From positions 67,015 through 131,014 of the forward strand of contig JAJYEA010000001.1 in the NCBI GenBank assembly GCA_021790425.1: 64,000 nucleotides of DNA. Reading direction: 5' to 3'. Below, one piece after another: positions 1 to 64,000 of this stretch. Under the pieces are notes generated by a model that saw only the letters and a program-made list of their open reading frames with translations, searched no databases and was not told the DNA's origin. Each line of letters begins with the position of its first letter. Positions within the stretch are counted from its first letter, which is position 1. The translations under genes and the position numbers were made by a program. The DNA comes from Thermoplasmata archaeon (lineage in GTDB: Archaea; Thermoplasmatota; Thermoplasmata; Lutacidiplasmatales; UBA184).

Positions 1-2985
1 CCGATCGTGAACTCGCTCGCCTCCACTACCAGCATCGACGTGACCGCCAGCGGATACCTGAACGCCAGCTACACGACCGCCCTGGCCTCCTTCACGCTGA
101 CGAACGTCCCCCACGGGACCTGGACCCTCTACACCTACGGTTACTCGAACGGTTCGACTACGTACGACCGGTACAGCTACATCTCGACCAGCCTCACCCC
201 GGACACCAAGTCGGTCTTCTACCAGAACGTGACCCTCTCGGACAACTTCGTCTCGGGCCACTACCTCCCGAACACCCTGACGTTCAACGCCCCGTCCAAC
301 ATCACGATCTGGGACAGCAACACCTCTCAGGCGTACACCACCTACCAACCGGCCTCCGGTTCCACGTTCTTCCAGACCGGGGTCTACCCGGGCCTGTCGA
401 CCCCGACCAACACCACGTTCCTCGTCTTCCTCGCCCCCCAGGGCTACAACAGCACCTGGCACGAGTTCAAGGTGAGCGATGGTTCCGGCAAGTTCGGATC
501 GGTGAACTACCCCAACTTCATGCCGCCCATCCACCAGGAGAACTCGACGTACACCAACACGTCGATCACCCTGGGCCTGACCAACTCCTCCTGGCGCTAC
601 GCGTTCTCCGCCAACGTCTCGAGCCAGGCCTCGTGGACCAATGACGGCACGTTCGCCCAGCTCCCGAACGCGAGCGTAGGGAACCTCTGGGCCCAGTTGG
701 GATTCGACTTCAACGCGGGCCGCCCCAGCGTGAACAGCGCCGCCTTCACGAAGTTCACGCAGTGGCTCTCCGCCACGGGACCCATCTACCCCGTCCAGGC
801 GATGGGCCTCGGGATGAACGGCACCGTCTTCCAGACGGGCACGAACGTCACCCTCGCCCCGGCCTTCCCGGGGATCGAGAACTACTCGAGCGCCCTCGGA
901 CTCCACTACAACAGCTGGAGCAACTACTCGCTGGGCAAGACCCTGCCCGCCAACTCGAGCTCCTACCATCTCTCGGTCGGGTTCAACTACCCGAGCGTTG
1001 GGGAGTACGCGAACTACACCGTCCACCTGCCCACCGGGTTCGTCCTCAAGAACGGGACCGCCGCCCCGGCCGGGACCAGCATCGTGCCTTCCGGACCGGT
1101 CGGGCCCGGCGGACACCTCTGGACCAGCTTCACGATCCTGCCCAGCCCCTATTCCCGGACCAGCGGAGTGGCGAACTTCACCATCTACAAGGTCGGGAAC
1201 GTGTCCGCGATCGTGAACGTGACCTCCAGCAACTTCGCGTTCTCGTCGAAGAACATACTGAACAGCACCCTGGACAACTACACGGTCGAGGTCGGTTCCA
1301 ACACGAACGACAGCTACACTGCCACCCACTCGCTGGTGCCGGCGACGATGAACGTCACGAGCTTTGTCTGGAACTTCACCTCCAGCCCTTCGGCCTCGTG
1401 CGTGAACTCGAATGGGTTCACCAACCTGACGGCGCAGTGCGTCTACTCGAACGTCTCGACGGTGCACCACATCTTCTCCACGGGAGGGGTCTACCACGGA
1501 ACGCTCACGCTCCGCACGAGCGGCGGTGTCTCGAACACCACCCGGTTCACGACCTACGTGGACAACTCCCCGCCCAGCGCCCACATCAGCGTGAACAACA
1601 CCCACGTGACGGCGCTGAACGCGACCCTCGGTTACCTCTACGTCAACTGGAGCACCCTCCTGCACTTCAACGCCACCGGAAGCGTGGATGAGATCGTGGC
1701 AGGCGGAGGCAACGGGACCTCGAACCTCGGCAACATCTCGGTCGCCAACTGGACGATCCAGGCCGGCTCGACCCACCACTGGGTGAACTACACGGTCGGC
1801 GGCGGTGCGAAGGTCTTCAACAACGTCTCCTACCAGTTCCTCGGCGCGGGCACTTACGTGAAGCACAACCTGACGGTGGATGGGACCCAGCTCTCTCTCA
1901 CCGGATGGGAATACTCGGTGACCCTGACGCTGTGGGACGCGGGCGGCAAGCGCGCCAACGCCACGCTCTACCTCTTGGTGAACGACACCGAGAAGCCGGT
2001 CGCGGTGGCCACGGTCCAGAACGCCCAGGGGAAGAACATCACCGGCGGGCTGGTCGAGCAGCAGAACCACACGGCCGAGGTCCAGCTCCTGGACAACTAC
2101 TCCTACGACCCCCACAACGGGAGCCTGGCCCAGTACTCCTGGTCCGTGCAGAACAGCAAGGGGGAGCACATCTCCGCCTGCAACGTGAACAAGACCGGAC
2201 GGTGCTACTGGAACTCCACCTCGAACGGCAAGTGGTTCCTCTGGCTCGCCCCCTCCACGGGCGCGTACAACTTCACGTTGAACGTGACGGATCTCGCCGG
2301 GAACAAGGCGAACACCACCTACCCGGTGACGGTGGCGCAGAACCTCACCTTCCGCCCGATCATCACGGTCTCGAACCTGACCGCGTCCTCGACGACCATG
2401 ACGGACGGCTCGAGCTACACGATCTCCGTGACCGTGAACAACACCGCCTTCGCGAAGGCCACGGCGTACAACGTCACGGCCAACTTCTACGTGTCCGGAG
2501 CGAACGGCAACGGCAACCAGTCGATCGGAAGCTCTCCGGGCCAGGTCAAGTGGTTCGGCTACGTGGGCTCGGTGGTCAACTCCTCGTCCTCGTACACGGG
2601 GATACTCCCCGCGGAGAAGGCCAACCAGACCTGGAAGGCACAGATCACCTACACCCCGCCCAGCGGCTTCACGGGCACGAAGGAGATCTGGGTCAACGTG
2701 ACGGCGTCGAACGAGTTTTCCGGTGAGTACTCGAGCCACGCGAACATCGCCTCGATCTCGGTGACCATCAACCCCAACCCGCTGACGCAGGACCTCGAAT
2801 ACGTCGCGATCGCGGTGGCGGCCGTGGTGATCATCGTCGTGGCCGTGCTCTTCTACCGCCGGCGCATCGCCGGCCCCTCCTCGGGATCCGGCAAGAAGGA
2901 CAAGAAGTCGGAGAAGGGCTCCAAGGACGACAAGTCCAAGGAGAAGGAAGAGAAGCCCGAGGACGACGAGAAGGAAGAGGACTAG
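1..2985 (+). CDS. cell-surface (S-layer-like) glycoprotein, 5'-partial; C-terminal TM anchor plus Lys/Glu-rich tail
   Basis: Reading frame is open to the window edge. ~990 aa, Asn/Ser/Thr-rich, with dozens of N-x-S/T sequons. C-terminal hydrophobic helix YVAIAVAAVVIIVVAVLFY is followed by RRR and a KKDKKSEKGSKDDKSKEKEEKPEDDEKEED tail. Strong GC3 bias. Confidence 0.65.
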   Translation, partial: PIVNSLASTTSIDVTASGYLNASYTTALASFTLTNVPHGTWTLYTYGYSNGSTTYDRYSYISTSLTPDTKSVFYQNVTLSDNFVSGHYLPNTLTFNAPSNITIWDSNTSQAYTTYQPASGSTFFQTGVYPGLSTPTNTTFLVFLAPQGYNSTWHEFKVSDGSGKFGSVNYPNFMPPIHQENSTYTNTSITLGLTNSSWRYAFSANVSSQASWTNDGTFAQLPNASVGNLWAQLGFDFNAGRPSVNSAAFTKFTQWLSATGPIYPVQAMGLGMNGTVFQTGTNVTLAPAFPGIENYSSALGLHYNSWSNYSLGKTLPANSSSYHLSVGFNYPSVGEYANYTVHLPTGFVLKNGTAAPAGTSIVPSGPVGPGGHLWTSFTILPSPYSRTSGVANFTIYKVGNVSAIVNVTSSNFAFSSKNILNSTLDNYTVEVGSNTNDSYTATHSLVPATMNVTSFVWNFTSSPSASCVNSNGFTNLTAQCVYSNVSTVHHIFSTGGVYHGTLTLRTSGGVSNTTRFTTYVDNSPPSAHISVNNTHVTALNATLGYLYVNWSTLLHFNATGSVDEIVAGGGNGTSNLGNISVANWTIQAGSTHHWVNYTVGGGAKVFNNVSYQFLGAGTYVKHNLTVDGTQLSLTGWEYSVTLTLWDAGGKRANATLYLLVNDTEKPVAVATVQNAQGKNITGGLVEQQNHTAEVQLLDNYSYDPHNGSLAQYSWSVQNSKGEHISACNVNKTGRCYWNSTSNGKWFLWLAPSTGAYNFTLNVTDLAGNKANTTYPVTVAQNLTFRPIITVSNLTASSTTMTDGSSYTISVTVNNTAFAKATAYNVTANFYVSGANGNGNQSIGSSPGQVKWFGYVGSVVNSSSSYTGILPAEKANQTWKAQITYTPPSGFTGTKEIWVNVTASNEFSGEYSSHANIASISVTINPNPLTQDLEYVAIAVAAVVIIVVAVLFYRRRIAGPSSGSGKKDKKSEKGSKDDKSKEKEEKPEDDEKEED

Positions 2986-2997
2986 ACCGAACCCTTT

Positions 2998-3015
2998 CCC
3001 CCCCTTCGGGGGGGG
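2998..3015. terminator. C7-TTC-G8 hairpin between convergent stop codons (2985 and 3031)
   Basis: ccccccc ttc gggggggg read directly at 2998-3015, forming a perfect 7-bp GC stem in a 45-bp convergent intergenic gap. Confidence 0.3.
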
Positions 3016-3030
3016 ACGATCCCCAGCCGC

Positions 3031-4080
3031 CTAACGGTGGCTGGTGATCTTCTGCGCGAACTTCTTGTAGATTTCGGAGGCCCGCATCACAGCCTCGATC
3101 TTCACGTACTCGTTGGTCTGGTGGGCGAGCTCCTCGGAGCCGGCCCCCAGGATCACCACGCGGGGATTGACGGGCAGGTAGTGCACGGCCTCGGAGGCAT
3201 GCGCGAGCACGACCTTGGGGCCCGCGGCGACCTCCTCCATGATCCGGACATGCTCGGCGTTGGGGTCCACATGGATCGAGGGCATGCTCAGGATCCTCCG
3301 GATGGAGAACTGCGTCTTGATCCGGCGCAGGTGCTCCTCGATCTCCCGCTGGAGCTCCTCGGGTGTGTACGGCGGTGGGAAACGGACGTCGATGTCGCAG
3401 ACGCACCGGGCCGGGACCACGTTGATCCGGGTCCCCCCATTGACCATCCCGATGTTCATGGTCACCTTGCCCATCTCCGAGTGCTCGATACGCCCCTTGA
3501 ACCCCTCGAGGGCCTTCAGGAGCCGCATCATCTTGACGATCGCGTTCTCGCCGAGCTGGGGCATGGCCCCGTGCGCCGCCTTCCCGCGCGCCTCAAGAGC
3601 AAAATCGAGGACCCCCTTCTCCGCGTAACCGACCCGGAGCGCCGTGGGCTCGCCGACCACGATCGCGCGGGCGCGCCGGATGGCCAGGGTCTTGGCCAGA
3701 CTGGCCGCCCCCTCCATCGTGGTCTCCTCATCGGTCGTGAACGCCAGGGTCACCGGCACCTTCCGTGTCACGAGGTCCTGGGCCGACTGGAGCATGGCCA
3801 CGATGCTGCCCTTCATGTCCGAGGCGCCCCGGCCGTACATGCGGCCCGAGGAGATCTGGCTCTGAGAGAAGTTCCACGAATCCCCGATCGGAGGCGTGTC
3901 CAGATGGCCCGAGAAGACCACCCCCCGCTCTCCGTACTCCGCAAGTACCGCCGGGGCGGAGGCGTTGCCGTGCACCGACACGCGCATCTTCAACTGTTCC
4001 GCGAACGACTGGACGTAGTCTAGGATCTCGCGCTTGTTGGAGGAGACGTCGGAAGGGATCGTGATAAGGTCCGACAGCAT
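3031..4080 (-). CDS. M20-family metallopeptidase/deacylase (ArgE/DapE/LysK-like)
   Basis: C-terminal 349 aa of the 717-aa minus ORF has M20 motifs (HLDTPP, GRGASDMKG, TTDEETT). ATG at 4080 (MLSDLITIPS). An AT-rich box (aactatc) lies ~28 nt upstream. The rest of the long ORF is antisense to the IS. Confidence 0.8.
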   Translation of the reverse strand: MLSDLITIPSDVSSNKREILDYVQSFAEQLKMRVSVHGNASAPAVLAEYGERGVVFSGHLDTPPIGDSWNFSQSQISSGRMYGRGASDMKGSIVAMLQSAQDLVTRKVPVTLAFTTDEETTMEGAASLAKTLAIRRARAIVVGEPTALRVGYAEKGVLDFALEARGKAAHGAMPQLGENAIVKMMRLLKALEGFKGRIEHSEMGKVTMNIGMVNGGTRINVVPARCVCDIDVRFPPPYTPEELQREIEEHLRRIKTQFSIRRILSMPSIHVDPNAEHVRIMEEVAAGPKVVLAHASEAVHYLPVNPRVVILGAGSEELAHQTNEYVKIEAVMRASEIYKKFAQKITSHR

Positions 4081-4243
4081 GTCAACCGTCTGCCGCTTCA
4101 CCGAACTATCGCCCTCCCGGCATGCGTAATGTAACCCGGCTATTATACTCTTCGACAAAAGGTTCCTCATGCCCGAGGGGCTCAGGGGGGCGCGCCGGTT
4201 CACCTGCGGCCCTGCACCCGGTGCGCATCGGCATCCCAGGGGG

Positions 4244-4252
4244 CTCAGGGAA
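4244..4252. repeat. 9-bp target-site duplication CTCAGGGAA (left copy)
   Basis: Identical 9-mer at 5586-5594 immediately outside the inverted-repeat termini. Confidence 0.6.
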
Positions 4253-4253
4253 A

Positions 4254-5585
4254 GTGGTGTGCGAAGAATGGTTGATGGCGAGGGTAACCTCTCCCCTGGT
4301 GGGAACCGGAAAGAACCCAACAGGAGGAGAGGCGAATGGAAGGAGACACACACCCGCATATCGATTTTGGAGGACTGCTGTCGAGCGCCGAACACTGGGG
4401 AATACGGGCGTTGGAGCGCCTCCTGGAGGACACCGAGGAGGTCCTCCTGGGGGAGCTCCACCGGGAGAAGACGGAGTGCGGAAGGCAACGCTACGTTCGT
4501 CATGGACGCCGGCCCCGGAACCTCGTCACCAAGATGGGGAAGGTCACGCCCTGGGTGACCCGAGTCCGTGATCGCCTGACCGGGCGGGTCTTCTCCCCCC
4601 TGGTGGAGGCGTTGGGGCTGGGACGGAAGCGCTACACTCCCGAGCTCCGTCTGGCGGCGGCGGAGCTCGCCACCCGCACCTCCTATGAGGAGGCGTCCCA
4701 AGCCCTCGAACGGACCCTGGGCTTCCGCATCCCCCGCCGCACCATCTGGGACTTCCTCCAGGAGTTGGCGGACACCCTGGAGATCACCCTGAAGGAGACC
4801 GCGCCACCCCCTTCGGAGGTGACCCTGAGGCTCAGCCACTCCGTGGACTCCACCTTCGTGCGAGGGAAACGCGCGCGAGAGCAGCACGAGGTGGAGGTAG
4901 CGATCACGCAAGGACAGGACCACCGGGTGAAGCTGGTCGGGGTCGCCATCGACCGGCGCCCCGGTGTGGCCCTTGGGGATACGGAGGTGCACCACCTCAC
5001 CACGGATGACGCGCCGGGGCTGAGGGCCCTGGACGCGGAGCACCGTCAGCTCTGTCACGTGCACTTCGTGCGGCACCTGGCGGGCCTCTTGGGGGAGGAG
5101 GGGGTGAGCCTTAGGGAGCGGGAAGAGATCCTGAGCCCTCTCCGGGGTCTCCTGGCGCACCTGCGGAACTCCGTGGAAGCGCACCGGTATGACGGGAGCG
5201 TGGGAACGGTGACCGAGCGAGTGCGCGTGACGCTGAGGGAACTAGGGGTCGTGGGACTGCGCCTGGAACGAGCCGGGTGCCCCCAGTCGGCCCGCTTCGT
5301 GCTGAGGGAGATGCGATCCTTGGTGGTGTTCGCGGAGGTGGGGAGGGAGCTGTGGATGCCCGCGACCTCCAATGGAGTGGAGCGCGTGATGGGGATGATC
5401 GCGGACCGGTGCAAGCGGAAGTGGGCGCATTGGAACCGAGGGCTTCACAACATGGTGCTGGCGCTCCTTGCCCGCAAGATCCGCCCTGTGGTCTATGGAG
5501 TGGCGACCCGCAAGTATCTAAAGGCGCGAGGCTATGGGTGAGTGGCTTCCGTTAGGGGCGTCGTCTACCATTATCCACACACCAC
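4254..5585 (+). mobile_element. IS256-family insertion sequence (~1.33 kb), complete
   Basis: Terminal inverted repeats GTGGTGTGCGAAGAATGGTTGA (4254-4275) and its counterpart ending ...CACACACCAC (5564-5585) match 18/22 (20/27). They are flanked by the 9-bp direct repeat CTCAGGGAA. A single transposase ORF fills the element. Confidence 0.7.
4336..5541 (+). CDS. IS256-family (Mutator-like) transposase
   Basis: 401 aa. N-terminal region RYVRHGRRPRNLVTKMGKVTPWVTRVRDRLTGRVFSPLVE...SYEEASQALERTLGFRIPRRTIWDF fits the IS256 transposase consensus (R-Y-RNG-R-R-L-T-G-V-VPR-RD-G-F-P-L ... S-V-LE-L-G-S). The C-terminal motif TSNGVERVMGMIADRCKRK also fits. A GGAGGAGAGG Shine-Dalgarno site lies upstream of the ATG. 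Confidence 0.75.
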   Translation: MEGDTHPHIDFGGLLSSAEHWGIRALERLLEDTEEVLLGELHREKTECGRQRYVRHGRRPRNLVTKMGKVTPWVTRVRDRLTGRVFSPLVEALGLGRKRYTPELRLAAAELATRTSYEEASQALERTLGFRIPRRTIWDFLQELADTLEITLKETAPPPSEVTLRLSHSVDSTFVRGKRAREQHEVEVAITQGQDHRVKLVGVAIDRRPGVALGDTEVHHLTTDDAPGLRALDAEHRQLCHVHFVRHLAGLLGEEGVSLREREEILSPLRGLLAHLRNSVEAHRYDGSVGTVTERVRVTLRELGVVGLRLERAGCPQSARFVLREMRSLVVFAEVGRELWMPATSNGVERVMGMIADRCKRKWAHWNRGLHNMVLALLARKIRPVVYGVATRKYLKARGYG

Positions 5586-5594
5586 CTCAGGGAA
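5586..5594. repeat. 9-bp target-site duplication CTCAGGGAA (right copy)
   Basis: See left copy. Confidence 0.6.
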
Positions 5595-5649
5595 GCCGTC
5601 CGACGGGGAGCGGGGAAAGGTTAATTCGCCGGCACGCTTACGAACGGTG

Positions 5650-6090
5650 ATGGGAGGCTACGCTACGTCGAACACCGTCCGTCGGGCATCGACCTACTCC
5701 TCGGACGACGAACTCCCGGTCGGGGTCGGCATCCTTGCGATCATCATGGGGGTACTGGGATTTCTCGCGATGCTGGCGGGCATCCTGCTCGTGGCGGAGG
5801 CGACGGGCCTCTCCATCGGGGCATTGGGCGCGATCGTCGGGGTCATCAACCAGTATGTGATCACGGTGGGCCAGTTCGGAGGGGTCCTCCTCGTGCTCGG
5901 CGGAGTGGTCACCCTCGCCATCGCGGCGGGTCTCTGGCACCAGGAGAGCTGGGCGCTCTGGACCTGCATCGTCGGGGTCGCCATCGTGGAGGCGATCCTC
6001 TTCTTCCTCCTAGTACCGTTCAGCTACCTCTTCATCGGGTTCTTGGTCCTGTACGTCTACCTGTTGGCCGTCCGGCACCACTTCCGCTGA
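5650..6090 (+). CDS. small integral membrane protein (4 predicted TM helices)
   Basis: ATG at 5650 (MGGYATSN). Hydrophobic helices, high GC3. Stop overlaps the next start (TGATG at 6088-6092). The track's 5' extension to 5542 lies inside the IS. Confidence 0.55.
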   Translation: MGGYATSNTVRRASTYSSDDELPVGVGILAIIMGVLGFLAMLAGILLVAEATGLSIGALGAIVGVINQYVITVGQFGGVLLVLGGVVTLAIAAGLWHQESWALWTCIVGVAIVEAILFFLLVPFSYLFIGFLVLYVYLLAVRHHFR

Positions 6091-6881
6091 TGCGGCTCAC
6101 GCTCGCCGAGGTGCGCCCGCACCGAGGCCGTCGGCCGGAGAATCTCGCGCTGGCCCGCGCGTGTGTCGAGCGGGCCGAAGGTGCGGACCTCGTGGCCTTT
6201 CCGGAGCTCTTCCTCAGCGGATACTCGGTCGGGGACCGCCTGCACCGCCTCGCGATCTCCCTGGAGGACCCGATGGTCCGTGCGCTACAGGAGCTGGCGC
6301 ACGACCGCAAGACGTGGCTCCTGCTGGGGACCCCGTTCACGGACCCCTCGCATGCGGGAGAGGTCCAGAACGTCGCGCTCCTGGTAGGGCCCGAGGGGAG
6401 CACCCATGTGCAGGGGAAGCGCTACCTTCCGACCTTCGGCCCCTTCGAGGAGGGCCGGATCTTCACCCCCGCACCGGACCGTAAGGTCGCCGACACGCCG
6501 CTCGGGAAGATCGGGCTCGAGATCTGCTACGAGGTCTTCTTTCCCGAGGTCTCGCGCGCGCTGGCCCTGGGAGGGGCCGATCTCCTGCTGGCCATCTCGG
6601 CCTCTCCGATCACGTCCCGGAGCCTCTTCGAGAAGCTCCTCCCGGCCCGAGCAATCGAGAACGCGGCCCCGGTCGCGTATGTGAACCGGGTGGGCGTGGA
6701 GGACGCGCTGGTCTTCGGCGGAGGCTCGGGGGCCTGGGACCCCCGCGGCGATCCGCTCGTGCCGCGGGTGACGGACCTCGGCCCCGACGGCCGTCTCCTC
6801 GAGTTCGAGCTTCCCCTGTCGGAGTACCGGCACTATCGGCCGATGCGGCCGGTGCTCCGCGACATCACCGCCCTACCGTGA
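6090..6881 (+). CDS. carbon-nitrogen hydrolase family protein (nitrilase/amidase superfamily)
   Basis: E-K-C triad contexts FPELFLSGY, KRYLP, GLEICYE. 263 aa. Confidence 0.8.
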   Translation: MRLTLAEVRPHRGRRPENLALARACVERAEGADLVAFPELFLSGYSVGDRLHRLAISLEDPMVRALQELAHDRKTWLLLGTPFTDPSHAGEVQNVALLVGPEGSTHVQGKRYLPTFGPFEEGRIFTPAPDRKVADTPLGKIGLEICYEVFFPEVSRALALGGADLLLAISASPITSRSLFEKLLPARAIENAAPVAYVNRVGVEDALVFGGGSGAWDPRGDPLVPRVTDLGPDGRLLEFELPLSEYRHYRPMRPVLRDITALP

Positions 6882-9560
6882 GAAGAGCTTCCCCATCGCG
6901 TAGGGGAGGAGACCGCCGGTCCGATAGTAGTCGACCTCCACCTCCGAGTCGAGGCGCAGGAGGGCTTCGAACGTCACCTCGTGAGGGGTGCCATCGGCCC
7001 CCGGGCCCGAGGCGTGGACGGTGACCTTGGTGTGGGGGGCCATCGGGCCGTTGGCGAGCGAGAGCGAGTAGGTCTCCTTCCCGGTAAGCCCGAGGGACTT
7101 CCAGCTCTCTCCCTTCCGGAACTCCAGCGGGAGGACGCCCATCCCCGCCAGGTTGCTCCGGTGGATCCGCTCGTAGCTCTGGGCGATCACCGCCCGGACC
7201 CCGAGGAGGAGGGGGCCCTTGGCGGCCCAATCCCGGGAGCTCCCCTGGCCGTAGCGCTGCCCGGCGAGGACGATGAGGGGACGGCCCTCCTTCCGATAGA
7301 GCTCGGAGGCGTCGAAGATCGCCATCTCCTGGCCCTCCGGCATCTTCGTGGTGCGGCCACCGCCGCCCTGGGGGGCGAGATAGTTCTTGAGCCGTGTGTT
7401 GGCGAACGTCCCCCGCGCCATCACCTCGTGATTCCCGCGCCGGCTCCCGTAGGTGTTGAAATCCGCCTCCGAGACGCCGTGGGCGATCAGGTACTTCCCC
7501 GCCGGGGTCGTCGGGGGGATCTCGCCCGCGGGGGAGATATGGTCCGTCGAGACGTTGTCGCCCAGCAGGGCCAGCACGCGGGCGTCCTGCAGGAGGGTTC
7601 CTCCCGGTGGGCGCACCGCCCGGTTCTCGAAGTACGGGGCCTCCCGGAGATAGGTCGAGGTGGGCTCCCAGTCGTAGAGCAGGCCCTTGCCGACCCGCAG
7701 GGCGTCCCAGTGGGATCCCCCGTCGAGGATCTTCGAGTAGCTCTGTCGGAAGCCCGCGACGTCCAGGGAGTGTTCCATCGCCGCCCGCACCTCGTCCGAG
7801 GTGGGCCAGATGTCCTTCAGCATCACGGGATGCCCCGAAGGGGTCTTGCCGAGCGGTTCCGTCGCGAGGTCGATGTCGATCCTTCCTGCGAGGGCGCTGG
7901 CCACCACGAGCAGGGGCGAGGCAAGGTAGTTCGCACGCACCTGGTTGTGCACCCGGGCCTCGAAGTTGCGATTCCCGCTGAGCACCGCGACCAGGAAGGT
8001 GTCCGAATCTGCCACGGCCTTCTCGCAGATCGGGTTCAGCGGCCCGCTGTTCCCGATGCAGGTAGTGCACCCGTAGCCCACGATCGCGAACCCGAGCTGC
8101 TCGAGGGGCTTCACGAGCCCGCTCCGCTCGAGGTACGACGCGACCACGCGCGAGCCGGGTGCCAGGGACGTCTTCACGTGGGAAGGGACCCGGAGCCCCT
8201 TCTCTACCGCGTGCTTCGCCAGGAGGCCCGCCCCGATCATCACGGCGGGGTTGGAGGTGTTCGTGCAACTGGTGATCGCGGCGATCGCGATCGACCCATC
8301 CGGCAGAGACGCGGTGCCCGCAGGGGCCGGATGCTCCTTCCGGTACCCGGCCAGCGCCTCCCGGAAGGAGGCCGGGACCTCGGAGAGCGTCCGCGCTTCG
8401 TCGGGGTTCTTGGGTCCGGCCATCGTGGGTACGACGCTCCCGATATCGAACACGAGCTCCAGGGCGACCTCGGGGGAGGGGGACCGCTCGTCCTGCCAGA
8501 GGCCCAGGGCATGGGCGTAGGCCTCGACGAGCTTCACCGTCTCCTCGGGGCGGCCGGAGGCCCGCAGGTAGGACAGGGTCGCGGCGTCGATGGGGAAGAG
8601 GGCGGCCGTCGCCCCGTACTCGGGACACATGTTCGAAAGGGTGGCGCGTTCCTGCACGGACAGGGCCCGAACCCCCGGGCCGTAGAACTCGACGAACTTG
8701 CCGACGACCCCCGTCTTCCGCAGGAGCTGCGTGATCCGGAGCACGACGTCCGTCGCGGTGACGCCCTCGTGAAGCACCCCGTCGAGCCGCACGCCGACCA
8801 CTTCCGGGTAGGGGAGCACGTAGGGCTCTCCGAGCATCACCGCCTCGGCTTCGATCCCGCCGACACCCCAGCCGAGGACCCCGAGACCGTTAATCATCGT
8901 GGTGTGCGAATCCGTCCCGAGGACGGTGTCCGGGAAGGCCTCGTGCGGGACGCTGGTCCCTCCACCCGCGGCCTCCCGGGTCGCCACCACGGAGGCGAGG
9001 TATTCCATGTTCACCTGGTGGCAGATACCGTTCCCCGGCGGCACCACCCGCAACCGGGGGAAGGCGCCCTGAGCCCAGCGGAGGAACGCGTAGCGCTCCC
9101 CGTTCCGCTCGTACTCCTTCTGCAGGTTCGATGCGAGGGACTGGGGGGAACCGTAGCTGTCGACCTGGATCGAATGGTCGATGACCAGGTCGATCGGGAT
9201 CCAGGAATCCACCTTGGTGGGGTCGTTCCCGTCCTTCTTCGCGGCGGCGCGCATGGAGGCCAGGTCCACCACGACGGGGACGCCGGTGAAGTCCTGCAGC
9301 AGGATCCGGGCCGGGTAGAAGGGAAGGTCCGCCCCCTCCTTTCGCGGCTTGCCATTCGCAAGGTCCTGCACGAGGGAGAGGTCGACGTGGCTCCGCGCCG
9401 CGTTCCGGACAAGGTTCTCGAGGAGGATCCGCTCCACCTTCGGACGACGGGACAGCCGGGCAGGGTCCACTCCCTCGATCTTGGAGGGGTTGTGGACGAT
9501 GTACGTGCGGTCCCCGACCGTAAGCGACTCCCTCGATGACGACAACCCGGACGCCTTCAT
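6873..9560 (-). CDS. acnA: aconitate hydratase (aconitase A)
   Basis: 895 aa with full-length aconitase motifs (cluster-ligand Cys contexts CTNTSN, SCTN..., GYGCTTCIGNSG; swivel domain SRRGNHEVMARGTFAN). Confidence 0.9.
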   Translation of the reverse strand: MKASGLSSSRESLTVGDRTYIVHNPSKIEGVDPARLSRRPKVERILLENLVRNAARSHVDLSLVQDLANGKPRKEGADLPFYPARILLQDFTGVPVVVDLASMRAAAKKDGNDPTKVDSWIPIDLVIDHSIQVDSYGSPQSLASNLQKEYERNGERYAFLRWAQGAFPRLRVVPPGNGICHQVNMEYLASVVATREAAGGGTSVPHEAFPDTVLGTDSHTTMINGLGVLGWGVGGIEAEAVMLGEPYVLPYPEVVGVRLDGVLHEGVTATDVVLRITQLLRKTGVVGKFVEFYGPGVRALSVQERATLSNMCPEYGATAALFPIDAATLSYLRASGRPEETVKLVEAYAHALGLWQDERSPSPEVALELVFDIGSVVPTMAGPKNPDEARTLSEVPASFREALAGYRKEHPAPAGTASLPDGSIAIAAITSCTNTSNPAVMIGAGLLAKHAVEKGLRVPSHVKTSLAPGSRVVASYLERSGLVKPLEQLGFAIVGYGCTTCIGNSGPLNPICEKAVADSDTFLVAVLSGNRNFEARVHNQVRANYLASPLLVVASALAGRIDIDLATEPLGKTPSGHPVMLKDIWPTSDEVRAAMEHSLDVAGFRQSYSKILDGGSHWDALRVGKGLLYDWEPTSTYLREAPYFENRAVRPPGGTLLQDARVLALLGDNVSTDHISPAGEIPPTTPAGKYLIAHGVSEADFNTYGSRRGNHEVMARGTFANTRLKNYLAPQGGGGRTTKMPEGQEMAIFDASELYRKEGRPLIVLAGQRYGQGSSRDWAAKGPLLLGVRAVIAQSYERIHRSNLAGMGVLPLEFRKGESWKSLGLTGKETYSLSLANGPMAPHTKVTVHASGPGADGTPHEVTFEALLRLDSEVEVDYYRTGGLLPYAMGKLFSR

Positions 9561-9659
9561 GGGGCGGCCGAGAAGGGAAGAGAATTTAGTGCTGCCGCTC
9601 CGTCCGCCGGCTCGGCCGCGGCGGCCGCTCCCCCCTTCCGGGCGGGTGATCGCGCGAGG

Positions 9660-12600
9660 TTACTGGGTACGTGCTCCGGTCGGCGGGGAGGATGGGGCGT
9701 TGCCCGGGGGGGCCTGCTCGGGTCGCTTCGGCTTCCGCGTGAGGACCACTACCGCCACCACGGTGCCCACGATCACGGCCCCGATCAGCGCCCACCAGAC
9801 CCAGTCCGGCGTTCCGCTCCCGCTCGTCGCACTCCCGCTGGCGGCGACCACCGTCACCACCGTCGTCGTGCTCGCCGAGTGCGAGGCCGTGTCCGTCACC
9901 GTCACCGTTACCGTGTAGTTCCCCGTCTGCGTCGGCGTGCACGTCAGCGCGTCCGTGTCCTGGCTCGCGCATCCCGTCGGGAGCCCCGTGTAGGCATACG
10001 TCAGCGCCCCCGACCCGCCCGACGCCGTCACGTAGAGCGTCGTCTGCGCGTTCACCGTCACCGGGCTCGGGGAGGCGTAGAAGCTCTGGATCGTCGGGCT
10101 CCCGGGCGCCGCCAGGACCGTCAGGATCGCCTGGCCCTGTCCGGAGTACCCGTTCGCGTCCGTCACCGTCACGGTCACCGTGAAGGCGCCCGTCACCGTG
10201 CTCACGCACTTGAGCGAGGCCACGTTCGCCGAGAGGCACCCGCTCGGGAGCTGCGCGTAGGCATACATGTAGGGGGACGTCCCGCTCGAGACCGTCACGT
10301 TGAGGTAGCTCGTCCCTCCCAGCGAGACCGTCGCGGGAGAGGCCGTGAACGAGCTCACCACCGGCACCGTGTAGACCGTGAAGGTGGTCTGCGCCGTGGT
10401 CGAGCGCGGCGTGCTCGCCGAGTCGTGCACCGTCACCGTCACGGAGTAGGTCGTGGTGGTGGTGACCGTGGTGGAGCAGACCAGCTGGGTCGCGTTCACG
10501 CTCGGGCAGGTTCCCGGCTGACCGGTGTAGGCGTAGGTCAGCGGCCCCGCTCCGCCCGACGTTCCCACCGACAGGGTGGTGGTGCCCCCCGAGACGAGCG
10601 TGGCCGGGCTCGCCTGGAAGGAGGTGATGGCGGGGGCCGGCGGCAACCCCGCGACGCTCACCGTGAAGGCGGCCGTCTGGGTGACCGAGTGGGGGGTGGA
10701 GGCGGAGTCCGAGACCGTCACGGTCACGGAGTAGGTCGTGGTGGTGGTGACCGTGGTGGAGCAGACCAGCTGGGTCGCGTTCACGCTCGGGCAGGTTCCC
10801 GGCTGACCGGTGTAGGCGTAGGTCAGAGGTCCGACCCCTCCCGAGGCGGAGACGTTGAGGAAGGTGGTGCCGCCCGAGGGGATGGTGGCCGGCGAGGCCG
10901 TGAAGGCGCTGATCGTCGGTCCCGTTCCCACCGGGGCGTTCACTGTGAAGGTGGTCGTCTTCGTCGCCGTGTGGGGAGTGGACGCGGAGTCCGAGACCGT
11001 CACGGTCACCGTGTAGGTCGTGGTGGAGGTGACCGTGGTGGAGCAGACGAGCTGGGTCGCGTTCACGCTCGGGCAGGTTCCCGGCTGACCGGTGTAGGCG
11101 TAGGTCAGAGGTCCGACCCCTCCCGTGGCGGAGACGTTGAGGTAGGTGGTGCCGCCCGAGGGGATGGTGCCGGGCGAGGCGGTGAACGTCGAGATGACCG
11201 GCCCCGTGCCCGGGACGTTCACGGTGAAGGAGGCCGTCTTCGTGGCCGTGTGGGGCGTGGAGGCCGAGTCCGAGACCGTCACCGTCACGGTGTAGGCCGT
11301 GGTGGCCGTGGCCGTGGTGGAACAGACCAGCTGGGTCGCGTTAGCGCTCGGGCAGGATGCCGGCTGACCGGTGTAGGCGTAGGACAGGGGTCCGACCCCT
11401 CCGGTGGCCGTGACGTTGAGGTAGGTGGTGCCGCCCGAGGGGATGATGACCGGCGAGGCCGTGAAGGCGCTGATCGTCGGTCCCGTTCCCACCGGGGCGT
11501 TCACCGTGAAGGTGGCCGTCTTCGTCGCCGTGTGGGGAGTAGACGCGGAGTCGGAGACCGTCACGGTCACGGTGTAGGTCGTGGTGGAGGTGACCGTGGT
11601 GGAACAGACCAGCTGAGTGGCGTTCACGCTCGGGCAGGTTCCCGGCTGACCGGTGTAGGCGTAGGTCAGAGGTCCGACCCCTCCGGTGGCCGTGACGTTG
11701 AGGTAGGTGGTGCCGCCCGAGGGGATGGTGGCCGGCGAGGCGGTAAAGGCGCTGATCGTCGGGCCGCTCACCGCCGTGCCGGTCACGTGGACGGTCACCG
11801 AGTTGGAGGTGGCGGTTGAGCTGCCTCCGGTGACGGTGACGGTGGCCTGGTAGATGCCCGGCGTGGTGTAGGCGTGGGTGGTGTAGTAGGTGGAGGTGGT
11901 GGCGGTCCCTCCGTCTCCGAAGGTCCACGCGTAGGAATAGCCGGTCAGGGAGGCGGGTCCTCCCGCCACGTCAGCGCTGAAGCCCACTCCGAGGGAGGCG
12001 GGGCCGAAGGTCACGTTCGCGCTGAGGATCGCGGTGAGCGTGGCGGTCGGGCTGGGATTGGCGTTCTGTGCCGCCACGAGCTGGGCAAGCTGAGAGACGT
12101 TGAAGCTCCCCAGTCCCGTGACCGCGTCCCACCCGGGGGTGGTGGTGTAGCCGGAACCCGAGACCTTGTTGTTGCCCACGACGATGTCGTGGAACCCGAT
12201 GTGGTAGTTGGAGGTCTTGGCGATCGCGTAGAGGTCGTAGTCCGCCATCCCGTTGGCCTTGGTCGCGGTGCCGTTGTACTGGTACATGATGTCCAGCATG
12301 GCGGCGGAGGCGGGAGTTGCCAGGGACGTGCCCGCGCTCAGGGAGAACTTCGTGCTGAAGCTGCTGTCGTAGAGGACCACCCAGGTTCCGCCGATCGCGG
12401 CGATGTCGGGGATCCCCCGGTGCGTGTTGCTGAATCCGGTCATCCCGGTCTGGTAGGCCGGCGCGGCGATCGTCTTCGAGTAGCCGCCCCCGGACCCCGC
12501 GTCGTTCGCCCCCGTCGACGTGCAGGTGGGGTCGTTCGTGCCGTTCCAGGCGAACTCCGCACGGAAGCCTCCGCTCGGCAGGGGGTAGACCTGGGTTCCG

Positions 12601-14114
12601 CCCACTCCGACGCCGTAGGGGCTGTCCGCCGGCGGGTCCGAGCCGGTGGAAAGGTCAAGGGAACCGCAGTCGCCGCTCGCCGAGAGGTAGCTCTGGCCCT
12701 GGGCGGCCGCCGTCGTCCAGTAGCTCGTCGTGTACGAGGCACCCCAGCTGTTGGAGGTGATGTACACGCCGTTCGAGAGGGTGTTCCAAGTCCCGTCTCC
12801 CTCGTCGATCGCGCTGTTCGACAGGTCGACCTCGAGGGTGGCGTTGGGAGCCATCGAATGGGCCCACTCGATGTCGAGCATCGTCTCGCCCGCCCATCCC
12901 GACGAGCCGGAAGTGCACTTCGCAGCCGTGTTCCCACTGCCGATCAGCTGGAGGGTGCTGGTAGTGAACTGCGGCAGTCCCATCCAGAGGGAGAAGCGGT
13001 TCGCGTCCGCAAGGTAGCTCGTGTAGCTCGGGTCGCACATCTCGTCGAGGCCGATCTTGGTCCCCGCGCCCGTGTGGCCCATGGCGTAGAGGGGAAGGAT
13101 GTCGTAGAAGGTCTGGAGCGTCCGAGGCGAGATCCCGGGGAAGACCCCGACCGTGTAGGTGACGGAGTTCCCGCCGGAGTCGTTCACGAAGACGGTGATG
13201 TTCCAGCAGGCGGCGCTGTTGCAGTAGTCTGCCTGGGCCGGGTTGTAGTACATGTGGAGGGCCTTCAACTGGGCGGCGCTGGTCGTGAAGTGGTTGATCG
13301 TTCCGTCACCCCAGTGCCAGCTGACGGAGTAGGGGGCGGTCCCGCCCGTGATGTTGAGCTGGTAGGAGCCGTTGTAGTTGGTGGGCGGGTTCACAAAGGT
13401 CCCGGTCCCGGCATAGATGAAGAACGGACCGTTCATGCTCATGTTGAGCGTGATCGTGGCCGCGGGGTTGGCCGCCACGGGGGACCCCGCCAGGGGGCTC
13501 CACTGCAGGAGGTTCTGAGGGACCGGGGGGTTCACGGTCTGGAACCCTCCGTCGATCTTGACGAGGGAGGCGAGCGAACTGGGAAGCTGGAGGGGGGTGG
13601 CGGGGTAGTACCCGACGTGACCCGGCGCGCGGGCGGTCACGTAGGTGGTGCCGAAGGCGGCGTCCATGGCGGACGCGGGCCCTTGCACGTTCCACATGAG
13701 CGGGCCGACCGGGCTGACCTGCACACCCTGGCTGGTCAGGTAGCTCTCTAGGGAGGCCTGGGCCTGGGGAGACGGGCCGAAGAGTTCGTTGAACTGGTTT
13801 CCGGTGAGGAACTGATGATACAGGGGGGAAGACGGATCGTACAGGTCCTGGATGAGTTGGGCTTGTCCCTGGGGGTCATGGGTCTGGAACGTCAGCGACC
13901 CCACGACCATGTGGTCCGGGGCGAGGGGCGATCCGAGTGCGAGGTCCGCCGGCCGCACCATGGGCCCTGCCAACGGGACCAGGCTTCCCACAGACGGCGC
14001 CGGTGCGGATGCGACGGTGGCCCCCGCGGCCACGGCCCCTGGAGAGAAGGCCATGAGCATCGCGATGCCGAAGATCAACACTAGGTTCCACTTCACCATG
14101 CCAGACGCCGACAT
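9660..14114 (-). CDS. membrane-anchored surface protease: signal peptide, pro-kumamolisin-like propeptide, sedolisin (S53) catalytic domain, PKD domain, 7 x ~94-aa two-Cys Ig-like repeats, C-terminal TM
   Basis: S53 motifs GWAGETMLDIEW (Glu/Asp) and SAGTSLATPASAAM (SGTS Ser). PKD signature YAWTFGDGGT...THAY. Repeats of the form GPTISAFTASP..GGTTYLNVTATGGVGPLTYAYTGQPGTCPS..LVCSTT..TVTVTVSDSAS. C-terminal helix LIGAVIVGTVVAVVVL plus RKPKR. ATG at 14114 (MSASGMVKWNLVLIFGIAMLMA signal peptide), with TATA-like ccttaaatcc ~30 nt upstream. The track's start at 14216 is a 5' extension. Confidence 0.8.
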   Translation of the reverse strand: MSASGMVKWNLVLIFGIAMLMAFSPGAVAAGATVASAPAPSVGSLVPLAGPMVRPADLALGSPLAPDHMVVGSLTFQTHDPQGQAQLIQDLYDPSSPLYHQFLTGNQFNELFGPSPQAQASLESYLTSQGVQVSPVGPLMWNVQGPASAMDAAFGTTYVTARAPGHVGYYPATPLQLPSSLASLVKIDGGFQTVNPPVPQNLLQWSPLAGSPVAANPAATITLNMSMNGPFFIYAGTGTFVNPPTNYNGSYQLNITGGTAPYSVSWHWGDGTINHFTTSAAQLKALHMYYNPAQADYCNSAACWNITVFVNDSGGNSVTYTVGVFPGISPRTLQTFYDILPLYAMGHTGAGTKIGLDEMCDPSYTSYLADANRFSLWMGLPQFTTSTLQLIGSGNTAAKCTSGSSGWAGETMLDIEWAHSMAPNATLEVDLSNSAIDEGDGTWNTLSNGVYITSNSWGASYTTSYWTTAAAQGQSYLSASGDCGSLDLSTGSDPPADSPYGVGVGGTQVYPLPSGGFRAEFAWNGTNDPTCTSTGANDAGSGGGYSKTIAAPAYQTGMTGFSNTHRGIPDIAAIGGTWVVLYDSSFSTKFSLSAGTSLATPASAAMLDIMYQYNGTATKANGMADYDLYAIAKTSNYHIGFHDIVVGNNKVSGSGYTTTPGWDAVTGLGSFNVSQLAQLVAAQNANPSPTATLTAILSANVTFGPASLGVGFSADVAGGPASLTGYSYAWTFGDGGTATTSTYYTTHAYTTPGIYQATVTVTGGSSTATSNSVTVHVTGTAVSGPTISAFTASPATIPSGGTTYLNVTATGGVGPLTYAYTGQPGTCPSVNATQLVCSTTVTSTTTYTVTVTVSDSASTPHTATKTATFTVNAPVGTGPTISAFTASPVIIPSGGTTYLNVTATGGVGPLSYAYTGQPASCPSANATQLVCSTTATATTAYTVTVTVSDSASTPHTATKTASFTVNVPGTGPVISTFTASPGTIPSGGTTYLNVSATGGVGPLTYAYTGQPGTCPSVNATQLVCSTTVTSTTTYTVTVTVSDSASTPHTATKTTTFTVNAPVGTGPTISAFTASPATIPSGGTTFLNVSASGGVGPLTYAYTGQPGTCPSVNATQLVCSTTVTTTTTYSVTVTVSDSASTPHSVTQTAAFTVSVAGLPPAPAITSFQASPATLVSGGTTTLSVGTSGGAGPLTYAYTGQPGTCPSVNATQLVCSTTVTTTTTYSVTVTVHDSASTPRSTTAQTTFTVYTVPVVSSFTASPATVSLGGTSYLNVTVSSGTSPYMYAYAQLPSGCLSANVASLKCVSTVTGAFTVTVTVTDANGYSGQGQAILTVLAAPGSPTIQSFYASPSPVTVNAQTTLYVTASGGSGALTYAYTGLPTGCASQDTDALTCTPTQTGNYTVTVTVTDTASHSASTTTVVTVVAASGSATSGSGTPDWVWWALIGAVIVGTVVAVVVLTRKPKRPEQAPPGNAPSSPPTGARTQ
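10300..11800. repeat. tandem ~285-bp near-identical coding repeats (5 copies) inside the protease gene
   Basis: A >100-bp identical stretch (cggagtaggtcgtggtggtggtgaccgtggtggagcagaccagctgggtcgcgttcacgctcgggcaggttcccggctgaccggtgtaggcgtaggtcag) recurs at ~10442, ~10727, ~11010, ~11290 and ~11570. Confidence 0.8.
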
Positions 14115-14386
14115 GCGCTGGGCCAACCTCGCAATGTCCTTAAATCCTTGCATGCCCGGGGGAGCGCCCGGCTCGCCCAGGCGACCTCTGAGAATCGAAG
14201 GCCCCGCCGTGGCCACACGGGATCGGTCGGGGCAGCGTGCGGGAAGGCTCCCTCAAAGAAAGGGACCTTGCTGGAAAAGGAAAAGCGGACACTTGCCGAG
14301 GCCGGAGCCTACGGGTGCCTCTTTCCCGGAGCCTGGCTCCGGACCAAGCGGGCCATGACCTCTTCCCCCGCGCGGCCGGCCCGCAC

Positions 14387-15340
14387 CTAGGGCGCGTGCT
14401 CGAACGAGATGCCGTGGCGCAGGGTCCCGACCGGGTCGACCTCGATCTCCACGACGTCCCCGTCCCGCAGGTAGCGCTCTCCTTGGTGGGCGGCCACCCC
14501 GGAGGGGGTGCCGGTGGTGACCACGTCCCCCGGTCCGAGGGTGTTGACCTCGCTGAGGTAGGAGAGGATCTCCTCGCACGAGAAGATCATGTCGTCCGTC
14601 GAGCCGTCCTGCCGCAGACCGCCGTTCACGCGGGTCCGGATCGTGGCACGAAACTCGGGCAGGAACTCGCGGGGCAGGATCCAGGGGCCGATAGGGAGAG
14701 ACCCGTCGAAGGCCTTGCCCATGACCCAGTTCTTGCCGTAGCGGGGGGACTCCCGGAACTGGTAGTCGCGCAGGCTGAGGTCGTTGGTCACCGTGTAGCC
14801 GAAGATCGCCTCCCCGGCTTCCGCCCGGGACCAGTGCTTCCCGCGCTTCCCGAGCACGATCCCGATCTCGCCCTCATAATCGACCTTCTGGGCCTGCCGG
14901 GGGAGGACCACACGGGTGTCCTGGGGTACCGCGGACGAGGCGAACTTGAGGAAGAAGTAGGGCTCCGAACGCTCCTGCATCCCCGACTCGGCCGAGTGGG
15001 AACGGAAGTTCACCGCGGGGCAGAAGATGCGGCGGACCGGGAGGGGGGTCAGGTAACTGGCGGGCGCGGGCACTTCCTCAAGCTCGACCGTGTCCCGGGC
15101 CTCCCAGAGCAAGGCCATCGTCTCCGGGTCGTCGACGGGAAACGTACCGGCATGCCGGGGGGCGAAGTAGCGCGTCCCGGTGGAGAGGAGCCAGACAGGA
15201 GGGCGGCCGTGCGGCGCGCCGCGGAGGAGATAACGGAGGTCGGCCCGGGGCACGGAGGATGCGCTCACAGGGGCCCCGGACCCGACCCGTCGGCGTCCCT
15301 CTTCGCCCGGAGGAACTGGTGCGCGTCCCGTTCGAACCAC
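14387..15340 (-). CDS. fumarylacetoacetate hydrolase (FAH) family protein (2-keto-4-pentenoate hydratase/HpcE-like)
   Basis: Catalytic-domain motifs PVRRIFCPAVNFRSHSAESG, KFASS, DYEGEIGIVLGKRG, VTNDLSLRD, MIFSCEEILSYLS, GDVVTTGTP. Start is uncertain: GTG at 15340 or 15253, or ATG at ~15117. The N-terminal beta domain RYLLRGAPHGRPPVWLL argues for an upstream start. Confidence 0.75.
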   Translation of the reverse strand: MVRTGRAPVPPGEEGRRRVGSGAPVSASSVPRADLRYLLRGAPHGRPPVWLLSTGTRYFAPRHAGTFPVDDPETMALLWEARDTVELEEVPAPASYLTPLPVRRIFCPAVNFRSHSAESGMQERSEPYFFLKFASSAVPQDTRVVLPRQAQKVDYEGEIGIVLGKRGKHWSRAEAGEAIFGYTVTNDLSLRDYQFRESPRYGKNWVMGKAFDGSLPIGPWILPREFLPEFRATIRTRVNGGLRQDGSTDDMIFSCEEILSYLSEVNTLGPGDVVTTGTPSGVAAHQGERYLRDGDVVEIEVDPVGTLRHGISFEHAP

Positions 15341-15535
15341 GGCAGGGAGTTGGAACCGGAGACCACACCGGTCGTGTCGGTTGCCGCATCAGGGTCGGGC
15401 CCCATCGTAACCGGAGCTCGCGACCGAACTGGCGAACGACTCCCGCCCATCGGCGGGCGCAGGGCCGGAGACTATTTGGGGGAGACGCGAAGGGCGCATG
15501 GGCGCTGCATCCCACCGCACAGGTGCGAGCCCCCG

Positions 15536-15548
15536 CGCTCCTTTAAAT
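15536..15548 (+). promoter_or_regulatory. TATA box (cctttaaatgcgc) for the 15583 gene
   Basis: TTTAAA lies ~40 nt upstream of the ATG, flanked by direct GCGCTC repeats. Confidence 0.35.
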
Positions 15549-15582
15549 GCGCTCACCCTATCAGCGCCTTCGGAACTACGGC

Positions 15583-16888
15583 CATGCAGGGAGCGGGGGG
15601 AACGAGCGGACAAGGAGATCCCGAGCGAGAACTCTACCAACGCGTCCTGCTGTTCACCGGAAAGAACTCCCGGAACGGCCAGAAACCGGTGGGTCGCGAA
15701 GACTACTTGCGGAACATGCGCAAGGTCTTCGGCATCGGCAATTTCCAACGCATCGTGGAAACCCTCGGCGCCCTGGACCGCGATGGGCTCCTCAACCTCG
15801 AGTTCCTGGGACCGGATGACTTCCGGGTCGTCGTCACCCCCACCGGGATCGAGTTGATCCGACGGCTCGACCGCGGCGAACCTGCCACGATCCCGGCCGC
15901 AGGCTCCCCCTTGCCAGTCCCACCCCCGCCCCCCCCAGAGCCTGCCGCCGCCGAGCCCGAGGTCACGGAGCCGGTGGCAGAGGCGGAACCGAGCCCTGAA
16001 GAGACCGTCGAGACCGAGGCGCCCGAGGCGGCGCCGGAAGCCGGGGCCGAGGACACCGAAGAGGAGACGCCCTCAACGGAAGAGGAAGTGGCATCCGGAG
16101 AGGAGCAGCCTGCAGCGGAACCCGAGATAGAGCCGGACGGGGTCGCGGAAGCGGCACCGGAAGAGGCCCCCGAGAACGGGGAAGAGGTCCCGGCCGAAGC
16201 CGAGGGAGAGAACCCGGAACTGGTATCCGAAGAGGAGGTTCCGGAGGCGGCTCCCGAGGACGGAGAGGAGGCACCCTCCGACGAAGGGGAGAGTTCCGCA
16301 GAACCCCCCATCACGGACATGATCACCTCGATGCAGGCCACGATGACCCGCGTTCGCGAGAGCCATGCACCCCTTCCCCCCCAGTCCGCACCCCGTGCCG
16401 ACCGACCGTCGCCCCTGGCCGGGCGGCCGGGGACCGGGATGGCCCCCGAGGAGATCCGGGAGGCACGGGAGAACCTCGACCGACGCGAGAAGGTGCTCCG
16501 CGAACGCTCGCGGGGGCTCGCGCAACGCGAGCTCGAACTCAACCAGCGCGAGGAGTCCTTCGACGAGACACGGAAGCTCCTGGAAACCGAGCTCAACCGC
16601 GCCAAGTCCGAGTACGACCGCGTCCTCGCCGAGACACGCGGGCGGCTCTCCAAGCTCGAGGAGCGGGACCGGCGCATCACCGAGCGCGAGAAGACGCTTA
16701 GCACCCGTCTGGCCTCCCTGGAGCAGCGGGAGACCACGCTGGTCCAGCACGCCCAATCCTTGGTCGAACAGGAAGAGTCCCTCGAGGAACTCGAGTCCCG
16801 CCGGGCCGAGACCCGGGAGAACCTGAAGCAGACGCGGGCCGACCTCGACGCGCACGTCCGCCGTCACCAGACCCCTCCCTCCGCGTAG
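15583..16888 (+). CDS. hypothetical protein: N-terminal ~95-aa globular (possibly winged-helix) domain, ~170-aa Pro/Glu/Ala-rich acidic linker, ~180-aa C-terminal coiled coil
   Basis: ATG at 15583 (MQGAGGTSGQG). The track's longer ORF (from 14237) is antisense to the FAH gene. Coiled-coil heptads run through LDRREKVLRERSRGLAQRELELNQREESFDETRKLLETELNRAKSEYDRVLAETRGRLSKLEERDRRITEREKTLSTRLASLEQRETTLVQ. I recognise no family. Confidence 0.6.
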
Positions 16889-16898
16889 GCGCAGCACC

Positions 16899-17447
16899 AT
16901 GACCACCACCTCCCGCGACGTCTCGGTCACGCTCGAGGGGGAGGTATACGTGGGGGAACAGAGCGCTCCCCTGCGCCTGCGGGTCTCCCAGACCCTGGTC
17001 CCCGAGGAGGGGAAGGCGGTCAGCGACGAGGAGGTGACCCGCGCGGCCGCGGCGCTCAAGCGGACGCTCCTCGTCACGCTCAAGACCCTCGGGTCCGAGG
17101 AGTCCGAGCTGCGTCCATCGGTGACGTACTCGGGACCGACCCGGAGCATCGAGGTCCTCCGCGAGATCTACACGCCCCGTTCCCCCGATCACGTCGATGC
17201 GCTGCTCTGGGAGGGGGAGATCAGCCGGGAGGAGCACGGCCTCCTCCTGGGGACCTTGCGCACGCGGGGCGAGACCGTCGCTCCCGCGCCGGCGCACCTT
17301 CCGCGGCCGGTGCCGGTGCTGATCGAGGAGCTCAAGCTCCAGGACATGCGCGACGTCAACCGGGCCCGCGGGAAGCGGGTGATCAGCTACGACGAGTGGC
17401 TGGCGCTCAAACAGCACTTCGCCCGGGTCGGTGCGCCCTCGGCGTGA
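16899..17447 (+). CDS. hypothetical protein (182 aa), co-operonic with the coiled-coil protein
   Basis: Starts 11 nt after the upstream stop. High GC3. No recognisable domain. Confidence 0.5.
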   Translation: MTTTSRDVSVTLEGEVYVGEQSAPLRLRVSQTLVPEEGKAVSDEEVTRAAAALKRTLLVTLKTLGSEESELRPSVTYSGPTRSIEVLREIYTPRSPDHVDALLWEGEISREEHGLLLGTLRTRGETVAPAPAHLPRPVPVLIEELKLQDMRDVNRARGKRVISYDEWLALKQHFARVGAPSA

Positions 17448-17465
17448 GCCGGGGTCCCGCGGACG

Positions 17466-18266
17466 TCAGAGCACCTTGAGGTTCCGCTTCTGGGCATCGC
17501 TGATGCCCTGCTCGATCCCGTCCACGATGGAGACGATCGCGTCCCCGTGGTACTCCCAGATCCGCCCGCCGTCCGCCAGCTCGGAGAGCTTCGGTTCGAC
17601 GGGGAGACGGCCGAGGAAGGGGATGTTGTGCGCCTTCGTCATCGACTCGGCGTGGCTCTTGCCGTAGGGTTCGAAGGACTCCCCGCAGTGCGGGCACGTG
17701 ACGGTGGCCATGTTCTCGATGAGCCCGGCGAGGGGGACGTGGAGCTCCTCGGCCATGTTGATGGCCTTCTTCACGATCAGGGCGGAGAGCTCCTGGGGGG
17801 TGGAAACGAAGACCATCCCGTCCGTCGGGATCGTCTGGAAGACCGTGAGGGGGACGTCGGAGGTGCCCGGCGGCATGTCGAGGAAAAGGTAGTCCAGCGG
17901 GCCCCAGTTGACCGACCCGAAGAACTGGGTGATGAGGCGGGTCACGAGCGGCCCGCGCCAGATGACCGGCCGGTCCTCGTCCTCCAGCAGGAACTGGCTC
18001 GAGACGACCCGGATCCCTCCCGGCGTGAGCATCGGCTCGATCCCCTCCCCGCGGTCCTTGAGCGGCCCGGAGAGACCGAAGAGCTTGGGGATGGAGGCGC
18101 CGGTGACGTCGGCGTCAAGGATCCCCACGAGCCGCCCCCGACGGGCCATCTCGCTCGCGACGAGGGCCGTGACGGTGGACTTGCCCACGCCCCCCTTGCC
18201 GCTCCCGATGGCGATGATCTGCTTGAGATTCCCTTTGGGTAGTCGCTGAAGAGCTCCTCCTGCCAT
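17466..18266 (-). CDS. mrp: Mrp/NBP35 (ApbC) family iron-sulfur cluster carrier ATPase
   Basis: Walker A IAIGSGKGGVGKST, Mrp signature, C-terminal CPHCGESFEPYG. ATG at 18266 (MAGGALQRL). The track's start at 18440 is an upstream extension. Confidence 0.85.
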   Translation of the reverse strand: MAGGALQRLPKGNLKQIIAIGSGKGGVGKSTVTALVASEMARRGRLVGILDADVTGASIPKLFGLSGPLKDRGEGIEPMLTPGGIRVVSSQFLLEDEDRPVIWRGPLVTRLITQFFGSVNWGPLDYLFLDMPPGTSDVPLTVFQTIPTDGMVFVSTPQELSALIVKKAINMAEELHVPLAGLIENMATVTCPHCGESFEPYGKSHAESMTKAHNIPFLGRLPVEPKLSELADGGRIWEYHGDAIVSIVDGIEQGISDAQKRNLKVL

Positions 18267-18295
18267 GCGCTCGCCTCGGACTTCCCACCAAGCGA

Positions 18296-18306
18296 GCCTA
18301 TTTAAC
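18296..18306. promoter_or_regulatory. shared near-palindromic TATA element (cctatttaacg) between divergent mrp and acs
   Basis: Centred ~35 nt upstream of the minus-strand ATG (18266) and ~27 nt upstream of the plus-strand ATG (18328). Reads tatttaa on the plus strand and gttaaata on the minus strand. Confidence 0.4.
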
Positions 18307-18327
18307 GCGAAGCCGCTCCCGCCGTCC

Positions 18328-20451
18328 ATGCCCGCGCGGGCGGCCGGAACGCTCGACACGCTCTTTGCGCCGACCTCCGTCGCGGTGATCGGGGCCTCCC
18401 GTCGCGAGGGGTCCGTCGGCCACACCCTCTTCCGCAACATCCTTTCGGCCGAGTACTCCGGGGTGGTCTATCCGGTGAACCGCCACTGGGAGAGCGTCGG
18501 CGGAGTGCGCTGCTACCCGTCGGTCGCGGAGCTGCCCCAGCCCCCCGAGCTCGCGGTGGTCATCGTCCCGGCGCCGGATGTGGCGTCGACGCTCCTGCAG
18601 CTCGCCCAGCGCGGGACCCGCAACGCCGTCATCGTCAGCTCCGGGTTCAAGGAGATCGGAGGGGACGGAATCCGGCGGGAGGAGGAGATCGTCCGCATCG
18701 CCACCCGGTACGGGATGCGGCTCGTCGGCCCGAACTGCTTCGGGGTGATCAACACCGCCCCGGGGGTACGGCTGAACGCCACGTTCTCGGACGTCCTCCC
18801 GCCGACGGGCTCGATCGCCTTCATCTCGCAGAGCGGGGCCCTCGGGCACGGCATCCTCCGCCACGCCCACGCCATGGGGATCGGGTTCACCAAGTTCGTC
18901 TCGGTGGGCAACCGTGCCGGGATCGACGAGACCGACCTGCTCCAGACCCTGGGGGAGGACGATTCCACCCGGGTCATCCTCCTCTACCTCGAGTCGCTGG
19001 CCAACGGCCGCCGGTTCCTGGAGGTCGCGCGCGAGGCGACGGCCCGGAAGCCCGTCCTGCTGATCAAGTCCGGGCGCACCGCGCTCGGGGAGCAGGCGGT
19101 GCGGAGCCACACCGGCAACCTCGCGCACGCGCACTCCGACCGGCTCTTCGACGCGGTCTTCGACGAGGCGGGAGTCCTCCGGGCCGGGAGCATCAGCGAG
19201 CTCTTCCAGATGGCGCGCATCTTCTCCGCGTCCCCGCTGCCCCGGGGAGGGCGCCTCGCCATCCTCACGAACTCCGGGGGACCGGGTATCCTGGCGGCCG
19301 ATGCGGCGGCCCGCGCGGCCCTCACGCTGCCGGAGCTCCCCGAGCGCACCCGACGCCGCCTGGCCCCCCAGCTCCCCCCCCATTCCTCGGTGCGGAACCC
19401 TCTCGACATCACGGCCGATGCCAAGTCGGCCTCCTACGCGGCCGCGCTCAAGGGGTTGCTCGGCGAGGACTCGATCGACAGCATCCTCCTGATCGCCACC
19501 CCGACCGGGGAGACCACGGGACGCGCCGTGGCCGAGACCGTCGTGAAGACGGCCGAGCGGCAGACGAAGCCCCTCGTGACCTGCCTCTTCGGGATCGGGG
19601 ACCTTTCCGAGGAGGTCAGCTACCTCGAGGCGCACGGCATCCCGAACTTCACCTTCCCCGAGGAGGCCGCGAGCGCGCTCGCCCACCTCGCCGCGTACGC
19701 CGAGATCCGGGCCCGGACCCCCGAGACTCCCACGCGCTTCCCCGTCCGCCGGTACCGGATCCGGGCCCCCACCGCCCGCGGGGGCCCGGGTGCACGGCCC
19801 GCGATGCCGGATGCGGAGGTCCGCCGACTGCTCGAGTCCTACGGGTTCGCCCTGCCCCCCTCCCGCACGATCCGGACGGAGGCCGAGGCGCTCGAGGCTG
19901 CCCAGGAGATCGGGTACCCCGTGGTCCTCAAGGCGGTCTCCCCGGACATCCTCCACAAGACGGACGTCGGGGCCGTGGCCCTCCACCTCGCGAACTGGAG
20001 CGACCTCGTGACCGCCCTGGGGGCGATGCGCGAACGTCTCCGCCGGGGGGCTCCCCGGGCCCGGATCGAGGGATTCCGGATCGAGAAGGAGATCCGGGGG
20101 GGGACCGAGGTCATCCTCGGGATCAAGCGCGACCCGGACTTCGGCCCGGTGCTCCTCTTCGGCCTCGGGGGGGTCTTCGTCGAAGCCCTCGAGGACGTGA
20201 ACTTCCGCCCTGCCCCCGTGACCCGGGCGTCCGTGAAGCGGCTCCTCGCCTCGGTGCGGGGGACGCGGCTGCTCGAGGGGATGCGCGGGGAGCCGCCCCG
20301 GGACCTCCCGGCCCTCGAGGAGGCGATCGCACGGCTCTCCCAGCTCGCGGTCGAGCAGGAGAGGATCGCGGAACTCGACATCAATCCGCTCCTCGTCCTG
20401 CCACGTGGCCAAGGGGTGTTCGCCGTCGACTGCCGGGTCATCACGACGTAG
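18328..20451 (+). CDS. acd: acetate--CoA ligase (ADP-forming), fused alpha/beta (NDP-forming acyl-CoA synthetase)
   Basis: N-terminal CoA-binding domain (VAVIGASRREGSVGHTLFRN), ligase-CoA domain, C-terminal ATP-grasp (GYPVVLKAVSPDILHKTDVGAV). ATG at 18328 (MPARAAGTLDTLF). Confidence 0.85.
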   Translation: MPARAAGTLDTLFAPTSVAVIGASRREGSVGHTLFRNILSAEYSGVVYPVNRHWESVGGVRCYPSVAELPQPPELAVVIVPAPDVASTLLQLAQRGTRNAVIVSSGFKEIGGDGIRREEEIVRIATRYGMRLVGPNCFGVINTAPGVRLNATFSDVLPPTGSIAFISQSGALGHGILRHAHAMGIGFTKFVSVGNRAGIDETDLLQTLGEDDSTRVILLYLESLANGRRFLEVAREATARKPVLLIKSGRTALGEQAVRSHTGNLAHAHSDRLFDAVFDEAGVLRAGSISELFQMARIFSASPLPRGGRLAILTNSGGPGILAADAAARAALTLPELPERTRRRLAPQLPPHSSVRNPLDITADAKSASYAAALKGLLGEDSIDSILLIATPTGETTGRAVAETVVKTAERQTKPLVTCLFGIGDLSEEVSYLEAHGIPNFTFPEEAASALAHLAAYAEIRARTPETPTRFPVRRYRIRAPTARGGPGARPAMPDAEVRRLLESYGFALPPSRTIRTEAEALEAAQEIGYPVVLKAVSPDILHKTDVGAVALHLANWSDLVTALGAMRERLRRGAPRARIEGFRIEKEIRGGTEVILGIKRDPDFGPVLLFGLGGVFVEALEDVNFRPAPVTRASVKRLLASVRGTRLLEGMRGEPPRDLPALEEAIARLSQLAVEQERIAELDINPLLVLPRGQGVFAVDCRVITT

Positions 20452-20540
20452 AGAGGGGGCGTTCCTCGCCGGAGGGAACCCCGAGGACTACGAATGGCTT
20501 ATACGGACATCCAGTCTGGTTGCGGAGGGTGAGGGGTCGC

Positions 20541-22298
20541 ATGCAAGATTTTTCTATTCGGGTGGGGGGAGCCGCCGGAGAGGGTATTGCCACACTGGGC
20601 GAGGGTTTTTGCCGGCTCTTTACGCGCAACGGCTACCACGCCTACGGTCACACCGCCTACCAGTCCGTCATCCGTGGCGGGCACGTCTGGTTCCACGCCC
20701 GCGGTAGCCCGGACCGGATCTGGTCCCTGGGGGACGGGACGGACGTGCTCTACGCCTTGGACCGCCAGACGGTCGACCTCCATGCCCACTCGCTCCGCGG
20801 AGGAGGCATCGTCATCTTCGACCCCGAGAAGTTCACCTTCCCCCCCGAGACGGTCCCGGCCGGGGCGAAGATCCTGCCGATCCCGACACTCGAGATCGCC
20901 CGGAAGTTCGCGAGCGATCCGATCCTTCAGGGCTCGGTGGGGATGGGGGCCGCGACGTACTTCTCCGGGTTGCCGCTGGAGACGCTGGACGCCATCCTGA
21001 CGGAGAATTTTGAGCGCAAGGGCGCGCAGGTCCTCCAACAGAACCTCCAGGCGGCCCACGCGGGATACGAGTTCGCGAAGGGAAAGTCCACCCCCCATCC
21101 CGCGGCGCTGGCCCCCCACCACGGGGAATCGAAGATGCTCCTCACCGGGAACCAGGCGATCGCGCTCGGGGCGGCCGCCGCCGGGTGCAAGCTGCTCTCG
21201 CAGTACCCCATGACACCGGCGACCTCGATCATGCACTGGATGGCCGACCATTCGGTGTCGCTCGGGATCGTCGTGAAGCAGATGGAGGACGAGCTCGGCG
21301 CGATCAATGCCGCCATCGGCGCCTCCCATGCCGGCGTGCGGTCCATGACGGCGTCGAGCGGCGGTGGGTTCTCCCTCATGGTCGAAGCGCTCGGTATGGC
21401 TGCGATGACCGAGACCCCCTTGGTGGTCGCGATCGCCCAGCGCTCGGGCCCGTCCACCGGCCTTCCCACCAAGACCGAGCAGGGGGACCTCAACCTCATG
21501 CTGGGGGCGGGCCAAGGCGAGTTCCCGCGCATCATCCTGGCCCCGGGCGGCGTCGTGGAGGCATACCGGCAGACCATGGACGCGTTCCGGCTGTCGGAGG
21601 ACTGGCAGGTCCCGGCCCTCGTGGCCTCCGACTTCACCCTCTCGGAGGACTTCCAGTCCGCCGACCGGAGCGACTTCGCGACCGACGTCGAACTCCCGTC
21701 CCTGTTCGCGGTCTCGCCCCCCTCCAACGGAAGCAGCTACAAGCGCTACGCGATCACCCCCACGGGGGTCTCTCCCCGGGCCATCCCCGGACAGAAGGGA
21801 CTGGCCTTCACCGCCGGGAGTGATGAGCACGACGAGGGGGGACGCCTGGTCTCGGACGTCCTCGTCGGCACCCCCGCCGCCATCCAGGTACGCAAGCAGA
21901 TGATGGAGAAGCGGATGCGCAAGCTCCACGGGATCGTGGCCGCCACTCCGCCCCCCCCGCTCGAGGGGTCGGCCCATGCGGACGTGACGATCATCGCCTG
22001 GGGCTCCACCGCCTGCCCTGTCCGGGACGCCCTGGGGCTCCTGGCCTCGGAAGGGATCTCGGCGAACCTTCTCTACGTCGCCCAGCCCTACCCGCTCCAC
22101 GCGAAGGAGGTCGCGAAGACCATCCTCACCGCCCGGCAGGTCCTGCTGGTCGAGGCGAACTACTCCGGGGAGCTCGGCCACCTCATCCGGGCCGAGACCG
22201 GGCTCGACATCCCCCACAAGCTCCTGAAGTACGACGGGGAGCCCTTCACCCCCCACGAGATCGTGGAGAAGGTGAAGGAGATCGCGAGGGTGAGGTGA
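20541..22298 (+). CDS. korA: 2-oxoacid:ferredoxin oxidoreductase alpha subunit (two-subunit OFOR; gamma-alpha fusion)
   Basis: N-terminal gamma-like domain (GGAAGEGIATLGE), then the alpha domain (GNQAIALGAAAAGCKLLSQYPMTPATSI). GGAGGGTGAGGGG Shine-Dalgarno site upstream of ATG 20541. Confidence 0.85.
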   Translation: MQDFSIRVGGAAGEGIATLGEGFCRLFTRNGYHAYGHTAYQSVIRGGHVWFHARGSPDRIWSLGDGTDVLYALDRQTVDLHAHSLRGGGIVIFDPEKFTFPPETVPAGAKILPIPTLEIARKFASDPILQGSVGMGAATYFSGLPLETLDAILTENFERKGAQVLQQNLQAAHAGYEFAKGKSTPHPAALAPHHGESKMLLTGNQAIALGAAAAGCKLLSQYPMTPATSIMHWMADHSVSLGIVVKQMEDELGAINAAIGASHAGVRSMTASSGGGFSLMVEALGMAAMTETPLVVAIAQRSGPSTGLPTKTEQGDLNLMLGAGQGEFPRIILAPGGVVEAYRQTMDAFRLSEDWQVPALVASDFTLSEDFQSADRSDFATDVELPSLFAVSPPSNGSSYKRYAITPTGVSPRAIPGQKGLAFTAGSDEHDEGGRLVSDVLVGTPAAIQVRKQMMEKRMRKLHGIVAATPPPPLEGSAHADVTIIAWGSTACPVRDALGLLASEGISANLLYVAQPYPLHAKEVAKTILTARQVLLVEANYSGELGHLIRAETGLDIPHKLLKYDGEPFTPHEIVEKVKEIARVR

Positions 22299-22302
22299 AA
22301 CC

Positions 22303-23205
22303 ATGTCGATCACGAACGAATCGCAGGTCAAGACGACGGGACAACTGCCGGTGATCACGGTCGGGAAGTCCGGGACGAAGCCGACGTGGTGCCCCGGGTG
22401 CGGGGACTACGGGGTCCTCGCCGGGGTCGAGCGCGCGGTGAAGATGCTCGACCTGCCCCCCCACGAGGTCCTGATCGTGAGCGGCATCGGGTGCTCCTCC
22501 AATCTCCCCCACTTCCTGAACTCCTACGGGTTCCACGCCATCCACGGGCGCGCGGTCGCGGTCGCCGAGGGGGCGAAGCTCGCCAACCATGGCCTCCACG
22601 TGATCGTCACGGGAGGGGACGGGGACGGCTACGGCATCGGGGTGGGGCACCTCATCCATGCCATGCGCCGGAACATCGACCTCACTTACGTGGTGATGAA
22701 CAACGAGATCTACGGGCTCACCACGGGCCAGGCGTCCCCCACGAGCCTGATGGGGGCCAAGACCAAGAGCACCCCCCTCGGGGTCATCGAGCAGCCGATC
22801 AACCCCATCGCGCTCGCCCTCTCCTCAGGCGCGACCTACGTGGCCCGGGCCTTCTCGGGCGACGTGAAGCACATGGGGGACATGATCGCCGGCGGGATCC
22901 GGCACAAGGGGTTCTCGCTGATCGACGTGCTCTCCCCCTGCGTGACCTACAACCACCTCAACTCCTACGACTACTTCCGGCAGCGCGTCTACAAGCTCGA
23001 GAACTCGGGCCACGACCCATCCCAGCTCATGAAGGCCTACGAGAAGTCCTTCGAGTGGGAGCCCCGGGTCCCGACGGGACTCTTCTACCAGGTGTCGAAG
23101 CCGACCTACGAGGACCTAGAGCCGGCGCTCAAGGCGGGGCCGCTGGCCCACCAGCCGGTGACGGGTCTGAAGGGGAAACGCGATCTCCTCGAGGAGTTCG
23201 TCTAG
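22303..23205 (+). CDS. korB: 2-oxoacid:ferredoxin oxidoreductase beta subunit (TPP-binding)
   Basis: CPGCGDYG Fe-S motif and GGDGDGYGIG TPP motif. Start lies 5 nt after the korA stop, with an RBS. Confidence 0.9.
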   Translation: MSITNESQVKTTGQLPVITVGKSGTKPTWCPGCGDYGVLAGVERAVKMLDLPPHEVLIVSGIGCSSNLPHFLNSYGFHAIHGRAVAVAEGAKLANHGLHVIVTGGDGDGYGIGVGHLIHAMRRNIDLTYVVMNNEIYGLTTGQASPTSLMGAKTKSTPLGVIEQPINPIALALSSGATYVARAFSGDVKHMGDMIAGGIRHKGFSLIDVLSPCVTYNHLNSYDYFRQRVYKLENSGHDPSQLMKAYEKSFEWEPRVPTGLFYQVSKPTYEDLEPALKAGPLAHQPVTGLKGKRDLLEEFV

Positions 23206-23439
23206 CCTCGCGCACGTGCTCCACGAGCAGGAGCACCACCCCTCCGGCGAGCAGGAAGAAGACGAAGGTCGCGAGCGTATTCGCCGTGCCGGTGGCCCCG
23301 GCCGCGTCCACGCCGGCGGCGACCACGAGCAGGATGAGGGCGGCCGCCACCAGGTAGCGAGCGTCCAGCTTGGTCCACACCGAGAAGACCATGTAGGCGA
23401 GCAGGAGGACGATGAAGAGGTCGGTAGGATCGATCGCCA
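23129..23439 (-). CDS. small hypothetical membrane protein (2 TM); 3' end antisense-overlaps korB
   Basis: MAIDPTDLFIVLLLAYMVFSVW... has high GC3 across the hydrophobic part. GC3 drops in the last ~25 codons, which overlap the korB 3' end. Confidence 0.35.
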
Positions 23440-23483
23440 TGCGGTGCGATGTCCCCAAATACCCGCCGACTTTAAAGGCGCGC

Positions 23484-23568
23484 GCTGGCGTAGCCAAGTC
23501 TGGTCAACGGCAACGGACTCAAGATCCGTTCTCGCAGGAGTTCCCAGGTTCAAATCCTGGCGCCAGCA
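23484..23568 (+). tRNA. tRNA-Leu (anticodon CAA), class II with long variable arm
   Basis: Hand-folded cloverleaf. Acceptor GCTGGCG/CGCCAGC, U8, A14, G18G19. Anticodon stem ACGGA/TCCGT with loop CTCAAGA (U33, G37). 14-nt variable arm. T arm CCAGG-TTCAAAT-CCTGG. Discriminator A. No encoded CCA. Confidence 0.8.
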
Positions 23569-23683
23569 TATCCGACGAACCCGGGATTTCTCGCGACACG
23601 TTCAACCGTTCTGCGGGAGCCGGTCTCCGCCGGGGCGGGCGCAAATGGGTCCCTGAAGATTGATCGGGCCTTGGCCGATCCCG

Positions 23684-24148
23684 TCAGTGGTGCGGGGTGG
23701 CCCGGTTCGCTCCGTAGAGAACCATGAACAGCCCGAAGAAGAGCCCGGCCAGGTAGTAACTCAGTATCGCTCCCTGATGCCACTGCAAGAGGGTCAGGGT
23801 ACAGGAGCAGGCACCCCCTGGGGCCACGGTGCAGGTGCAGGCGATCGTCTGAAGGTCGCGGCCTAGCAGTGCGAACTCCCCCGACAGGTAGGCCGAAACG
23901 ATCGAGCCCAGGAACAAGGCGGTGTTCGACACCCTTGGCGACGTCGCCCACAGAGGCTCTCGGGACGCTATCGAGATGAGGATGACGAGGCACAGGGCAG
24001 CAAACAGCAGAACGATGAGATACACGGACCCCCCGAGCATCAATCCTGTCAACGAGAGGTAACCCCCACTGAAGAGACCCAAGATTATCAGCAGGACGAG
24101 GGGGACCGACAAGATCCACCCGACGAAAACCCAAGAAAGTAGCTTCAT
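23684..24148 (-). CDS. hypothetical membrane protein with a CxC-x7-CxC motif
   Basis: 154 aa with 4 hydrophobic helices. Extramembrane segment IACTCTVAPGGACSCTLT. ATG at 24148. Confidence 0.5.
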   Translation of the reverse strand: MKLLSWVFVGWILSVPLVLLIILGLFSGGYLSLTGLMLGGSVYLIVLLFAALCLVILISIASREPLWATSPRVSNTALFLGSIVSAYLSGEFALLGRDLQTIACTCTVAPGGACSCTLTLLQWHQGAILSYYLAGLFFGLFMVLYGANRATPHH

Positions 24149-24442
24149 CTCTACCTGCGCGATAAACTAAGGACGGTGCGAAGGTCGCGGCAGCTAATAC
24201 ATCTTGTGGCTTCGCAACTCGAACCGTGGATACAACACCGTTCCTAGAGCGTCTTGTTAGACGCAAGGGAGCGGTCCCTGACCAGAAGGCATGTCTGCGG
24301 CATGGCCGGGGCAGCTAGACCGACAACGACAGAGGGCACCCCCATGAGTCGGACGGAACCGCTCGCGACCGGGTCGAAAGGGCAGTGCCCGGATTCTGCC
24401 GCTCCGGTAGTGAGATTAAGGACACCGGCCTCCGTGCGACCG

Positions 24443-25171
24443 ATGGAAGGATCCTCCCCCCGCATTCGCAGGGACGGCGCCCGGAGGTTCGATGCGGTGC
24501 TCTTCGACCTCTACGGGACGCTGATCTCCTCCGGGGACAAGACGAGGAGGAGGGGCCACTTCCAAGCCATGGCCCGTGAACTCGGCGTGGACCCTGGTGG
24601 TTTCACCGAGGGGTTCTTCGACACCTTCGACCTGAGGGTGAGGGGCCAGCACGGGTCGCTCGAGGATTCGATCCGGAAGGTCGCCAACTCGCTGGGAGGT
24701 TCCCCCACGGAAGCCCAGGTCCTACGGGCCGTGGAGATACGCATGGAGTACTCGGCCCAGCTCATGGGCACATGCACCGCTAGCTTGCCCGCCCTCGACG
24801 CGCTTCGCTCGGCAGGACTGCGCCTCGCCGTGGTCAGCGACTGCTCGGACGAGACGCCCCGTCAGTGGGCAAACTTCCCCTTGGCCACGCGCTTCGAGGC
24901 GGCCATCTTCTCCTGCCGAGTGGGTCTCCGCAAACCGGACCCCCGGATCTACACCCTGGCCCTGGAGGCCCTCGGGCTTCCCGCCTCCCGATGCGCCTTC
25001 GTGGGCGACGGAGGCAGCCATGAGCTTACGGGAGCCCGAGAGGTGGGGCTCGGCGCCTTCCTCTACCGGTTCCCCGAGGATACCGCGGTGGAGGCATTCC
25101 GGGTGGACGGAGACACCCAGTGGTCGGGTTCGCAGCTCACCGACCTGAGCGAACTGCTTTCGTCCGGGTAA
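24443..25171 (+). CDS. HAD-superfamily hydrolase (subfamily IA-like)
   Basis: Motif I FDLYGTL, motif III K in RVGLRKPDP, motif IV FVGDGGSHE. ATG at 24443 with an AT-rich box ~28 nt upstream. The track's start at 24254 is an extension. Confidence 0.75.
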   Translation: MEGSSPRIRRDGARRFDAVLFDLYGTLISSGDKTRRRGHFQAMARELGVDPGGFTEGFFDTFDLRVRGQHGSLEDSIRKVANSLGGSPTEAQVLRAVEIRMEYSAQLMGTCTASLPALDALRSAGLRLAVVSDCSDETPRQWANFPLATRFEAAIFSCRVGLRKPDPRIYTLALEALGLPASRCAFVGDGGSHELTGAREVGLGAFLYRFPEDTAVEAFRVDGDTQWSGSQLTDLSELLSSG

Positions 25172-25291
25172 AGTCGTGCCCTCCCCTCGAGGACTGTGGG
25201 CGATTCGGGGGCGGACCACGCGCGGGGGTAACAGATACGACCCTGACGGTCCAACCTGTTGATTGATAGCTCACGGGTGCTTGTCGGACCA

Positions 25292-26080
25292 ATGCCTCAA
25301 TACCTCTCCCCTGCGTTCGCGCGCAGGCTCCTCAGGGACTGGGAAGCCATCCAGTCGAGACACAGCCAGGACCGCCTGGCCCGAATCGACCTGATGATCG
25401 ATGTCCTCGATGCAACGATGCCAGCCCCTTTCACGGTCCTTGACCTCGGGTCAGGTCCTGGATCCATCACCCGACGGATCTTGGAACGCATTCCACGGGC
25501 ACGGGTCATCGCCGTGGACGTGCATCCTTCCTTTGTTCTCATCGGCGGACGTGCCCTCGAGGACTACCAGGACCGGTGCCGTTGGGTGAGGACGAACTTC
25601 CGCAAGCGGGACTGGGATGGCGACCTTCCGAAGAGAGGAATCGATGGGGTCTTCAGTCACACCGCCCTTCATGGGTTGCGCCCGGACGAACTCGGGCACC
25701 TCTACCAAACCCTTGCGCGCCACCTGCGTCGAGGAGGGGTGTTCCTGAACGGGGATGGCGTTCCCTGGAGCGGTCGACAGAAGCCCCTGAAGGACCTGTC
25801 GGGCGCCGTTCGGGAGATTCGAACGAAACGAGGAGCCCGGGGTAGCCAGCAGGAATTCTCGGAGGGTTTCGCCAAATGGTGGGCTCGCGCGCGCACGGTC
25901 GATGAACTCCGTCGGTCGATCGAACAGTGGGATGCGGAGGCTCGGAAGGAGTACGGCAAACCCGTGCAGGAGAAGGCGGATCTCGAGACCCACCTGAAGT
26001 TGCTTCACCTGGCGGGGTTCCGAGAGGCGACGGTCGTGTGGCAGAACCTCGACGTACGGGTCGTTCTCGCGGTCAAGTAG
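25292..26080 (+). CDS. class I SAM-dependent methyltransferase
   Basis: Motif I VLDLGSGPGSIT, then acidic D in IAVDVH. ATG at 25292 with an AT-rich box ~28 nt upstream. Confidence 0.7.
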   Translation: MPQYLSPAFARRLLRDWEAIQSRHSQDRLARIDLMIDVLDATMPAPFTVLDLGSGPGSITRRILERIPRARVIAVDVHPSFVLIGGRALEDYQDRCRWVRTNFRKRDWDGDLPKRGIDGVFSHTALHGLRPDELGHLYQTLARHLRRGGVFLNGDGVPWSGRQKPLKDLSGAVREIRTKRGARGSQQEFSEGFAKWWARARTVDELRRSIEQWDAEARKEYGKPVQEKADLETHLKLLHLAGFREATVVWQNLDVRVVLAVK

Positions 26081-26206
26081 CGCATTGCTGAATGCTGAGG
26101 GCCCCCTTCGAAAGGAGCGGGAAGGACATGGGTTCCGGTAGCGGACTGGCGCGGCCGGTCGCACTCCGCCAACAAGCCGCTATGGGTATGATGGATGGTG
26201 AGGCGA

Positions 26207-29200
26207 TTATTCGCGCTCCGAGTAGGGTGGGTGCCCTTGGTCGCGTGCGGGTGGGGGAGTGCTCTCAGCCTTCCTCCTTCGCAGAATTCCGGCGGCAACA
26301 GCGACCACTATGAACGCTACAATCGCCCCCAGCAGGACGTAGCCGAGGTATCCCGGTAGTCCCAGAAAAGTAGGGGAGCCGGTGTTGGTCCCCGGGCTGG
26401 GGGAAACCTTCGTGAAACCGATGGATCGGGTAACGTTCGCTCCCTCGACCAAGACAGCCCCCGAGGACGTGCTTGCCGAGTATCCTGGGACGGACCCCAC
26501 GCTAAAGGAATAGCCCGTAGTGTTGTTGAGCAGCTTCCCAAAGGCGATGGTCGGAGTGATCGAAGATCGGTTGGAACCATTGAGGGTCACGGACCAGGAA
26601 GTTCCAGCGAGGAGCCCCGATTCGGTGAAGGTGACAGTAAACGTAGGCGGAGTGGCAGCCGTCTTCGTAAAGGTGATGACTCGGAGCACATTGGCTCCAT
26701 CAACCACCACGGACCCGGAGGGAGGGTTGGCGGAGTAACCGAACACCGCTCCGACCGAGAAGAGGTATCCCGCAGTGTTGTTGGTCATGTTGGGGAATGC
26801 AATGCCCGATTGGACGGTGGAACTGTTCGTGCCGTTGAAAGTCACGGACCAGGGCGTCCCGGATGGCAATCCTGACCCTTGGAAGGTCACCGTATAGCTC
26901 GACGTGGAGGATGTCCTGGTGAAGGAGATGGCTTCTGTCACATTCCCACCGTTTACGGTGATGTTTCCTGACGAGGGAGTGGTGACGAAACTGGCTATGC
27001 CTCCAGCAGTAAACGGGTAGGTTCCGTTCGATTCCGTGAAGGTGATGGTCGAGGTGTTCGAACTCCCCAGACGGCCACTCAGAGTCACGTTCCAATTAGT
27101 ACCCCCTGTAAGACCCGTCTCAGTGAACGTAACACGGTACTTCGGAGCCGGGGCACCTGCCGCCACGATAGAAACCGTTCCCTGTCGCTCATTGCTGACG
27201 TAAACACAGCCGTTTGCGTCATCATATGCCGCCCCGACAGGGCCGGACCCAACGGGAAGCGCCGCTACTACGTGGTTGGTCACGTCCGAGATGACGCTCA
27301 CATTGTTCGAGTCCCAGTTTGTGACAAACATCTCATCGGTGTTGCCACCATAGGCCACCCACTGAGGGTCAGAACCCACGGGGACCGTGGTGACCACCGT
27401 GTCAGTCACGTCCGAGATGACGCTCACGTCGTTCGAGCCAGCGTTCGCGACGAACACCTCGTCTTTCCCGCTGTCGATTGCCAAAGCATCTGGGCTAACA
27501 CCAACGTTGACCCAGCCCACGATGGCGTTGCTGGTATCCGAAATTATGCTCACGTTATCCGAGTAGTAGTTTGCCACAAACACCTCTCCCCGTTGGGCGT
27601 CGTAGGCTACGCTCCAGGCGTCGAACATTCCGCCCGGAGAGATTGTAGCCACCACTTTGTTGCTCGAATCTGACACCACACTCACAAAGTTCTGTCCAGC
27701 GACGAAGATCTCGCCTTTTCCCTGGTCATAGGCCAAGCCGATGGGGTTTCCCACCCCGTGAATTGTGGCGATCACGGTGTTGTTGGTTTCCGAAATCACG
27801 CTAAGGGTCCCCGAAGCGTCGTTGGCGACAAAGACCTCGTGCTTGCCACTGTCGTAGATCAAGCCCCAGGGGTTTGGTTCGACGGGCACGGTGGCGATAG
27901 CGGTGTCGCTCGCGTCCGAGATTACACTGACGTTGTTCGAAACCGACTCCGTGAGAAAGACCTCGCCAATCCCACTGTCGTCATACGCGACCCCGAAGGG
28001 AGATACCCCCACGGTGATGGTGGCCACCACTGCGTTGCTCGCATCCGAGATCACACTTACGTTCTCTGAATTACTCTTCGTGACAAAAAGATCCCCCTTG
28101 GCACTGTCATACGCCACGCCGACGGGACTCATCCCCACGGCAACGTTGGCGACCAAAGTGTCGTTCGCGTCCGAGATCACACTTAGGGTGCCCGAGAGCC
28201 AGTTTGCTACGGCGACCTCACCCGTCCCGTTGTCGTAGGCCACTCCGTCGGGGCTGCTTCCCACGCGGATCGTAGCCACCACCGTATTGTTAGCATCCGA
28301 AATCACATCCGCGTTGGTTGAATACTCGTTTGCGACGAAAACCTCGCCCTTCCCGCCATCGTAGGCCAGACCCGCAGGTCCAGACCCCACGGCGATGGTC
28401 GCCCTCACCGTGTCGTTGTTCGCCGAGATCACACTCACATTGTCCGAGTTCGTGTTCGAAACAAAAACCTCACCCCTGGCGCTGTCATACGCAGCTCCAT
28501 CAGGGTTTGTGCCCACATTGACAGTGGCGACCACCTTGTTGCTGCTGACGGAGATCACGCTCACGTTGTTCGAGTTGTAGTTTGCGACAAAGACCTCACC
28601 CATCGCGGCATCATACGCTAGCGCGAGTGGTCCTGACCCGACGGGGACGGTCGAGACCACGGAGTTGTTCCCATCGGAAACCACGCTCACCGTGTTCGAG
28701 GCTTGGTTTGCAACGAAGATCTCACCCACCCCGCTGTCATACGCCAACGCGTAGGGGTCTGAGCCTACGGTGACATTCGCGACCAACCGGTCGCTCACGT
28801 CTGAAATCACGCCTACGGAGTTCACATTGCCTGCGACAAAGAGTTCCCCCTTCCCGCTGTCATACACTACACCCCCAGGGTCCCAGCCATTTGCAGCGAG
28901 AAAGTTGCCGGGGACCAGTGTGTTGTTGGCGAGGACCAGCGTGTCCTTCACGTACGGAAGTACGGAGGTGTGGTGGGTCGGAGACAGTCGATGTTCTACG
29001 CCTTGCGATGGGGTAGCATCAATGCTTCTCGTGGGAGACATGGCCACGGCATCCCTGACTTGACCCAACGCCGTGAGGTGGGGGGGACGAACCTGGATAG
29101 CTATCGACGGCCCCGGCAGGATTGCCAGAACGACAATCGCCGTCACAATCAACAGATTGAACGGCCTGCGCGGTGACCGTGCCACATGGCAAGGGAACGG

Positions 29201-29320
29201 TGCGTGAGGAAAACCTTGTCGCCCCCCTAACGCGTCCCCTGGTCTCGATAGTATCTGGCACTCTTCTCTGGCGAAAGATTGACCCCGACTGTCGAGAGGG
29301 AAGCCGCGTTCCATGGGCAC
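26207..29320 (-). CDS. cell-surface YVTN/NHL beta-propeller repeat protein with 3 C-terminal thermopsin-like ~100-aa repeats and a C-terminal TM anchor
   Basis: ~13 copies of a ~42-aa repeat (VANxxSNxVSVISDxxNxVVATIxVGxxPxGxAYD). Three repeats of the form YxVTFTESGLxxGTxWSVTLNG. Signal-peptide-like RRPFNLLIVTAIVVLAILPGPSIA. C-terminal helix LGAIVAFIVVAVAAGIL plus RRRK. A likely GTG start near 29184 would trim the N-terminus. Confidence 0.75.
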   Translation of the reverse strand: MPMERGFPLDSRGQSFAREECQILSRPGDALGGRQGFPHAPFPCHVARSPRRPFNLLIVTAIVVLAILPGPSIAIQVRPPHLTALGQVRDAVAMSPTRSIDATPSQGVEHRLSPTHHTSVLPYVKDTLVLANNTLVPGNFLAANGWDPGGVVYDSGKGELFVAGNVNSVGVISDVSDRLVANVTVGSDPYALAYDSGVGEIFVANQASNTVSVVSDGNNSVVSTVPVGSGPLALAYDAAMGEVFVANYNSNNVSVISVSSNKVVATVNVGTNPDGAAYDSARGEVFVSNTNSDNVSVISANNDTVRATIAVGSGPAGLAYDGGKGEVFVANEYSTNADVISDANNTVVATIRVGSSPDGVAYDNGTGEVAVANWLSGTLSVISDANDTLVANVAVGMSPVGVAYDSAKGDLFVTKSNSENVSVISDASNAVVATITVGVSPFGVAYDDSGIGEVFLTESVSNNVSVISDASDTAIATVPVEPNPWGLIYDSGKHEVFVANDASGTLSVISETNNTVIATIHGVGNPIGLAYDQGKGEIFVAGQNFVSVVSDSSNKVVATISPGGMFDAWSVAYDAQRGEVFVANYYSDNVSIISDTSNAIVGWVNVGVSPDALAIDSGKDEVFVANAGSNDVSVISDVTDTVVTTVPVGSDPQWVAYGGNTDEMFVTNWDSNNVSVISDVTNHVVAALPVGSGPVGAAYDDANGCVYVSNERQGTVSIVAAGAPAPKYRVTFTETGLTGGTNWNVTLSGRLGSSNTSTITFTESNGTYPFTAGGIASFVTTPSSGNITVNGGNVTEAISFTRTSSTSSYTVTFQGSGLPSGTPWSVTFNGTNSSTVQSGIAFPNMTNNTAGYLFSVGAVFGYSANPPSGSVVVDGANVLRVITFTKTAATPPTFTVTFTESGLLAGTSWSVTLNGSNRSSITPTIAFGKLLNNTTGYSFSVGSVPGYSASTSSGAVLVEGANVTRSIGFTKVSPSPGTNTGSPTFLGLPGYLGYVLLGAIVAFIVVAVAAGILRRRKAESTPPPARDQGHPPYSERE

Positions 29321-29556
29321 AACCCAGCCCCTGACTATACCGGAGGACAGTAACGTGGGTCCGTATGTTGTCTTGAGCGATGAGGGTTATTGACCAGGGT
29401 GCGTGGCGCCCGCTTCCTTTGGCGACCGCGGGAATCACGAGACTACCGGGTCCGTGCTCTACCCGGAACACTTCCTCCGCTTCTGGATGGCTATTCGGCC
29501 AAATCCGACTCTATCCCTGACGTCACAGTCTGGTCCACGGGTGCTCGCACGAAGTG

Positions 29557-30132
29557 TCAGGCGGCGCGCACGGCAATCCCGATCTCGGCAAAGTGGAAGG
29601 CCCACCGGCGAAAGCCACGGGAGTCATGGTAAGAGAGGGCTAGCCCCGAACGCAGCAGGGCGGAGCGCACCAGGTCCTTGTGGAACGCCTCCACGTAGAG
29701 GAGCCTCCCCCCGGGACGGAGCACCCGGAAGATCTCCCGCATCCCCCGCTCGATGGCCGCCGCATCCCCGAGGTGATGGAGCATCATGTGGGCGACCACG
29801 AGATCGAAGGAGGCGTCCGGATAGGGGAGGCGGGTGGCATCGGCGCGCTCCACCACGAACGCCGACGGGACCTGCGGGTAGGCCCGTGCCAGCGTGGCCC
29901 GGGCGAGCTCTACCTGCGCCGGGTCGTAGTCGGTCACGTGGACCTCCAACGGATGGTACGTTTCGTAGAGGAGCTTCGCGAAGGACCCATTCCCCGCCCC
30001 CAACTCCAGGACCCGGGCGCGCTCGGGCAGCGAGAACCGGACTTCCCCCCGCAACCGGGCGAGGAGCCGTTCGAACGGGCGGACTCCCCGCCGGTTCACG
30101 AACCACTTCTCGAACCGGGACATCTCCGTCAT
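29557..30132 (-). CDS. class I SAM-dependent methyltransferase (Methyltransf_11-like)
   Basis: VLELGAGNGSFAKLL motif I and DLVVAHMMLHHL. ATG at 30132 (MTEMSRFEKW) overlaps the PadR stop (ATGA). Confidence 0.75.
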   Translation of the reverse strand: MTEMSRFEKWFVNRRGVRPFERLLARLRGEVRFSLPERARVLELGAGNGSFAKLLYETYHPLEVHVTDYDPAQVELARATLARAYPQVPSAFVVERADATRLPYPDASFDLVVAHMMLHHLGDAAAIERGMREIFRVLRPGGRLLYVEAFHKDLVRSALLRSGLALSYHDSRGFRRWAFHFAEIGIAVRAA

Positions 30133-30569
30133 GGACCCCCCGGGGACGAGGGTCCTCGTCGCAAGCGCGCCCATCGTTCGACCAGCGCGTCGATCCGGAC
30201 CGGATCGGCCCGATCCCGCACCGGGTCCGCGCGGGCGAGGTCCTCGAGATACTCCGTAAGGCCCTCGATCTCCGTGACCACCTCGGCCGCGGTGCGCGGC
30301 CCGGGGGTCCAGCGGGCCCCAGGAGAGCGGGACGCCCTCGTCGCGAGCTCGTAACGGCCGTCGCCCCGCTTCCGGATGAGCCCTTCGTCCGAGAGCTCCT
30401 TCAGGCGGGGATAGATCGACCCGGGTGACGGGCGCCAATGATGGTGGTGGCTCCGCCGCTCGATTAGGTCCATCAATTCCATCCCGCTCAACGGCCCCGC
30501 TTCCAGAAGACGCAGGATGAGCGGCCGCAGCATCCCCCTCCGCCGATAGAATCCCACCGAGTGCCACAT
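30129..30569 (-). CDS. PadR-family transcriptional regulator
   Basis: PadR wHTH signature LILRLLEAGPLSGMELMDLIERRS...W.PSPGSIYPRLKELSDEGLI. ATG at 30569. Translationally coupled to the downstream methyltransferase. Confidence 0.8.
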   Translation of the reverse strand: MWHSVGFYRRRGMLRPLILRLLEAGPLSGMELMDLIERRSHHHHWRPSPGSIYPRLKELSDEGLIRKRGDGRYELATRASRSPGARWTPGPRTAAEVVTEIEGLTEYLEDLARADPVRDRADPVRIDALVERWARLRRGPSSPGGP

Positions 30570-30570
30570 G

Positions 30571-30602
30571 ATATCGTTTACCCGATATCGGTTAAACGAT
30601 AT
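30571..30602. promoter_or_regulatory. 32-bp near-perfect palindrome ATATCGTTTACCCGATATCGGTTAAACGATAT overlapping the PadR TATA box: candidate autoregulatory operator
   Basis: 30 of 32 positions are self-complementary. The central perfect 10-bp palindrome is CCGATATCGG. The embedded gtttaac sits ~25 nt upstream of the PadR ATG. Confidence 0.5.
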
Positions 30603-30651
30603 CGGGATTTAAGCTCTTCGGACGGGTCTCGTCCGGGTGCAGCCCAGGGAG

Positions 30652-32007
30652 TCAGTGGGGGGGACCGCCCTTCGTCCGGAGGTCGAACGTCCATCCTTCC
30701 GGCTCGGAGCGCTTCCGTTCGGACGCCCGGGGAACGGCGGGTGGCGTCTCGCCCACTTCGATCCGGAAACCGAGCGCCGGGGAGACGAGGGCGGGCCCGG
30801 GTTGCGCGAGCTTCGTGAGCGGTGCGGGCATCGGGAAGGTGACGCGGGTGGCGTCGGAGGAGTATTCCGGCAGGGCCCCCGGGGTCACCGATCTCGCTCC
30901 CAGCCGGTGCTGGCTGAGGAACGGATGGAAACGGAACCCCTCCTTGTCGTCCTCCCAGTCCAGCAGGCGGGCGAAGCAGAGGGGCGCCACGACGGAGTAG
31001 ACCAGCCCTCCGCTCCCGGAGTCGTCACAGAGCTGAGCTACCGTCTGAGGGAGCAGGAGGGAGCCCGAGCGCTTCCGCATCCGGTCGATGACGAGCATCT
31101 GGAGGGGGTCCCACTCGAACGTCTCGAAGATCCGCTGGCCCAGGTCGTTGCCCTGGGTGGCGAGCGTCTCGCCGTACCACCGGCGCACGGGCGCGTCCGC
31201 CCCCTCCCCCACCAGGGAGTAGAGGCGGTTGAGGGCGAGCCCGACCCCGGGCTCGGCAAGACCATCCACCACCCCGGCCGCCGCGGGAAGCCCGAACCGG
31301 GAGGCCTCGAAGAGTCGGGTGAACCCGAGGAACCCCGAGACCCACGAGCCCGTGTCGACCTCACCGTCAGCGTACAGCGAAGGGTAGAGCAGGCCGAGAT
31401 ACGCCCGGGGAACGTGCGCCAGGGAACTCATGAAGAGCGAACGAGGGTTGCGGGTCGGGAGCAGGGTCAGGAGCGAGTTCAGGAAGCGCGTGACGGCGTC
31501 CACTGCGAGCAGTGGGTTCCGTTCGAGGAGTTGCATCGTGTCGCTCGGCGTGCGCGTGTTGCTCGGGGAGGCCGGGCGTATCTCCTTCGGGAGCGACCCG
31601 AGGATCGCGCTCCCCTGTTGGAACGCCCCCTTGGCAATCGTGAGGAGCTGAGGCTCCCTGGAGTCCAGGGCCACGGAGATCCGGTTCAGGCCTGCCTCCC
31701 CCATCGTCTTCGCCGTGGCCAGGTGACGTGCGACCAGGGCGGGGTCGACCCCCACACCGTAGAACGCACGCACGAAGCTCCCGATCGCCTGGGAGTCGAA
31801 CCGCCCGTCGTGGAACCCGCCCAGGAGGAGCCGACGGACGGCAGGGGGCACCTGGCCGAGCTGCCAGCGCGCCCCCTGCCGCAACGCCCCCGCGATGGAG
31901 AGGACGTCCCGGCTCGTCTCGACCAAGGGAGGCAACGTCGATTGGAAGTAGCTCTTCCACTCGGATGCATCGGTAAAACGGAACCCTGGGTTGAATCGGT
32001 CGGGCAC
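30652..32007 (-). CDS. hypothetical protein (451 aa), immediately upstream of PadR on the same strand
   Basis: Protein-like composition, unlike the R/G/E-rich antisense frame. GTG start at 32007 with an AT-rich box ~25 nt upstream. No recognisable domain. Confidence 0.5.
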
Positions 32008-32221
32008 CGTAGAAGAGAACCGCGAGGGTCACTTATCCATTGCGGAGACCCGCGGACGCACCCCGTTCCCGGAACGTACGCGTCTAGGGAACGCCCACCC
32101 GGCGGAGCTGTCGGGGAGCGAGCGTATCGTACCGTGGTCTTGCCCCCGAGGATTCCCCACGGTGCGTCATTCCGCCTCTAGGAACAAGATATATCCCCTG
32201 CCGCCGTTGTACTGTCTTCAG

Positions 32222-32659
32222 ATGATGGGAGAGGGGGAAGGGTTCGATTCCGAGGAGGAGCCGTACCGCGTTCGCAAGTTCTGGCAGGTCCGCGAGGCCG
32301 AGGCCGAATTGCCGTTCGTCAAGCAGGTCATCGAGGAGATCCGCTACCTCATGAAGCAGTCCGTCGAGATGCACGTCCACATCGGTCTCGAGGACAAGAT
32401 CGCCCAGCGGGTCTCCGGGCTCCGCAACCGCGGCATCGAGATCAAGGACCTCTCCGCGGGGCTGGTGGACTTCGTCGCCTTGCGGGACGGGGAGATCGTC
32501 TACCTCTGCTGGCAGGAGGGCGAAGAGAAGATCCAGTGGTGGCATGCCGTCTCGGGTGGCTTCCAGACGCGGCGCCGCCTCACCCAGCGCGAGCGCACGG
32601 GCAAGATAGGGGTCGCCCCCGCCTTCCAGCCCCAACAGCACGTTCCGGGCTACCAGTAG
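32222..32659 (+). CDS. conserved hypothetical protein (DUF2203-like, tentative)
   Basis: ATG-ATG at 32222. TATA aagatatatccc ~30 nt upstream. Motifs [12 protein letters not shown] and KDL..GLVDF.ALRDGE.V.LCW..GE..I..WH resemble a small conserved family, recalled from memory only. Confidence 0.5.
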
Positions 32660-32744
32660 CCCACCGGGCTACCCCTGCCCGGGCGGCGTCGCCCCGGCCC
32701 CGATGCGCGGAGTTTCGAGGGAAGGGTAATATAGAGTCAAATCG

Positions 32745-33605
32745 ATGTCTATACCGATGACCGAGGAACACCGGGCCGAGGCGCTCGTAAGCACCCAGTG
32801 GGTCGAGAACCATCGGAACGAGACCCACCTCCGCCTCGTGGAGGTGGACATGGACCGGGAAGCCTACGACCAAGCCCACCTCGAGGGGGCGGTGGGATGG
32901 AGCTGGCAGACCGACCTCTGCGATCGGATCCGCCGGGACATCATCCCAGAGGAGGCGCTCGATCGGTTGCTCTCGAGGTCGGGGATCACCAACGATACCA
33001 CGATCGTCATCTACGGGGACAACAACAACTGGTTCGCCTGCTGGGCCTACTGGCAGCTCAGCATCTATGGCCACCGTAAGCTTCGCATCATGGACGGGGG
33101 CCGGAAGAAATGGATCGCCGAGGGGCGTCCCCTGACGAAGGAGGTGCCCACCTACCCCGCGGCGCACTACATGACCCGCGGCCCCGACGTCCGCCTCCGG
33201 GCCTTCCTTCCCGATGTCATGCGCCTCATGGCCCAGTCATCGTCCTCCCTCGTGGACGCGCGGACCCTGGACGAATTCACCGGCAGGGTCCTCGCTCCCG
33301 CCGGCGCCCCCGAGACCTGCCAACGGGGCGGGCACATCCCCGGGGCGGTCAGCATCCCGTGGGACCAGAACTGCCGGCAGGACGGGTCGTTCAAGAGCCG
33401 GGAGGAGCTCGCGCGGCTCTACGAGTCCCGGGGAGTCACCCCGGACAAGGACGTGGTGGCCTACTGCCGTATCGGAGAGCGCTCCAGCCTCACCTGGTTC
33501 GTGCTGAAGGAACTGCTGGGCTACGAGAGGGTCCGGAACTACGACGGGTCTTGGACGGAGTGGGGCAACCTCGTGCGCGCGCCGGTCGAGCGGCCCCCCC
33601 GCTGA
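32745..33605 (+). CDS. thiosulfate/3-mercaptopyruvate sulfurtransferase (tandem rhodanese domains)
   Basis: Two rhodanese domains. Active-site Cys in YCRIGERSS. 286 aa. Confidence 0.85.
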   Translation: MSIPMTEEHRAEALVSTQWVENHRNETHLRLVEVDMDREAYDQAHLEGAVGWSWQTDLCDRIRRDIIPEEALDRLLSRSGITNDTTIVIYGDNNNWFACWAYWQLSIYGHRKLRIMDGGRKKWIAEGRPLTKEVPTYPAAHYMTRGPDVRLRAFLPDVMRLMAQSSSSLVDARTLDEFTGRVLAPAGAPETCQRGGHIPGAVSIPWDQNCRQDGSFKSREELARLYESRGVTPDKDVVAYCRIGERSSLTWFVLKELLGYERVRNYDGSWTEWGNLVRAPVERPPR

Positions 33606-33618
33606 GGGAAAGGAAGGA

Positions 33619-33840
33619 ATGCCGGAACGTCCCGAGGACTATCAGGAACGCCAGGTCTCGATTGAGGGACATCCCGCCCGCCTCCGCACTTTCCGCCTCG
33701 GGAGCCTCTTCTACACTTCCGTCGACAATGTCGATCCGGGCGGCGTGCTGGTCCGGGTCGAAGGGAGTACCCGGGAGGAGGCCGAACAGCGGGCCATCCA
33801 GGAGGCGCGCCGGGAATTCCTGGCGTATACCCACCGATGA
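33619..33840 (+). CDS. small hypothetical protein (73 aa)
   Basis: Starts 14 nt after the rhodanese stop, with an aaggaagga RBS-like sequence. Moderate GC3. Confidence 0.35.
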   Translation: MPERPEDYQERQVSIEGHPARLRTFRLGSLFYTSVDNVDPGGVLVRVEGSTREEAEQRAIQEARREFLAYTHR

Positions 33841-33904
33841 AGGACCCCGGGACGCACGCCGGGGAAGGAGCTGGAGGGGCTCCCGGGCGACGTCTCAAGC
33901 GATG

Positions 33905-33950
33905 GGCTTAAATGCGGAACGGAATTCCCCCCTCCCGCTCTAACGGAGGA
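33905..33950 (+). promoter_or_regulatory. TATA (gcttaaatgc) plus GGAGGA Shine-Dalgarno site preceding the TTG start of rps13
   Basis: ttaaat centred ~33910. GGAGGA at 33945-33950 lies 8 nt before TTG 33959. An in-frame TAA at 33941 rules out any upstream ATG. Confidence 0.4.
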
Positions 33951-33958
33951 AAGTAGCG

Positions 33959-34576
33959 TTGCCTGCCAAGAAGGGAGATACTGAGGCTGCCCCCGCCGCG
34001 GCGCCCGCTGCGGAGAAGAAACCCAAGAAGGGCGAGGGGAAGGCCAAGGCACCCCCTTCCGAGAAGAAGGTCGCACCCGTTAGCGACAACCCCAACTTCC
34101 GGCACATCGTCCGCTTCGCGAACACCGACCTGGACGGCAAGCGGACCCTGGTCCTCGCGCTGACCGAGGTGAAGGGTATCGGTCTCCGGATGGCACAGTC
34201 GGTGACCCGCCTCTCCGGGATGAACGCCCGGGGACTGATCGGGGACCTCACGGAGCAGCAGACCGACGAGCTCGAGAAGGTCGTGCTGGCGCTGAACGAG
34301 AAGTTCCCGGTGTGGATGCTCAACCGCCCGATGGATCACATCACAGGAGAGACCCATCACTATGTTTCGTCGGATCTGGATACCGCCATCCGGGACGACA
34401 TCAACCAGATGAAGATGATTCGATGCTACCGCGGCATCCGGCACGAGAAGGGCCAGAAGGTCCGCGGACAGCGCACCCGATCCAACGGCCGCACGGGAAT
34501 GGCGGCCGGTGTCATGAAGAAGAAAGCCCAAGCCGCTGCCGCCGCCGCGAGGGCATCCGGCGGGAAGAAGGAGTAA
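33959..34576 (+). CDS. rps13: 30S ribosomal protein S13 (uS13) with a ~45-aa Lys/Ala/Pro-rich N-terminal extension
   Basis: Conserved core FRHIVRFANTDLDG...GIGLRMA...RGQRTRSNGRTG. TTG start is forced by the upstream in-frame stop. Confidence 0.9.
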   Translation: MPAKKGDTEAAPAAAPAAEKKPKKGEGKAKAPPSEKKVAPVSDNPNFRHIVRFANTDLDGKRTLVLALTEVKGIGLRMAQSVTRLSGMNARGLIGDLTEQQTDELEKVVLALNEKFPVWMLNRPMDHITGETHHYVSSDLDTAIRDDINQMKMIRCYRGIRHEKGQKVRGQRTRSNGRTGMAAGVMKKKAQAAAAAARASGGKKE

Positions 34577-34586
34577 GTAGGCAGCC

Positions 34587-35174
34587 ATGGGTGACCCGAA
34601 GTTTCTGCGCCGGACCTACGATCGCCCCAAGCACCCTTGGGAACAGGCCCGGATCGAGGAAGAGAACAAGATCGTCGTGAAGTTCGGCCTCAAGAACAAG
34701 CGCGAGCTGTGGAAGGCCCAGTCGCGCCTCCGGAACTTCCGCCGCCAGGCCCGAGAGCTCCAGGCACGGCTCCGCGCCAAGGAGCCTCAGGCCGAGAAGG
34801 AGACGAAGTGGCTGCTCGACTCCCTCGTGAGCCTGGGGATGCTCGAGCCCGGGACCGTTACTCTGGACGACGTCCTGGCGCTGACGACCCAGGCGATTCT
34901 CGAGCGCCGCCTCCAGTGGCTCACCTACGTCAAGGGACTGGCGAGCTCCCCGAATGCGGCCCGCCAACTCATCGTCCACGGCCACGTCGCCCTGGGGAGC
35001 CACCGTGTGCGCGCCCCCGGACACCTGGTCCGGAGGGCCGAAGAGAACACGATCTCCTACGACACGTTCAGCCCGCTCGTCACCGAGGACCACCCGCTCC
35101 GGGTGGCCATGAAGGAAAAGATGGAACGCCAGGCCGCGGCTCCCCCGTCGGAGCCTCCGGCGGCGGCCGGCTGA
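34587..35174 (+). CDS. rps4: 30S ribosomal protein S4 (uS4)
   Basis: MGDPKFLRRTYDRPKHPWE..., S4 domain. 195 aa. Confidence 0.9.
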   Translation: MGDPKFLRRTYDRPKHPWEQARIEEENKIVVKFGLKNKRELWKAQSRLRNFRRQARELQARLRAKEPQAEKETKWLLDSLVSLGMLEPGTVTLDDVLALTTQAILERRLQWLTYVKGLASSPNAARQLIVHGHVALGSHRVRAPGHLVRRAEENTISYDTFSPLVTEDHPLRVAMKEKMERQAAAPPSEPPAAAG

Positions 35175-35185
35175 GGTACTAGAAA

Positions 35186-35569
35186 ATGGCACGCGTCGGG
35201 ATAGCCCACATCTACGCATCGTACAACAACATCCACATCACCGTCACCGACCTCACGGGGTCGGAGACGCTCGCGAACGCGACCGGAGGCATGGTCGTGA
35301 AGGCCGCCCGCGATGAGTCGAGCCCCTACGCGGCCATGAAGGCGGCCGACCTGGTGGCGGGCCTCCTCAAGGAGCGGGGCTACGACACCGTTCACGTCAT
35401 GGTCCGAGCCCCCGGGGGCAACCGCTCGCGCTCTCCCGGACCCGGAGCCCAGGCCGCGATCCGTGCCCTCGCCCGGGCCGGCATCAAGATCGGCCGCATC
35501 GAGGACGTCACCCCCATCCCGCACGACGGCACGAAGCCGAAGGGCGGACGCCGCGGTCGCCGGGTGTAG
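35186..35569 (+). CDS. rps11: 30S ribosomal protein S11 (uS11)
   Basis: [26 protein letters not shown]... Confidence 0.9.
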
Positions 35570-35587
35570 CCCGGAGGCGCCCAAATT

Positions 35588-36433
35588 ATGGAGATCGAGG
35601 TCCAAGAGCTTACCCCGACCGAGGCCCGGTTCAAGATCCGCGAGAGCACCCCGAACCAGGTCAACTCGATCCGGCGCGTCCTGCTCTCCGACCTTCCCAA
35701 GATGGCGATCGAGGACGTGGAGTTCCACCTGGGGTCCGTCCACGACGACACCACGGGAAAGGACTACGACCTCTCGACCAGCCTCTTCGATGAGTCGATC
35801 GCCCTCCGGCTCGGTCTCCTCCCCATCCCCACGAACCTCAAGCACTTCCGGTTCAAGGACCGGTGCACGTGCAAGGGCGAGGGGTGCGCCCACTGCCAGA
35901 TCGTCTACACGATCGACAAGAAGGGCCCCGGCACCGTCTACTCCCGGGACCTCGTCCCGCTCGGCGACCCCGAGCTCGCGATCGCCGACCCGAACATCCC
36001 GATCGTCTCGCTGGGGGCGCGGCAAGCGCTCCTCGCCTACGCCACGGCGACCATGGGCACGGCCAAGCAGCACGCGAAGTGGCAGGTGGCCAACGCCGTG
36101 GGTTATACGTTCCAACCTAAGGTCAAGGTCTCCAAGGGCACCGGGTGCTCGGACTCCTGCCTGCGGAAGGTCGACAAGGTCTGCCCGGCCAAGGTGTTCG
36201 CCTTCGCGAAGGGCGACCTGGACGTGGTGGCCGAGGACAAGTGCATCCTCTGCAAGGAGTGCGAGAAGGCCTGCACCCACGGGTCGGTCAAGGTCGAGGC
36301 GGACCCGACCTCCTTCCTCTTCCGGTTCGAGACGGACTCCTCCCTGACCGCCCGCGAGGCGTTCCGGGTGGCCCTCGAGGACCTGAGCAGCCGGTTCGAC
36401 CTGCTCCGGGATGCCGTGACGGCGCTCGGCTGA
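35588..36433 (+). CDS. rpoD: DNA-directed RNA polymerase subunit D (Rpo3) with 4Fe-4S cluster domain
   Basis: Canonical archaeal rps13-rps4-rps11-rpoD order. Cys clusters CTCKGEGCAHCQ and CSDSCLRKVDKVCPAKV / CILCKECEKAC. Confidence 0.9.
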   Translation: MEIEVQELTPTEARFKIRESTPNQVNSIRRVLLSDLPKMAIEDVEFHLGSVHDDTTGKDYDLSTSLFDESIALRLGLLPIPTNLKHFRFKDRCTCKGEGCAHCQIVYTIDKKGPGTVYSRDLVPLGDPELAIADPNIPIVSLGARQALLAYATATMGTAKQHAKWQVANAVGYTFQPKVKVSKGTGCSDSCLRKVDKVCPAKVFAFAKGDLDVVAEDKCILCKECEKACTHGSVKVEADPTSFLFRFETDSSLTAREAFRVALEDLSSRFDLLRDAVTALG

Positions 36434-36442
36434 GCGTCCGTC

Positions 36443-37861
36443 CTACTTCTTCCCCGCGGAAGCCACGACCGGCTTCGTGAGCTTGAGGAGCGCGGTCCGT
36501 CCGAGGAGCTCCTCCGCCTCGGCCTCCGTCAGGAGCTTCTCCCGGACGAGGTAGCTCTTCACGCTCTCCCCCTTGGCCATCGACTTCTTGATCGCCTCGG
36601 CCACCTTGAGGTAGCCGAGCTTCGGCGTCAGGATGGTCGCAAGCGAGGTGGAGGCGAGCAGGTAGGTCTCGCACCGCTCGCGGTTCGCGGTGATCCCGTC
36701 GACCGCCTTCCGGGCAAAGACCGGCAGGAAGTTCACGAGCATGGTGGCCGAGAAGAGGACCTCGAAGGACATCACCGGCATCATGACGTTGATCTCCATC
36801 TGGCCCGCCTCGGCGGCCATCATCGTGGCCGTGTCGGACCCGATGATGTGGTAGCAGATCTGGTTCAGGCACTCCGCCATCGACGGGTTGACCTTGGCGG
36901 GCATGATGGAGGACCCGGCCTGGACCTCGGGGAGGCGGAGCTCGTCAAGACCGCTCCCCGGACCCGAGGAAAGGAGCCGGAGGTCGTTCGAGACGCGCGA
37001 AAGCTCGACGGCCAGGGACCGCAGGAGCGAGGAGGCCGCGAGGGGGGCCCAGCGCGACTGCATGGTCTCGAAGGGGTCCCGCGAGACCGTGACCGCGTGG
37101 CCCGAGACCTTCGCCAGACGCGCGACCGACTTCTCCCGGTATCCGGGGAAGGTGTTGACGCCGGTGCCCACGGCGCTCCCGCCGAGGGCGACCTCCCCCA
37201 GGCCCTTCCGGACCTGCGGCAGGCCCTCCAGCACCCGCTCCAGGGCGCTGGCATACGCGCCGAACTCCTCGCCGAGCGTGACGGGCATGGCATCCTTGAG
37301 ATGGGTGCGGCCCGACTTCGCCACGTCGGCGAACTCGGCCTCCTTCTTCCGCAGGCTGCGGATCAGCACCTGGGTCGACTTCTCCACGTCATCCAGGGCA
37401 AGGAGGATCGAGAGGTTCAGGACCGTCGGGTAAGTGTCGTTCGTGGACTGGCCCCGGTTGACGTGGTCGTTCGGGGAGACGGTCTCGTACTCGCCCTTCT
37501 TATTCCCGAGCATCTCGAGCGCCCGGTTCGCGAGGATCTCGTTGACGTTCATGTTGGTCGACGTGCCCGCGCCGGCCTGGAAGACGTCCACGATCACGTG
37601 CTCGTGGAACTTCCCGTCCACGAGCTCCTGGGCCGCCTTCACGATGGCCGCCCCCTTCGCCTTGTCGAGCACGCCCTCCTCGATGTTCACCTCGGCGCAC
37701 GCGCGCTTGACGAGCCCGTAGGCCCGGATCAGGTAGGGCGAGACCCGCAGGCCGGTCACGGGGAAATTATCCCGGGCCCGCACCGACTGGACTCCGTAGT
37801 AGGCGTCATCCGGCACATCCATCTCCCCGAGCGAGTCCCGCTCCTTCCGCATCGCGGCCAT
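36443..37861 (-). CDS. aspartate ammonia-lyase / class II fumarate hydratase family protein (closer to AspA)
   Basis: GSSIMPAKVNPSMAE signature; QAGAGTSTNMNVNE; KGEYETVSPNDHVNRGQSTNDTYPT. ATG at 37861 or 37852. Confidence 0.85.
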   Translation of the reverse strand: MAAMRKERDSLGEMDVPDDAYYGVQSVRARDNFPVTGLRVSPYLIRAYGLVKRACAEVNIEEGVLDKAKGAAIVKAAQELVDGKFHEHVIVDVFQAGAGTSTNMNVNEILANRALEMLGNKKGEYETVSPNDHVNRGQSTNDTYPTVLNLSILLALDDVEKSTQVLIRSLRKKEAEFADVAKSGRTHLKDAMPVTLGEEFGAYASALERVLEGLPQVRKGLGEVALGGSAVGTGVNTFPGYREKSVARLAKVSGHAVTVSRDPFETMQSRWAPLAASSLLRSLAVELSRVSNDLRLLSSGPGSGLDELRLPEVQAGSSIMPAKVNPSMAECLNQICYHIIGSDTATMMAAEAGQMEINVMMPVMSFEVLFSATMLVNFLPVFARKAVDGITANRERCETYLLASTSLATILTPKLGYLKVAEAIKKSMAKGESVKSYLVREKLLTEAEAEELLGRTALLKLTKPVVASAGKK

Positions 37862-37970
37862 GGTTCCCCAAAGAAGCCCCAATCGCTCAGCTTGAAAGCC
37901 TTTCTCACGCGTGCCCGCCGGGGGGTTCGCCCGCCAGCGTCATACCCCGGGGTGCGCTGAGGGCAGGAGG

Positions 37971-39746
37971 ATGGTGGCCCCCCTCACGCTGCTGTTCGAC
38001 GTCACGGCGACCGTGGGGTACTTCTTGCTCCTCCCCGGGCTCCTCGCGGTGCTCTACCTCGTGGCGTGGAAGGAGATCCGCGGCGGGGAGCGGTTCGGCA
38101 TCTCTCGGGACACGTTCTGGGTCCTCGTCCTGGGAGGCGGGGCGGGCACCCTCGGCAACCTCCCGGTCTTCTACTGGGGGGGCTCCGTGATGGCGGTCAA
38201 CGTCGGCGGCGCGCTCATCCCGGTGGCGCTGAGCCTGATCATCCTGCTCCGGTTCGTACGACCCATCTCCCCGTCCACCATCCTGGGGACGGTCGCCCTC
38301 TGGGCAGGAGCGTCCTTCGTCGCCGTGTTCCTCTTCATCCGTGGGGCACCGTGGTATGCCGGTCTGCTGGTCATCGTCGCGGGGATGGCCTTCGTGCCCC
38401 TCTGGCCCGGCGCCCGGGCATCCCCGCTCTCCGCGCTCCGGCGGGCGATCGACGTGTATGCGATCCTGGCGGCCACCACCATCTCGACCTTCCTGACCAC
38501 CTATGTCGTCCTTTCGGTCGGGATCGTGAGCCCGTTCCCCTTCCTCCTCCTCCCCCCGCTCATCGGTGCCGCGCTCTCGGTCATCGCGCTGCGGGGGGAC
38601 CCCTCGGCCGCCGGGCTCGCCTACGCGACGAGCACGCTCGGTGGGCTCATGGGGGCGGACGTGCTCCACCAGCCCGGGCTCTACGTCCCCTCCGCGGGGG
38701 GCTTTCTCGGGGCGATCGGAGGCGCTGGCCTCGAGGACCTGGTCTACCTCACCGGGTTGCTCTCCTTGTCCATGGCCCTGCTCATCCTCCTCCCGTTCCG
38801 GGGAGCGCGGCCGGAGGTCGCCCCGGAACCGGTGACCCCGACACGCCCGGGGATGAGGGCGGCGCTCACGTTCTACCGCCACCGGCAGTACGACCGGGTC
38901 CCTCCCGCCGTCATGGAAGGGCTCCGGGCCGAGGCGCAGGAAACCCGGAGGGTCCTCGAGTACGGCGACGCGCCGCGCCTTGTGCTGGGCCCGACCACCT
39001 TTGCCGGGTTCCGTTTCAATCCCCTGGTGATGGCCGACGAGGAGAGGCTGGCCTACATGGCGCGACAGGCCACCTCCGACCGGACCACCGCCTGGCGGGC
39101 GCTGGCCACGGGGTACTTCCTCGAGCGGGCCCTGGCCGAGGCGGCACGGTTCCGTCTGGCGGGGCCCATCGAGCGCGGGAGGGCCTTCCTGATCGATGTG
39201 GCCGTGACGTTGGGGCCTGCCGCTCTGTTGCTCCTGGCCCTCTACCACTGGTGGCAGATCCCCGACTGGACGACCGCCCTCTACGCGAGCCCGCCGTACG
39301 AGGCGGCCCTCTTTGGTGCGGCGGGTTACCCCATGCTCTTCTTCGCGATCTCAGAATGGCTCTTCGCCACCACTCCGGGGAAATGGTGGGTCGGGCTCGA
39401 GGTCCGTGGCCGGGGCCTCGAGCGACCCGGACTCTTGGAAGCGCTGGGGCGCAACATACCGAAGCTCCTCCCCACGACCTCGCTCGCCTTCGCGATCGGT
39501 CTCGCCATCCCGCTCGGACTGGCCGGAGGACTGGAGGCATGGTCGCTGGCCATCGCCTTCGTGCTCGGAGGGATCGGGTCCGTGCTCATGCTCGGATGGA
39601 TCGGGGCGATCACGATGACCGCCAACCCCCGTCGCCGACGGCTGGGGGACCTGATGGTCGGTACGCAGGTGCTCCGCGTTACGCCCCGGAGCCCGTGGGC
39701 TGTGCGGGCGGCGCGGAGGGTATCGGCCCCGTCCGCGACAGCGTGA
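37971..39746 (+). CDS. polytopic membrane protein: N-terminal DUF1614-like domain fused to a C-terminal RDD-family domain (tentative)
   Basis: Many TM helices. GGSVMAVNVGGALIP in the N-terminal half. C-terminal ISEWLFATTPGKWWVGLEV...RRRLGDLMVGTQVL is RDD-like. ATG at 37971 preceded by GAGGGCAGGAGG. Confidence 0.6.
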   Translation: MVAPLTLLFDVTATVGYFLLLPGLLAVLYLVAWKEIRGGERFGISRDTFWVLVLGGGAGTLGNLPVFYWGGSVMAVNVGGALIPVALSLIILLRFVRPISPSTILGTVALWAGASFVAVFLFIRGAPWYAGLLVIVAGMAFVPLWPGARASPLSALRRAIDVYAILAATTISTFLTTYVVLSVGIVSPFPFLLLPPLIGAALSVIALRGDPSAAGLAYATSTLGGLMGADVLHQPGLYVPSAGGFLGAIGGAGLEDLVYLTGLLSLSMALLILLPFRGARPEVAPEPVTPTRPGMRAALTFYRHRQYDRVPPAVMEGLRAEAQETRRVLEYGDAPRLVLGPTTFAGFRFNPLVMADEERLAYMARQATSDRTTAWRALATGYFLERALAEAARFRLAGPIERGRAFLIDVAVTLGPAALLLLALYHWWQIPDWTTALYASPPYEAALFGAAGYPMLFFAISEWLFATTPGKWWVGLEVRGRGLERPGLLEALGRNIPKLLPTTSLAFAIGLAIPLGLAGGLEAWSLAIAFVLGGIGSVLMLGWIGAITMTANPRRRRLGDLMVGTQVLRVTPRSPWAVRAARRVSAPSATA

Positions 39747-40038
39747 CCTCGATCGTGGACACGTTGGTCTCGCGTCCGGCCCGGTTGGTCAGACGCTCGG
39801 TCCCGATCGCGACGTGCTTGACCATGACCTTCCCTTCCATCAGCTTGTGGCGCCGGGCGACCTCGGCCACGTCCACGGCATGGGCGATCGCGTTGCCCCG
39901 TGCCTTGATCCGAACGTCGTCCACTCCGCTCGAGAGCTGGCTGATGACCTCGAAGACGTACGTCATCACCGGCTTAGTCCCGATGTAGACGACGGGTTCC
40001 GTCAGCGGCCTCCCAGAAGTAGGGGTGGTAGCGGTCAT
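39679..40038 (-). CDS. albA: DNA/RNA-binding protein Alba, with a short Pro/Ala-rich C-terminal extension
   Basis: YIGTKPVMTYVFEVISQLSSGVDDVRIKARGNAIAHAVDVAEVARR matches the Alba core. AT-rich box (aaattgtaatatg on the minus strand) ~25-35 nt upstream. The 3' end overlaps the convergent membrane-protein gene by ~68 nt. Confidence 0.85.
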   Translation of the reverse strand: MTATTPTSGRPLTEPVVYIGTKPVMTYVFEVISQLSSGVDDVRIKARGNAIAHAVDVAEVARRHKLMEGKVMVKHVAIGTERLTNRAGRETNVSTIEVTLSRTGPIPSAPPAQPTGSGA

Positions 40039-40113
40039 GGAGCGATCGGAGCGAAGGAACCCCGGGGACCATATTACAATTTCCCAATTCAGCCCGGCGG
40101 CTGGGCTGCGCCC

Positions 40114-40659
40114 CTACCGGGTCTCGAGAATACGGTGGGCGGCTTCCCGGAAGGACCCCGCCTGGGCGAAGGCCACATCGTCCACCGCTTCCCCCGGTTC
40201 GAGGTGGAACCCCGGGCTCCGGACGTAGATCCCGCGGACCCCGACCCGGTGTGCGGCTTCCATGTCGGCGCGGCTGTTGCCGATCATGAAGGACCGGCCG
40301 AGATCGAGGGCGTGCTCCTGAGCGGCCCGTGTGAGCAGCTCGGTCCCGGGCTTGCGACAGGCACACCCGTCGGACGGGGCGTGCGGGCAGTAGTAGAACG
40401 CGTCGAGCGTGATGCCCTGGGGAGCGAGCACTCCCCGGAGATGGGCGTGCAGGCGGTCGACGTCCGCCGCGGTGTAGTAGCCGCGGGCCACTCCCGACTG
40501 GTTGGTGACCACGATCAATCGGAATCCGGCCCCCTGGAGCGCGCGGAGCCCCGCGATCACCCCGAGGTAGAGCTCGATGTGGTTCGGATCGGAGATGTAC
40601 TTGAGGTCGACGTTCAGCGTCCCGTCCCGGTCCAGGAAGACCGCACGGGAGCGCTCCAT
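40114..40659 (-). CDS. HAD-IIIA phosphatase (D,D-heptose 1,7-bisphosphate phosphatase GmhB / histidinol-phosphatase-like)
   Basis: FLDRDGTLN motif I, VVTNQSG motif II, CPHAPSDGCACRKP zinc motif, GNSRADMEAA motif IV. ATG at 40659 (MERSRAVF). Confidence 0.75.
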   Translation of the reverse strand: MERSRAVFLDRDGTLNVDLKYISDPNHIELYLGVIAGLRALQGAGFRLIVVTNQSGVARGYYTAADVDRLHAHLRGVLAPQGITLDAFYYCPHAPSDGCACRKPGTELLTRAAQEHALDLGRSFMIGNSRADMEAAHRVGVRGIYVRSPGFHLEPGEAVDDVAFAQAGSFREAAHRILETR

Positions 40660-40685
40660 GCCCTGCGCGACCCCGGGGAAGGGCG

Positions 40686-41016
40686 CTACGCTCCCTTGCC
40701 GCCCGCGGCCGGCGGAGCCAGCGACGCGGACCGCCCGGACCGCTGGAGGGAAAGGCGCCAGTTCACGTCGTGGAGGACCGCGATGGCGATCAGGACGATC
40801 GTGAGCACCATGAGCAGGAGCGCGTCGCCCCCGTAGGCCAGTCCCACGACCTTGATGCCGAAGTAGGCGAGCCCCCCGGCGATGGCGAGGAAGAAGATCC
40901 CCACGAACAGGTTGAGATAGGTCCGGAGCGCGAAGGCCTTGGGGTCGCGTTCGAAACGCTCTTGCAGGGCCGCATCGAGTCGGGGGGTGCGGCTCTTCTT
41001 CACGACGGGTTCGGGC
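40686..41016 (-). CDS. small hypothetical membrane protein (2 TM) upstream of the phosphatase
   Basis: GTG start preceded by GGGAGG. Hydrophobic helices FVGIFFLAIAGGLAYFGI and LLLMVLTIVLIAIAVL. Confidence 0.35.
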
Positions 41017-41154
41017 ACGCCGCCTCCCAAGGCGGTGGGATATTGAACCTTTCCATGCGCCGGGAGCCCGTGGCAAAGCCTAAAGATGCACCGGGGTGAG
41101 TGACCGGTTACGACCATCACGGCGACGGCCCGGGTTCTCAAGAACGAGATCCAT

Positions 41155-41592
41155 GTGGTCCTGGGAAAGACAGAGTGGGTCGCGCGACCTCTCCCCGCCC
41201 TCAAGGGGGGGCTGGCGGGAGCTTTCACGGCGCTCTTCTCGACCCGGTATGCCGTCTACGAGGGGCCCTACCTCGACAAGGACCCGATCTCGCACGTCTC
41301 CTACCACCCGCTCAAGGACGAGATCGTTATCCAGGCGGGGGAGACCAAGTGGAAGACCGAGTCCTCCACCTTCGGGCCCCTCACCTTCCGTTTCGAGGAG
41401 CGCACCTACGAGATCCAAGAGAAGATGACCGGCCGCTTTGCCGTCGCCCGCGACGGCGCCGTGGTGGCGGAGGGCCAGGCGCGCTTCCGCTCCGTCATCG
41501 TCACGACCTATCCGGACGAGATGCAGGGTTTCTTTGGCCAGCTGGCCATCGGGCTCTTGATCCGGACGCTCTTCAGCGAACTCGGGCTCTGA
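41155..41592 (+). CDS. hypothetical protein (145 aa)
   Basis: Strong GC3 bias and balanced composition. The overlapping alternative frame is R/G-rich junk. Confidence 0.5.
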   Translation: MVLGKTEWVARPLPALKGGLAGAFTALFSTRYAVYEGPYLDKDPISHVSYHPLKDEIVIQAGETKWKTESSTFGPLTFRFEERTYEIQEKMTGRFAVARDGAVVAEGQARFRSVIVTTYPDEMQGFFGQLAIGLLIRTLFSELGL

Positions 41593-41601
41593 TCCCCGGC
41601 C

Positions 41602-43053
41602 CTAGGGCTCCCACGGGGGGAGACCGTGGCTGCTGTCGAGCGACGGTCGCCCCCGCGGCTCGAGGGGACGGGAGATCTGGCGGTAGGGGATGAAGTGGTA
41701 GCGGATCGGGACCAGCACGAGGCACCCGGCGAGGACGACCCCGGCCGCGATGAGATAGGCCGTGGTGACCCCCGTCATGAAGTACAGGCCCCCGCCGATC
41801 AGGGTTCCCGCGATCCCCCCGAAACCTGAGAGGGCGTTGTAAAGTCCCAGCGCCTTGCCCCGGTTGGCGTTCCCCGTCAGGAGGCGGAGGAGGAAGATCG
41901 TGCTCCCCGTGCTGGCGAACGCCCACGTCACCCCCATGAACCCGTTCAACAGCACCATCCACACCGTCTCGCCCAGGTGGAGGGGGAACCGCGGAAGGGT
42001 GACGACCAGGAAGAGCGGGATGAGCGCGGCGCGCACGAGCATGCTGCCCACGAAGACCTTCTTGGGGGAGTAGCGCTCGGCCACCTGCCCGCTCGAGTAG
42101 AAGAGGGCCGTGGAAGCGAAGGCGGACGCGAAGAAGACGAGGAAGACGGCCGCCTCGCTCAGGCTGGCGCCGTTCGTCGAGGCCAGGAAGTAGACGAACG
42201 TCCCATAGAACATCTGGGACCCGAAGCTGACGGCGAAGAGGGAACCCAGGAAGACCCACTCCCGGAGGGGAAGCGGGACCGGTTCCCCCTGGGCCATCCG
42301 GATGATGGCGACGATCCGGCGGCGGAACCCGCGCAGTCGCTCCACGACCCCCCGGCCGAGGTGGAGGTGCTCGTCCAGGTCATCGCGGTCCACGTGGGTC
42401 GTCGGCTCGTGGATCGAGACGGCGGCGATCATCGCCGCGATCAGCGCGAGCATCCCCGTCAGGATGAGGAGCGCCTCGAGCGCCGGGGTGCTCCCGAGCG
42501 AGAGGCTTCCGGCGGGAGCGAGGAAGTACATCCATGCCGCGCCGATCCCGAGCCCCGCGGCGGTGCCGATCCCCGAGACCAAGCCGAAGAGACCCACGTC
42601 GCGCGGCCACCACCGCTTCGCCCGCGTCTCGAGGAGGAGGATCGTGCCGATGGGAGCGCTCGCGGCCGAGAATACGCCGCCGATGACGTTGAGGAGGTAG
42701 TAGACCTGGAGCGAGGGGGAAAAGGGCATGGCGATCAACGTCACGCCGGTCAGCGCGAAGGAGAAGACCATGAACCATTTCCGATGGCGCAACGAATCCG
42801 ACAGGTTCCCCCAGACGATGGTCAGGGGGATCTCGGACACATCCGAGGCCGCGACGATGATGGCCACCCCGAGAGGGCCGATCGAGGGGTAGAGCGCCAG
42901 GGCCAGGAGAGGGATGAGCGGGGCCGAGAGCCCTCCCGAGAGTGACCAGGGGAGATAGGAGAAGAACCACATGTCGGAAGCGGAGGGACGGATGGGGGGC
43001 TCCCGAACGTGAAAGTCCACCCCGGCCGACGCGCTTTCCATCGTTGTGCTCAT
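41602..43053 (-). CDS. MFS-family transporter
   Basis: 12 predicted TM helices. MFS motifs (GNLSDSLRHRK loop). Confidence 0.8.
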   Translation of the reverse strand: MSTTMESASAGVDFHVREPPIRPSASDMWFFSYLPWSLSGGLSAPLIPLLALALYPSIGPLGVAIIVAASDVSEIPLTIVWGNLSDSLRHRKWFMVFSFALTGVTLIAMPFSPSLQVYYLLNVIGGVFSAASAPIGTILLLETRAKRWWPRDVGLFGLVSGIGTAAGLGIGAAWMYFLAPAGSLSLGSTPALEALLILTGMLALIAAMIAAVSIHEPTTHVDRDDLDEHLHLGRGVVERLRGFRRRIVAIIRMAQGEPVPLPLREWVFLGSLFAVSFGSQMFYGTFVYFLASTNGASLSEAAVFLVFFASAFASTALFYSSGQVAERYSPKKVFVGSMLVRAALIPLFLVVTLPRFPLHLGETVWMVLLNGFMGVTWAFASTGSTIFLLRLLTGNANRGKALGLYNALSGFGGIAGTLIGGGLYFMTGVTTAYLIAAGVVLAGCLVLVPIRYHFIPYRQISRPLEPRGRPSLDSSHGLPPWEP

Positions 43054-43230
43054 CCCGGCTGGGAAGCTCTATTACTCGGAGACCTTCTTAACACCGTCCC
43101 TCGACTGGAAAGACGGGGTTGACCGTCCGGCCGGTACGGGAGCCCCCGCTCCGGCTCCGAGGGAGAACGAGGGGAGGGTGAACGGGGAAATCCCACGGAA
43201 TCGCGCCGACGAGAGAGGAAAAACCAAGCT

Positions 43231-43240
43231 TTTATAGCTC
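43231..43240 (+). promoter_or_regulatory. TATA box cttttatagc ~28 nt upstream of ATG 43264 (leaderless)
   Basis: TTTTATA read directly. Spacing is classic for archaeal BRE/TATA to a leaderless start. Confidence 0.45.
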
Positions 43241-43263
43241 CCACACTAAACACTAGCCCCTGT

Positions 43264-43482
43264 ATGGCCGGGTTGGGGCGAAGGGCTGAGAAGACAGTCC
43301 ATGTCAAGATTGACCCCAACGACGAGACCATCACGCTTGAGGACGTGCTCAACAAGATCACCGAACTGAGGAAGAAGCATCCGGACCGCGAGATCTTCTT
43401 TGACGGAGACGAATACTCGATCTGCTCGAGACCGAAACATCCCAAGCACGGGTCCCATGGGAGCTCGCACGGAACTGGGTAG
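43264..43482 (+). CDS. small hypothetical protein (72 aa), 3' end overlaps the tpiA start
   Basis: Own TATA promoter. Moderate GC3. Basic His-rich C-terminus. Confidence 0.45.
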   Translation: MAGLGRRAEKTVHVKIDPNDETITLEDVLNKITELRKKHPDREIFFDGDEYSICSRPKHPKHGSHGSSHGTG

Positions 43483-44203
43483 CCCGCTCTTCCTCCTGAA
43501 CCTCAAGGCCTACCCGAGATCGATCGGAACGGGGGCCCGGGAGATGGGACGCACCCTCGCCCAGTTCTCGAAGATGACCGGGGTCTCGGTGGCCATCGCC
43601 CCTACCCCGCCGCTCGTCGGACTGCTCGCGAGCGAGCTCACGATCCCCGTCCTGGCCCAGCACGCCGATCCCTTCGAGGCGGGGGCGCGGACGGGCCACG
43701 TTCCGCCGGCGGCCGTCCGGGCGTCGGGCGCGGTGGGAAGCCTCGTCAACCACTCCGAGCACCGGCTCCCGCGCGACGCCATCGCGGCCGTGGTCCGGCT
43801 CCTCGAGGCCGAGGGGCTCACGGCGGTGGTCTGTGCGGGGGACGTGGCGGAATCCCGGGAGCTTGCCGCCCTCTGCAAACCCCCGTATCTCGCGGTCGAG
43901 CCACCCGAGCTCATCGGGGGGGACGTTTCGGTCTCCCGCGCAAAGCCCGAGGTCATCCGTGCGACCGTGGAGGCCGTTCATCAGGTCTCGCCCGCGACCC
44001 GCGTGCTCTGCGGGGCGGGGATCAAGAACGCCGAGGATGTGCGCCGGTCGCTCGAGCTCGGCGCCGAGGGCGTCCTCGTGGCCAGCGCGGTCGCGAACGC
44101 CAGGGACCCCCCGGCCGCCATCCAGGAACTCCTCGGTGGTTTCCCTTCCGCCCCGGCGCACAGGGCCCCGACGCCCCCAGCGGCCGCCCCCGGCACAGGC
44201 TAA
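43457..44203 (+). CDS. tpiA: triosephosphate isomerase (archaeal type)
   Basis: LLNLKAY N-terminus, NHSEHR catalytic His/Glu region, CAGD, GAGIKN. ATG at 43457. Confidence 0.85.
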   Translation: MGARTELGSPLFLLNLKAYPRSIGTGAREMGRTLAQFSKMTGVSVAIAPTPPLVGLLASELTIPVLAQHADPFEAGARTGHVPPAAVRASGAVGSLVNHSEHRLPRDAIAAVVRLLEAEGLTAVVCAGDVAESRELAALCKPPYLAVEPPELIGGDVSVSRAKPEVIRATVEAVHQVSPATRVLCGAGIKNAEDVRRSLELGAEGVLVASAVANARDPPAAIQELLGGFPSAPAHRAPTPPAAAPGTG

Positions 44204-44246
44204 ATACCGTCCGCCGTATCGCGCTCCGCGCAGCGTGGACAATCGT

Positions 44247-44321
44247 GGGACTGTGGGGTAGCTTGGTCCATCCTATGGCGTTCGGGACGCTGTGACTCCG
44301 GTTCAAATCCGGACAGTCCCA
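44247..44321 (+). tRNA. tRNA-Pro (anticodon CGG)
   Basis: Hand-folded. Acceptor GGGACTG/CAGTCCC, U8, A14, G18G19, A21. Anticodon stem TGGCG/CGCTG (two G-U pairs) with loop TTCGGGA (U33, G37). T arm TCCGG-TTCAAAT-CCGGA. Discriminator A. Confidence 0.7.
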
Positions 44322-44343
44322 CTCCTCAGCCGCGATGGGTTCC

Positions 44344-45906
44344 CTACGCGTTGAGACGTCGGTGGAGCGCGACGTTCGCCGAGTGGAAGCGGAGGAAGCT
44401 CTCATAGAGGCGGTCGTAGACCGCCACGTTAATCCGGTTCGGTGCGAAGCGGGCCTGGACCCGGATGTCCCGCGCGATGCTCTCGGGTGAGCAGAACCGG
44501 CCCCCGATGGCACCGAGCAGGGCGGCCCCCCGGGCGGTGGCGTGGGCCGCGTCCTCCACGGTCTCCACGGTGCGACCGAGCACGTCGGATATGATCTGGG
44601 ACCACAGGGTGGAACTGGCCCCTCCGCCTCCGATGCGCACCGGATCGGCCCGACGTCCGCCGAGCTTCTCCACGGGGTCGAGGATCCACCGGTTGTTGTA
44701 CGCTACCCCTTCCATCACGGCCCGGAGCAGCTGGGGCCGGCCCGAGGCAAGACCCAGGTTGAAGAACGTCGCGCGCAGGTGACGGTCCTCGACGGGGGCG
44801 CGCTCCCCGTAGAGCCAGGGGGTGAAGAGCACGCCCCCCGACCCCGGTTCCGACTGGGCGGCCATCCGGTCGAGCTCCTCGAACGGAGGCGAGGAGGGCC
44901 CCGTCCCGAAGAGGAGATCGCGCACGAACGCGAGGGAGCTCCCGGCCGATTCCTGGGTCGCGATGATGCTGTAGAGCCCCGGGAGCGCGGATGGGAGGGA
45001 CGCGATGTTGTGGAAAATGTCCGTCTTCTTGAACGGCACGTGGGCGGTGAGCCAGGACGAGGTCCCGAGGTAGAGGTGGTGCTGACCCGGGCGGGTGCAG
45101 CCGGCACCGATGAGCGAGGCCTGCATGTCCCCGGCACCCGCCACCACCGGAAGGCCCTCCGGAACCCCTAGCTCCCGGGCGGCCTTTCCCGAGACCGGTC
45201 CCACGACCGCGGTCGCTGCCTTCAGGGGAGGGAACTTGGCGCGGTCCAGGGTCGCGAGGCGGAAGAGGGCTTCGTCGTAAGATACGTGGGAAGCGTCCCG
45301 GTTGTCCGTCACCCAGGTGACCGCCACGTTGTCCCAGGAGGCCGCGATCTCGCCGGTCAACCGGTAGTTGAGATAGTCCTTCGGTTCGAGGAAGAAGGAG
45401 GTGGCGCGGTAGACCTCGGGCTCGCGGTGCTTCAGGTAGAGGATGTGGGCGAGGGAGTCCTTGCCGGAGTGGGCCGGGGCCCCCCCCGTCTTGCGGAGCC
45501 AGCGGGCCAGCTTGTCGATCCGGTAGCCCGAGACCCCCGGGAAACCCGCGGTGAGCGCGCGGATGTACGGTTCGCCGCGGGTGTCCATCCAGATGATCGC
45601 GCGCCGGAGCGGAGCACCGTCCTTGCCCACCGCCACCGTCCCGGACCACTGGCCCGTGCATCCCGCCGTGGCGATACGGGCCGGGTCCGCTCCGCTCGAG
45701 CGGACCGCGCGAGCCGTCGCCGAGACGATGGCGCCCCACCATGCCTCGGGGTCCTGCTCCACGGTCCCTCCGGGACCCACGACCAGCGGGTAGGATGCGG
45801 TCTCCCGGGCCCGCAGGGCCCCGCTGGCCTCGCAGAGGACGACCTTGCACGACGAGGTCCCCAGATCGATGCCCAGGAAGAGCGGAGAGTCCTTCGACGA
45901 CGGCAC
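44344..45906 (-). CDS. FGGY-family carbohydrate kinase (xylulokinase/glycerol-kinase-like)
   Basis: N-terminal LFLGIDLGTSSCKVVL. FGGY N- and C-domains with GGGASS near the C-terminus. GTG start ~45906. The track's fused upstream extension is out of frame with the next gene. Confidence 0.8.
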   Translation of the reverse strand: MPSSKDSPLFLGIDLGTSSCKVVLCEASGALRARETASYPLVVGPGGTVEQDPEAWWGAIVSATARAVRSSGADPARIATAGCTGQWSGTVAVGKDGAPLRRAIIWMDTRGEPYIRALTAGFPGVSGYRIDKLARWLRKTGGAPAHSGKDSLAHILYLKHREPEVYRATSFFLEPKDYLNYRLTGEIAASWDNVAVTWVTDNRDASHVSYDEALFRLATLDRAKFPPLKAATAVVGPVSGKAARELGVPEGLPVVAGAGDMQASLIGAGCTRPGQHHLYLGTSSWLTAHVPFKKTDIFHNIASLPSALPGLYSIIATQESAGSSLAFVRDLLFGTGPSSPPFEELDRMAAQSEPGSGGVLFTPWLYGERAPVEDRHLRATFFNLGLASGRPQLLRAVMEGVAYNNRWILDPVEKLGGRRADPVRIGGGGASSTLWSQIISDVLGRTVETVEDAAHATARGAALLGAIGGRFCSPESIARDIRVQARFAPNRINVAVYDRLYESFLRFHSANVALHRRLNA

Positions 45907-45917
45907 GACCTTGCCTC

Positions 45918-47303
45918 TCAGGAGCCGTGGTACATCCAGTCGATGACCGAGGAAAGGAACTCTTCCACCGCGTCCGCGGGCATCGTCTCTGCCATCCCGT
46001 AGATCGGGGCCAGCCCCGCCGCCGCGGGCGCCCGCTCGGCCATGCGGACGGCCCAGCGGAGGTCCGTCAGGAACCGGGCGGACACCCCGGGGAGCGTGTG
46101 CCGGAGCGTGACGGCCAGATGGACCCCCGGAGGGTTCTGTAGCCCGTTGAGGAACCATCCCCGGCGCGACATCTGCTCCATGACCTGGTAGACGTCCATC
46201 CGCGGGGTCGTGAACGCCGCCACGATGGCGGAGTCCCCCATCAGCTCGACCCCCGGGATCTTCGCCGCCCCGGTGCGGATGCGTCGCGTCGTGGCCAGTA
46301 TCTTGCGGGCGATGGAACGGTAGCCATCGGCGCCGAGGGAAAGCATGGTCGCCCATGCCGCGGCCACGAGCCCGCCGGGGCGGCTCCCCGCGAGGGAGGT
46401 GGAGAAGTAGATGCCGCCGGGCCAACGGTTGGCCACGTAGTACTGCTTCCGGAGAAGGTCGGGATCGGAGTAGAGTATCGTGGAGATCCCCTTGGGCACG
46501 AAGCCGTACTTGTGAGGGTCGACCGAGATGGAGGTCACCCCGGGGAGCCGGAAATCGAAGTCCGGCACCGCGACGCCCAGCTCCCGCGCCCAGGGAAGGA
46601 TGAATCCGCCCAGGCAGGCATCGGTGTGGAACCCCACCCCCTGGTCGTGCGCCACCTCGGACATCGCCCGGATGGGGTCGACCACGCCGTACGGAAAGCA
46701 CGGGGCGGACCCGACGACCGCGACGGTGCGGGGTCCGATGGCCGACTTCACCGACTCCATGTCGGCCGCAAGGTCGGCACCGACGGGCACGGTCTTGGCC
46801 CGGATGCCGAAGTAGTGGCAGGCCTTGTCGAAGGCCACGTGGGCCGTGACCGGGAGCACCACCTCGGGCTCGGTGATCCCACGCTTCTCCCGTCCCCAGT
46901 CCCGGTAGGCCTTCATCGCGAGCAGGATGCTCTCCGTGCCGCCGGAGCTCACCGCGCCGCGGACGGAGTCGCCGCCACCGAGGAGGGCCGAGGTCATCGC
47001 GACGATTTCACCTTCCATCTTCACGAGGCTCGGCCAGACATCGGGATGGAGGGGGTTCGTCTGGGACGCGAGCGCGTAGGCCTGCGTCGCGAACCGCGTG
47101 TGGGCGGGTTCCCCATGATAGACCGCGCCTGACACGTACCCCTTCTTCCACCGCCCCTCCTCTTCGCGGAGGAGCCGGGTGAGGAGCGCGAGCACCTCCC
47201 GCTGGTTCGCACCGCGCGCGGGGAGTTTCCGGATCGGGGGGAATGTCTGGTCGTAGGGGCGGAAACGCTCCTGGACCACCGAGAGAAGTTCCTCCAGATC
47301 CAT
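45918..47303 (-). CDS. PLP-dependent group II decarboxylase-fold enzyme, sphingosine-1-phosphate-lyase-like
   Basis: PLP-Lys motif SISVDPHKYGFVPKGISTILYSD resembles SPL-family SISADTHKYGYAPKG. GYVSGAVYHGE also present. ~460 aa. ATG at 47303 (MDLEELL) or 47327. Confidence 0.75.
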   Translation of the reverse strand: MDLEELLSVVQERFRPYDQTFPPIRKLPARGANQREVLALLTRLLREEEGRWKKGYVSGAVYHGEPAHTRFATQAYALASQTNPLHPDVWPSLVKMEGEIVAMTSALLGGGDSVRGAVSSGGTESILLAMKAYRDWGREKRGITEPEVVLPVTAHVAFDKACHYFGIRAKTVPVGADLAADMESVKSAIGPRTVAVVGSAPCFPYGVVDPIRAMSEVAHDQGVGFHTDACLGGFILPWARELGVAVPDFDFRLPGVTSISVDPHKYGFVPKGISTILYSDPDLLRKQYYVANRWPGGIYFSTSLAGSRPGGLVAAAWATMLSLGADGYRSIARKILATTRRIRTGAAKIPGVELMGDSAIVAAFTTPRMDVYQVMEQMSRRGWFLNGLQNPPGVHLAVTLRHTLPGVSARFLTDLRWAVRMAERAPAAAGLAPIYGMAETMPADAVEEFLSSVIDWMYHGS

Positions 47304-47319
47304 CGCTGCTGGCGAGCCG

Positions 47320-47332
47320 GAATTCATATAGA
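47320..47332. promoter_or_regulatory. shared TATA (ttcatatagaacc) between divergent decarboxylase and MFS genes
   Basis: ~25 nt from ATG 47303 (minus strand) and ~27 nt from GTG 47355 (plus strand). Confidence 0.4.
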
Positions 47333-47354
47333 ACCATTGCGCTCTCGTAGCTTT

Positions 47355-48539
47355 GTGGGGGAGTCCGGACCGAAGGGAAAGCCCGACGCCTACCGGTGGG
47401 TGGTCCTCTCCGCCTTCATGGGCCCGAGCATCGTCGCCCAGATGCTCTGGATCACCTTCGCAGCGCTACCCACCTGCTCCACGGCGGTGCTCTGCCCCAC
47501 CGGAGCCAACGAGACCTGGCTCACCGCGATCTACCCGTTCGTCTTCTTCGTCATCTCGATCCCGGTGGGCTACCTGGTCGACCTCCGGGGCTTCCGGAGC
47601 CCGGTCATCGTGGGAGCGGCGCTCCTCGCCGCCTCCGGGCTCCTGCGCCCCTTCGCTCCCACGTTCCCGCTCCTGCTCGCCGTGCAGGGAGTGGGGGCGG
47701 TCGGTCAGCCCTTCATCCTGAACAGCATCTCCAAGCTCGTCCGGGGGTGGTTCCCGGCGTCCGAGGTCGCCACCGCGACGGGAGTCGGGACCCTTTCCAT
47801 CTTCATCGGGATCGCCCTGGGACTGGGTCTCACCCCCGTGCTCGCCGAGGGGTGGGGCATCCCAGCGATGTTCGAACTGTACGGCGTGATCGCCCTCCTG
47901 GCCTTCCTCCTCTTCGCCGCGGTCGCGCGGGACCCGCCGGGGGCCCGGCCCCGCGAAGCGCCCCCAACGCTGCGCGCGATCGTGGGGATGCTCCGGGTGC
48001 GCAACATCGTCCTGCTCTCGGCCCTCTTCTTCGCGGGGATCGGGATCTTCAACTCGTTCGCCACGTACGTCGAGCCGATGCTGGAGGCGCGGTCGGTGCC
48101 CCTCGACCTCGCCGGGATCCTGGGCGGCGGGATGATCCTGGGAGGGATCGTCGGCGCCGTGGTGCTCAGCGTGGTCTCGGACCGTTACCACACGCTCCGT
48201 ACCCCCCTGCTGGCCGCGCTCGGGGTCTCCGCCATCCTGTGGGCGCTCCTGGGGATCGTGAGCGGGACGGTTCCGGAACTCCTGGTGCTCATCGCGGTAG
48301 GATTCTGCTTCATGGCGACACTCCCGCTCGGGCTCGAGCTCGCGGCCCGGAGCGTGCCCCCCTCCTCCGAGGGGGCCGCGAATGCCCTCGTGTGGGAGTT
48401 CTCCCAGATCGGAGGGACCGTCCTCATCTTCGTCTTTGAAGGGGTCGGCCAGGGGTTCGGCTGGACGCCCACGTTCTTCCTGGCCGCCGTGATGGTGGCG
48501 GTCATGTTGGTGCTCGGGCTCGCGACCGTCGACAAGTAG
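47355..48539 (+). CDS. MFS-family transporter
   Basis: 12 TM helices. Probable leaderless GTG start at 47355; alternative ATG at 47418. Confidence 0.75.
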   Translation: MGESGPKGKPDAYRWVVLSAFMGPSIVAQMLWITFAALPTCSTAVLCPTGANETWLTAIYPFVFFVISIPVGYLVDLRGFRSPVIVGAALLAASGLLRPFAPTFPLLLAVQGVGAVGQPFILNSISKLVRGWFPASEVATATGVGTLSIFIGIALGLGLTPVLAEGWGIPAMFELYGVIALLAFLLFAAVARDPPGARPREAPPTLRAIVGMLRVRNIVLLSALFFAGIGIFNSFATYVEPMLEARSVPLDLAGILGGGMILGGIVGAVVLSVVSDRYHTLRTPLLAALGVSAILWALLGIVSGTVPELLVLIAVGFCFMATLPLGLELAARSVPPSSEGAANALVWEFSQIGGTVLIFVFEGVGQGFGWTPTFFLAAVMVAVMLVLGLATVDK

Positions 48540-48609
48540 AGGCGGCTTTTGCCCGCCCGACCAGCTTCATATGGCTCGTTGGCATGAATAACTATGGAGT
48601 TGGCACGCC

Positions 48610-51558
48610 TTGTCTTGGCATGTACCGCTGCCGCGGGGGAAGAAGACTGAGTCGAACGTGTGGACCATCGGACTGGCCTTGGTGTTGCTCGCCTCACCCA
48701 TGGCCATCCTCGCCCATGCCCAACCTGCCCCGTCCTCCTCTCAGGCAAGAGGGGTGACGGCTGCCGGTTCGGCCGGGCGGGTCTCTGCGGCTCCGAACGG
48801 CGCTTCCCCGCGGGCCCCCGCGGCCACCCTGAGCGGCATCGATGTCTCGGGCTACCAGGGCGCGAGCATCAACTGGGCCTCGGTCAAGTCGGCCGGGAAC
48901 AGCTTCGCCTTCGCCCGCGCGGTCGAGTACTACGGTGTCTCGGACACGGATTTCGCCACGAACATGGCGAACGGCAAGGCGGCCGGAGTCTACATGGGCG
49001 CCTACGACTTCGTCTACCCGTCCAGCGAGTCGTCGACCTCCGACGCCGACTATTTCAACAGCATCATCAAGCCCTATGTCGCGTCGGGATACATGTACCC
49101 CGCGCTCGACCTAGAAAAGGACTGCTCCGCCTCCGGGGGAACGATGAGCGCATCCCAGATCACCACATGGGTGAACGGCTGGGGAACGGAGCTCGAGGCC
49201 GACCTCGCGACGGACGGCTTCCCGGGCGTCCACCCGATCGTCTACATGAACTCGAACTACGCCAACAACTGCATCGTGGCCTCCTCGTGGGGGGGCTGGA
49301 GCCTGTGGATCGCCGAGTACTACAACACGTGCGCCACCTCCCCGGCACCGAACACCGGGGTGTTCAGCACCTACGCTTTCTGGCAATGGTGCAGCACGGG
49401 AAGCTCCGGCGGGATCAGCCCCGTTGACCAGGACGTGTTCAACGGGGGCCTCTCCCAGCTCCAGGGCGGGTATCTCTTCGGCCTCTCCGTCTCCTACGCG
49501 ATGAAGGACCTGACGACCAATACGGTCCTCTACTGCGGTGGGTCTTTCCTGACCGGGGACAATATCCAGTTCACGGGCTCCGCCACCGGAGGGAGCGGCA
49601 CGTACACCTACGCCTGGAAGTTCGGGGACGGGTCGACGGGATCGGGGAACCCCGCCACCCACGTCTATTCGGCCACCGGGACGGTCGACCCCATGCTGAC
49701 CGTGACGGATTCGAACGGTGCGTCGGCGACCACCGGGAGCGGATGTTCGTTCACCGTGAACGCAGGGCTGTCGGTCTCCACCCCGCTTTCTGCCTCGCCG
49801 AACCCCGTCGTGATCTACAACTCCACCACCTTCACGGTCACCGCGTCGGGGGGAACCAGCCCCTATTCGTACTCCTATTCGGGACTCCCGGGTGGGTGCA
49901 TCTCGGGCAGCACCAACAGCCTGGGATGCACCCCTTCGGTCGCGGGCGCCTTTCCCGTGAAAGTCACTGTCACCGACGCCGCCGGACGTACTGCGACCTC
50001 CTCCACCACGCTCACCGTGACCGCGCCCGCACTGGTGGCGGGACCCCTGACGGCCACCCCTGCGACCATCGTGCTCAACGGCACCACGAACCTCTCGATC
50101 ACCGTCTCCGGAGGGGTTCCGCCGTATTCGTATGCCTACTCGGGTCTCCCTTCGGGATGTGCCTCCTCGAACGTCTCGCTCCTGGCGTGCACCCCGACCC
50201 AGACGGGAACGTTCACGGTATCCGTGACGGTGAGCGACCGGGCGGCGCAGACCCAGCAGGCGAACACCACGTTGACCGTGGTGGCCTCCGCGCTCATCGT
50301 TGGACCGCTCGTGGCCAGTCCGCCCACCGTGGCCGCCAACACCACCACGAACTTGTCGGTCCTGGCCTCCGGAGGGGTTCCTCCCTACACGTACGTCTAC
50401 GCCGGCCTGCCCCCCGGGTGCCTCTCGTCCAATGCCTCGTCCGTCCCCTGCCAGCCCACGGTACCCGGCACGTTCAATGTCTCGGTGACCGTGAGCGACC
50501 GGAGCGGGCAGACGCAGACCGCGAACACCACGGTGATCGTCACCCCCGATGCGCTCGCGATCACCTCGTTCGCGGCAACGCCTTCCCGGATCCTCCTCGG
50601 CAACAACACCACCCTCGCGGGCGCTACCTCGGGAGGGATCGGGCCTTACACGTATGTCTACGGAGGGCTCCCGAACGGATGCTCCTCGGTCAACGCGACC
50701 CTTCTGCTCTGCACACCGGTGGCGTTCGGATCGTTCAATGTCACCTGGACGGTGACGGATGGGCAAGGGGCGTCCCAAGAGGCCTGGACGATCCTGACGG
50801 TGACGGAGGGGGTGGTCGTCACGGGATTCAGTATCCAGCCGTCCCCCCTCGCCTATGGGAACGTCACCCAGCTCCGGGTAACGGTCCAGAACGGGACGCC
50901 GCCCTATGCGTACGCCTACAGGGGACTGCCCACCGGATGTACCTCCAAGGACGCCTCCAACTTCAGCTGCACGCCTTTGGAGCTCGGCACCTTCAACGTG
51001 ACCGTCGTGGTCCAGGACGCGAACCATCTCGAGGGGGTGGGCACCGCTCGGCTGGTCGTCGTCGGGGCGCTCGTGCTCACGGGCTTTGTGGCGTCGCCCG
51101 CGGTCGTGACCCTCGGGAACAGCTCCACCCTCACCGTGACGGTCGCGGGAGGGGCTCCGCCGTACTCCTACACCTACTCGGGCCTGCCGGAGGGATGCGC
51201 GACCGAGAGCACCGGCACGCTACCCTGCAAGCCCACGGTCACGGGGAACTTCTCGATCATCGTCTCCGTGGCGGACACCTCGGGATCCGACGCGCACCGT
51301 TCCCTGGTGCTCCAGGTCGTCTCGCCGCCCCCCCCGACCCACACGACCTCCCCTACGAGCGGGCTCCCGGGGGGCCTCCCGATCGCCACCCTTGCCCTCC
51401 TCGGGGTTCTCGTTGCAACGCTCGTGGTGGGAGCGATACTCATCGTGCACCGTCGCCGGAAGAGGTCCGAGGCCCCCCCGCCCGCTTGGACCCCGGCGGA
51501 GGCACCGGCGGGGGTGGAGGGCGCCCCGATGACCGGCAGCGATTTCCCTCCCCCGTAG
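48610..51558 (+). CDS. membrane-anchored surface protein: signal peptide, GH25 muramidase (lysozyme) domain, PKD domain, 6 x ~90-aa two-Cys Ig-like repeats, C-terminal TM
   Basis: GH25 consensus GIDVSGYQGASINWASVKSAGNSFAFARAVEYYGVSDTDFATNMANGKAAGVYMGAYDFVYP. PKD signature YAWKFGDGSTGSG..THVY. Repeats of the form ..SGG.PPYSY.YSGLP.GC.S.N.S...CTP...G.F.V.VTV.D. C-terminal helix LLGVLVATLVVGAILIV plus HRRRKR. TTG start with a signal-peptide-like N-terminus; alternative GTG at 48658. Confidence 0.8.
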   Translation: MSWHVPLPRGKKTESNVWTIGLALVLLASPMAILAHAQPAPSSSQARGVTAAGSAGRVSAAPNGASPRAPAATLSGIDVSGYQGASINWASVKSAGNSFAFARAVEYYGVSDTDFATNMANGKAAGVYMGAYDFVYPSSESSTSDADYFNSIIKPYVASGYMYPALDLEKDCSASGGTMSASQITTWVNGWGTELEADLATDGFPGVHPIVYMNSNYANNCIVASSWGGWSLWIAEYYNTCATSPAPNTGVFSTYAFWQWCSTGSSGGISPVDQDVFNGGLSQLQGGYLFGLSVSYAMKDLTTNTVLYCGGSFLTGDNIQFTGSATGGSGTYTYAWKFGDGSTGSGNPATHVYSATGTVDPMLTVTDSNGASATTGSGCSFTVNAGLSVSTPLSASPNPVVIYNSTTFTVTASGGTSPYSYSYSGLPGGCISGSTNSLGCTPSVAGAFPVKVTVTDAAGRTATSSTTLTVTAPALVAGPLTATPATIVLNGTTNLSITVSGGVPPYSYAYSGLPSGCASSNVSLLACTPTQTGTFTVSVTVSDRAAQTQQANTTLTVVASALIVGPLVASPPTVAANTTTNLSVLASGGVPPYTYVYAGLPPGCLSSNASSVPCQPTVPGTFNVSVTVSDRSGQTQTANTTVIVTPDALAITSFAATPSRILLGNNTTLAGATSGGIGPYTYVYGGLPNGCSSVNATLLLCTPVAFGSFNVTWTVTDGQGASQEAWTILTVTEGVVVTGFSIQPSPLAYGNVTQLRVTVQNGTPPYAYAYRGLPTGCTSKDASNFSCTPLELGTFNVTVVVQDANHLEGVGTARLVVVGALVLTGFVASPAVVTLGNSSTLTVTVAGGAPPYSYTYSGLPEGCATESTGTLPCKPTVTGNFSIIVSVADTSGSDAHRSLVLQVVSPPPPTHTTSPTSGLPGGLPIATLALLGVLVATLVVGAILIVHRRRKRSEAPPPAWTPAEAPAGVEGAPMTGSDFPPP

Positions 51559-51710
51559 CCCCGAGGCGGGAAGGCACAAGGGTCCCCCGGGTCGATTGCG
51601 GTCTCGACCGTCCGTCGAAGGGTCCCCGCGGAGGTAACCCGGAGTGAGCGCTGAGGGGGTGTCCGGTACCCCCTGTTCGCCAAAGGACATCTTCCGATGG
51701 GACGCCCGGC

Positions 51711-54700
51711 GTGTCCGGCGGTGGTTGCCGAGGCATAGCACGGATATCTTCATTACCCCGACGGGCTCTTGCCTCGCTCGTGCGCTGGACCCGACCCACG
51801 CTGGCGTTGGTGCTCACGGCGATCTTGGTGGCAGGGTTCCTGGCCATCCCGGGAGCTCCCGGTGACATGGAGCACGGGGCGGCCCAGCTCTCGGCCGGGC
51901 TCCTTACGATGCTCCCAGCGTTCGAGTCCATCTACCCGGGCGCCCGAGACCTCGGAGCGGTTGCCCCGTCCACCCCGATGACGGTCGGCCTGGCCCTCTC
52001 TCCCAACGACCCCCGCGCGCTCGACGCGTACGTGTATGCCGAGTACACCCCCGGGTCCCCCGCCTACGGTCACGAGCTCAACCCGCAGAAGTTCCAGACG
52101 TACTTCTCCCCCTCCGCAGCGGACTACCGCGCGGTGCAGAGCTACTACGCGGCCTACGGGCTCTCGACGATCACGACCCCCGACCGGCTGATGATCGGCC
52201 TCACCGGGACGGCGGGTCACATTTCGAATGCCTTCCACACGAGCTTCCACCGCTTCCAGTTGACCGACGGGGCCGACGTCTACGGGGCCTCCCAATCGGT
52301 GGTGGTTCCGGCAGGGCTGTCGATCGACGGGGTCACCGGGATGACGAACGCCTGGGGTCCCCGACCGACCGATATCAACCCCGGGCAGGTCGAGGCCGCC
52401 GCGGCGGGCTGGGCCCACAGCGAGAAGACGGCCACGCCGGGAACATGGACATGCACCTCCGGCACGCAAGGGTGTGACGAGCCCGGCTACTACGGCGAGT
52501 ATCCCCTCTTCAACGCAGGGGATACCGGCCAGGGTGTCAACGTGGGGATCGTCGACGCCTACGACAGTGCCGAGACCCAGTCCCAGCTCCTGAGCTCCGA
52601 GCAGAGCTTCGCGAGCGGGGCAGGGCTGCCCGCGCCGCACGAGAACTTCTGGTACCCGATCCCGGGTGCGGGCAACCTGAACACCTCCGCGAGCAGCGGA
52701 TGGGCAGGGGAGACCGACCTCGACCAGCACATGGCCTTCATGGACGCTCCCGGGGCCAACATCGATGTCACGTTCGCTTCCGACAGCTCCTTCGCGGTCT
52801 ACGAGGCCGTGGACTTCCTGGTGGCCCACAACCTGACCCAGACCATCTCGATGTCGTGGGGCGAGTCCGATGTGGGGAACATGCAGGCGCCTCCCCAGGG
52901 TCCGTGCATGCCCTACTACAGCTGCAACGCGTCGTATGACGGCTCCTACGCCTTCCTTCACCCCGTGTTCGCGGAGGCCGTGGCCGAGGGGATCACCCCC
53001 TTCGCGGCCGCCGGGGACTGTGGCGCGGCGGACGGCACTTACACGGTCGCGACGGACTACCCTTCGAGCGACCCCTTCGTGGTGGGCGTGGGAGGCACCC
53101 AGCTGAACGGCAGCGGCTCCACCTATGCGGGGGAGACGGGATGGAGCGGCAACGGCACGGGATGCACCGCGAACACCGGGGGCGGGGGCGGAGGCTACGC
53201 GCCCTGGGCCCAGCCCTGGTGGCAGCACGGCCCGGGCCAGCTCACCCACCACCTCCGGGGAGTACCGGACGTCAGCGCGGACTCGGCGGACGGGACCAGC
53301 CAGGCGTCCCCGATGTGGGCCGGCTGGGTCGCCGTGGCCGACCAGATCCACGGAGGGGGGCTCGGGCTCATCGGCCCCTCGATGTACAACATCCTGAGCA
53401 ACGCCACGGAATACGCGGCCGACTTCCACGACATCAAGACCGGGAACAACGGGTACGCCGCGGGCACCGGTTGGGACCCCATCACGGGGATCGGGACCCC
53501 CGTCACTGGCGCGCTCTTGCCGGCGCTGGGCCGCTACCTGCCGCCCGTCCACGGGTCCTTGAACGTCTCCCTCGCGGCCACGCCGACCTCGGGCTCCGCG
53601 CCCCTGTCCGTCACGTTCACCGCCTCTGCGAGCGGAGGCACCCCTCCCTACTGGTACGACTTCGTGCCCGGGCTGTACCTGGGCCAAGTCTCGAACACCC
53701 CGTCCATCACCTACCCGTACGCCTCGGCCGGACCGTACTACGCGACGGTCGTCGCGTGGGATGCCGCGGGCAACTCCTCCATCTCCAACCCGGTCCTCGT
53801 CCACGTCGGCGACTCCGCGTTGACGGCGACGCTCGCGGCCTCCGCGACCCACGTTCTGGTCGGGCAGACCGTCACCTTCACGGGAGGGGCGAGCGGCGGG
53901 ACGGCACCGTACCAGTTCACGTACTTCTACGGGGACGGCACCTACGGATACAACCGGAGCACGAGCGCGACGCACGCCTACCTCTCTCCGGGCACCTACT
54001 GCGCCTACGCCTTCGTGACGGATGGGGCGGCCACGCAGAACGGCGGTGTCACGAACCCGGTCTGCGTCACGGCGAGCTATTCCTCAGGGTCGGGTCCCAC
54101 GATCTCCTCCTTCACGGCCTCCCCTTCCACCATCACCGTCGGCGGCACGACCTACCTCAACGTCTCCGCCTCCGGCGGGACGGGACCCCTCGCCTACGCC
54201 TACTCCGGCCTTCCCGCCCCCTGCGCGAGCTCCAACTCCAGCGCCATCACGTGCACCCCTTCCGCCGTGGGCGGTCCCTACTCCATCACGGTGACCGTCA
54301 GCGACAGTGCCTCTCCCCGTCACACCACCAGCGCCACGACCTCCTTCACGGTCACCTCGACCGGAGGCACGGGACCGACCATCTCCACCTTCACCGCGAG
54401 CCCCTCCTCCATCCCCGCGGGGGGCACGACCTACCTCAACGTCACCGCCTCGGGAGGCGTCGGCCCGCTGACCTACGCCTACTCCGGCCTTCCCACTCCC
54501 TGCGCGAGCTCCAACTCGAGCTCGATCACCTGCGCCCCCGCTTCCTCGGGAGGGCCGTACACCATCACCGCGACGGTCTCCGACTCGGCCCCGTCTCCCC
54601 ACTCCACCTCTGCCACCACCTCCTTCACCGTCACCCCGAGTGGAGGGACGGGACCGACCATCTCCTCCTTCACCGCGAGCCCGGCCTCTATCCCCGCGGG

Positions 54701-55958
54701 GGGCACCACCTACCTCAACGTCACCGCCTCGGGAGGCGTCGGACCCCTGAGCTACGCTTACTCCGGGCTCCCCGCTCCCTGCGCGAGCTCCAACTCCAGT
54801 TCGATCACCTGCGCCCCCACCTCCTCGGGCGGTCCGTACACCATCACCGTGACGGTCAAGGATTCGGCCTCGACTCCCCGCTCCACCTCTGCCACCACCT
54901 CCTTCACCGTCACCCCGAGCGGAGGGACGGGACCGACCATCTCCTCCTTCACCGCGAGCCCCTCCTCCATCCCCGCGGGAGGGACGACCTACCTCAACGT
55001 CACCGCCTCGGGAGGCGTCGGGCCCCTGAGCTACTCGTACTCCGGACTTCCCGCCCCCTGCACCAGCACCAATGCGAGCAGGATCACGTGCGCCCCCACC
55101 TCCTCGGGCGGTCCGTACACCATCACCGCGACGGTCAAGGATTCGGCGTCCTCGCCCCACACGACCGCCGCCACCGCCACGTTCACGGTCACCCCGGCCC
55201 CGCTCGCGATCAGCAGCCTCACCGCATCCCCCGCATCGATCCCCTCGGGAGGAACCACGTTCCTGAACGTGACCGCCACGGGGGGGTACCCCGCCTACAC
55301 CTACCTGTACAACGGCCTGCCTTCGGACTGCGCTTCCGCGAACGCGTCCACCCTGACGTGCTCCAGCATCCTGGCCGGCACCTATGATGTCACGGTCAAG
55401 GTCACCGACACCGCATCGAACTCGGCGACCCGGTCGGCCCCCTTCACCGTGCAACCGTCGGTGGCGAGCAAGCCGGTCGTGAGCCAGTTCTACGCTTCGC
55501 CCAGCCCGCTTGCCCTCGGAGGACAAACCACCTTCTACGTGTCCGCCACCGGAGGGGCTCCGCCCTACACCTACAGCTATGTGGGACTTCCCACGGGATG
55601 CTCCAGCTCGAACTCGGGATCCCTCTCGTGCACCCCGACCGGCACGGGGACGTTCAACGTCACCGTCACCGTGACGGACACCCGAGGTCAATCGGCCCTG
55701 GCGAACACCTCGGTCGTCGTCACGGCGGCACCGAGCTCGGGACCGGGGTCGACCGGGATCCTGTCGGGTTGGTCGCTCTGGATCCTGCTCGCGGTCGTCG
55801 TGGTCGCGGTGGTCATCGCCGCCGTCCTCGTTTCACGCCGACGCAAGGGACCCGGGAACGCCACCCCTCCCGGGTATCTGCCCCCGGGAGCGACCTCCGC
55901 GAGCCCGCCCTGGCAGGCGCCTCCGGGGGCTCCTCCGCCAGCCCCCTGGCAGGAGTAG
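51711..55958 (+). CDS. membrane-anchored surface protease: pro-kumamolisin-like propeptide, sedolisin (S53) domain, PKD domain, 6 x ~93-aa two-Cys Ig-like repeats, C-terminal TM
   Basis: GWAGETDLDQHMAF and GTSQASPMWAG S53 motifs. PKD signature YFYGDGTYGYN..THAY. Repeats of the form GPTISSFTASP..GGTTYLNVTASGGVGPLSYAYSGLPAPCASSNSS.ITCAP. C-terminal helix LWILLAVVVVAVVIAAVLV plus SRRRK. GTG at 51711; alternative GTG at 51777 (MRWTRPTLALVLTAILVAGFLAI), with an AT-rich box ~30 nt upstream. Confidence 0.8.
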   Translation: MSGGGCRGIARISSLPRRALASLVRWTRPTLALVLTAILVAGFLAIPGAPGDMEHGAAQLSAGLLTMLPAFESIYPGARDLGAVAPSTPMTVGLALSPNDPRALDAYVYAEYTPGSPAYGHELNPQKFQTYFSPSAADYRAVQSYYAAYGLSTITTPDRLMIGLTGTAGHISNAFHTSFHRFQLTDGADVYGASQSVVVPAGLSIDGVTGMTNAWGPRPTDINPGQVEAAAAGWAHSEKTATPGTWTCTSGTQGCDEPGYYGEYPLFNAGDTGQGVNVGIVDAYDSAETQSQLLSSEQSFASGAGLPAPHENFWYPIPGAGNLNTSASSGWAGETDLDQHMAFMDAPGANIDVTFASDSSFAVYEAVDFLVAHNLTQTISMSWGESDVGNMQAPPQGPCMPYYSCNASYDGSYAFLHPVFAEAVAEGITPFAAAGDCGAADGTYTVATDYPSSDPFVVGVGGTQLNGSGSTYAGETGWSGNGTGCTANTGGGGGGYAPWAQPWWQHGPGQLTHHLRGVPDVSADSADGTSQASPMWAGWVAVADQIHGGGLGLIGPSMYNILSNATEYAADFHDIKTGNNGYAAGTGWDPITGIGTPVTGALLPALGRYLPPVHGSLNVSLAATPTSGSAPLSVTFTASASGGTPPYWYDFVPGLYLGQVSNTPSITYPYASAGPYYATVVAWDAAGNSSISNPVLVHVGDSALTATLAASATHVLVGQTVTFTGGASGGTAPYQFTYFYGDGTYGYNRSTSATHAYLSPGTYCAYAFVTDGAATQNGGVTNPVCVTASYSSGSGPTISSFTASPSTITVGGTTYLNVSASGGTGPLAYAYSGLPAPCASSNSSAITCTPSAVGGPYSITVTVSDSASPRHTTSATTSFTVTSTGGTGPTISTFTASPSSIPAGGTTYLNVTASGGVGPLTYAYSGLPTPCASSNSSSITCAPASSGGPYTITATVSDSAPSPHSTSATTSFTVTPSGGTGPTISSFTASPASIPAGGTTYLNVTASGGVGPLSYAYSGLPAPCASSNSSSITCAPTSSGGPYTITVTVKDSASTPRSTSATTSFTVTPSGGTGPTISSFTASPSSIPAGGTTYLNVTASGGVGPLSYSYSGLPAPCTSTNASRITCAPTSSGGPYTITATVKDSASSPHTTAATATFTVTPAPLAISSLTASPASIPSGGTTFLNVTATGGYPAYTYLYNGLPSDCASANASTLTCSSILAGTYDVTVKVTDTASNSATRSAPFTVQPSVASKPVVSQFYASPSPLALGGQTTFYVSATGGAPPYTYSYVGLPTGCSSSNSGSLSCTPTGTGTFNVTVTVTDTRGQSALANTSVVVTAAPSSGPGSTGILSGWSLWILLAVVVVAVVIAAVLVSRRRKGPGNATPPGYLPPGATSASPPWQAPPGAPPPAPWQE
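54080..55200. repeat. tandem 279-bp near-identical coding repeats (4 copies) in the second S53 gene
   Basis: gggacgggaccgaccatctcc(t/a)ccttcaccgcgagccc recurs at ~54377, ~54656 and ~54935. Confidence 0.75.
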
Positions 55959-56030
55959 CCCGCGCATGGGGCACGGCGCTTCGGGGGAGCTCCGGGCGGC
56001 CCGATAACAGCCTTCCGACACTATAAAACA

Positions 56031-56040
56031 ACCAATCTAT
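56031..56040 (+). promoter_or_regulatory. TATA box (ctataaaaca) upstream of the por operon
   Basis: TATAAAA read directly, ~55 nt before ATG 56091. Confidence 0.4.
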
Positions 56041-56090
56041 TTCCGTTCGAGACTAGACTTATGTAGGCTACGCCGTGTCTTTGACCCCGT

Positions 56091-56684
56091 ATGAGCGCCA
56101 GACCGGTAGCCCTACCGGGGGGCCATGGACTCTACGAAGTACGATTCCACGGACGCGGAGGGCAGGGGACGGTCATCGCGTCCACGCTCCTGGCGGAAGC
56201 TGCCTTCCTCGAAGGCCGGGACGTGCAGGCCTTCCCCTTCTTCGGTGTCGAGCGCCGGGGAGCGCCCGTGCTGGCGCACACCCGGATCGGGGAGGGACAG
56301 ATCCGGCTGGCCACCTCGGTCCGCTATCCGGACGCGATCATCGTGATGGACCCCACGCTCGTGCGGCCGGGCAGCCCGATCTTCGCGAGCCTTCGCGCGG
56401 GTGGGGACGTCCTGGTCAACACCGTGCGGCCCCCTCGGGAGCTTCAACTGGCCGTGGACGGCCACCTGGCCTCCGTGGACGCCGTGAGCGTCGCGATCCG
56501 TCACGGGCTGGGGTCGCGGGCGAACCCGATCGTGAACACGGTCATCCTGGGAGCCTTTGCGAAGCTCACCCACGTGGTGGAACTCTCCTCGCTCGAGGAG
56601 GCCATCCGGCAGAAGGTGCCCTCCCACACCGATGCGAACATCGCGGCCGCGCGTGAGGCCTACGGGCTCGTGGAGGCCGCATGA
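56091..56684 (+). CDS. porG: pyruvate/2-ketoisovalerate:ferredoxin oxidoreductase gamma subunit
   Basis: YEVRFHGRGGQGTVIAS...FPFFGVERRGAPV. Confidence 0.9.
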   Translation: MSARPVALPGGHGLYEVRFHGRGGQGTVIASTLLAEAAFLEGRDVQAFPFFGVERRGAPVLAHTRIGEGQIRLATSVRYPDAIIVMDPTLVRPGSPIFASLRAGGDVLVNTVRPPRELQLAVDGHLASVDAVSVAIRHGLGSRANPIVNTVILGAFAKLTHVVELSSLEEAIRQKVPSHTDANIAAAREAYGLVEAA

Positions 56685-56953
56685 CGACCCTCGCCGGGCG
56701 CGATCTCATCGGGCCCATGGCGTGGATGTCCAGCGAGCCGGGTTCCACGGCCGCCTCGTGGCGGACCCAGCGCCCGCAGCTTGACACGGCCAAGTGCACG
56801 GGATGCATGGTCTGCTGGAAGTTCTGCCCGGACACGGCGATCGCCCCGGAAGGGAAGAAGGTCGCGTTCGACTTCAACCTCTGCAAGGGATGCGGCGTCT
56901 GTGCCCAGGTCTGCGCACCGAAGGCCATCGACATGCTCCCGGAGGGCCTCTGA
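56681..56953 (+). CDS. porD: pyruvate:ferredoxin oxidoreductase delta subunit (2 x [4Fe-4S] ferredoxin)
   Basis: CTGCMVCWKFCP and CKGCGVCAQVCAP. Start overlaps the porG stop (ATGA). Confidence 0.9.
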   Translation: MTTLAGRDLIGPMAWMSSEPGSTAASWRTQRPQLDTAKCTGCMVCWKFCPDTAIAPEGKKVAFDFNLCKGCGVCAQVCAPKAIDMLPEGL

Positions 56954-58125
56954 TGACGCGGCATCTCCTGTCGGGGAATCAGGCCGTCGGCGAGGCGGTG
57001 CGCCTGGCACGGGCCCAGGTGGTGGCCGCCTACCCGATCACCCCCCAGACCACGATCGTCGAGCATCTGGCCGAGGCCGTCGGGAAGGGAGACCTCCTGG
57101 CGGACTTCATCACGGTCGAGAGCGAGCACTCGGCGATGGCGGCCTCCGTGGGCGCGTCGATCGCCGGGGCCCGCGCCTTCACCGCCACCTCGAGCCAGGG
57201 TCTCGCGCTCATGCACGAGATGCTCCACTGGGCGTCCGGCCAGCGGACCCCCGTCGTCATGGCGAACGTGAACCGCGCGCTCGCCCCCCCGTGGAACATC
57301 TGGGTGGACCACTCGGACTCGATGGCCCAGCGCGACACCGGCTGGATCCAGGTCTACGCGGAGACGAACCAGGAGGTCCTCGACACGATCCTCCAGGTCT
57401 ACCGGTTGGCCGAGGACAAGCGGGTCATGGTGCCCGCGATGGTCATGCTCGATGCCTTCTCGCTGTCGCACACGTACATGCCGGTCGACGTCCCGGAGTC
57501 GGACGTGATCGACCGCTACCTTCCCCCGTACTCCCCTCCCCAGAAGGTGCTGCCCGAGACCACGCAGCTCTTCGGGTCCTTCTCGCCCCCGGAGCTTTGC
57601 TACATGGAGCTCCGCCACGACCTCGAGGTCGCGATGCACCAGGCCCGGATACTCCTGCCCCAGGTGGAGGAGGAGTACACCCAGCTCACCGGACACCCGT
57701 CCTTCGGCGCCGTGGACGAGTACCGGACCGACGACGCGGAGGTGGTGCTGATGGCCATGGGCTCGCTCGCGGCCACCGCACGCGACGCGGTCGACGCCCT
57801 GCGCCGGGAAGGCAAGAAGGTGGGGCTCGCACGGATGCGGCTCTTCCGGCCCTTCCCCGCGGATGCGGTCCGATCGCTCGGGGAGCGATTCCACCGGATC
57901 GCGGTGCTCGACCGGGCCGTGTCCTACGGGTCCGGAGGACCGCTGGCGGGCGAGGTGCGCGCCGCACTCCTCGGGATCGCCGACCCGCCCGTTCTCGCCG
58001 CCTACATCGCCGGCCTCGGCGGGCGCGAGGTCACCCAGGAGCAGATCCGCTCGATCTTCGAGCGGCTGCTGAGCGGCAACGGTCTCCCCTCGGAAGAGTG
58101 GGTCGGACTGAAGGTGGAGGGGTAA
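56953..58125 (+). CDS. porA: pyruvate:ferredoxin oxidoreductase alpha subunit
   Basis: GNQAVGEAVRLARAQVVAAYPITPQT. TGATG overlap with porD. GGAGGG RBS. Confidence 0.9.
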   Translation: MTRHLLSGNQAVGEAVRLARAQVVAAYPITPQTTIVEHLAEAVGKGDLLADFITVESEHSAMAASVGASIAGARAFTATSSQGLALMHEMLHWASGQRTPVVMANVNRALAPPWNIWVDHSDSMAQRDTGWIQVYAETNQEVLDTILQVYRLAEDKRVMVPAMVMLDAFSLSHTYMPVDVPESDVIDRYLPPYSPPQKVLPETTQLFGSFSPPELCYMELRHDLEVAMHQARILLPQVEEEYTQLTGHPSFGAVDEYRTDDAEVVLMAMGSLAATARDAVDALRREGKKVGLARMRLFRPFPADAVRSLGERFHRIAVLDRAVSYGSGGPLAGEVRAALLGIADPPVLAAYIAGLGGREVTQEQIRSIFERLLSGNGLPSEEWVGLKVEG

Positions 58126-58127
58126 CC

Positions 58128-59009
58128 ATGGTGAAGCTCACCCTGCCCGAGGCCGAGCTCATGGACGGGGGGCACGTCGCCTGCCAAGGGTGCGGAGCGG
58201 CCCTCGCGATGCGCCTCTTCCTGAAGGGCACCGGCCCGGACACCGCGCTCGTCATTCCCGCGTGCTGCTGGGCGGTCATCGCCGGTCCCATGCCGACCAC
58301 CTGCCTCCGGGTGCCCACGGTCTTCTCCGCCTTCGAGGCGACCGCGGCCGTGGCCTCCGGGCTCAAGGCCGGCCTTCGCCGGACGGGCGCCCCGAAGACC
58401 ATCGTCGCGGGCTTCGCGGGCGATGGCGGTACCGCCGACATCGGTATCCAGGCGCTCTCCGGCGCGGCCGAGCGCAACGAGGACATGATCTATGTCTGCT
58501 ACGACAACGAGGCGTACATGAACACGGGCGTCCAGCGCTCGGGGGCGACCCCGCCGGGCACCTGGACGACGACGACCCCGCGCGGCCTCGAGAAGTCCAC
58601 TCCCAAGAAGGACATGCCGGGGATCATGGTGGCGCACAAGGTCCCCTACGTCGCGACCCTGAACCCCTCCTTCCCGGAGGACTTCGTGGCCAAGGTCAAG
58701 AAGGCCGCGTCCCTCCCGGGGCTCCGTTACCTGCACGTGCTCGCCGACTGCCCGACCGGATGGAAGCACGACCCCGCCCTGATGGTCGAGGTGGGCCGCC
58801 TGGCCACCATGAGCCACTTCTTTCCCCTCTACGAGGTGGAGAACGGCCGGTACCGGATGACGTGGGAGCCCGGACAGCCCGCCCCCGTGGCGAAGTACCT
58901 GAAGGGGCAGGGACGCTATTCCCAGCTGACCGACGCCGACATCGTCAAGGTCCAGAGCGATGTCGACGCGCGCTGGGCGGCGCTGAAGAAGCTCACCACC
59001 CCCGCGTAG
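58128..59009 (+). CDS. porB: pyruvate:ferredoxin oxidoreductase beta subunit (TPP-binding)
   Basis: CQGCGAALAMR and GDGGTADIG TPP motifs. GGTGGAGGGG RBS. Confidence 0.9.
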   Translation: MVKLTLPEAELMDGGHVACQGCGAALAMRLFLKGTGPDTALVIPACCWAVIAGPMPTTCLRVPTVFSAFEATAAVASGLKAGLRRTGAPKTIVAGFAGDGGTADIGIQALSGAAERNEDMIYVCYDNEAYMNTGVQRSGATPPGTWTTTTPRGLEKSTPKKDMPGIMVAHKVPYVATLNPSFPEDFVAKVKKAASLPGLRYLHVLADCPTGWKHDPALMVEVGRLATMSHFFPLYEVENGRYRMTWEPGQPAPVAKYLKGQGRYSQLTDADIVKVQSDVDARWAALKKLTTPA

Positions 59010-59144
59010 GTCTGGCGATCGCGGGAGGACCCGAGCCCTGCGGCCCGTGACCGGGGAGCTCCCGCACCTCGGTACGACCTATATTGACCATATCGGTTAG
59101 ACAAAACTGTCATAAAGCCCCCGCGGCTGGGTCGCTCGATCATC

Positions 59145-60188
59145 ATGCCCGAACGGGGGGGACCAACCCAGGAGACGATGCTGCGGGCCCTGAAGCTGAT
59201 GGTGACGGGCCGCGTGGCCGACGAGCGGAGCGTGAACCTGCAGCGCCAGGGACGGATCGGTTTCTATGTCCAGATGGACGGGCAGGAAGCGGCCCAGGTC
59301 GGATGCGGGCTCGCCCTGGAGCCGGAGGACTGGGTGGTCCCGGCCTACCGGGAGCTCGGCGTGGCGCTCGCGCGGGGGGTCCCGCTCCAGACGCTCTTCG
59401 ACCAGTTCTACGCCAACTCCAACGATGAGAACAAGGGACGCCAGATGCCCACCCACTACGGCTACCGGGCGTACCGCTACGTGACCGCCTCGAGCCCGGT
59501 GGGTACCCAGATCATCCACGCGGTGGGCCTCGGCATGGCGGCCCGCTACAAGGGGGAGAAGTCCGTGACGGTCCCCTTCTTCGGGGATGGCGCGACCAGC
59601 TCGAGCGACTTCCACGCGGGGCTCAACTTCGCGGGGGTCTACAACGCCCCGGTCGTCTTCTTCTGCCAGAACAACGGGTGGGCCATCTCGCTCCCGCGGG
59701 AGAAGCAGACCCGGTCGAAGACGCTCGCCGGGAAGGCCGAGGCCTACGGCATCCGCGGCGTCCAGGTCGACGGGAACGACTTCGCCGCCGTCTACCGCGT
59801 GGTGCAGGAGGCGCGGGAACGGGCGGTCTCCGGAGAGGGGCCCACGCTCGTGGAGGCGTTGACCTACCGCATGGGTTCCCACTCCACCTCGGACGATCCC
59901 ACGCGCTATCGTTCTACGGCCGAGGTGGCGTCGTGGAAGCAGAAGGACCCGATCGAGCGGCTCGCGCGCGACCTCATCGCGCGCGGGTGGATCACGGAGG
60001 ACCAGTTCGAGGCCCTTCAGGAGGCCGCCCGGGCCGAGGTCCAGGCCGCCATCCAGACGGCCGAACAGACCCCGCCGACGTCGCCCGACACGCTCTTCAC
60101 CGACGTCTTCAAGAGCAATCCCAGTTACGTCGAGGAGCAGAGGGCCGAGCTGAGCGAACTCGTGCGGGAGGGAGTGGTGAAGCCATGA
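59145..60188 (+). CDS. 2-oxoacid (branched-chain/pyruvate) dehydrogenase E1 component alpha subunit (TPP)
   Basis: GDGATSSSDFHAGLNFAGVYNAPVVFFCQNNGWAIS TPP motif. YRxGxHSTSDDP phosphorylation-loop-like region. AT-rich box (gtcataaagcc) ~28 nt upstream of the ATG. Confidence 0.9.
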   Translation: MPERGGPTQETMLRALKLMVTGRVADERSVNLQRQGRIGFYVQMDGQEAAQVGCGLALEPEDWVVPAYRELGVALARGVPLQTLFDQFYANSNDENKGRQMPTHYGYRAYRYVTASSPVGTQIIHAVGLGMAARYKGEKSVTVPFFGDGATSSSDFHAGLNFAGVYNAPVVFFCQNNGWAISLPREKQTRSKTLAGKAEAYGIRGVQVDGNDFAAVYRVVQEARERAVSGEGPTLVEALTYRMGSHSTSDDPTRYRSTAEVASWKQKDPIERLARDLIARGWITEDQFEALQEAARAEVQAAIQTAEQTPPTSPDTLFTDVFKSNPSYVEEQRAELSELVREGVVKP

Positions 60189-61165
60189 CGCAGGTCACGC
60201 TGATCCAGGCCATCAACCAGGGGCTCCGGCAGGCCATGAAGACCGACCCGGACGTCGTCCTCATGGGCGAGGACATCGGGGTGAACGGTGGTGTCTTCCG
60301 GGCGACCGACGGGCTCTACAAGGAGTTCGGGGAAGCACGGGTCATCGACACCCCCCTGAGCGAGAACGGGATCGTCGGGATGGCGATCGGGATGGCGCTC
60401 TACGGCCTCAAGCCCGTCGCGGAGATCCAGTTCATGGACTTCATCTACCCCGCCTTCGACCAGATCGTCAACGAGGCGGCGAAGTTCCGGTACCGGTCGG
60501 GCGGCCAGTTCCCCTGCCACGTGGTGATCCGTACCCCCTTCGGGGGCGGGATCCGGGGCGGGCTCTACCACTCGCAGAGCACCGAGCAGCTCTTCGCGAG
60601 CACCCCGGGGCTCAAGGTGGTGATCCCCTCCACCCCCGCGGATGCGAAGGGGTTGCTCCTCACCGCCATCCACGACGAGGAGGACCCCGTCATCTTCCTC
60701 GAGCCGAAGAGGATCTACCGCACCGCGACCGGCGAGGTGCCGGAGGGCGACCACCGGATCCCGTTCGGAAAGGCCCGGGTGGTGAAGGAGGGGAGCGACG
60801 TCACGGTCGTCTCCTACGGCGCGATGGTCCCCCAGTCCCTCCAGGCGGTCAACGCGGTGGAGAAGATGGGCGTCCACGCGGAGCTCATCGACCTGCGCAC
60901 CCTCGTCCCCCTCGACTACGAGACCGTCCTCCGGTCGGTCGAGAAGACCGGTCGCGCGGTGATCGTCCACGAGGCGTCCAAGTTCGCCGGGTTCGGCGCG
61001 GAGCTCTCCGCGATCATCTCCGAGCGGGCGCTCTACCACCTCAAGGCCCCCATCCTGCGGATCGCGGGATATGACACTCCGTTCCCCTACGCCCTGGAGA
61101 ACCTCTACCTGCCGAGCGTCGACCGGATTGCGCGAGGGATCGAGCGGACCGCCACCGCGACCTAG
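60185..61165 (+). CDS. 2-oxoacid dehydrogenase E1 component beta subunit
   Basis: Transketolase-like pyrimidine-binding and C-terminal domains. ATGA overlap with E1alpha. Confidence 0.9.
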   Translation: MTQVTLIQAINQGLRQAMKTDPDVVLMGEDIGVNGGVFRATDGLYKEFGEARVIDTPLSENGIVGMAIGMALYGLKPVAEIQFMDFIYPAFDQIVNEAAKFRYRSGGQFPCHVVIRTPFGGGIRGGLYHSQSTEQLFASTPGLKVVIPSTPADAKGLLLTAIHDEEDPVIFLEPKRIYRTATGEVPEGDHRIPFGKARVVKEGSDVTVVSYGAMVPQSLQAVNAVEKMGVHAELIDLRTLVPLDYETVLRSVEKTGRAVIVHEASKFAGFGAELSAIISERALYHLKAPILRIAGYDTPFPYALENLYLPSVDRIARGIERTATAT

Positions 61166-61184
61166 GGTCGCGGGGGCTTGAACC

Positions 61185-62477
61185 ATGTACGAATTCCGGC
61201 TGCCGGACATCGGAGAAGGGGTCGCCCAGGGAGAGGTCGTCAAGTGGCACGTCAAGGTCGGTGACGCGGTCCGCGAGGACCAGCCGCTGCTCAGCGTCCT
61301 GACGGACAAGGCGAACGTGGAGATCCCCTGCCCGGTCCAGGGCAAGGTCACCGCCCTCCACGCCCAGGAGGGCCAGGTGGTCCCGGTCGGCTCCCTGCTC
61401 GTCACCTTCGAGACCGAGGGCAAGGCGCCGCCCCCTGCCGCCCATGGCGTGGCGGCTGCCCCCCCGCCGCCCGCGGCAACCCCAGCTTCCCCACCCCCGG
61501 CTCCCTCGGCCACCGTGGTCACCACCCCGGCCATCCGACGGCGGGCCAACGAGCTCGGGGTGGACCTGCGCCTGGTCCCGGGGACCGGGCCCTCCGGCCG
61601 GATCGTCGACGCGGACCTCGACCGTTTCGTGAAGGGCGGGGGCAAGGCACCGCCCCCTGCCGCCCCGGGTGCACCGCCTGCGCCGCCTGTCCCGGCGTCC
61701 CCTCTCGGGGTCGCCCGTGCCGCCATCCCCTCCCCGCCGCAAGCCCCCTTGGTGACAGGGGAGGGAGCTCCCCTTCAGGAGCGGGTCCCCATCCGTGGAC
61801 TCCGCCGGACCATCGCGGAGCACATGGCGCTCGCGAAGTCGCGCGCGGCCCACTTCACCTACGTGGAGGAGATCGATGTCTCCGAGCTCGTGCGCGTGCG
61901 GGAGCGGGCGAAGAAGCGGATGGAGGAGAAGGGGGTCCCGCTCACCTATCTCCCCTTCATCGTGAAGTCCGTGGTGGAGAGCCTGAAGGACCATCCCACC
62001 CTGAACGCGCTCATGGACGACGAGAAGGGCGAGCTGGTGGTCTGCCACTACTACCACATCGGGGTCGCCACCGCGGCGCCGGACGGACTGATCGTGCCCG
62101 TGGTGAAGAACGCCGACCACAAGTCCATCGCGACGATCGCGAAGGAGATCGAGGACCTCTCCGCGCGGGGCCGGGCGGGGAAGCTGTCCCGGGAGGAGCT
62201 CACCGGCTCCACCTTCACCATCTCGAGCCTCGGCGCCCTGGGCGGTGTCCTCGCCACCCCCATCCTCAACTACCCCGAGGTCGCGATCCTGGGCGTGCAC
62301 AAGATCGAGAAGAAGCCCGTGGTGCTCGCCGACGGGACGATCGGGATCGGTCACCGGATGAACCTCTCCATCAGCCTTGACCACCGGGTGGTCGATGGCT
62401 ACGTCGGCGCCCAGTTCCTCGCGGCGGTCAAGGGGCGGCTCGAAGACCCGCACCAGCTCCTGCTGGAACTGCGATGA
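61185..62477 (+). CDS. 2-oxoacid dehydrogenase E2 component (dihydrolipoamide acyltransferase), single lipoyl domain
   Basis: Lipoyl motif LSVLTDKANVEIP. E3-binding domain TPAIRRRANELGVDL. Catalytic DHRVVDG. Confidence 0.9.
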   Translation: MYEFRLPDIGEGVAQGEVVKWHVKVGDAVREDQPLLSVLTDKANVEIPCPVQGKVTALHAQEGQVVPVGSLLVTFETEGKAPPPAAHGVAAAPPPPAATPASPPPAPSATVVTTPAIRRRANELGVDLRLVPGTGPSGRIVDADLDRFVKGGGKAPPPAAPGAPPAPPVPASPLGVARAAIPSPPQAPLVTGEGAPLQERVPIRGLRRTIAEHMALAKSRAAHFTYVEEIDVSELVRVRERAKKRMEEKGVPLTYLPFIVKSVVESLKDHPTLNALMDDEKGELVVCHYYHIGVATAAPDGLIVPVVKNADHKSIATIAKEIEDLSARGRAGKLSREELTGSTFTISSLGALGGVLATPILNYPEVAILGVHKIEKKPVVLADGTIGIGHRMNLSISLDHRVVDGYVGAQFLAAVKGRLEDPHQLLLELR

Positions 62478-63562
62478 GCGCCGCGGTGGCGGGACTCGTC
62501 CCCCTGCCGTACGGCCGGGAGGACCTCCCCGGGCTCCTCGGGCCGAACTGGGAGGAGTGGCTGAGGACCGCCTACCGCTGGATGCTCCTCGGTCGTGTCC
62601 TCGACACCCGGATGCTCGGGATGCAACGCCAGGGCCGGGTGGGGTTCTACGGTCCCGCCACGGGGCACGAGGCGGCCAATGTCGGCCTGGCGCTGTCGCT
62701 CCGGAAGGAGGACTGGGTCTTTCCCGGTCTCCGGGAACAGCTCGTCGCGCTCGCCCGGGGCCACCCCCTGGGCCAGTACGTGCACCACCTCTTCACGAAC
62801 GGTGTCGACCCCTGCAAGGGACGCCAGATGCCGTGCCACCCCACTGCGCGGGAGGTCCACTACGTCTCCATGTCCAGCACGGTGGGCTCCCAGATCATCC
62901 ATGCCGTCGGATGTGCCTACGCCATGCGGCTCCGGAAGGACCCCGGGGCGGCCGTGGCCTGTTTCGGCGACGGGGCCACGAGCACGAACGAATTCCACGC
63001 CGGGATGAACTTCGCCGGCGTCTACCAGCTGCCGGTGCTCTTCTTCTGCGCGAACAACCAGTGGGCCATTTCCCTGCCGGTGTCGAAGCAGACGAGGGTC
63101 CCGGTGCTGGCCGACAAGGCGGGGGAGTACGGCTTTAACGGGGTACGAATCGACGGGACGGATGTGATTGCCGTGTTCCACACCGTACGGGCCGCGCGGG
63201 AGCGTCTGGCGGAGCAAGGACCCACCCTCGTCGAACCCCTCGTCTACCGGATGACGCCGCACACGTCCTCGGACGACCCCACCCGGTACGTCCCGAAGGG
63301 ATGGATGGAGGAGGCGGCCGCGCACGACCCGCTTACCCGTCTCGAGGAACTGCTGGACCGCACGGGCGTCCTCGCGGTGACGGCCCGGGAGACGCTCCGG
63401 CAGGAGCTCGAGACCGAACTCCGCAAGCTCATCGCCGAGGCCGAGGTCACCCCTCCCCCGGGTCCCGACACGCTCTTTGTGGACACGTTCCGGGACACCT
63501 TCTGGCCGCTGACCGAGGACCGGGATTCCTTCGATCGAGAGCAGGGAGGGCATTTCCCATGA
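62474..63562 (+). CDS. second, divergent E1 alpha paralog (TPP-dependent 2-oxoacid dehydrogenase alpha) between E2 and E3
   Basis: GDGATSTNEFHAGMNFAGVYQLPVLFFCANNQWAIS. Roughly 50-55% identity to the first E1alpha by eye. ATGA overlaps at both ends. Confidence 0.85.
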   Translation: MSAAVAGLVPLPYGREDLPGLLGPNWEEWLRTAYRWMLLGRVLDTRMLGMQRQGRVGFYGPATGHEAANVGLALSLRKEDWVFPGLREQLVALARGHPLGQYVHHLFTNGVDPCKGRQMPCHPTAREVHYVSMSSTVGSQIIHAVGCAYAMRLRKDPGAAVACFGDGATSTNEFHAGMNFAGVYQLPVLFFCANNQWAISLPVSKQTRVPVLADKAGEYGFNGVRIDGTDVIAVFHTVRAARERLAEQGPTLVEPLVYRMTPHTSSDDPTRYVPKGWMEEAAAHDPLTRLEELLDRTGVLAVTARETLRQELETELRKLIAEAEVTPPPGPDTLFVDTFRDTFWPLTEDRDSFDREQGGHFP

Positions 63563-64000
63563 CGCGAACCGTGGACGTCCTGGTCATCGGAGGGGGACCG
63601 GCGGGCTATGTCGCCGCTCTCCGCCTGGGACAGCTGGGGCGCAAGCCCCTCGTCGTGGAACGAGAGTACCTCGGAGGAGAGTGCCTCAACCGCGGGTGCA
63701 TCCCTTCCAAAGCCCTGATCCATGCCTCTCACCTGTACGCTACCCTGCGCCGCCACGGCGCCGAGATGGGCCTTCATGCCGAGGGGACGACGGTGGACAT
63801 CCCGGCCATGCAGGCCTGGAAAGGAGGCGTCGTGGAGAAGGAACGCAAGGGGATCGAGACGTTGTTCCGTTCCGCGGGCGTCGAGTGGGTGAAGGGCACG
63901 GCCCGTCTGACCGGACCCACCACCGCACAGCTTGACGACGGGGAGTCGGTGTCGTTCCAGGCGTGCATCCTGGCCACCGGGGGATACCATGTCGCGCTCC
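63559..64000 (+). CDS. lpdA: dihydrolipoamide dehydrogenase (E3), 3'-partial
   Basis: FAD motif VLVIGGGPAGYVAA and redox disulfide GGECLNRGCIPSK. ORF runs off the window end. Confidence 0.85.
   Translation, partial: MTRTVDVLVIGGGPAGYVAALRLGQLGRKPLVVEREYLGGECLNRGCIPSKALIHASHLYATLRRHGAEMGLHAEGTTVDIPAMQAWKGGVVEKERKGIETLFRSAGVEWVKGTARLTGPTTAQLDDGESVSFQACILATGGYHVAL

What the first reader, a model, noticed from the sequence alone, without database searches (positions are those of the whole stretch)
56091..64000. Contiguous 2-oxoacid oxidation supercluster: porGDAB followed by an OADH operon with an extra E1alpha paralog (E1a-E1b-E2-E1a'-E3)
A ferredoxin-dependent four-subunit POR/VOR-type operon is followed 135 bp later by an NAD-dependent 2-oxoacid dehydrogenase complex operon. 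Within that operon, a second, divergent E1alpha is inserted between E2 and E3. It is translationally coupled on both sides (ATGA overlaps) and has no E1beta of its own. The implication is one E1beta/E2/E3 core served by two alternative substrate-recognition subunits, for example pyruvate versus branched-chain or 2-oxoglutarate substrates. A two-subunit OFOR (korAB) is encoded 35 kb upstream.
Basis: seen in the sequence. Interest (0 to 1): 0.5.

Follow-up and report, generated by a model that had tools for sequence, protein, structure and literature searches.

The report
Two E1-alpha subunits sharing one E1-beta
An uncultured Thermoplasmata archaeon has a 2-oxoacid dehydrogenase operon with two catalytically intact E1-alpha genes but only one E1-beta, E2 and E3; the second alpha belongs to a widespread, apparently undescribed subfamily that is always encoded after E2 and has a remodelled substrate pocket.

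Summary
The genes are porGDAB (56091-59009), a 135-nt spacer, then E1a-E1b-E2-E1a'-E3 (59145 to beyond 64000), with ATGA overlaps on both sides of E1a'. No second E1-beta lies in the window or in the 4 kb downstream on the source contig.

E1a' is not a pseudogene. It keeps every TPP, Mg and catalytic residue, models confidently as a canonical E1-alpha, and is under purifying selection comparable to E1a, E2 and E3.

E1a' is not a local insertion either. The same gene order occurs in eight other Thermoplasmata loci, six Planctomycetota loci and one Kofleriaceae locus. Six bacterial loci have E1b-E2-E1a'(-E3) with no other alpha, so this type of alpha works with the operon's beta.

The E1a' group carries two near-universal changes, Met87 to Gly and Tyr113 to Leu (human BCKDH numbering). 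Both residues bind the substrate side chain in human BCKDH. E1a keeps a BCKDH-like pocket.

The best reading is two alternative E1 enzymes (alpha2beta2 and alpha'2beta2) on one beta/E2/E3 core, with different substrate ranges. The substrates are unknown.

The POR-OADH "supercluster" is not conserved in relatives and is probably incidental. I rate this a new variant of a known kind, of moderate interest.

The parts
56091..56684 (+). porG: gamma subunit of a four-subunit 2-oxoacid:ferredoxin oxidoreductase (POR/VOR type)
   Evidence: PF01558 E=1.3e-36. TIGR02175 PorC_KorC scores 186 bits against a cut-off of 81. ATGA overlap with porD.
56681..56953 (+). porD: delta subunit, 2x[4Fe-4S] ferredoxin-like
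   Evidence: Fer4 families. TIGR02179 PorD_KorD scores 89 bits against a cut-off of 60.
56953..58125 (+). porA: alpha subunit
   Evidence: POR_N E=1.8e-69 and PFOR_II. PorA_Arch scores 475 bits (cut-off 550) and the VOR alpha model scores 402 bits, so POR versus VOR is unresolved. The gene call is 390 aa on the source contig.
58128..59009 (+). porB: beta (TPP-binding) subunit
   Evidence: TPP_enzyme_C. The VOR-beta model PRK11864 scores 383 bits and PorB scores 347 bits, both below their cut-offs.
59078..59119 (+). AT-rich island in the 135-nt spacer, with TATA-like elements (CCTATATTGACC at 59078-59089 and GTCATAAAGCC at 59109-59119). It is the probable archaeal promoter of the OADH operon, 26-36 nt upstream of the E1a ATG.
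   Evidence: Sequence read: about 43% GC in a 68% GC genome. TTATAA/ATAAA-like elements occur at a similar place upstream of E1a in L084, L086, L004, L005 and L007, although the upstream genes differ. The promoter function is inferred, not shown.
59145..60188 (+). E1a: E1-alpha with a BCKDH-like substrate pocket (F40, V42, Y68, Met at the position of human Met146, S117, P118, V119)
   Evidence: PF00676 E=1.7e-101. The best PDB sequence match is human BCKDH E1-alpha at 294 bits. ATGA overlap with E1b.
60185..61165 (+). E1b: the only E1-beta (Pyr domain plus C-terminal domain). It is the inferred partner of both alphas.
   Evidence: Transket_pyr and Transketolase_C. The best PDB match is T. thermophilus E1-beta at 388 bits. 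No other beta lies in the window or on the source contig. It is the most conserved gene of the operon.
61185..62477 (+). E2: dihydrolipoamide acyltransferase with one lipoyl domain, one E3/E1-binding domain and a catalytic domain
   Evidence: Biotin_lipoyl, E3_binding and 2-oxoacid_dh.
62474..63562 (+). E1a': second E1-alpha, a member of the 'after-E2' subfamily. The cofactor and catalytic residues are intact (G165-D166-G167, N195, R87, R259, H263, D267, D268). The pocket is altered at G60 (codon 62651-62653; human Met87) and L86 (codon 62729-62731; human Tyr113), and also at C121 and T136.
   Evidence: PF00676 E=2.8e-72. It is 49% identical to E1a. The AlphaFold model has pLDDT 86.7 and TM 0.81 to T. 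thermophilus E1-alpha 1umb. ATGA overlaps on both sides. dN/dS is 0.18-0.30.
63559..64000 (+). E3: dihydrolipoyl dehydrogenase, N-terminal 147 codons only (cut by the window end)
   Evidence: TIGR01350 E=7e-46 over the fragment. The full 469-aa gene, followed by lipB, is on source contigs L001 and L002.

Best explanation
The OADH operon encodes one lipoate-dependent 2-oxoacid dehydrogenase complex that can carry two different E1 enzymes. E1a and E1a' each combine with the single E1b to form alpha2beta2 and alpha'2beta2 heterotetramers.

In this enzyme class the beta subunit supplies the pyrimidine-binding half of the TPP site and the surface that docks on the E2 peripheral-subunit-binding domain. 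Both E1 forms would therefore use the same E2 lipoyl arm and the same E3.

E1a has the pocket of a branched-chain 2-oxoacid dehydrogenase. In E1a', two side-chain-binding residues are replaced by smaller or non-aromatic ones (Met87 to Gly, Tyr113 to Leu, human numbering), and the neighbouring loop is changed (Pro163 to Thr/Val/Cys). It is therefore predicted to accept a different, probably bulkier or differently shaped, 2-oxoacid.

Shown: gene content and order, intact catalytic residues, conservation, purifying selection, pocket differences, and the existence of operons with alpha' as the sole alpha. Inferred: physical alpha'-beta pairing in this organism, the different specificity, and its direction.

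The porGDAB operon upstream is a separate ferredoxin-dependent enzyme. Its adjacency is not conserved.
For: 1. Only one beta. There is no second E1-beta in the window or on the source contig. None of the 28 alpha'-type genes found in related loci has a beta gene next to it, whereas every upstream alpha counted (58) is followed by a beta, because a following beta is how that class was defined.
2. Six bacterial loci (L014, L020, L023, L024, L034, L036) have E1b-E2-alpha' with no other alpha detectable by tblastn; E3 follows in the three loci that extend far enough (L014, L020, L024). L024 is the compact case, with all four genes within about 5 kb. This type of alpha therefore works with the operon's beta.
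3. The cofactor and catalytic residues are kept in 28/28 locus sequences and in about 100% of 240 further homologs: GDG, N222, R114, R287, H291, D295, D296.
4. The fold is intact: pLDDT 86.7, TM 0.81 to T. thermophilus and human BCKDH E1-alpha.
5. dN/dS of E1a' is 0.18-0.30, the same range as E1a, E2 and E3. Every ortholog examined is an intact ORF.
6. The two strongest group-specific changes are Met87 to Gly (25/28 and 237/240) and Tyr113 to Leu (27/28 and 240/240), against Tyr or Phe in 58/58 upstream alphas. PMC12655727 lists Phe85, Met87, Tyr113, Met146 and Leu164 as the alpha-chain residues that bind the branched-chain radical in human BCKDH.
7. E1a' is translationally coupled to E2 and E3 by ATGA overlaps.
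8. From established knowledge and PDB 1W85 (listed): heterotetrameric E1 binds the E2 binding domain through beta. The TPP site lies at the alpha/beta interface, so an alpha cannot act alone.
Against: - No biochemical or expression data exist for any member.
- Alpha'-beta pairing in this archaeon is inferred from gene content only; the rest of the genome was not searched for an orphan beta.
- The direction of the specificity change is a guess from residue size, and no neighbouring gene hints at a substrate.
- Tyr113 also lies next to Arg114 near the TPP diphosphate, so its loss could affect cofactor handling rather than substrate choice (my recollection of the BCKDH literature, not checked here).
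- Monophyly of the alpha' group gets only 44-46% NJ bootstrap support.
- When the 12 discriminating columns are masked, the archaeal alpha' no longer prefers the bacterial alpha' profile. Convergence of the archaeal and bacterial forms is therefore not excluded.
Confidence: 0.6

Rival explanations
1. Isozymes with the same substrates. E1a and E1a' both oxidise the same branched-chain 2-oxoacids or pyruvate and differ only in kinetics, stability or regulation (for example by oxygen, temperature or substrate affinity), like mammalian PDHA1 and PDHA2, which share PDHB.
For: Both fall in the BCKDH / Gram-positive-PDH type of E1-alpha. They share F85, M146, S162 and I/V164. The genes sit in one operon and so are probably co-expressed.
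Against: The changes that define the alpha' group sit on side-chain-binding residues and are almost invariant across phyla, which points to substrate recognition. Co-transcription in one operon argues against differential regulation at the transcript level.
Confidence: 0.15
2. Mixed heterotetramer. E1a and E1a' assemble together with two beta subunits (alpha-alpha'-beta2), giving one E1 with two non-equivalent active sites, or with alpha' as a modulatory partner.
For: The genes are co-transcribed with a single beta. E1 enzymes are known for communication between their two active sites (general knowledge).
Against: Operons with alpha' as the only alpha exist, so alpha' does not need the other alpha. 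Alpha' keeps a full catalytic set.
Confidence: 0.12
3. E1a' pairs with an E1-beta encoded elsewhere in the genome, or works outside the complex. Its place in the operon then reflects only co-regulation.
For: The rest of the genome could not be searched. A few alpha'-type genes lie apart from E2 or beta genes (the 'solo' loci L021, L026, L029 and L041, on short contigs).
Against: No alpha'-type gene in 28 loci has an adjacent beta. Compact beta-E2-alpha' operons exist. Alpha' is translationally coupled to E2 and E3.
Confidence: 0.06
4. POR and OADH form a functional, co-selected '2-oxoacid oxidation supercluster', giving anaerobic and aerobic routes for the same substrates.
For: They lie 135 nt apart on the same strand in this genome. 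A large secreted sedolisin-like protease gene lies just upstream, which is compatible with amino-acid catabolism.
Against: None of eight related Thermoplasmata loci has por genes within 5-10 kb of the operon; their upstream genes are a hydrolase, an FGGY kinase and P5C reductase. A conserved TATA-like element precedes E1a whatever the upstream gene is. A transposase lies near the operon on the source contig.
Confidence: 0.07

Closest known systems
Heterotetrameric (alpha2beta2) branched-chain 2-oxoacid dehydrogenase E1: human BCKDH (PDB 1DTW and others), Thermus thermophilus (1UM9/1UMB), Pseudomonas putida (2BP7)
   Same: Both alphas share the fold, the TPP/Mg motif and the catalytic His. E1a has the same pocket residues (F85, hydrophobic 87, Y113, M146, S162, P163). 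The operon also encodes beta, E2 and E3.
   Different: This operon has a second alpha with Gly at position 87 and Leu at 113, encoded after E2 and without its own beta. NCBIfam places E1a' below the cut-off of its closest equivalog model (341 bits against 411).
Thermoplasma acidophilum OADH complex (E1alpha-E1beta-E2-E3 operon), the characterised archaeal complex (my recollection of Heath et al. 2004/2007; not read here)
   Same: An archaeal lipoate-dependent complex from the same class (Thermoplasmata), with a heterotetrameric E1 and a four-gene core.
   Different: As I recall, that operon has a single alpha. The only Thermoplasmatales-type alpha in my set (L075) belongs to a different pocket group (T85/A87/Y113). 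The window's operon is closer to bacterial operons.
Hybrid PDH-ODH complex of Corynebacterium glutamicum (AceE and OdhA on one AceF/Lpd core; PMC7568260, PMC10581250)
   Same: One E2/E3 core serves two E1 enzymes with different substrates.
   Different: There the two E1s are complete, separate homodimeric proteins. Here only the alpha half is duplicated and the beta half is shared. Sharing is demonstrated experimentally there and only inferred here.
Human OGDH and DHTKD1 sharing DLST and DLD (bioRxiv 10.1101/2020.01.20.912931; discussed in PMC12655727)
   Same: Paralogous E1s on a common E2/E3. The paralog with the more spacious active site takes the larger substrate.
   Different: These are homodimeric E1s encoded at separate loci in a eukaryote.
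Mammalian PDHA1/PDHA2 sharing PDHB (PMC12240641)
   Same: Two alpha paralogs use one beta.
   Different: Same substrate, tissue-specific expression, separate loci. There is no pocket remodelling of the kind seen here.

Membership tests
E1-alpha of heterotetrameric 2-oxoacid dehydrogenases (Pfam PF00676 E1_dh) | Full-length E1_dh domain | tested here: met
   E1a matches profile positions 2-298 of 300 (E=1.7e-101). E1a' matches 1-299 of 300 (E=2.8e-72).
E1-alpha of heterotetrameric 2-oxoacid dehydrogenases (Pfam PF00676 E1_dh) | TPP/Mg motif G-D-G...N-N and diphosphate-binding Arg (human G192, E/D193, G194, N222, R114) | tested here: met
   E1a' has G165-D166-G167, N195 and R87. E1a has G147-D148-G149, N177 and R69. 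The residues are kept in 28/28 alpha'-type sequences and about 100% of 240 homologs.
E1-alpha of heterotetrameric 2-oxoacid dehydrogenases (Pfam PF00676 E1_dh) | Catalytic His of the active-site loop (human His291), with R287, D295 and D296 | tested here: met
   E1a' has H263, R259, D267 and D268. E1a has H246, R242, D250 and D251.
E1-alpha of heterotetrameric 2-oxoacid dehydrogenases (Pfam PF00676 E1_dh) | Fold of the alpha subunit | tested here: met
   The AlphaFold model of E1a' has pLDDT 86.7. Foldseek gives TM 0.81 to 1umb and 0.80-0.82 to human BCKDH E1-alpha.
E1-alpha of heterotetrameric 2-oxoacid dehydrogenases (Pfam PF00676 E1_dh) | Own E1-beta gene immediately downstream (the usual arrangement) | tested here: not met
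   Met for E1a (ATGA overlap with E1b). Not met for E1a', which is followed by E3. None of the 28 alpha'-type genes has an adjacent beta.
E1-alpha of heterotetrameric 2-oxoacid dehydrogenases (Pfam PF00676 E1_dh) | Forms alpha2beta2 and decarboxylates a 2-oxoacid | not testable with these tools
   Needs co-expression and an enzyme assay.
Branched-chain 2-oxoacid dehydrogenase E1-alpha (BCKDH-type pocket) | Side-chain pocket of Phe85, Met87 (or another large hydrophobic residue), Tyr113, Met146 and Leu164, as listed for human BCKDH in PMC12655727 | tested here: not met
   E1a meets it (F40, V42, Y68, Met at 146, V119). E1a' does not: it has G60 at position 87 and L86 at position 113.
NCBIfam TIGR03181 PDH_E1_alph_x (equivalog: pyruvate dehydrogenase E1-alpha, Gram-positive type) | Score above the curated cut-off of 411.35 bits | tested here: not met
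   E1a' scores 340.7 bits. E1a scores 414.0 bits, marginally above the cut-off. An automated name is not evidence of substrate.
Four-subunit 2-oxoacid:ferredoxin oxidoreductase, pyruvate/2-ketoisovalerate family (porGDAB / vorGDAB) | Gamma, delta, alpha and beta subunits encoded together, above the subfamily cut-offs | tested here: met
   TIGR02175 (gamma) and TIGR02179 (delta) are above their cut-offs. The alpha and beta subunits have the correct domains but fall below both the POR and VOR equivalog cut-offs, so the substrate class is unresolved.
Lipoate-dependent 2-oxoacid dehydrogenase complex operon | E1 (alpha and beta), E2 with lipoyl, subunit-binding and catalytic domains, and E3 | tested here: met
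   lipB (octanoyltransferase) follows E3.
Shared-core (hybrid) OADH complexes (C. glutamicum PDH-ODH; OGDH/DHTKD1) | Two E1 species physically bound to one E2/E3 core | not testable with these tools
   Inferred from the single beta, E2 and E3 in the operon. This is a functional analogy, not family membership.

The most novel reading that the evidence does not exclude
The after-E2 alpha (Gly87/Leu113) gives the complex a substrate class for which I know of no dedicated NAD-dependent OADH complex. Candidates are aromatic 2-oxoacids (phenylpyruvate, 4-hydroxyphenylpyruvate, indolepyruvate) or 4-methylthio-2-oxobutyrate. A single beta/E2/E3 scaffold would then switch substrate range by swapping alpha subunits. 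This modular design would be spread across Thermoplasmata, Planctomycetota, Myxococcota and Verrucomicrobiota, possibly by operon transfer between domains.
Probability: 0.2. Interest if true: 0.65.

Novelty: new variant of a known kind. Interest (0 to 1): 0.5.

Why it matters
2-oxoacid dehydrogenase complexes are textbook machines in which each complex has its own E1. Known exceptions share E2/E3 between complete E1 proteins.

Here the evidence points to a finer modularity. The substrate-recognising alpha half of E1 is exchangeable on a common beta, E2 and E3, within one operon.

The second alpha belongs to a conserved, abundant and generically annotated ('pyruvate dehydrogenase E1 alpha') subfamily with a diagnostic pocket signature and a diagnostic gene position. 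Metabolic reconstructions of soil and sediment Thermoplasmata, Planctomycetota and Myxococcota currently treat these genes as ordinary PDH or BCKDH, which may mis-assign a catabolic capacity.

The hypothesis can be tested directly with four recombinant proteins.

Tried and rejected
1. Pseudogene or degenerate paralog: rejected. The ORFs are intact, all catalytic residues are present and selection is purifying.
2. Recent lineage-specific duplication: unlikely. Archaeal alpha' groups with archaeal alpha in only 2-8% of NJ bootstraps, and the same order and signature occur in several bacterial phyla.
3. Firm cross-domain orthology: could not be established.
   - The alpha' clade gets only 44-46% bootstrap support.
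   - A profile cross-test favoured orthology. The signal mostly vanished when the 12 discriminating columns were masked.
4. Substrate hints from neighbouring genes led nowhere.
   - The genes inserted in Kofleriaceae loci are regulators, a histidine-kinase-type ATPase-domain protein, CarboxypepD_reg-domain proteins and unknowns.
   - Planctomycetota flanks give lipA, VWA and nuclease genes.
   - Thermoplasmata flanks are unrelated.
5. A search for E2-alpha' or alpha'-beta fusion proteins among long representatives found none of the alpha' type. Only an alpha-beta fusion and an ankyrin-alpha fusion of the ordinary type turned up.
6. The bacterial promoter/terminator scan found nothing, as expected for an archaeon.
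7. Literature searches for a prokaryotic two-alpha OADH operon found nothing relevant. The library lacks most subscription-journal papers, so this is weak evidence of novelty.

Full report
**What is in the window.** The region holds nine consecutive genes on the + strand.
- porG 56091-56684
- porD 56681-56953
- porA 56953-58125
- porB 58128-59009
- E1a 59145-60188
- E1b 60185-61165
- E2 61185-62477
- E1a' 62474-63562
- E3 from 63559, cut by the window end

The domain assignments are unambiguous. The porB-E1a spacer is 135 nt. ATGA start/stop overlaps join porG/porD, E1a/E1b, E2/E1a' and E1a'/E3. E1a and E1a' are 49% identical. A two-subunit OFOR lies at 20520-23205.

**Source and surroundings.** The identical E1a' protein is encoded on an ENA metagenome contig and on NCBI MAG contig DAHWRD010000093.1 of GCA_027340385.1. 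Its closest homologs (56-73% identity) come from Thermoplasmata MAGs, so the organism is an uncultured, 68% GC Thermoplasmata archaeon. On the longer contig, E3 (469 aa) is followed by lipB, a GNAT gene and an IS-type transposase. No second E1-beta is present there or anywhere in the 64-kb window.

**Is E1a' functional?** I aligned 94 E1-alpha sequences, including human BCKDH, T. thermophilus and G. stearothermophilus E1-alpha taken from the PDB alignments.
- E1a' keeps the GDG...NN TPP/Mg motif, Arg114, Arg287, His291, Asp295 and Asp296 (human numbering).
- The same holds for all 28 related 'after-E2' alphas and for about 100% of 240 further homologs.
- The numbering was checked against landmarks that I recall from the BCKDH literature and did not re-read here (E193, N222, Y224, H291/S292, S161-Q167).
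- The AlphaFold model is confident (pLDDT 86.7) and matches T. thermophilus and human BCKDH E1-alpha at TM about 0.8.
- Between three Thermoplasmata genomes, E1a' has dN/dS 0.18-0.30, like E1a, E2 and E3. E1b is the most constrained, at 0.07-0.16.

**Is the arrangement conserved?** Yes, and far more widely than expected.
- The order E1a-E1b-E2-E1a'-E3(-lipB) is found in Thermoplasmata loci L004-L007 and L084-L087; L088 is a truncated contig that begins inside E2 and shows E2(fragment)-E1a'-E3-lipB.
- It also occurs in Planctomycetota (L011, L015, L025, L030, L042, L043) and in one Kofleriaceae locus, L032.
- Six bacterial loci (Myxococcota/'delta' L014, L020, L023, L024, L034; Verrucomicrobiia L036) have E1b-E2-alpha' with no other alpha detectable by tblastn. 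E3 follows in L014, L020 and L024. L024 is the compact case, with the four genes within about 5 kb.
- I call the single-alpha' form type B and the two-alpha form type C.
- In an E1b tree the two types are interleaved. Type-B L020 is sister to type-C L032, so in Myxococcota the upstream alpha is the variable element.
- Methanomassiliicoccales, Heimdallarchaeota, haloarchaea and many bacteria have the plain alpha-beta-E2-E3 order.

**What distinguishes the after-E2 alpha?** Only two alignment columns separate the 28 alpha'-type sequences almost perfectly from the 58 upstream alphas.
- Human Met87 becomes Gly in 25/28. The upstream alphas have Ala, Pro, Val, Ile or Leu.
- Human Tyr113 becomes Leu in 27/28. 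The upstream alphas have Tyr in 37 and Phe in 21.
- Weaker markers are loss of Pro163 (27/28) and a Cys in GRQMPCH (22/28).
- In 240 further homologs, Leu113 is found in 240/240 and Gly87 in 237/240.
- About 22 of the best 150 representatives of 50%-identity clusters carry Gly87 plus Leu113. The subfamily is therefore sizeable. Public annotation calls its members simply 'pyruvate dehydrogenase E1 alpha' or 'TPP-dependent enzyme'.

PMC12655727 states that the branched-chain radical of the substrate in human BCKDH is bound by alpha-chain Phe85, Met87, Tyr113, Met146 and Leu164. The two signature changes are thus two of the five pocket residues. E1a and the other upstream alphas of type-C operons keep the human-like pocket: F85, V/L/I/M87, Y113, M146, S162, P163.

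**Mechanism.** In this enzyme class TPP binds between the alpha PP domain and the beta Pyr domain, and beta carries the surface that binds the E2 subunit-binding domain. This is established knowledge; see PDB 1W85, listed. An alpha cannot be active alone. Four lines of evidence bear on the partner:
- There is a single beta.
- Type-B operons exist.
- The catalytic residues are intact.
- E1a' is translationally coupled to E2 and E3.

The best-supported explanation is two alternative E1 heterotetramers on one beta/E2/E3 core. E1a serves branched-chain-type substrates, and E1a' serves a different substrate, probably bulkier or differently shaped. I put this at 0.6. The pairing and the specificity difference are inferred, and the substrate is unknown.

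The rivals are same-substrate isozymes (0.15), a mixed alpha-alpha'-beta2 enzyme (0.12), a beta encoded elsewhere (0.06) and a true POR-OADH functional cluster (0.07).

**The 'supercluster'.** None of the related Thermoplasmata loci has por genes near the operon. Their upstream genes are an alpha/beta hydrolase, an FGGY kinase and P5C reductase. The 135-nt spacer contains an AT-rich island with TATA-like elements 26-36 nt before the E1a ATG. Similar elements precede E1a in five relatives whatever the upstream gene is. The adjacency is therefore most likely incidental, and the two units are probably transcribed separately (inferred).

**Evolution and caveats.**
- A neighbour-joining tree puts all after-E2 alphas, archaeal and bacterial, in one clade, but with only 44-46% bootstrap support.
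- The alternative that archaeal alpha' is sister to archaeal alpha gets 2-8%.
- The upstream alphas of type-C operons are never monophyletic (0/100).
- A profile cross-test favoured cross-domain orthology. Most of that signal came from the discriminating columns.

A single origin with operon transfer between bacteria and Thermoplasmata is favoured by the gene position, the shared pocket residues and the weak tree signal. Convergence is not excluded.

**Comparison with known systems.**
- Sharing one E2/E3 core between two E1s is known from the C. glutamicum PDH-ODH hybrid complex (PMC7568260, PMC10581250) and from human OGDH/DHTKD1 (bioRxiv 10.1101/2020.01.20.912931).
- Two alphas on one beta are known from mammalian PDHA1/PDHA2 (PMC12240641).
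- I found no description of a prokaryotic operon with two alphas and one beta, nor of the after-E2 alpha subfamily. The searchable library is incomplete.

I classify the finding as a new variant of a known kind, with moderate interest (0.5). It is directly testable by reconstitution, and it matters for annotation of abundant uncultured lineages.

Noticed in passing
window 51711-55958 (+): A 1,415-aa ORF lies directly upstream of porG. The source-contig record lists Pro-kuma_activ (sedolisin/kumamolisin pro-domain) and PKD repeats for it. It looks like a large secreted protease, which fits a peptide- and amino-acid-degrading lifestyle. It has no NCBIfam hit at E<=1e-10.
   Followed up: partly
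window 20520-22298 and 22303-23205 (+): A two-subunit 2-oxoacid:acceptor oxidoreductase (TIGR03710 alpha at 596 bits; PRK11866 beta at 424 bits). The genome therefore has at least three 2-oxoacid-oxidising systems within 45 kb.
   Followed up: partly
L001 12482-14951 (source contig beyond the window end): E3 is followed by lipB (octanoyltransferase), a GNAT acetyltransferase with no family hit, and an HTH_33 + DDE_3 transposase pair. The transposase could relate to the local rearrangement that put por next to the OADH operon.
   Followed up: no
L014, L020, L023, L024, L034, L036: A permuted operon E1b-E2-alpha' with no alpha gene upstream of beta, in Myxococcota/'delta' and Verrucomicrobiia MAGs. 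E3 follows in L014, L020 and L024. In Kofleriaceae loci, unrelated genes (a sigma-54 activator, AIM24, a histidine-kinase-type ATPase-domain protein, CarboxypepD_reg proteins) are inserted between E2, alpha' and E3.
   Followed up: partly
L008 9998-10993 (Methanomassiliicoccales MAG): The single alpha of a plain alpha-beta-E2-E3-lipB operon has an intermediate signature: Gly87, Cys148 and Thr163 like alpha', but Tyr113 like ordinary alphas. It scores towards the alpha' profile. It may be an evolutionary intermediate.
   Followed up: no
L004 9004-9890: In one Thermoplasmata relative, about 0.9 kb separates E2 from alpha'. It holds a 253-aa ORF (9084-9845) with no Pfam match. In the window the two genes overlap.
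   Followed up: partly
L025 3935-4960; L042 5312-6286: In Planctomycetota type-C operons, lipoyl synthase (lipA; Radical_SAM + LIAS_N) sits immediately upstream of the first alpha. In Thermoplasmata, lipB sits downstream of E3. The operons carry their own lipoylation genes.
   Followed up: partly
P0217 (714 aa), P0193 (642 aa): Among the database representatives there is an E1 alpha-beta fusion protein and an ankyrin-repeat-E1-alpha fusion. Both are of the ordinary Tyr113 type.
   Followed up: no
L021, L026, L029, L041: Alpha'-type genes (Gly87/Leu113) with no E2, beta or E3 detected on the same contig (4-9 kb long). Alpha' is therefore not always inside the operon, or these contigs are too short to show it.
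   Followed up: no
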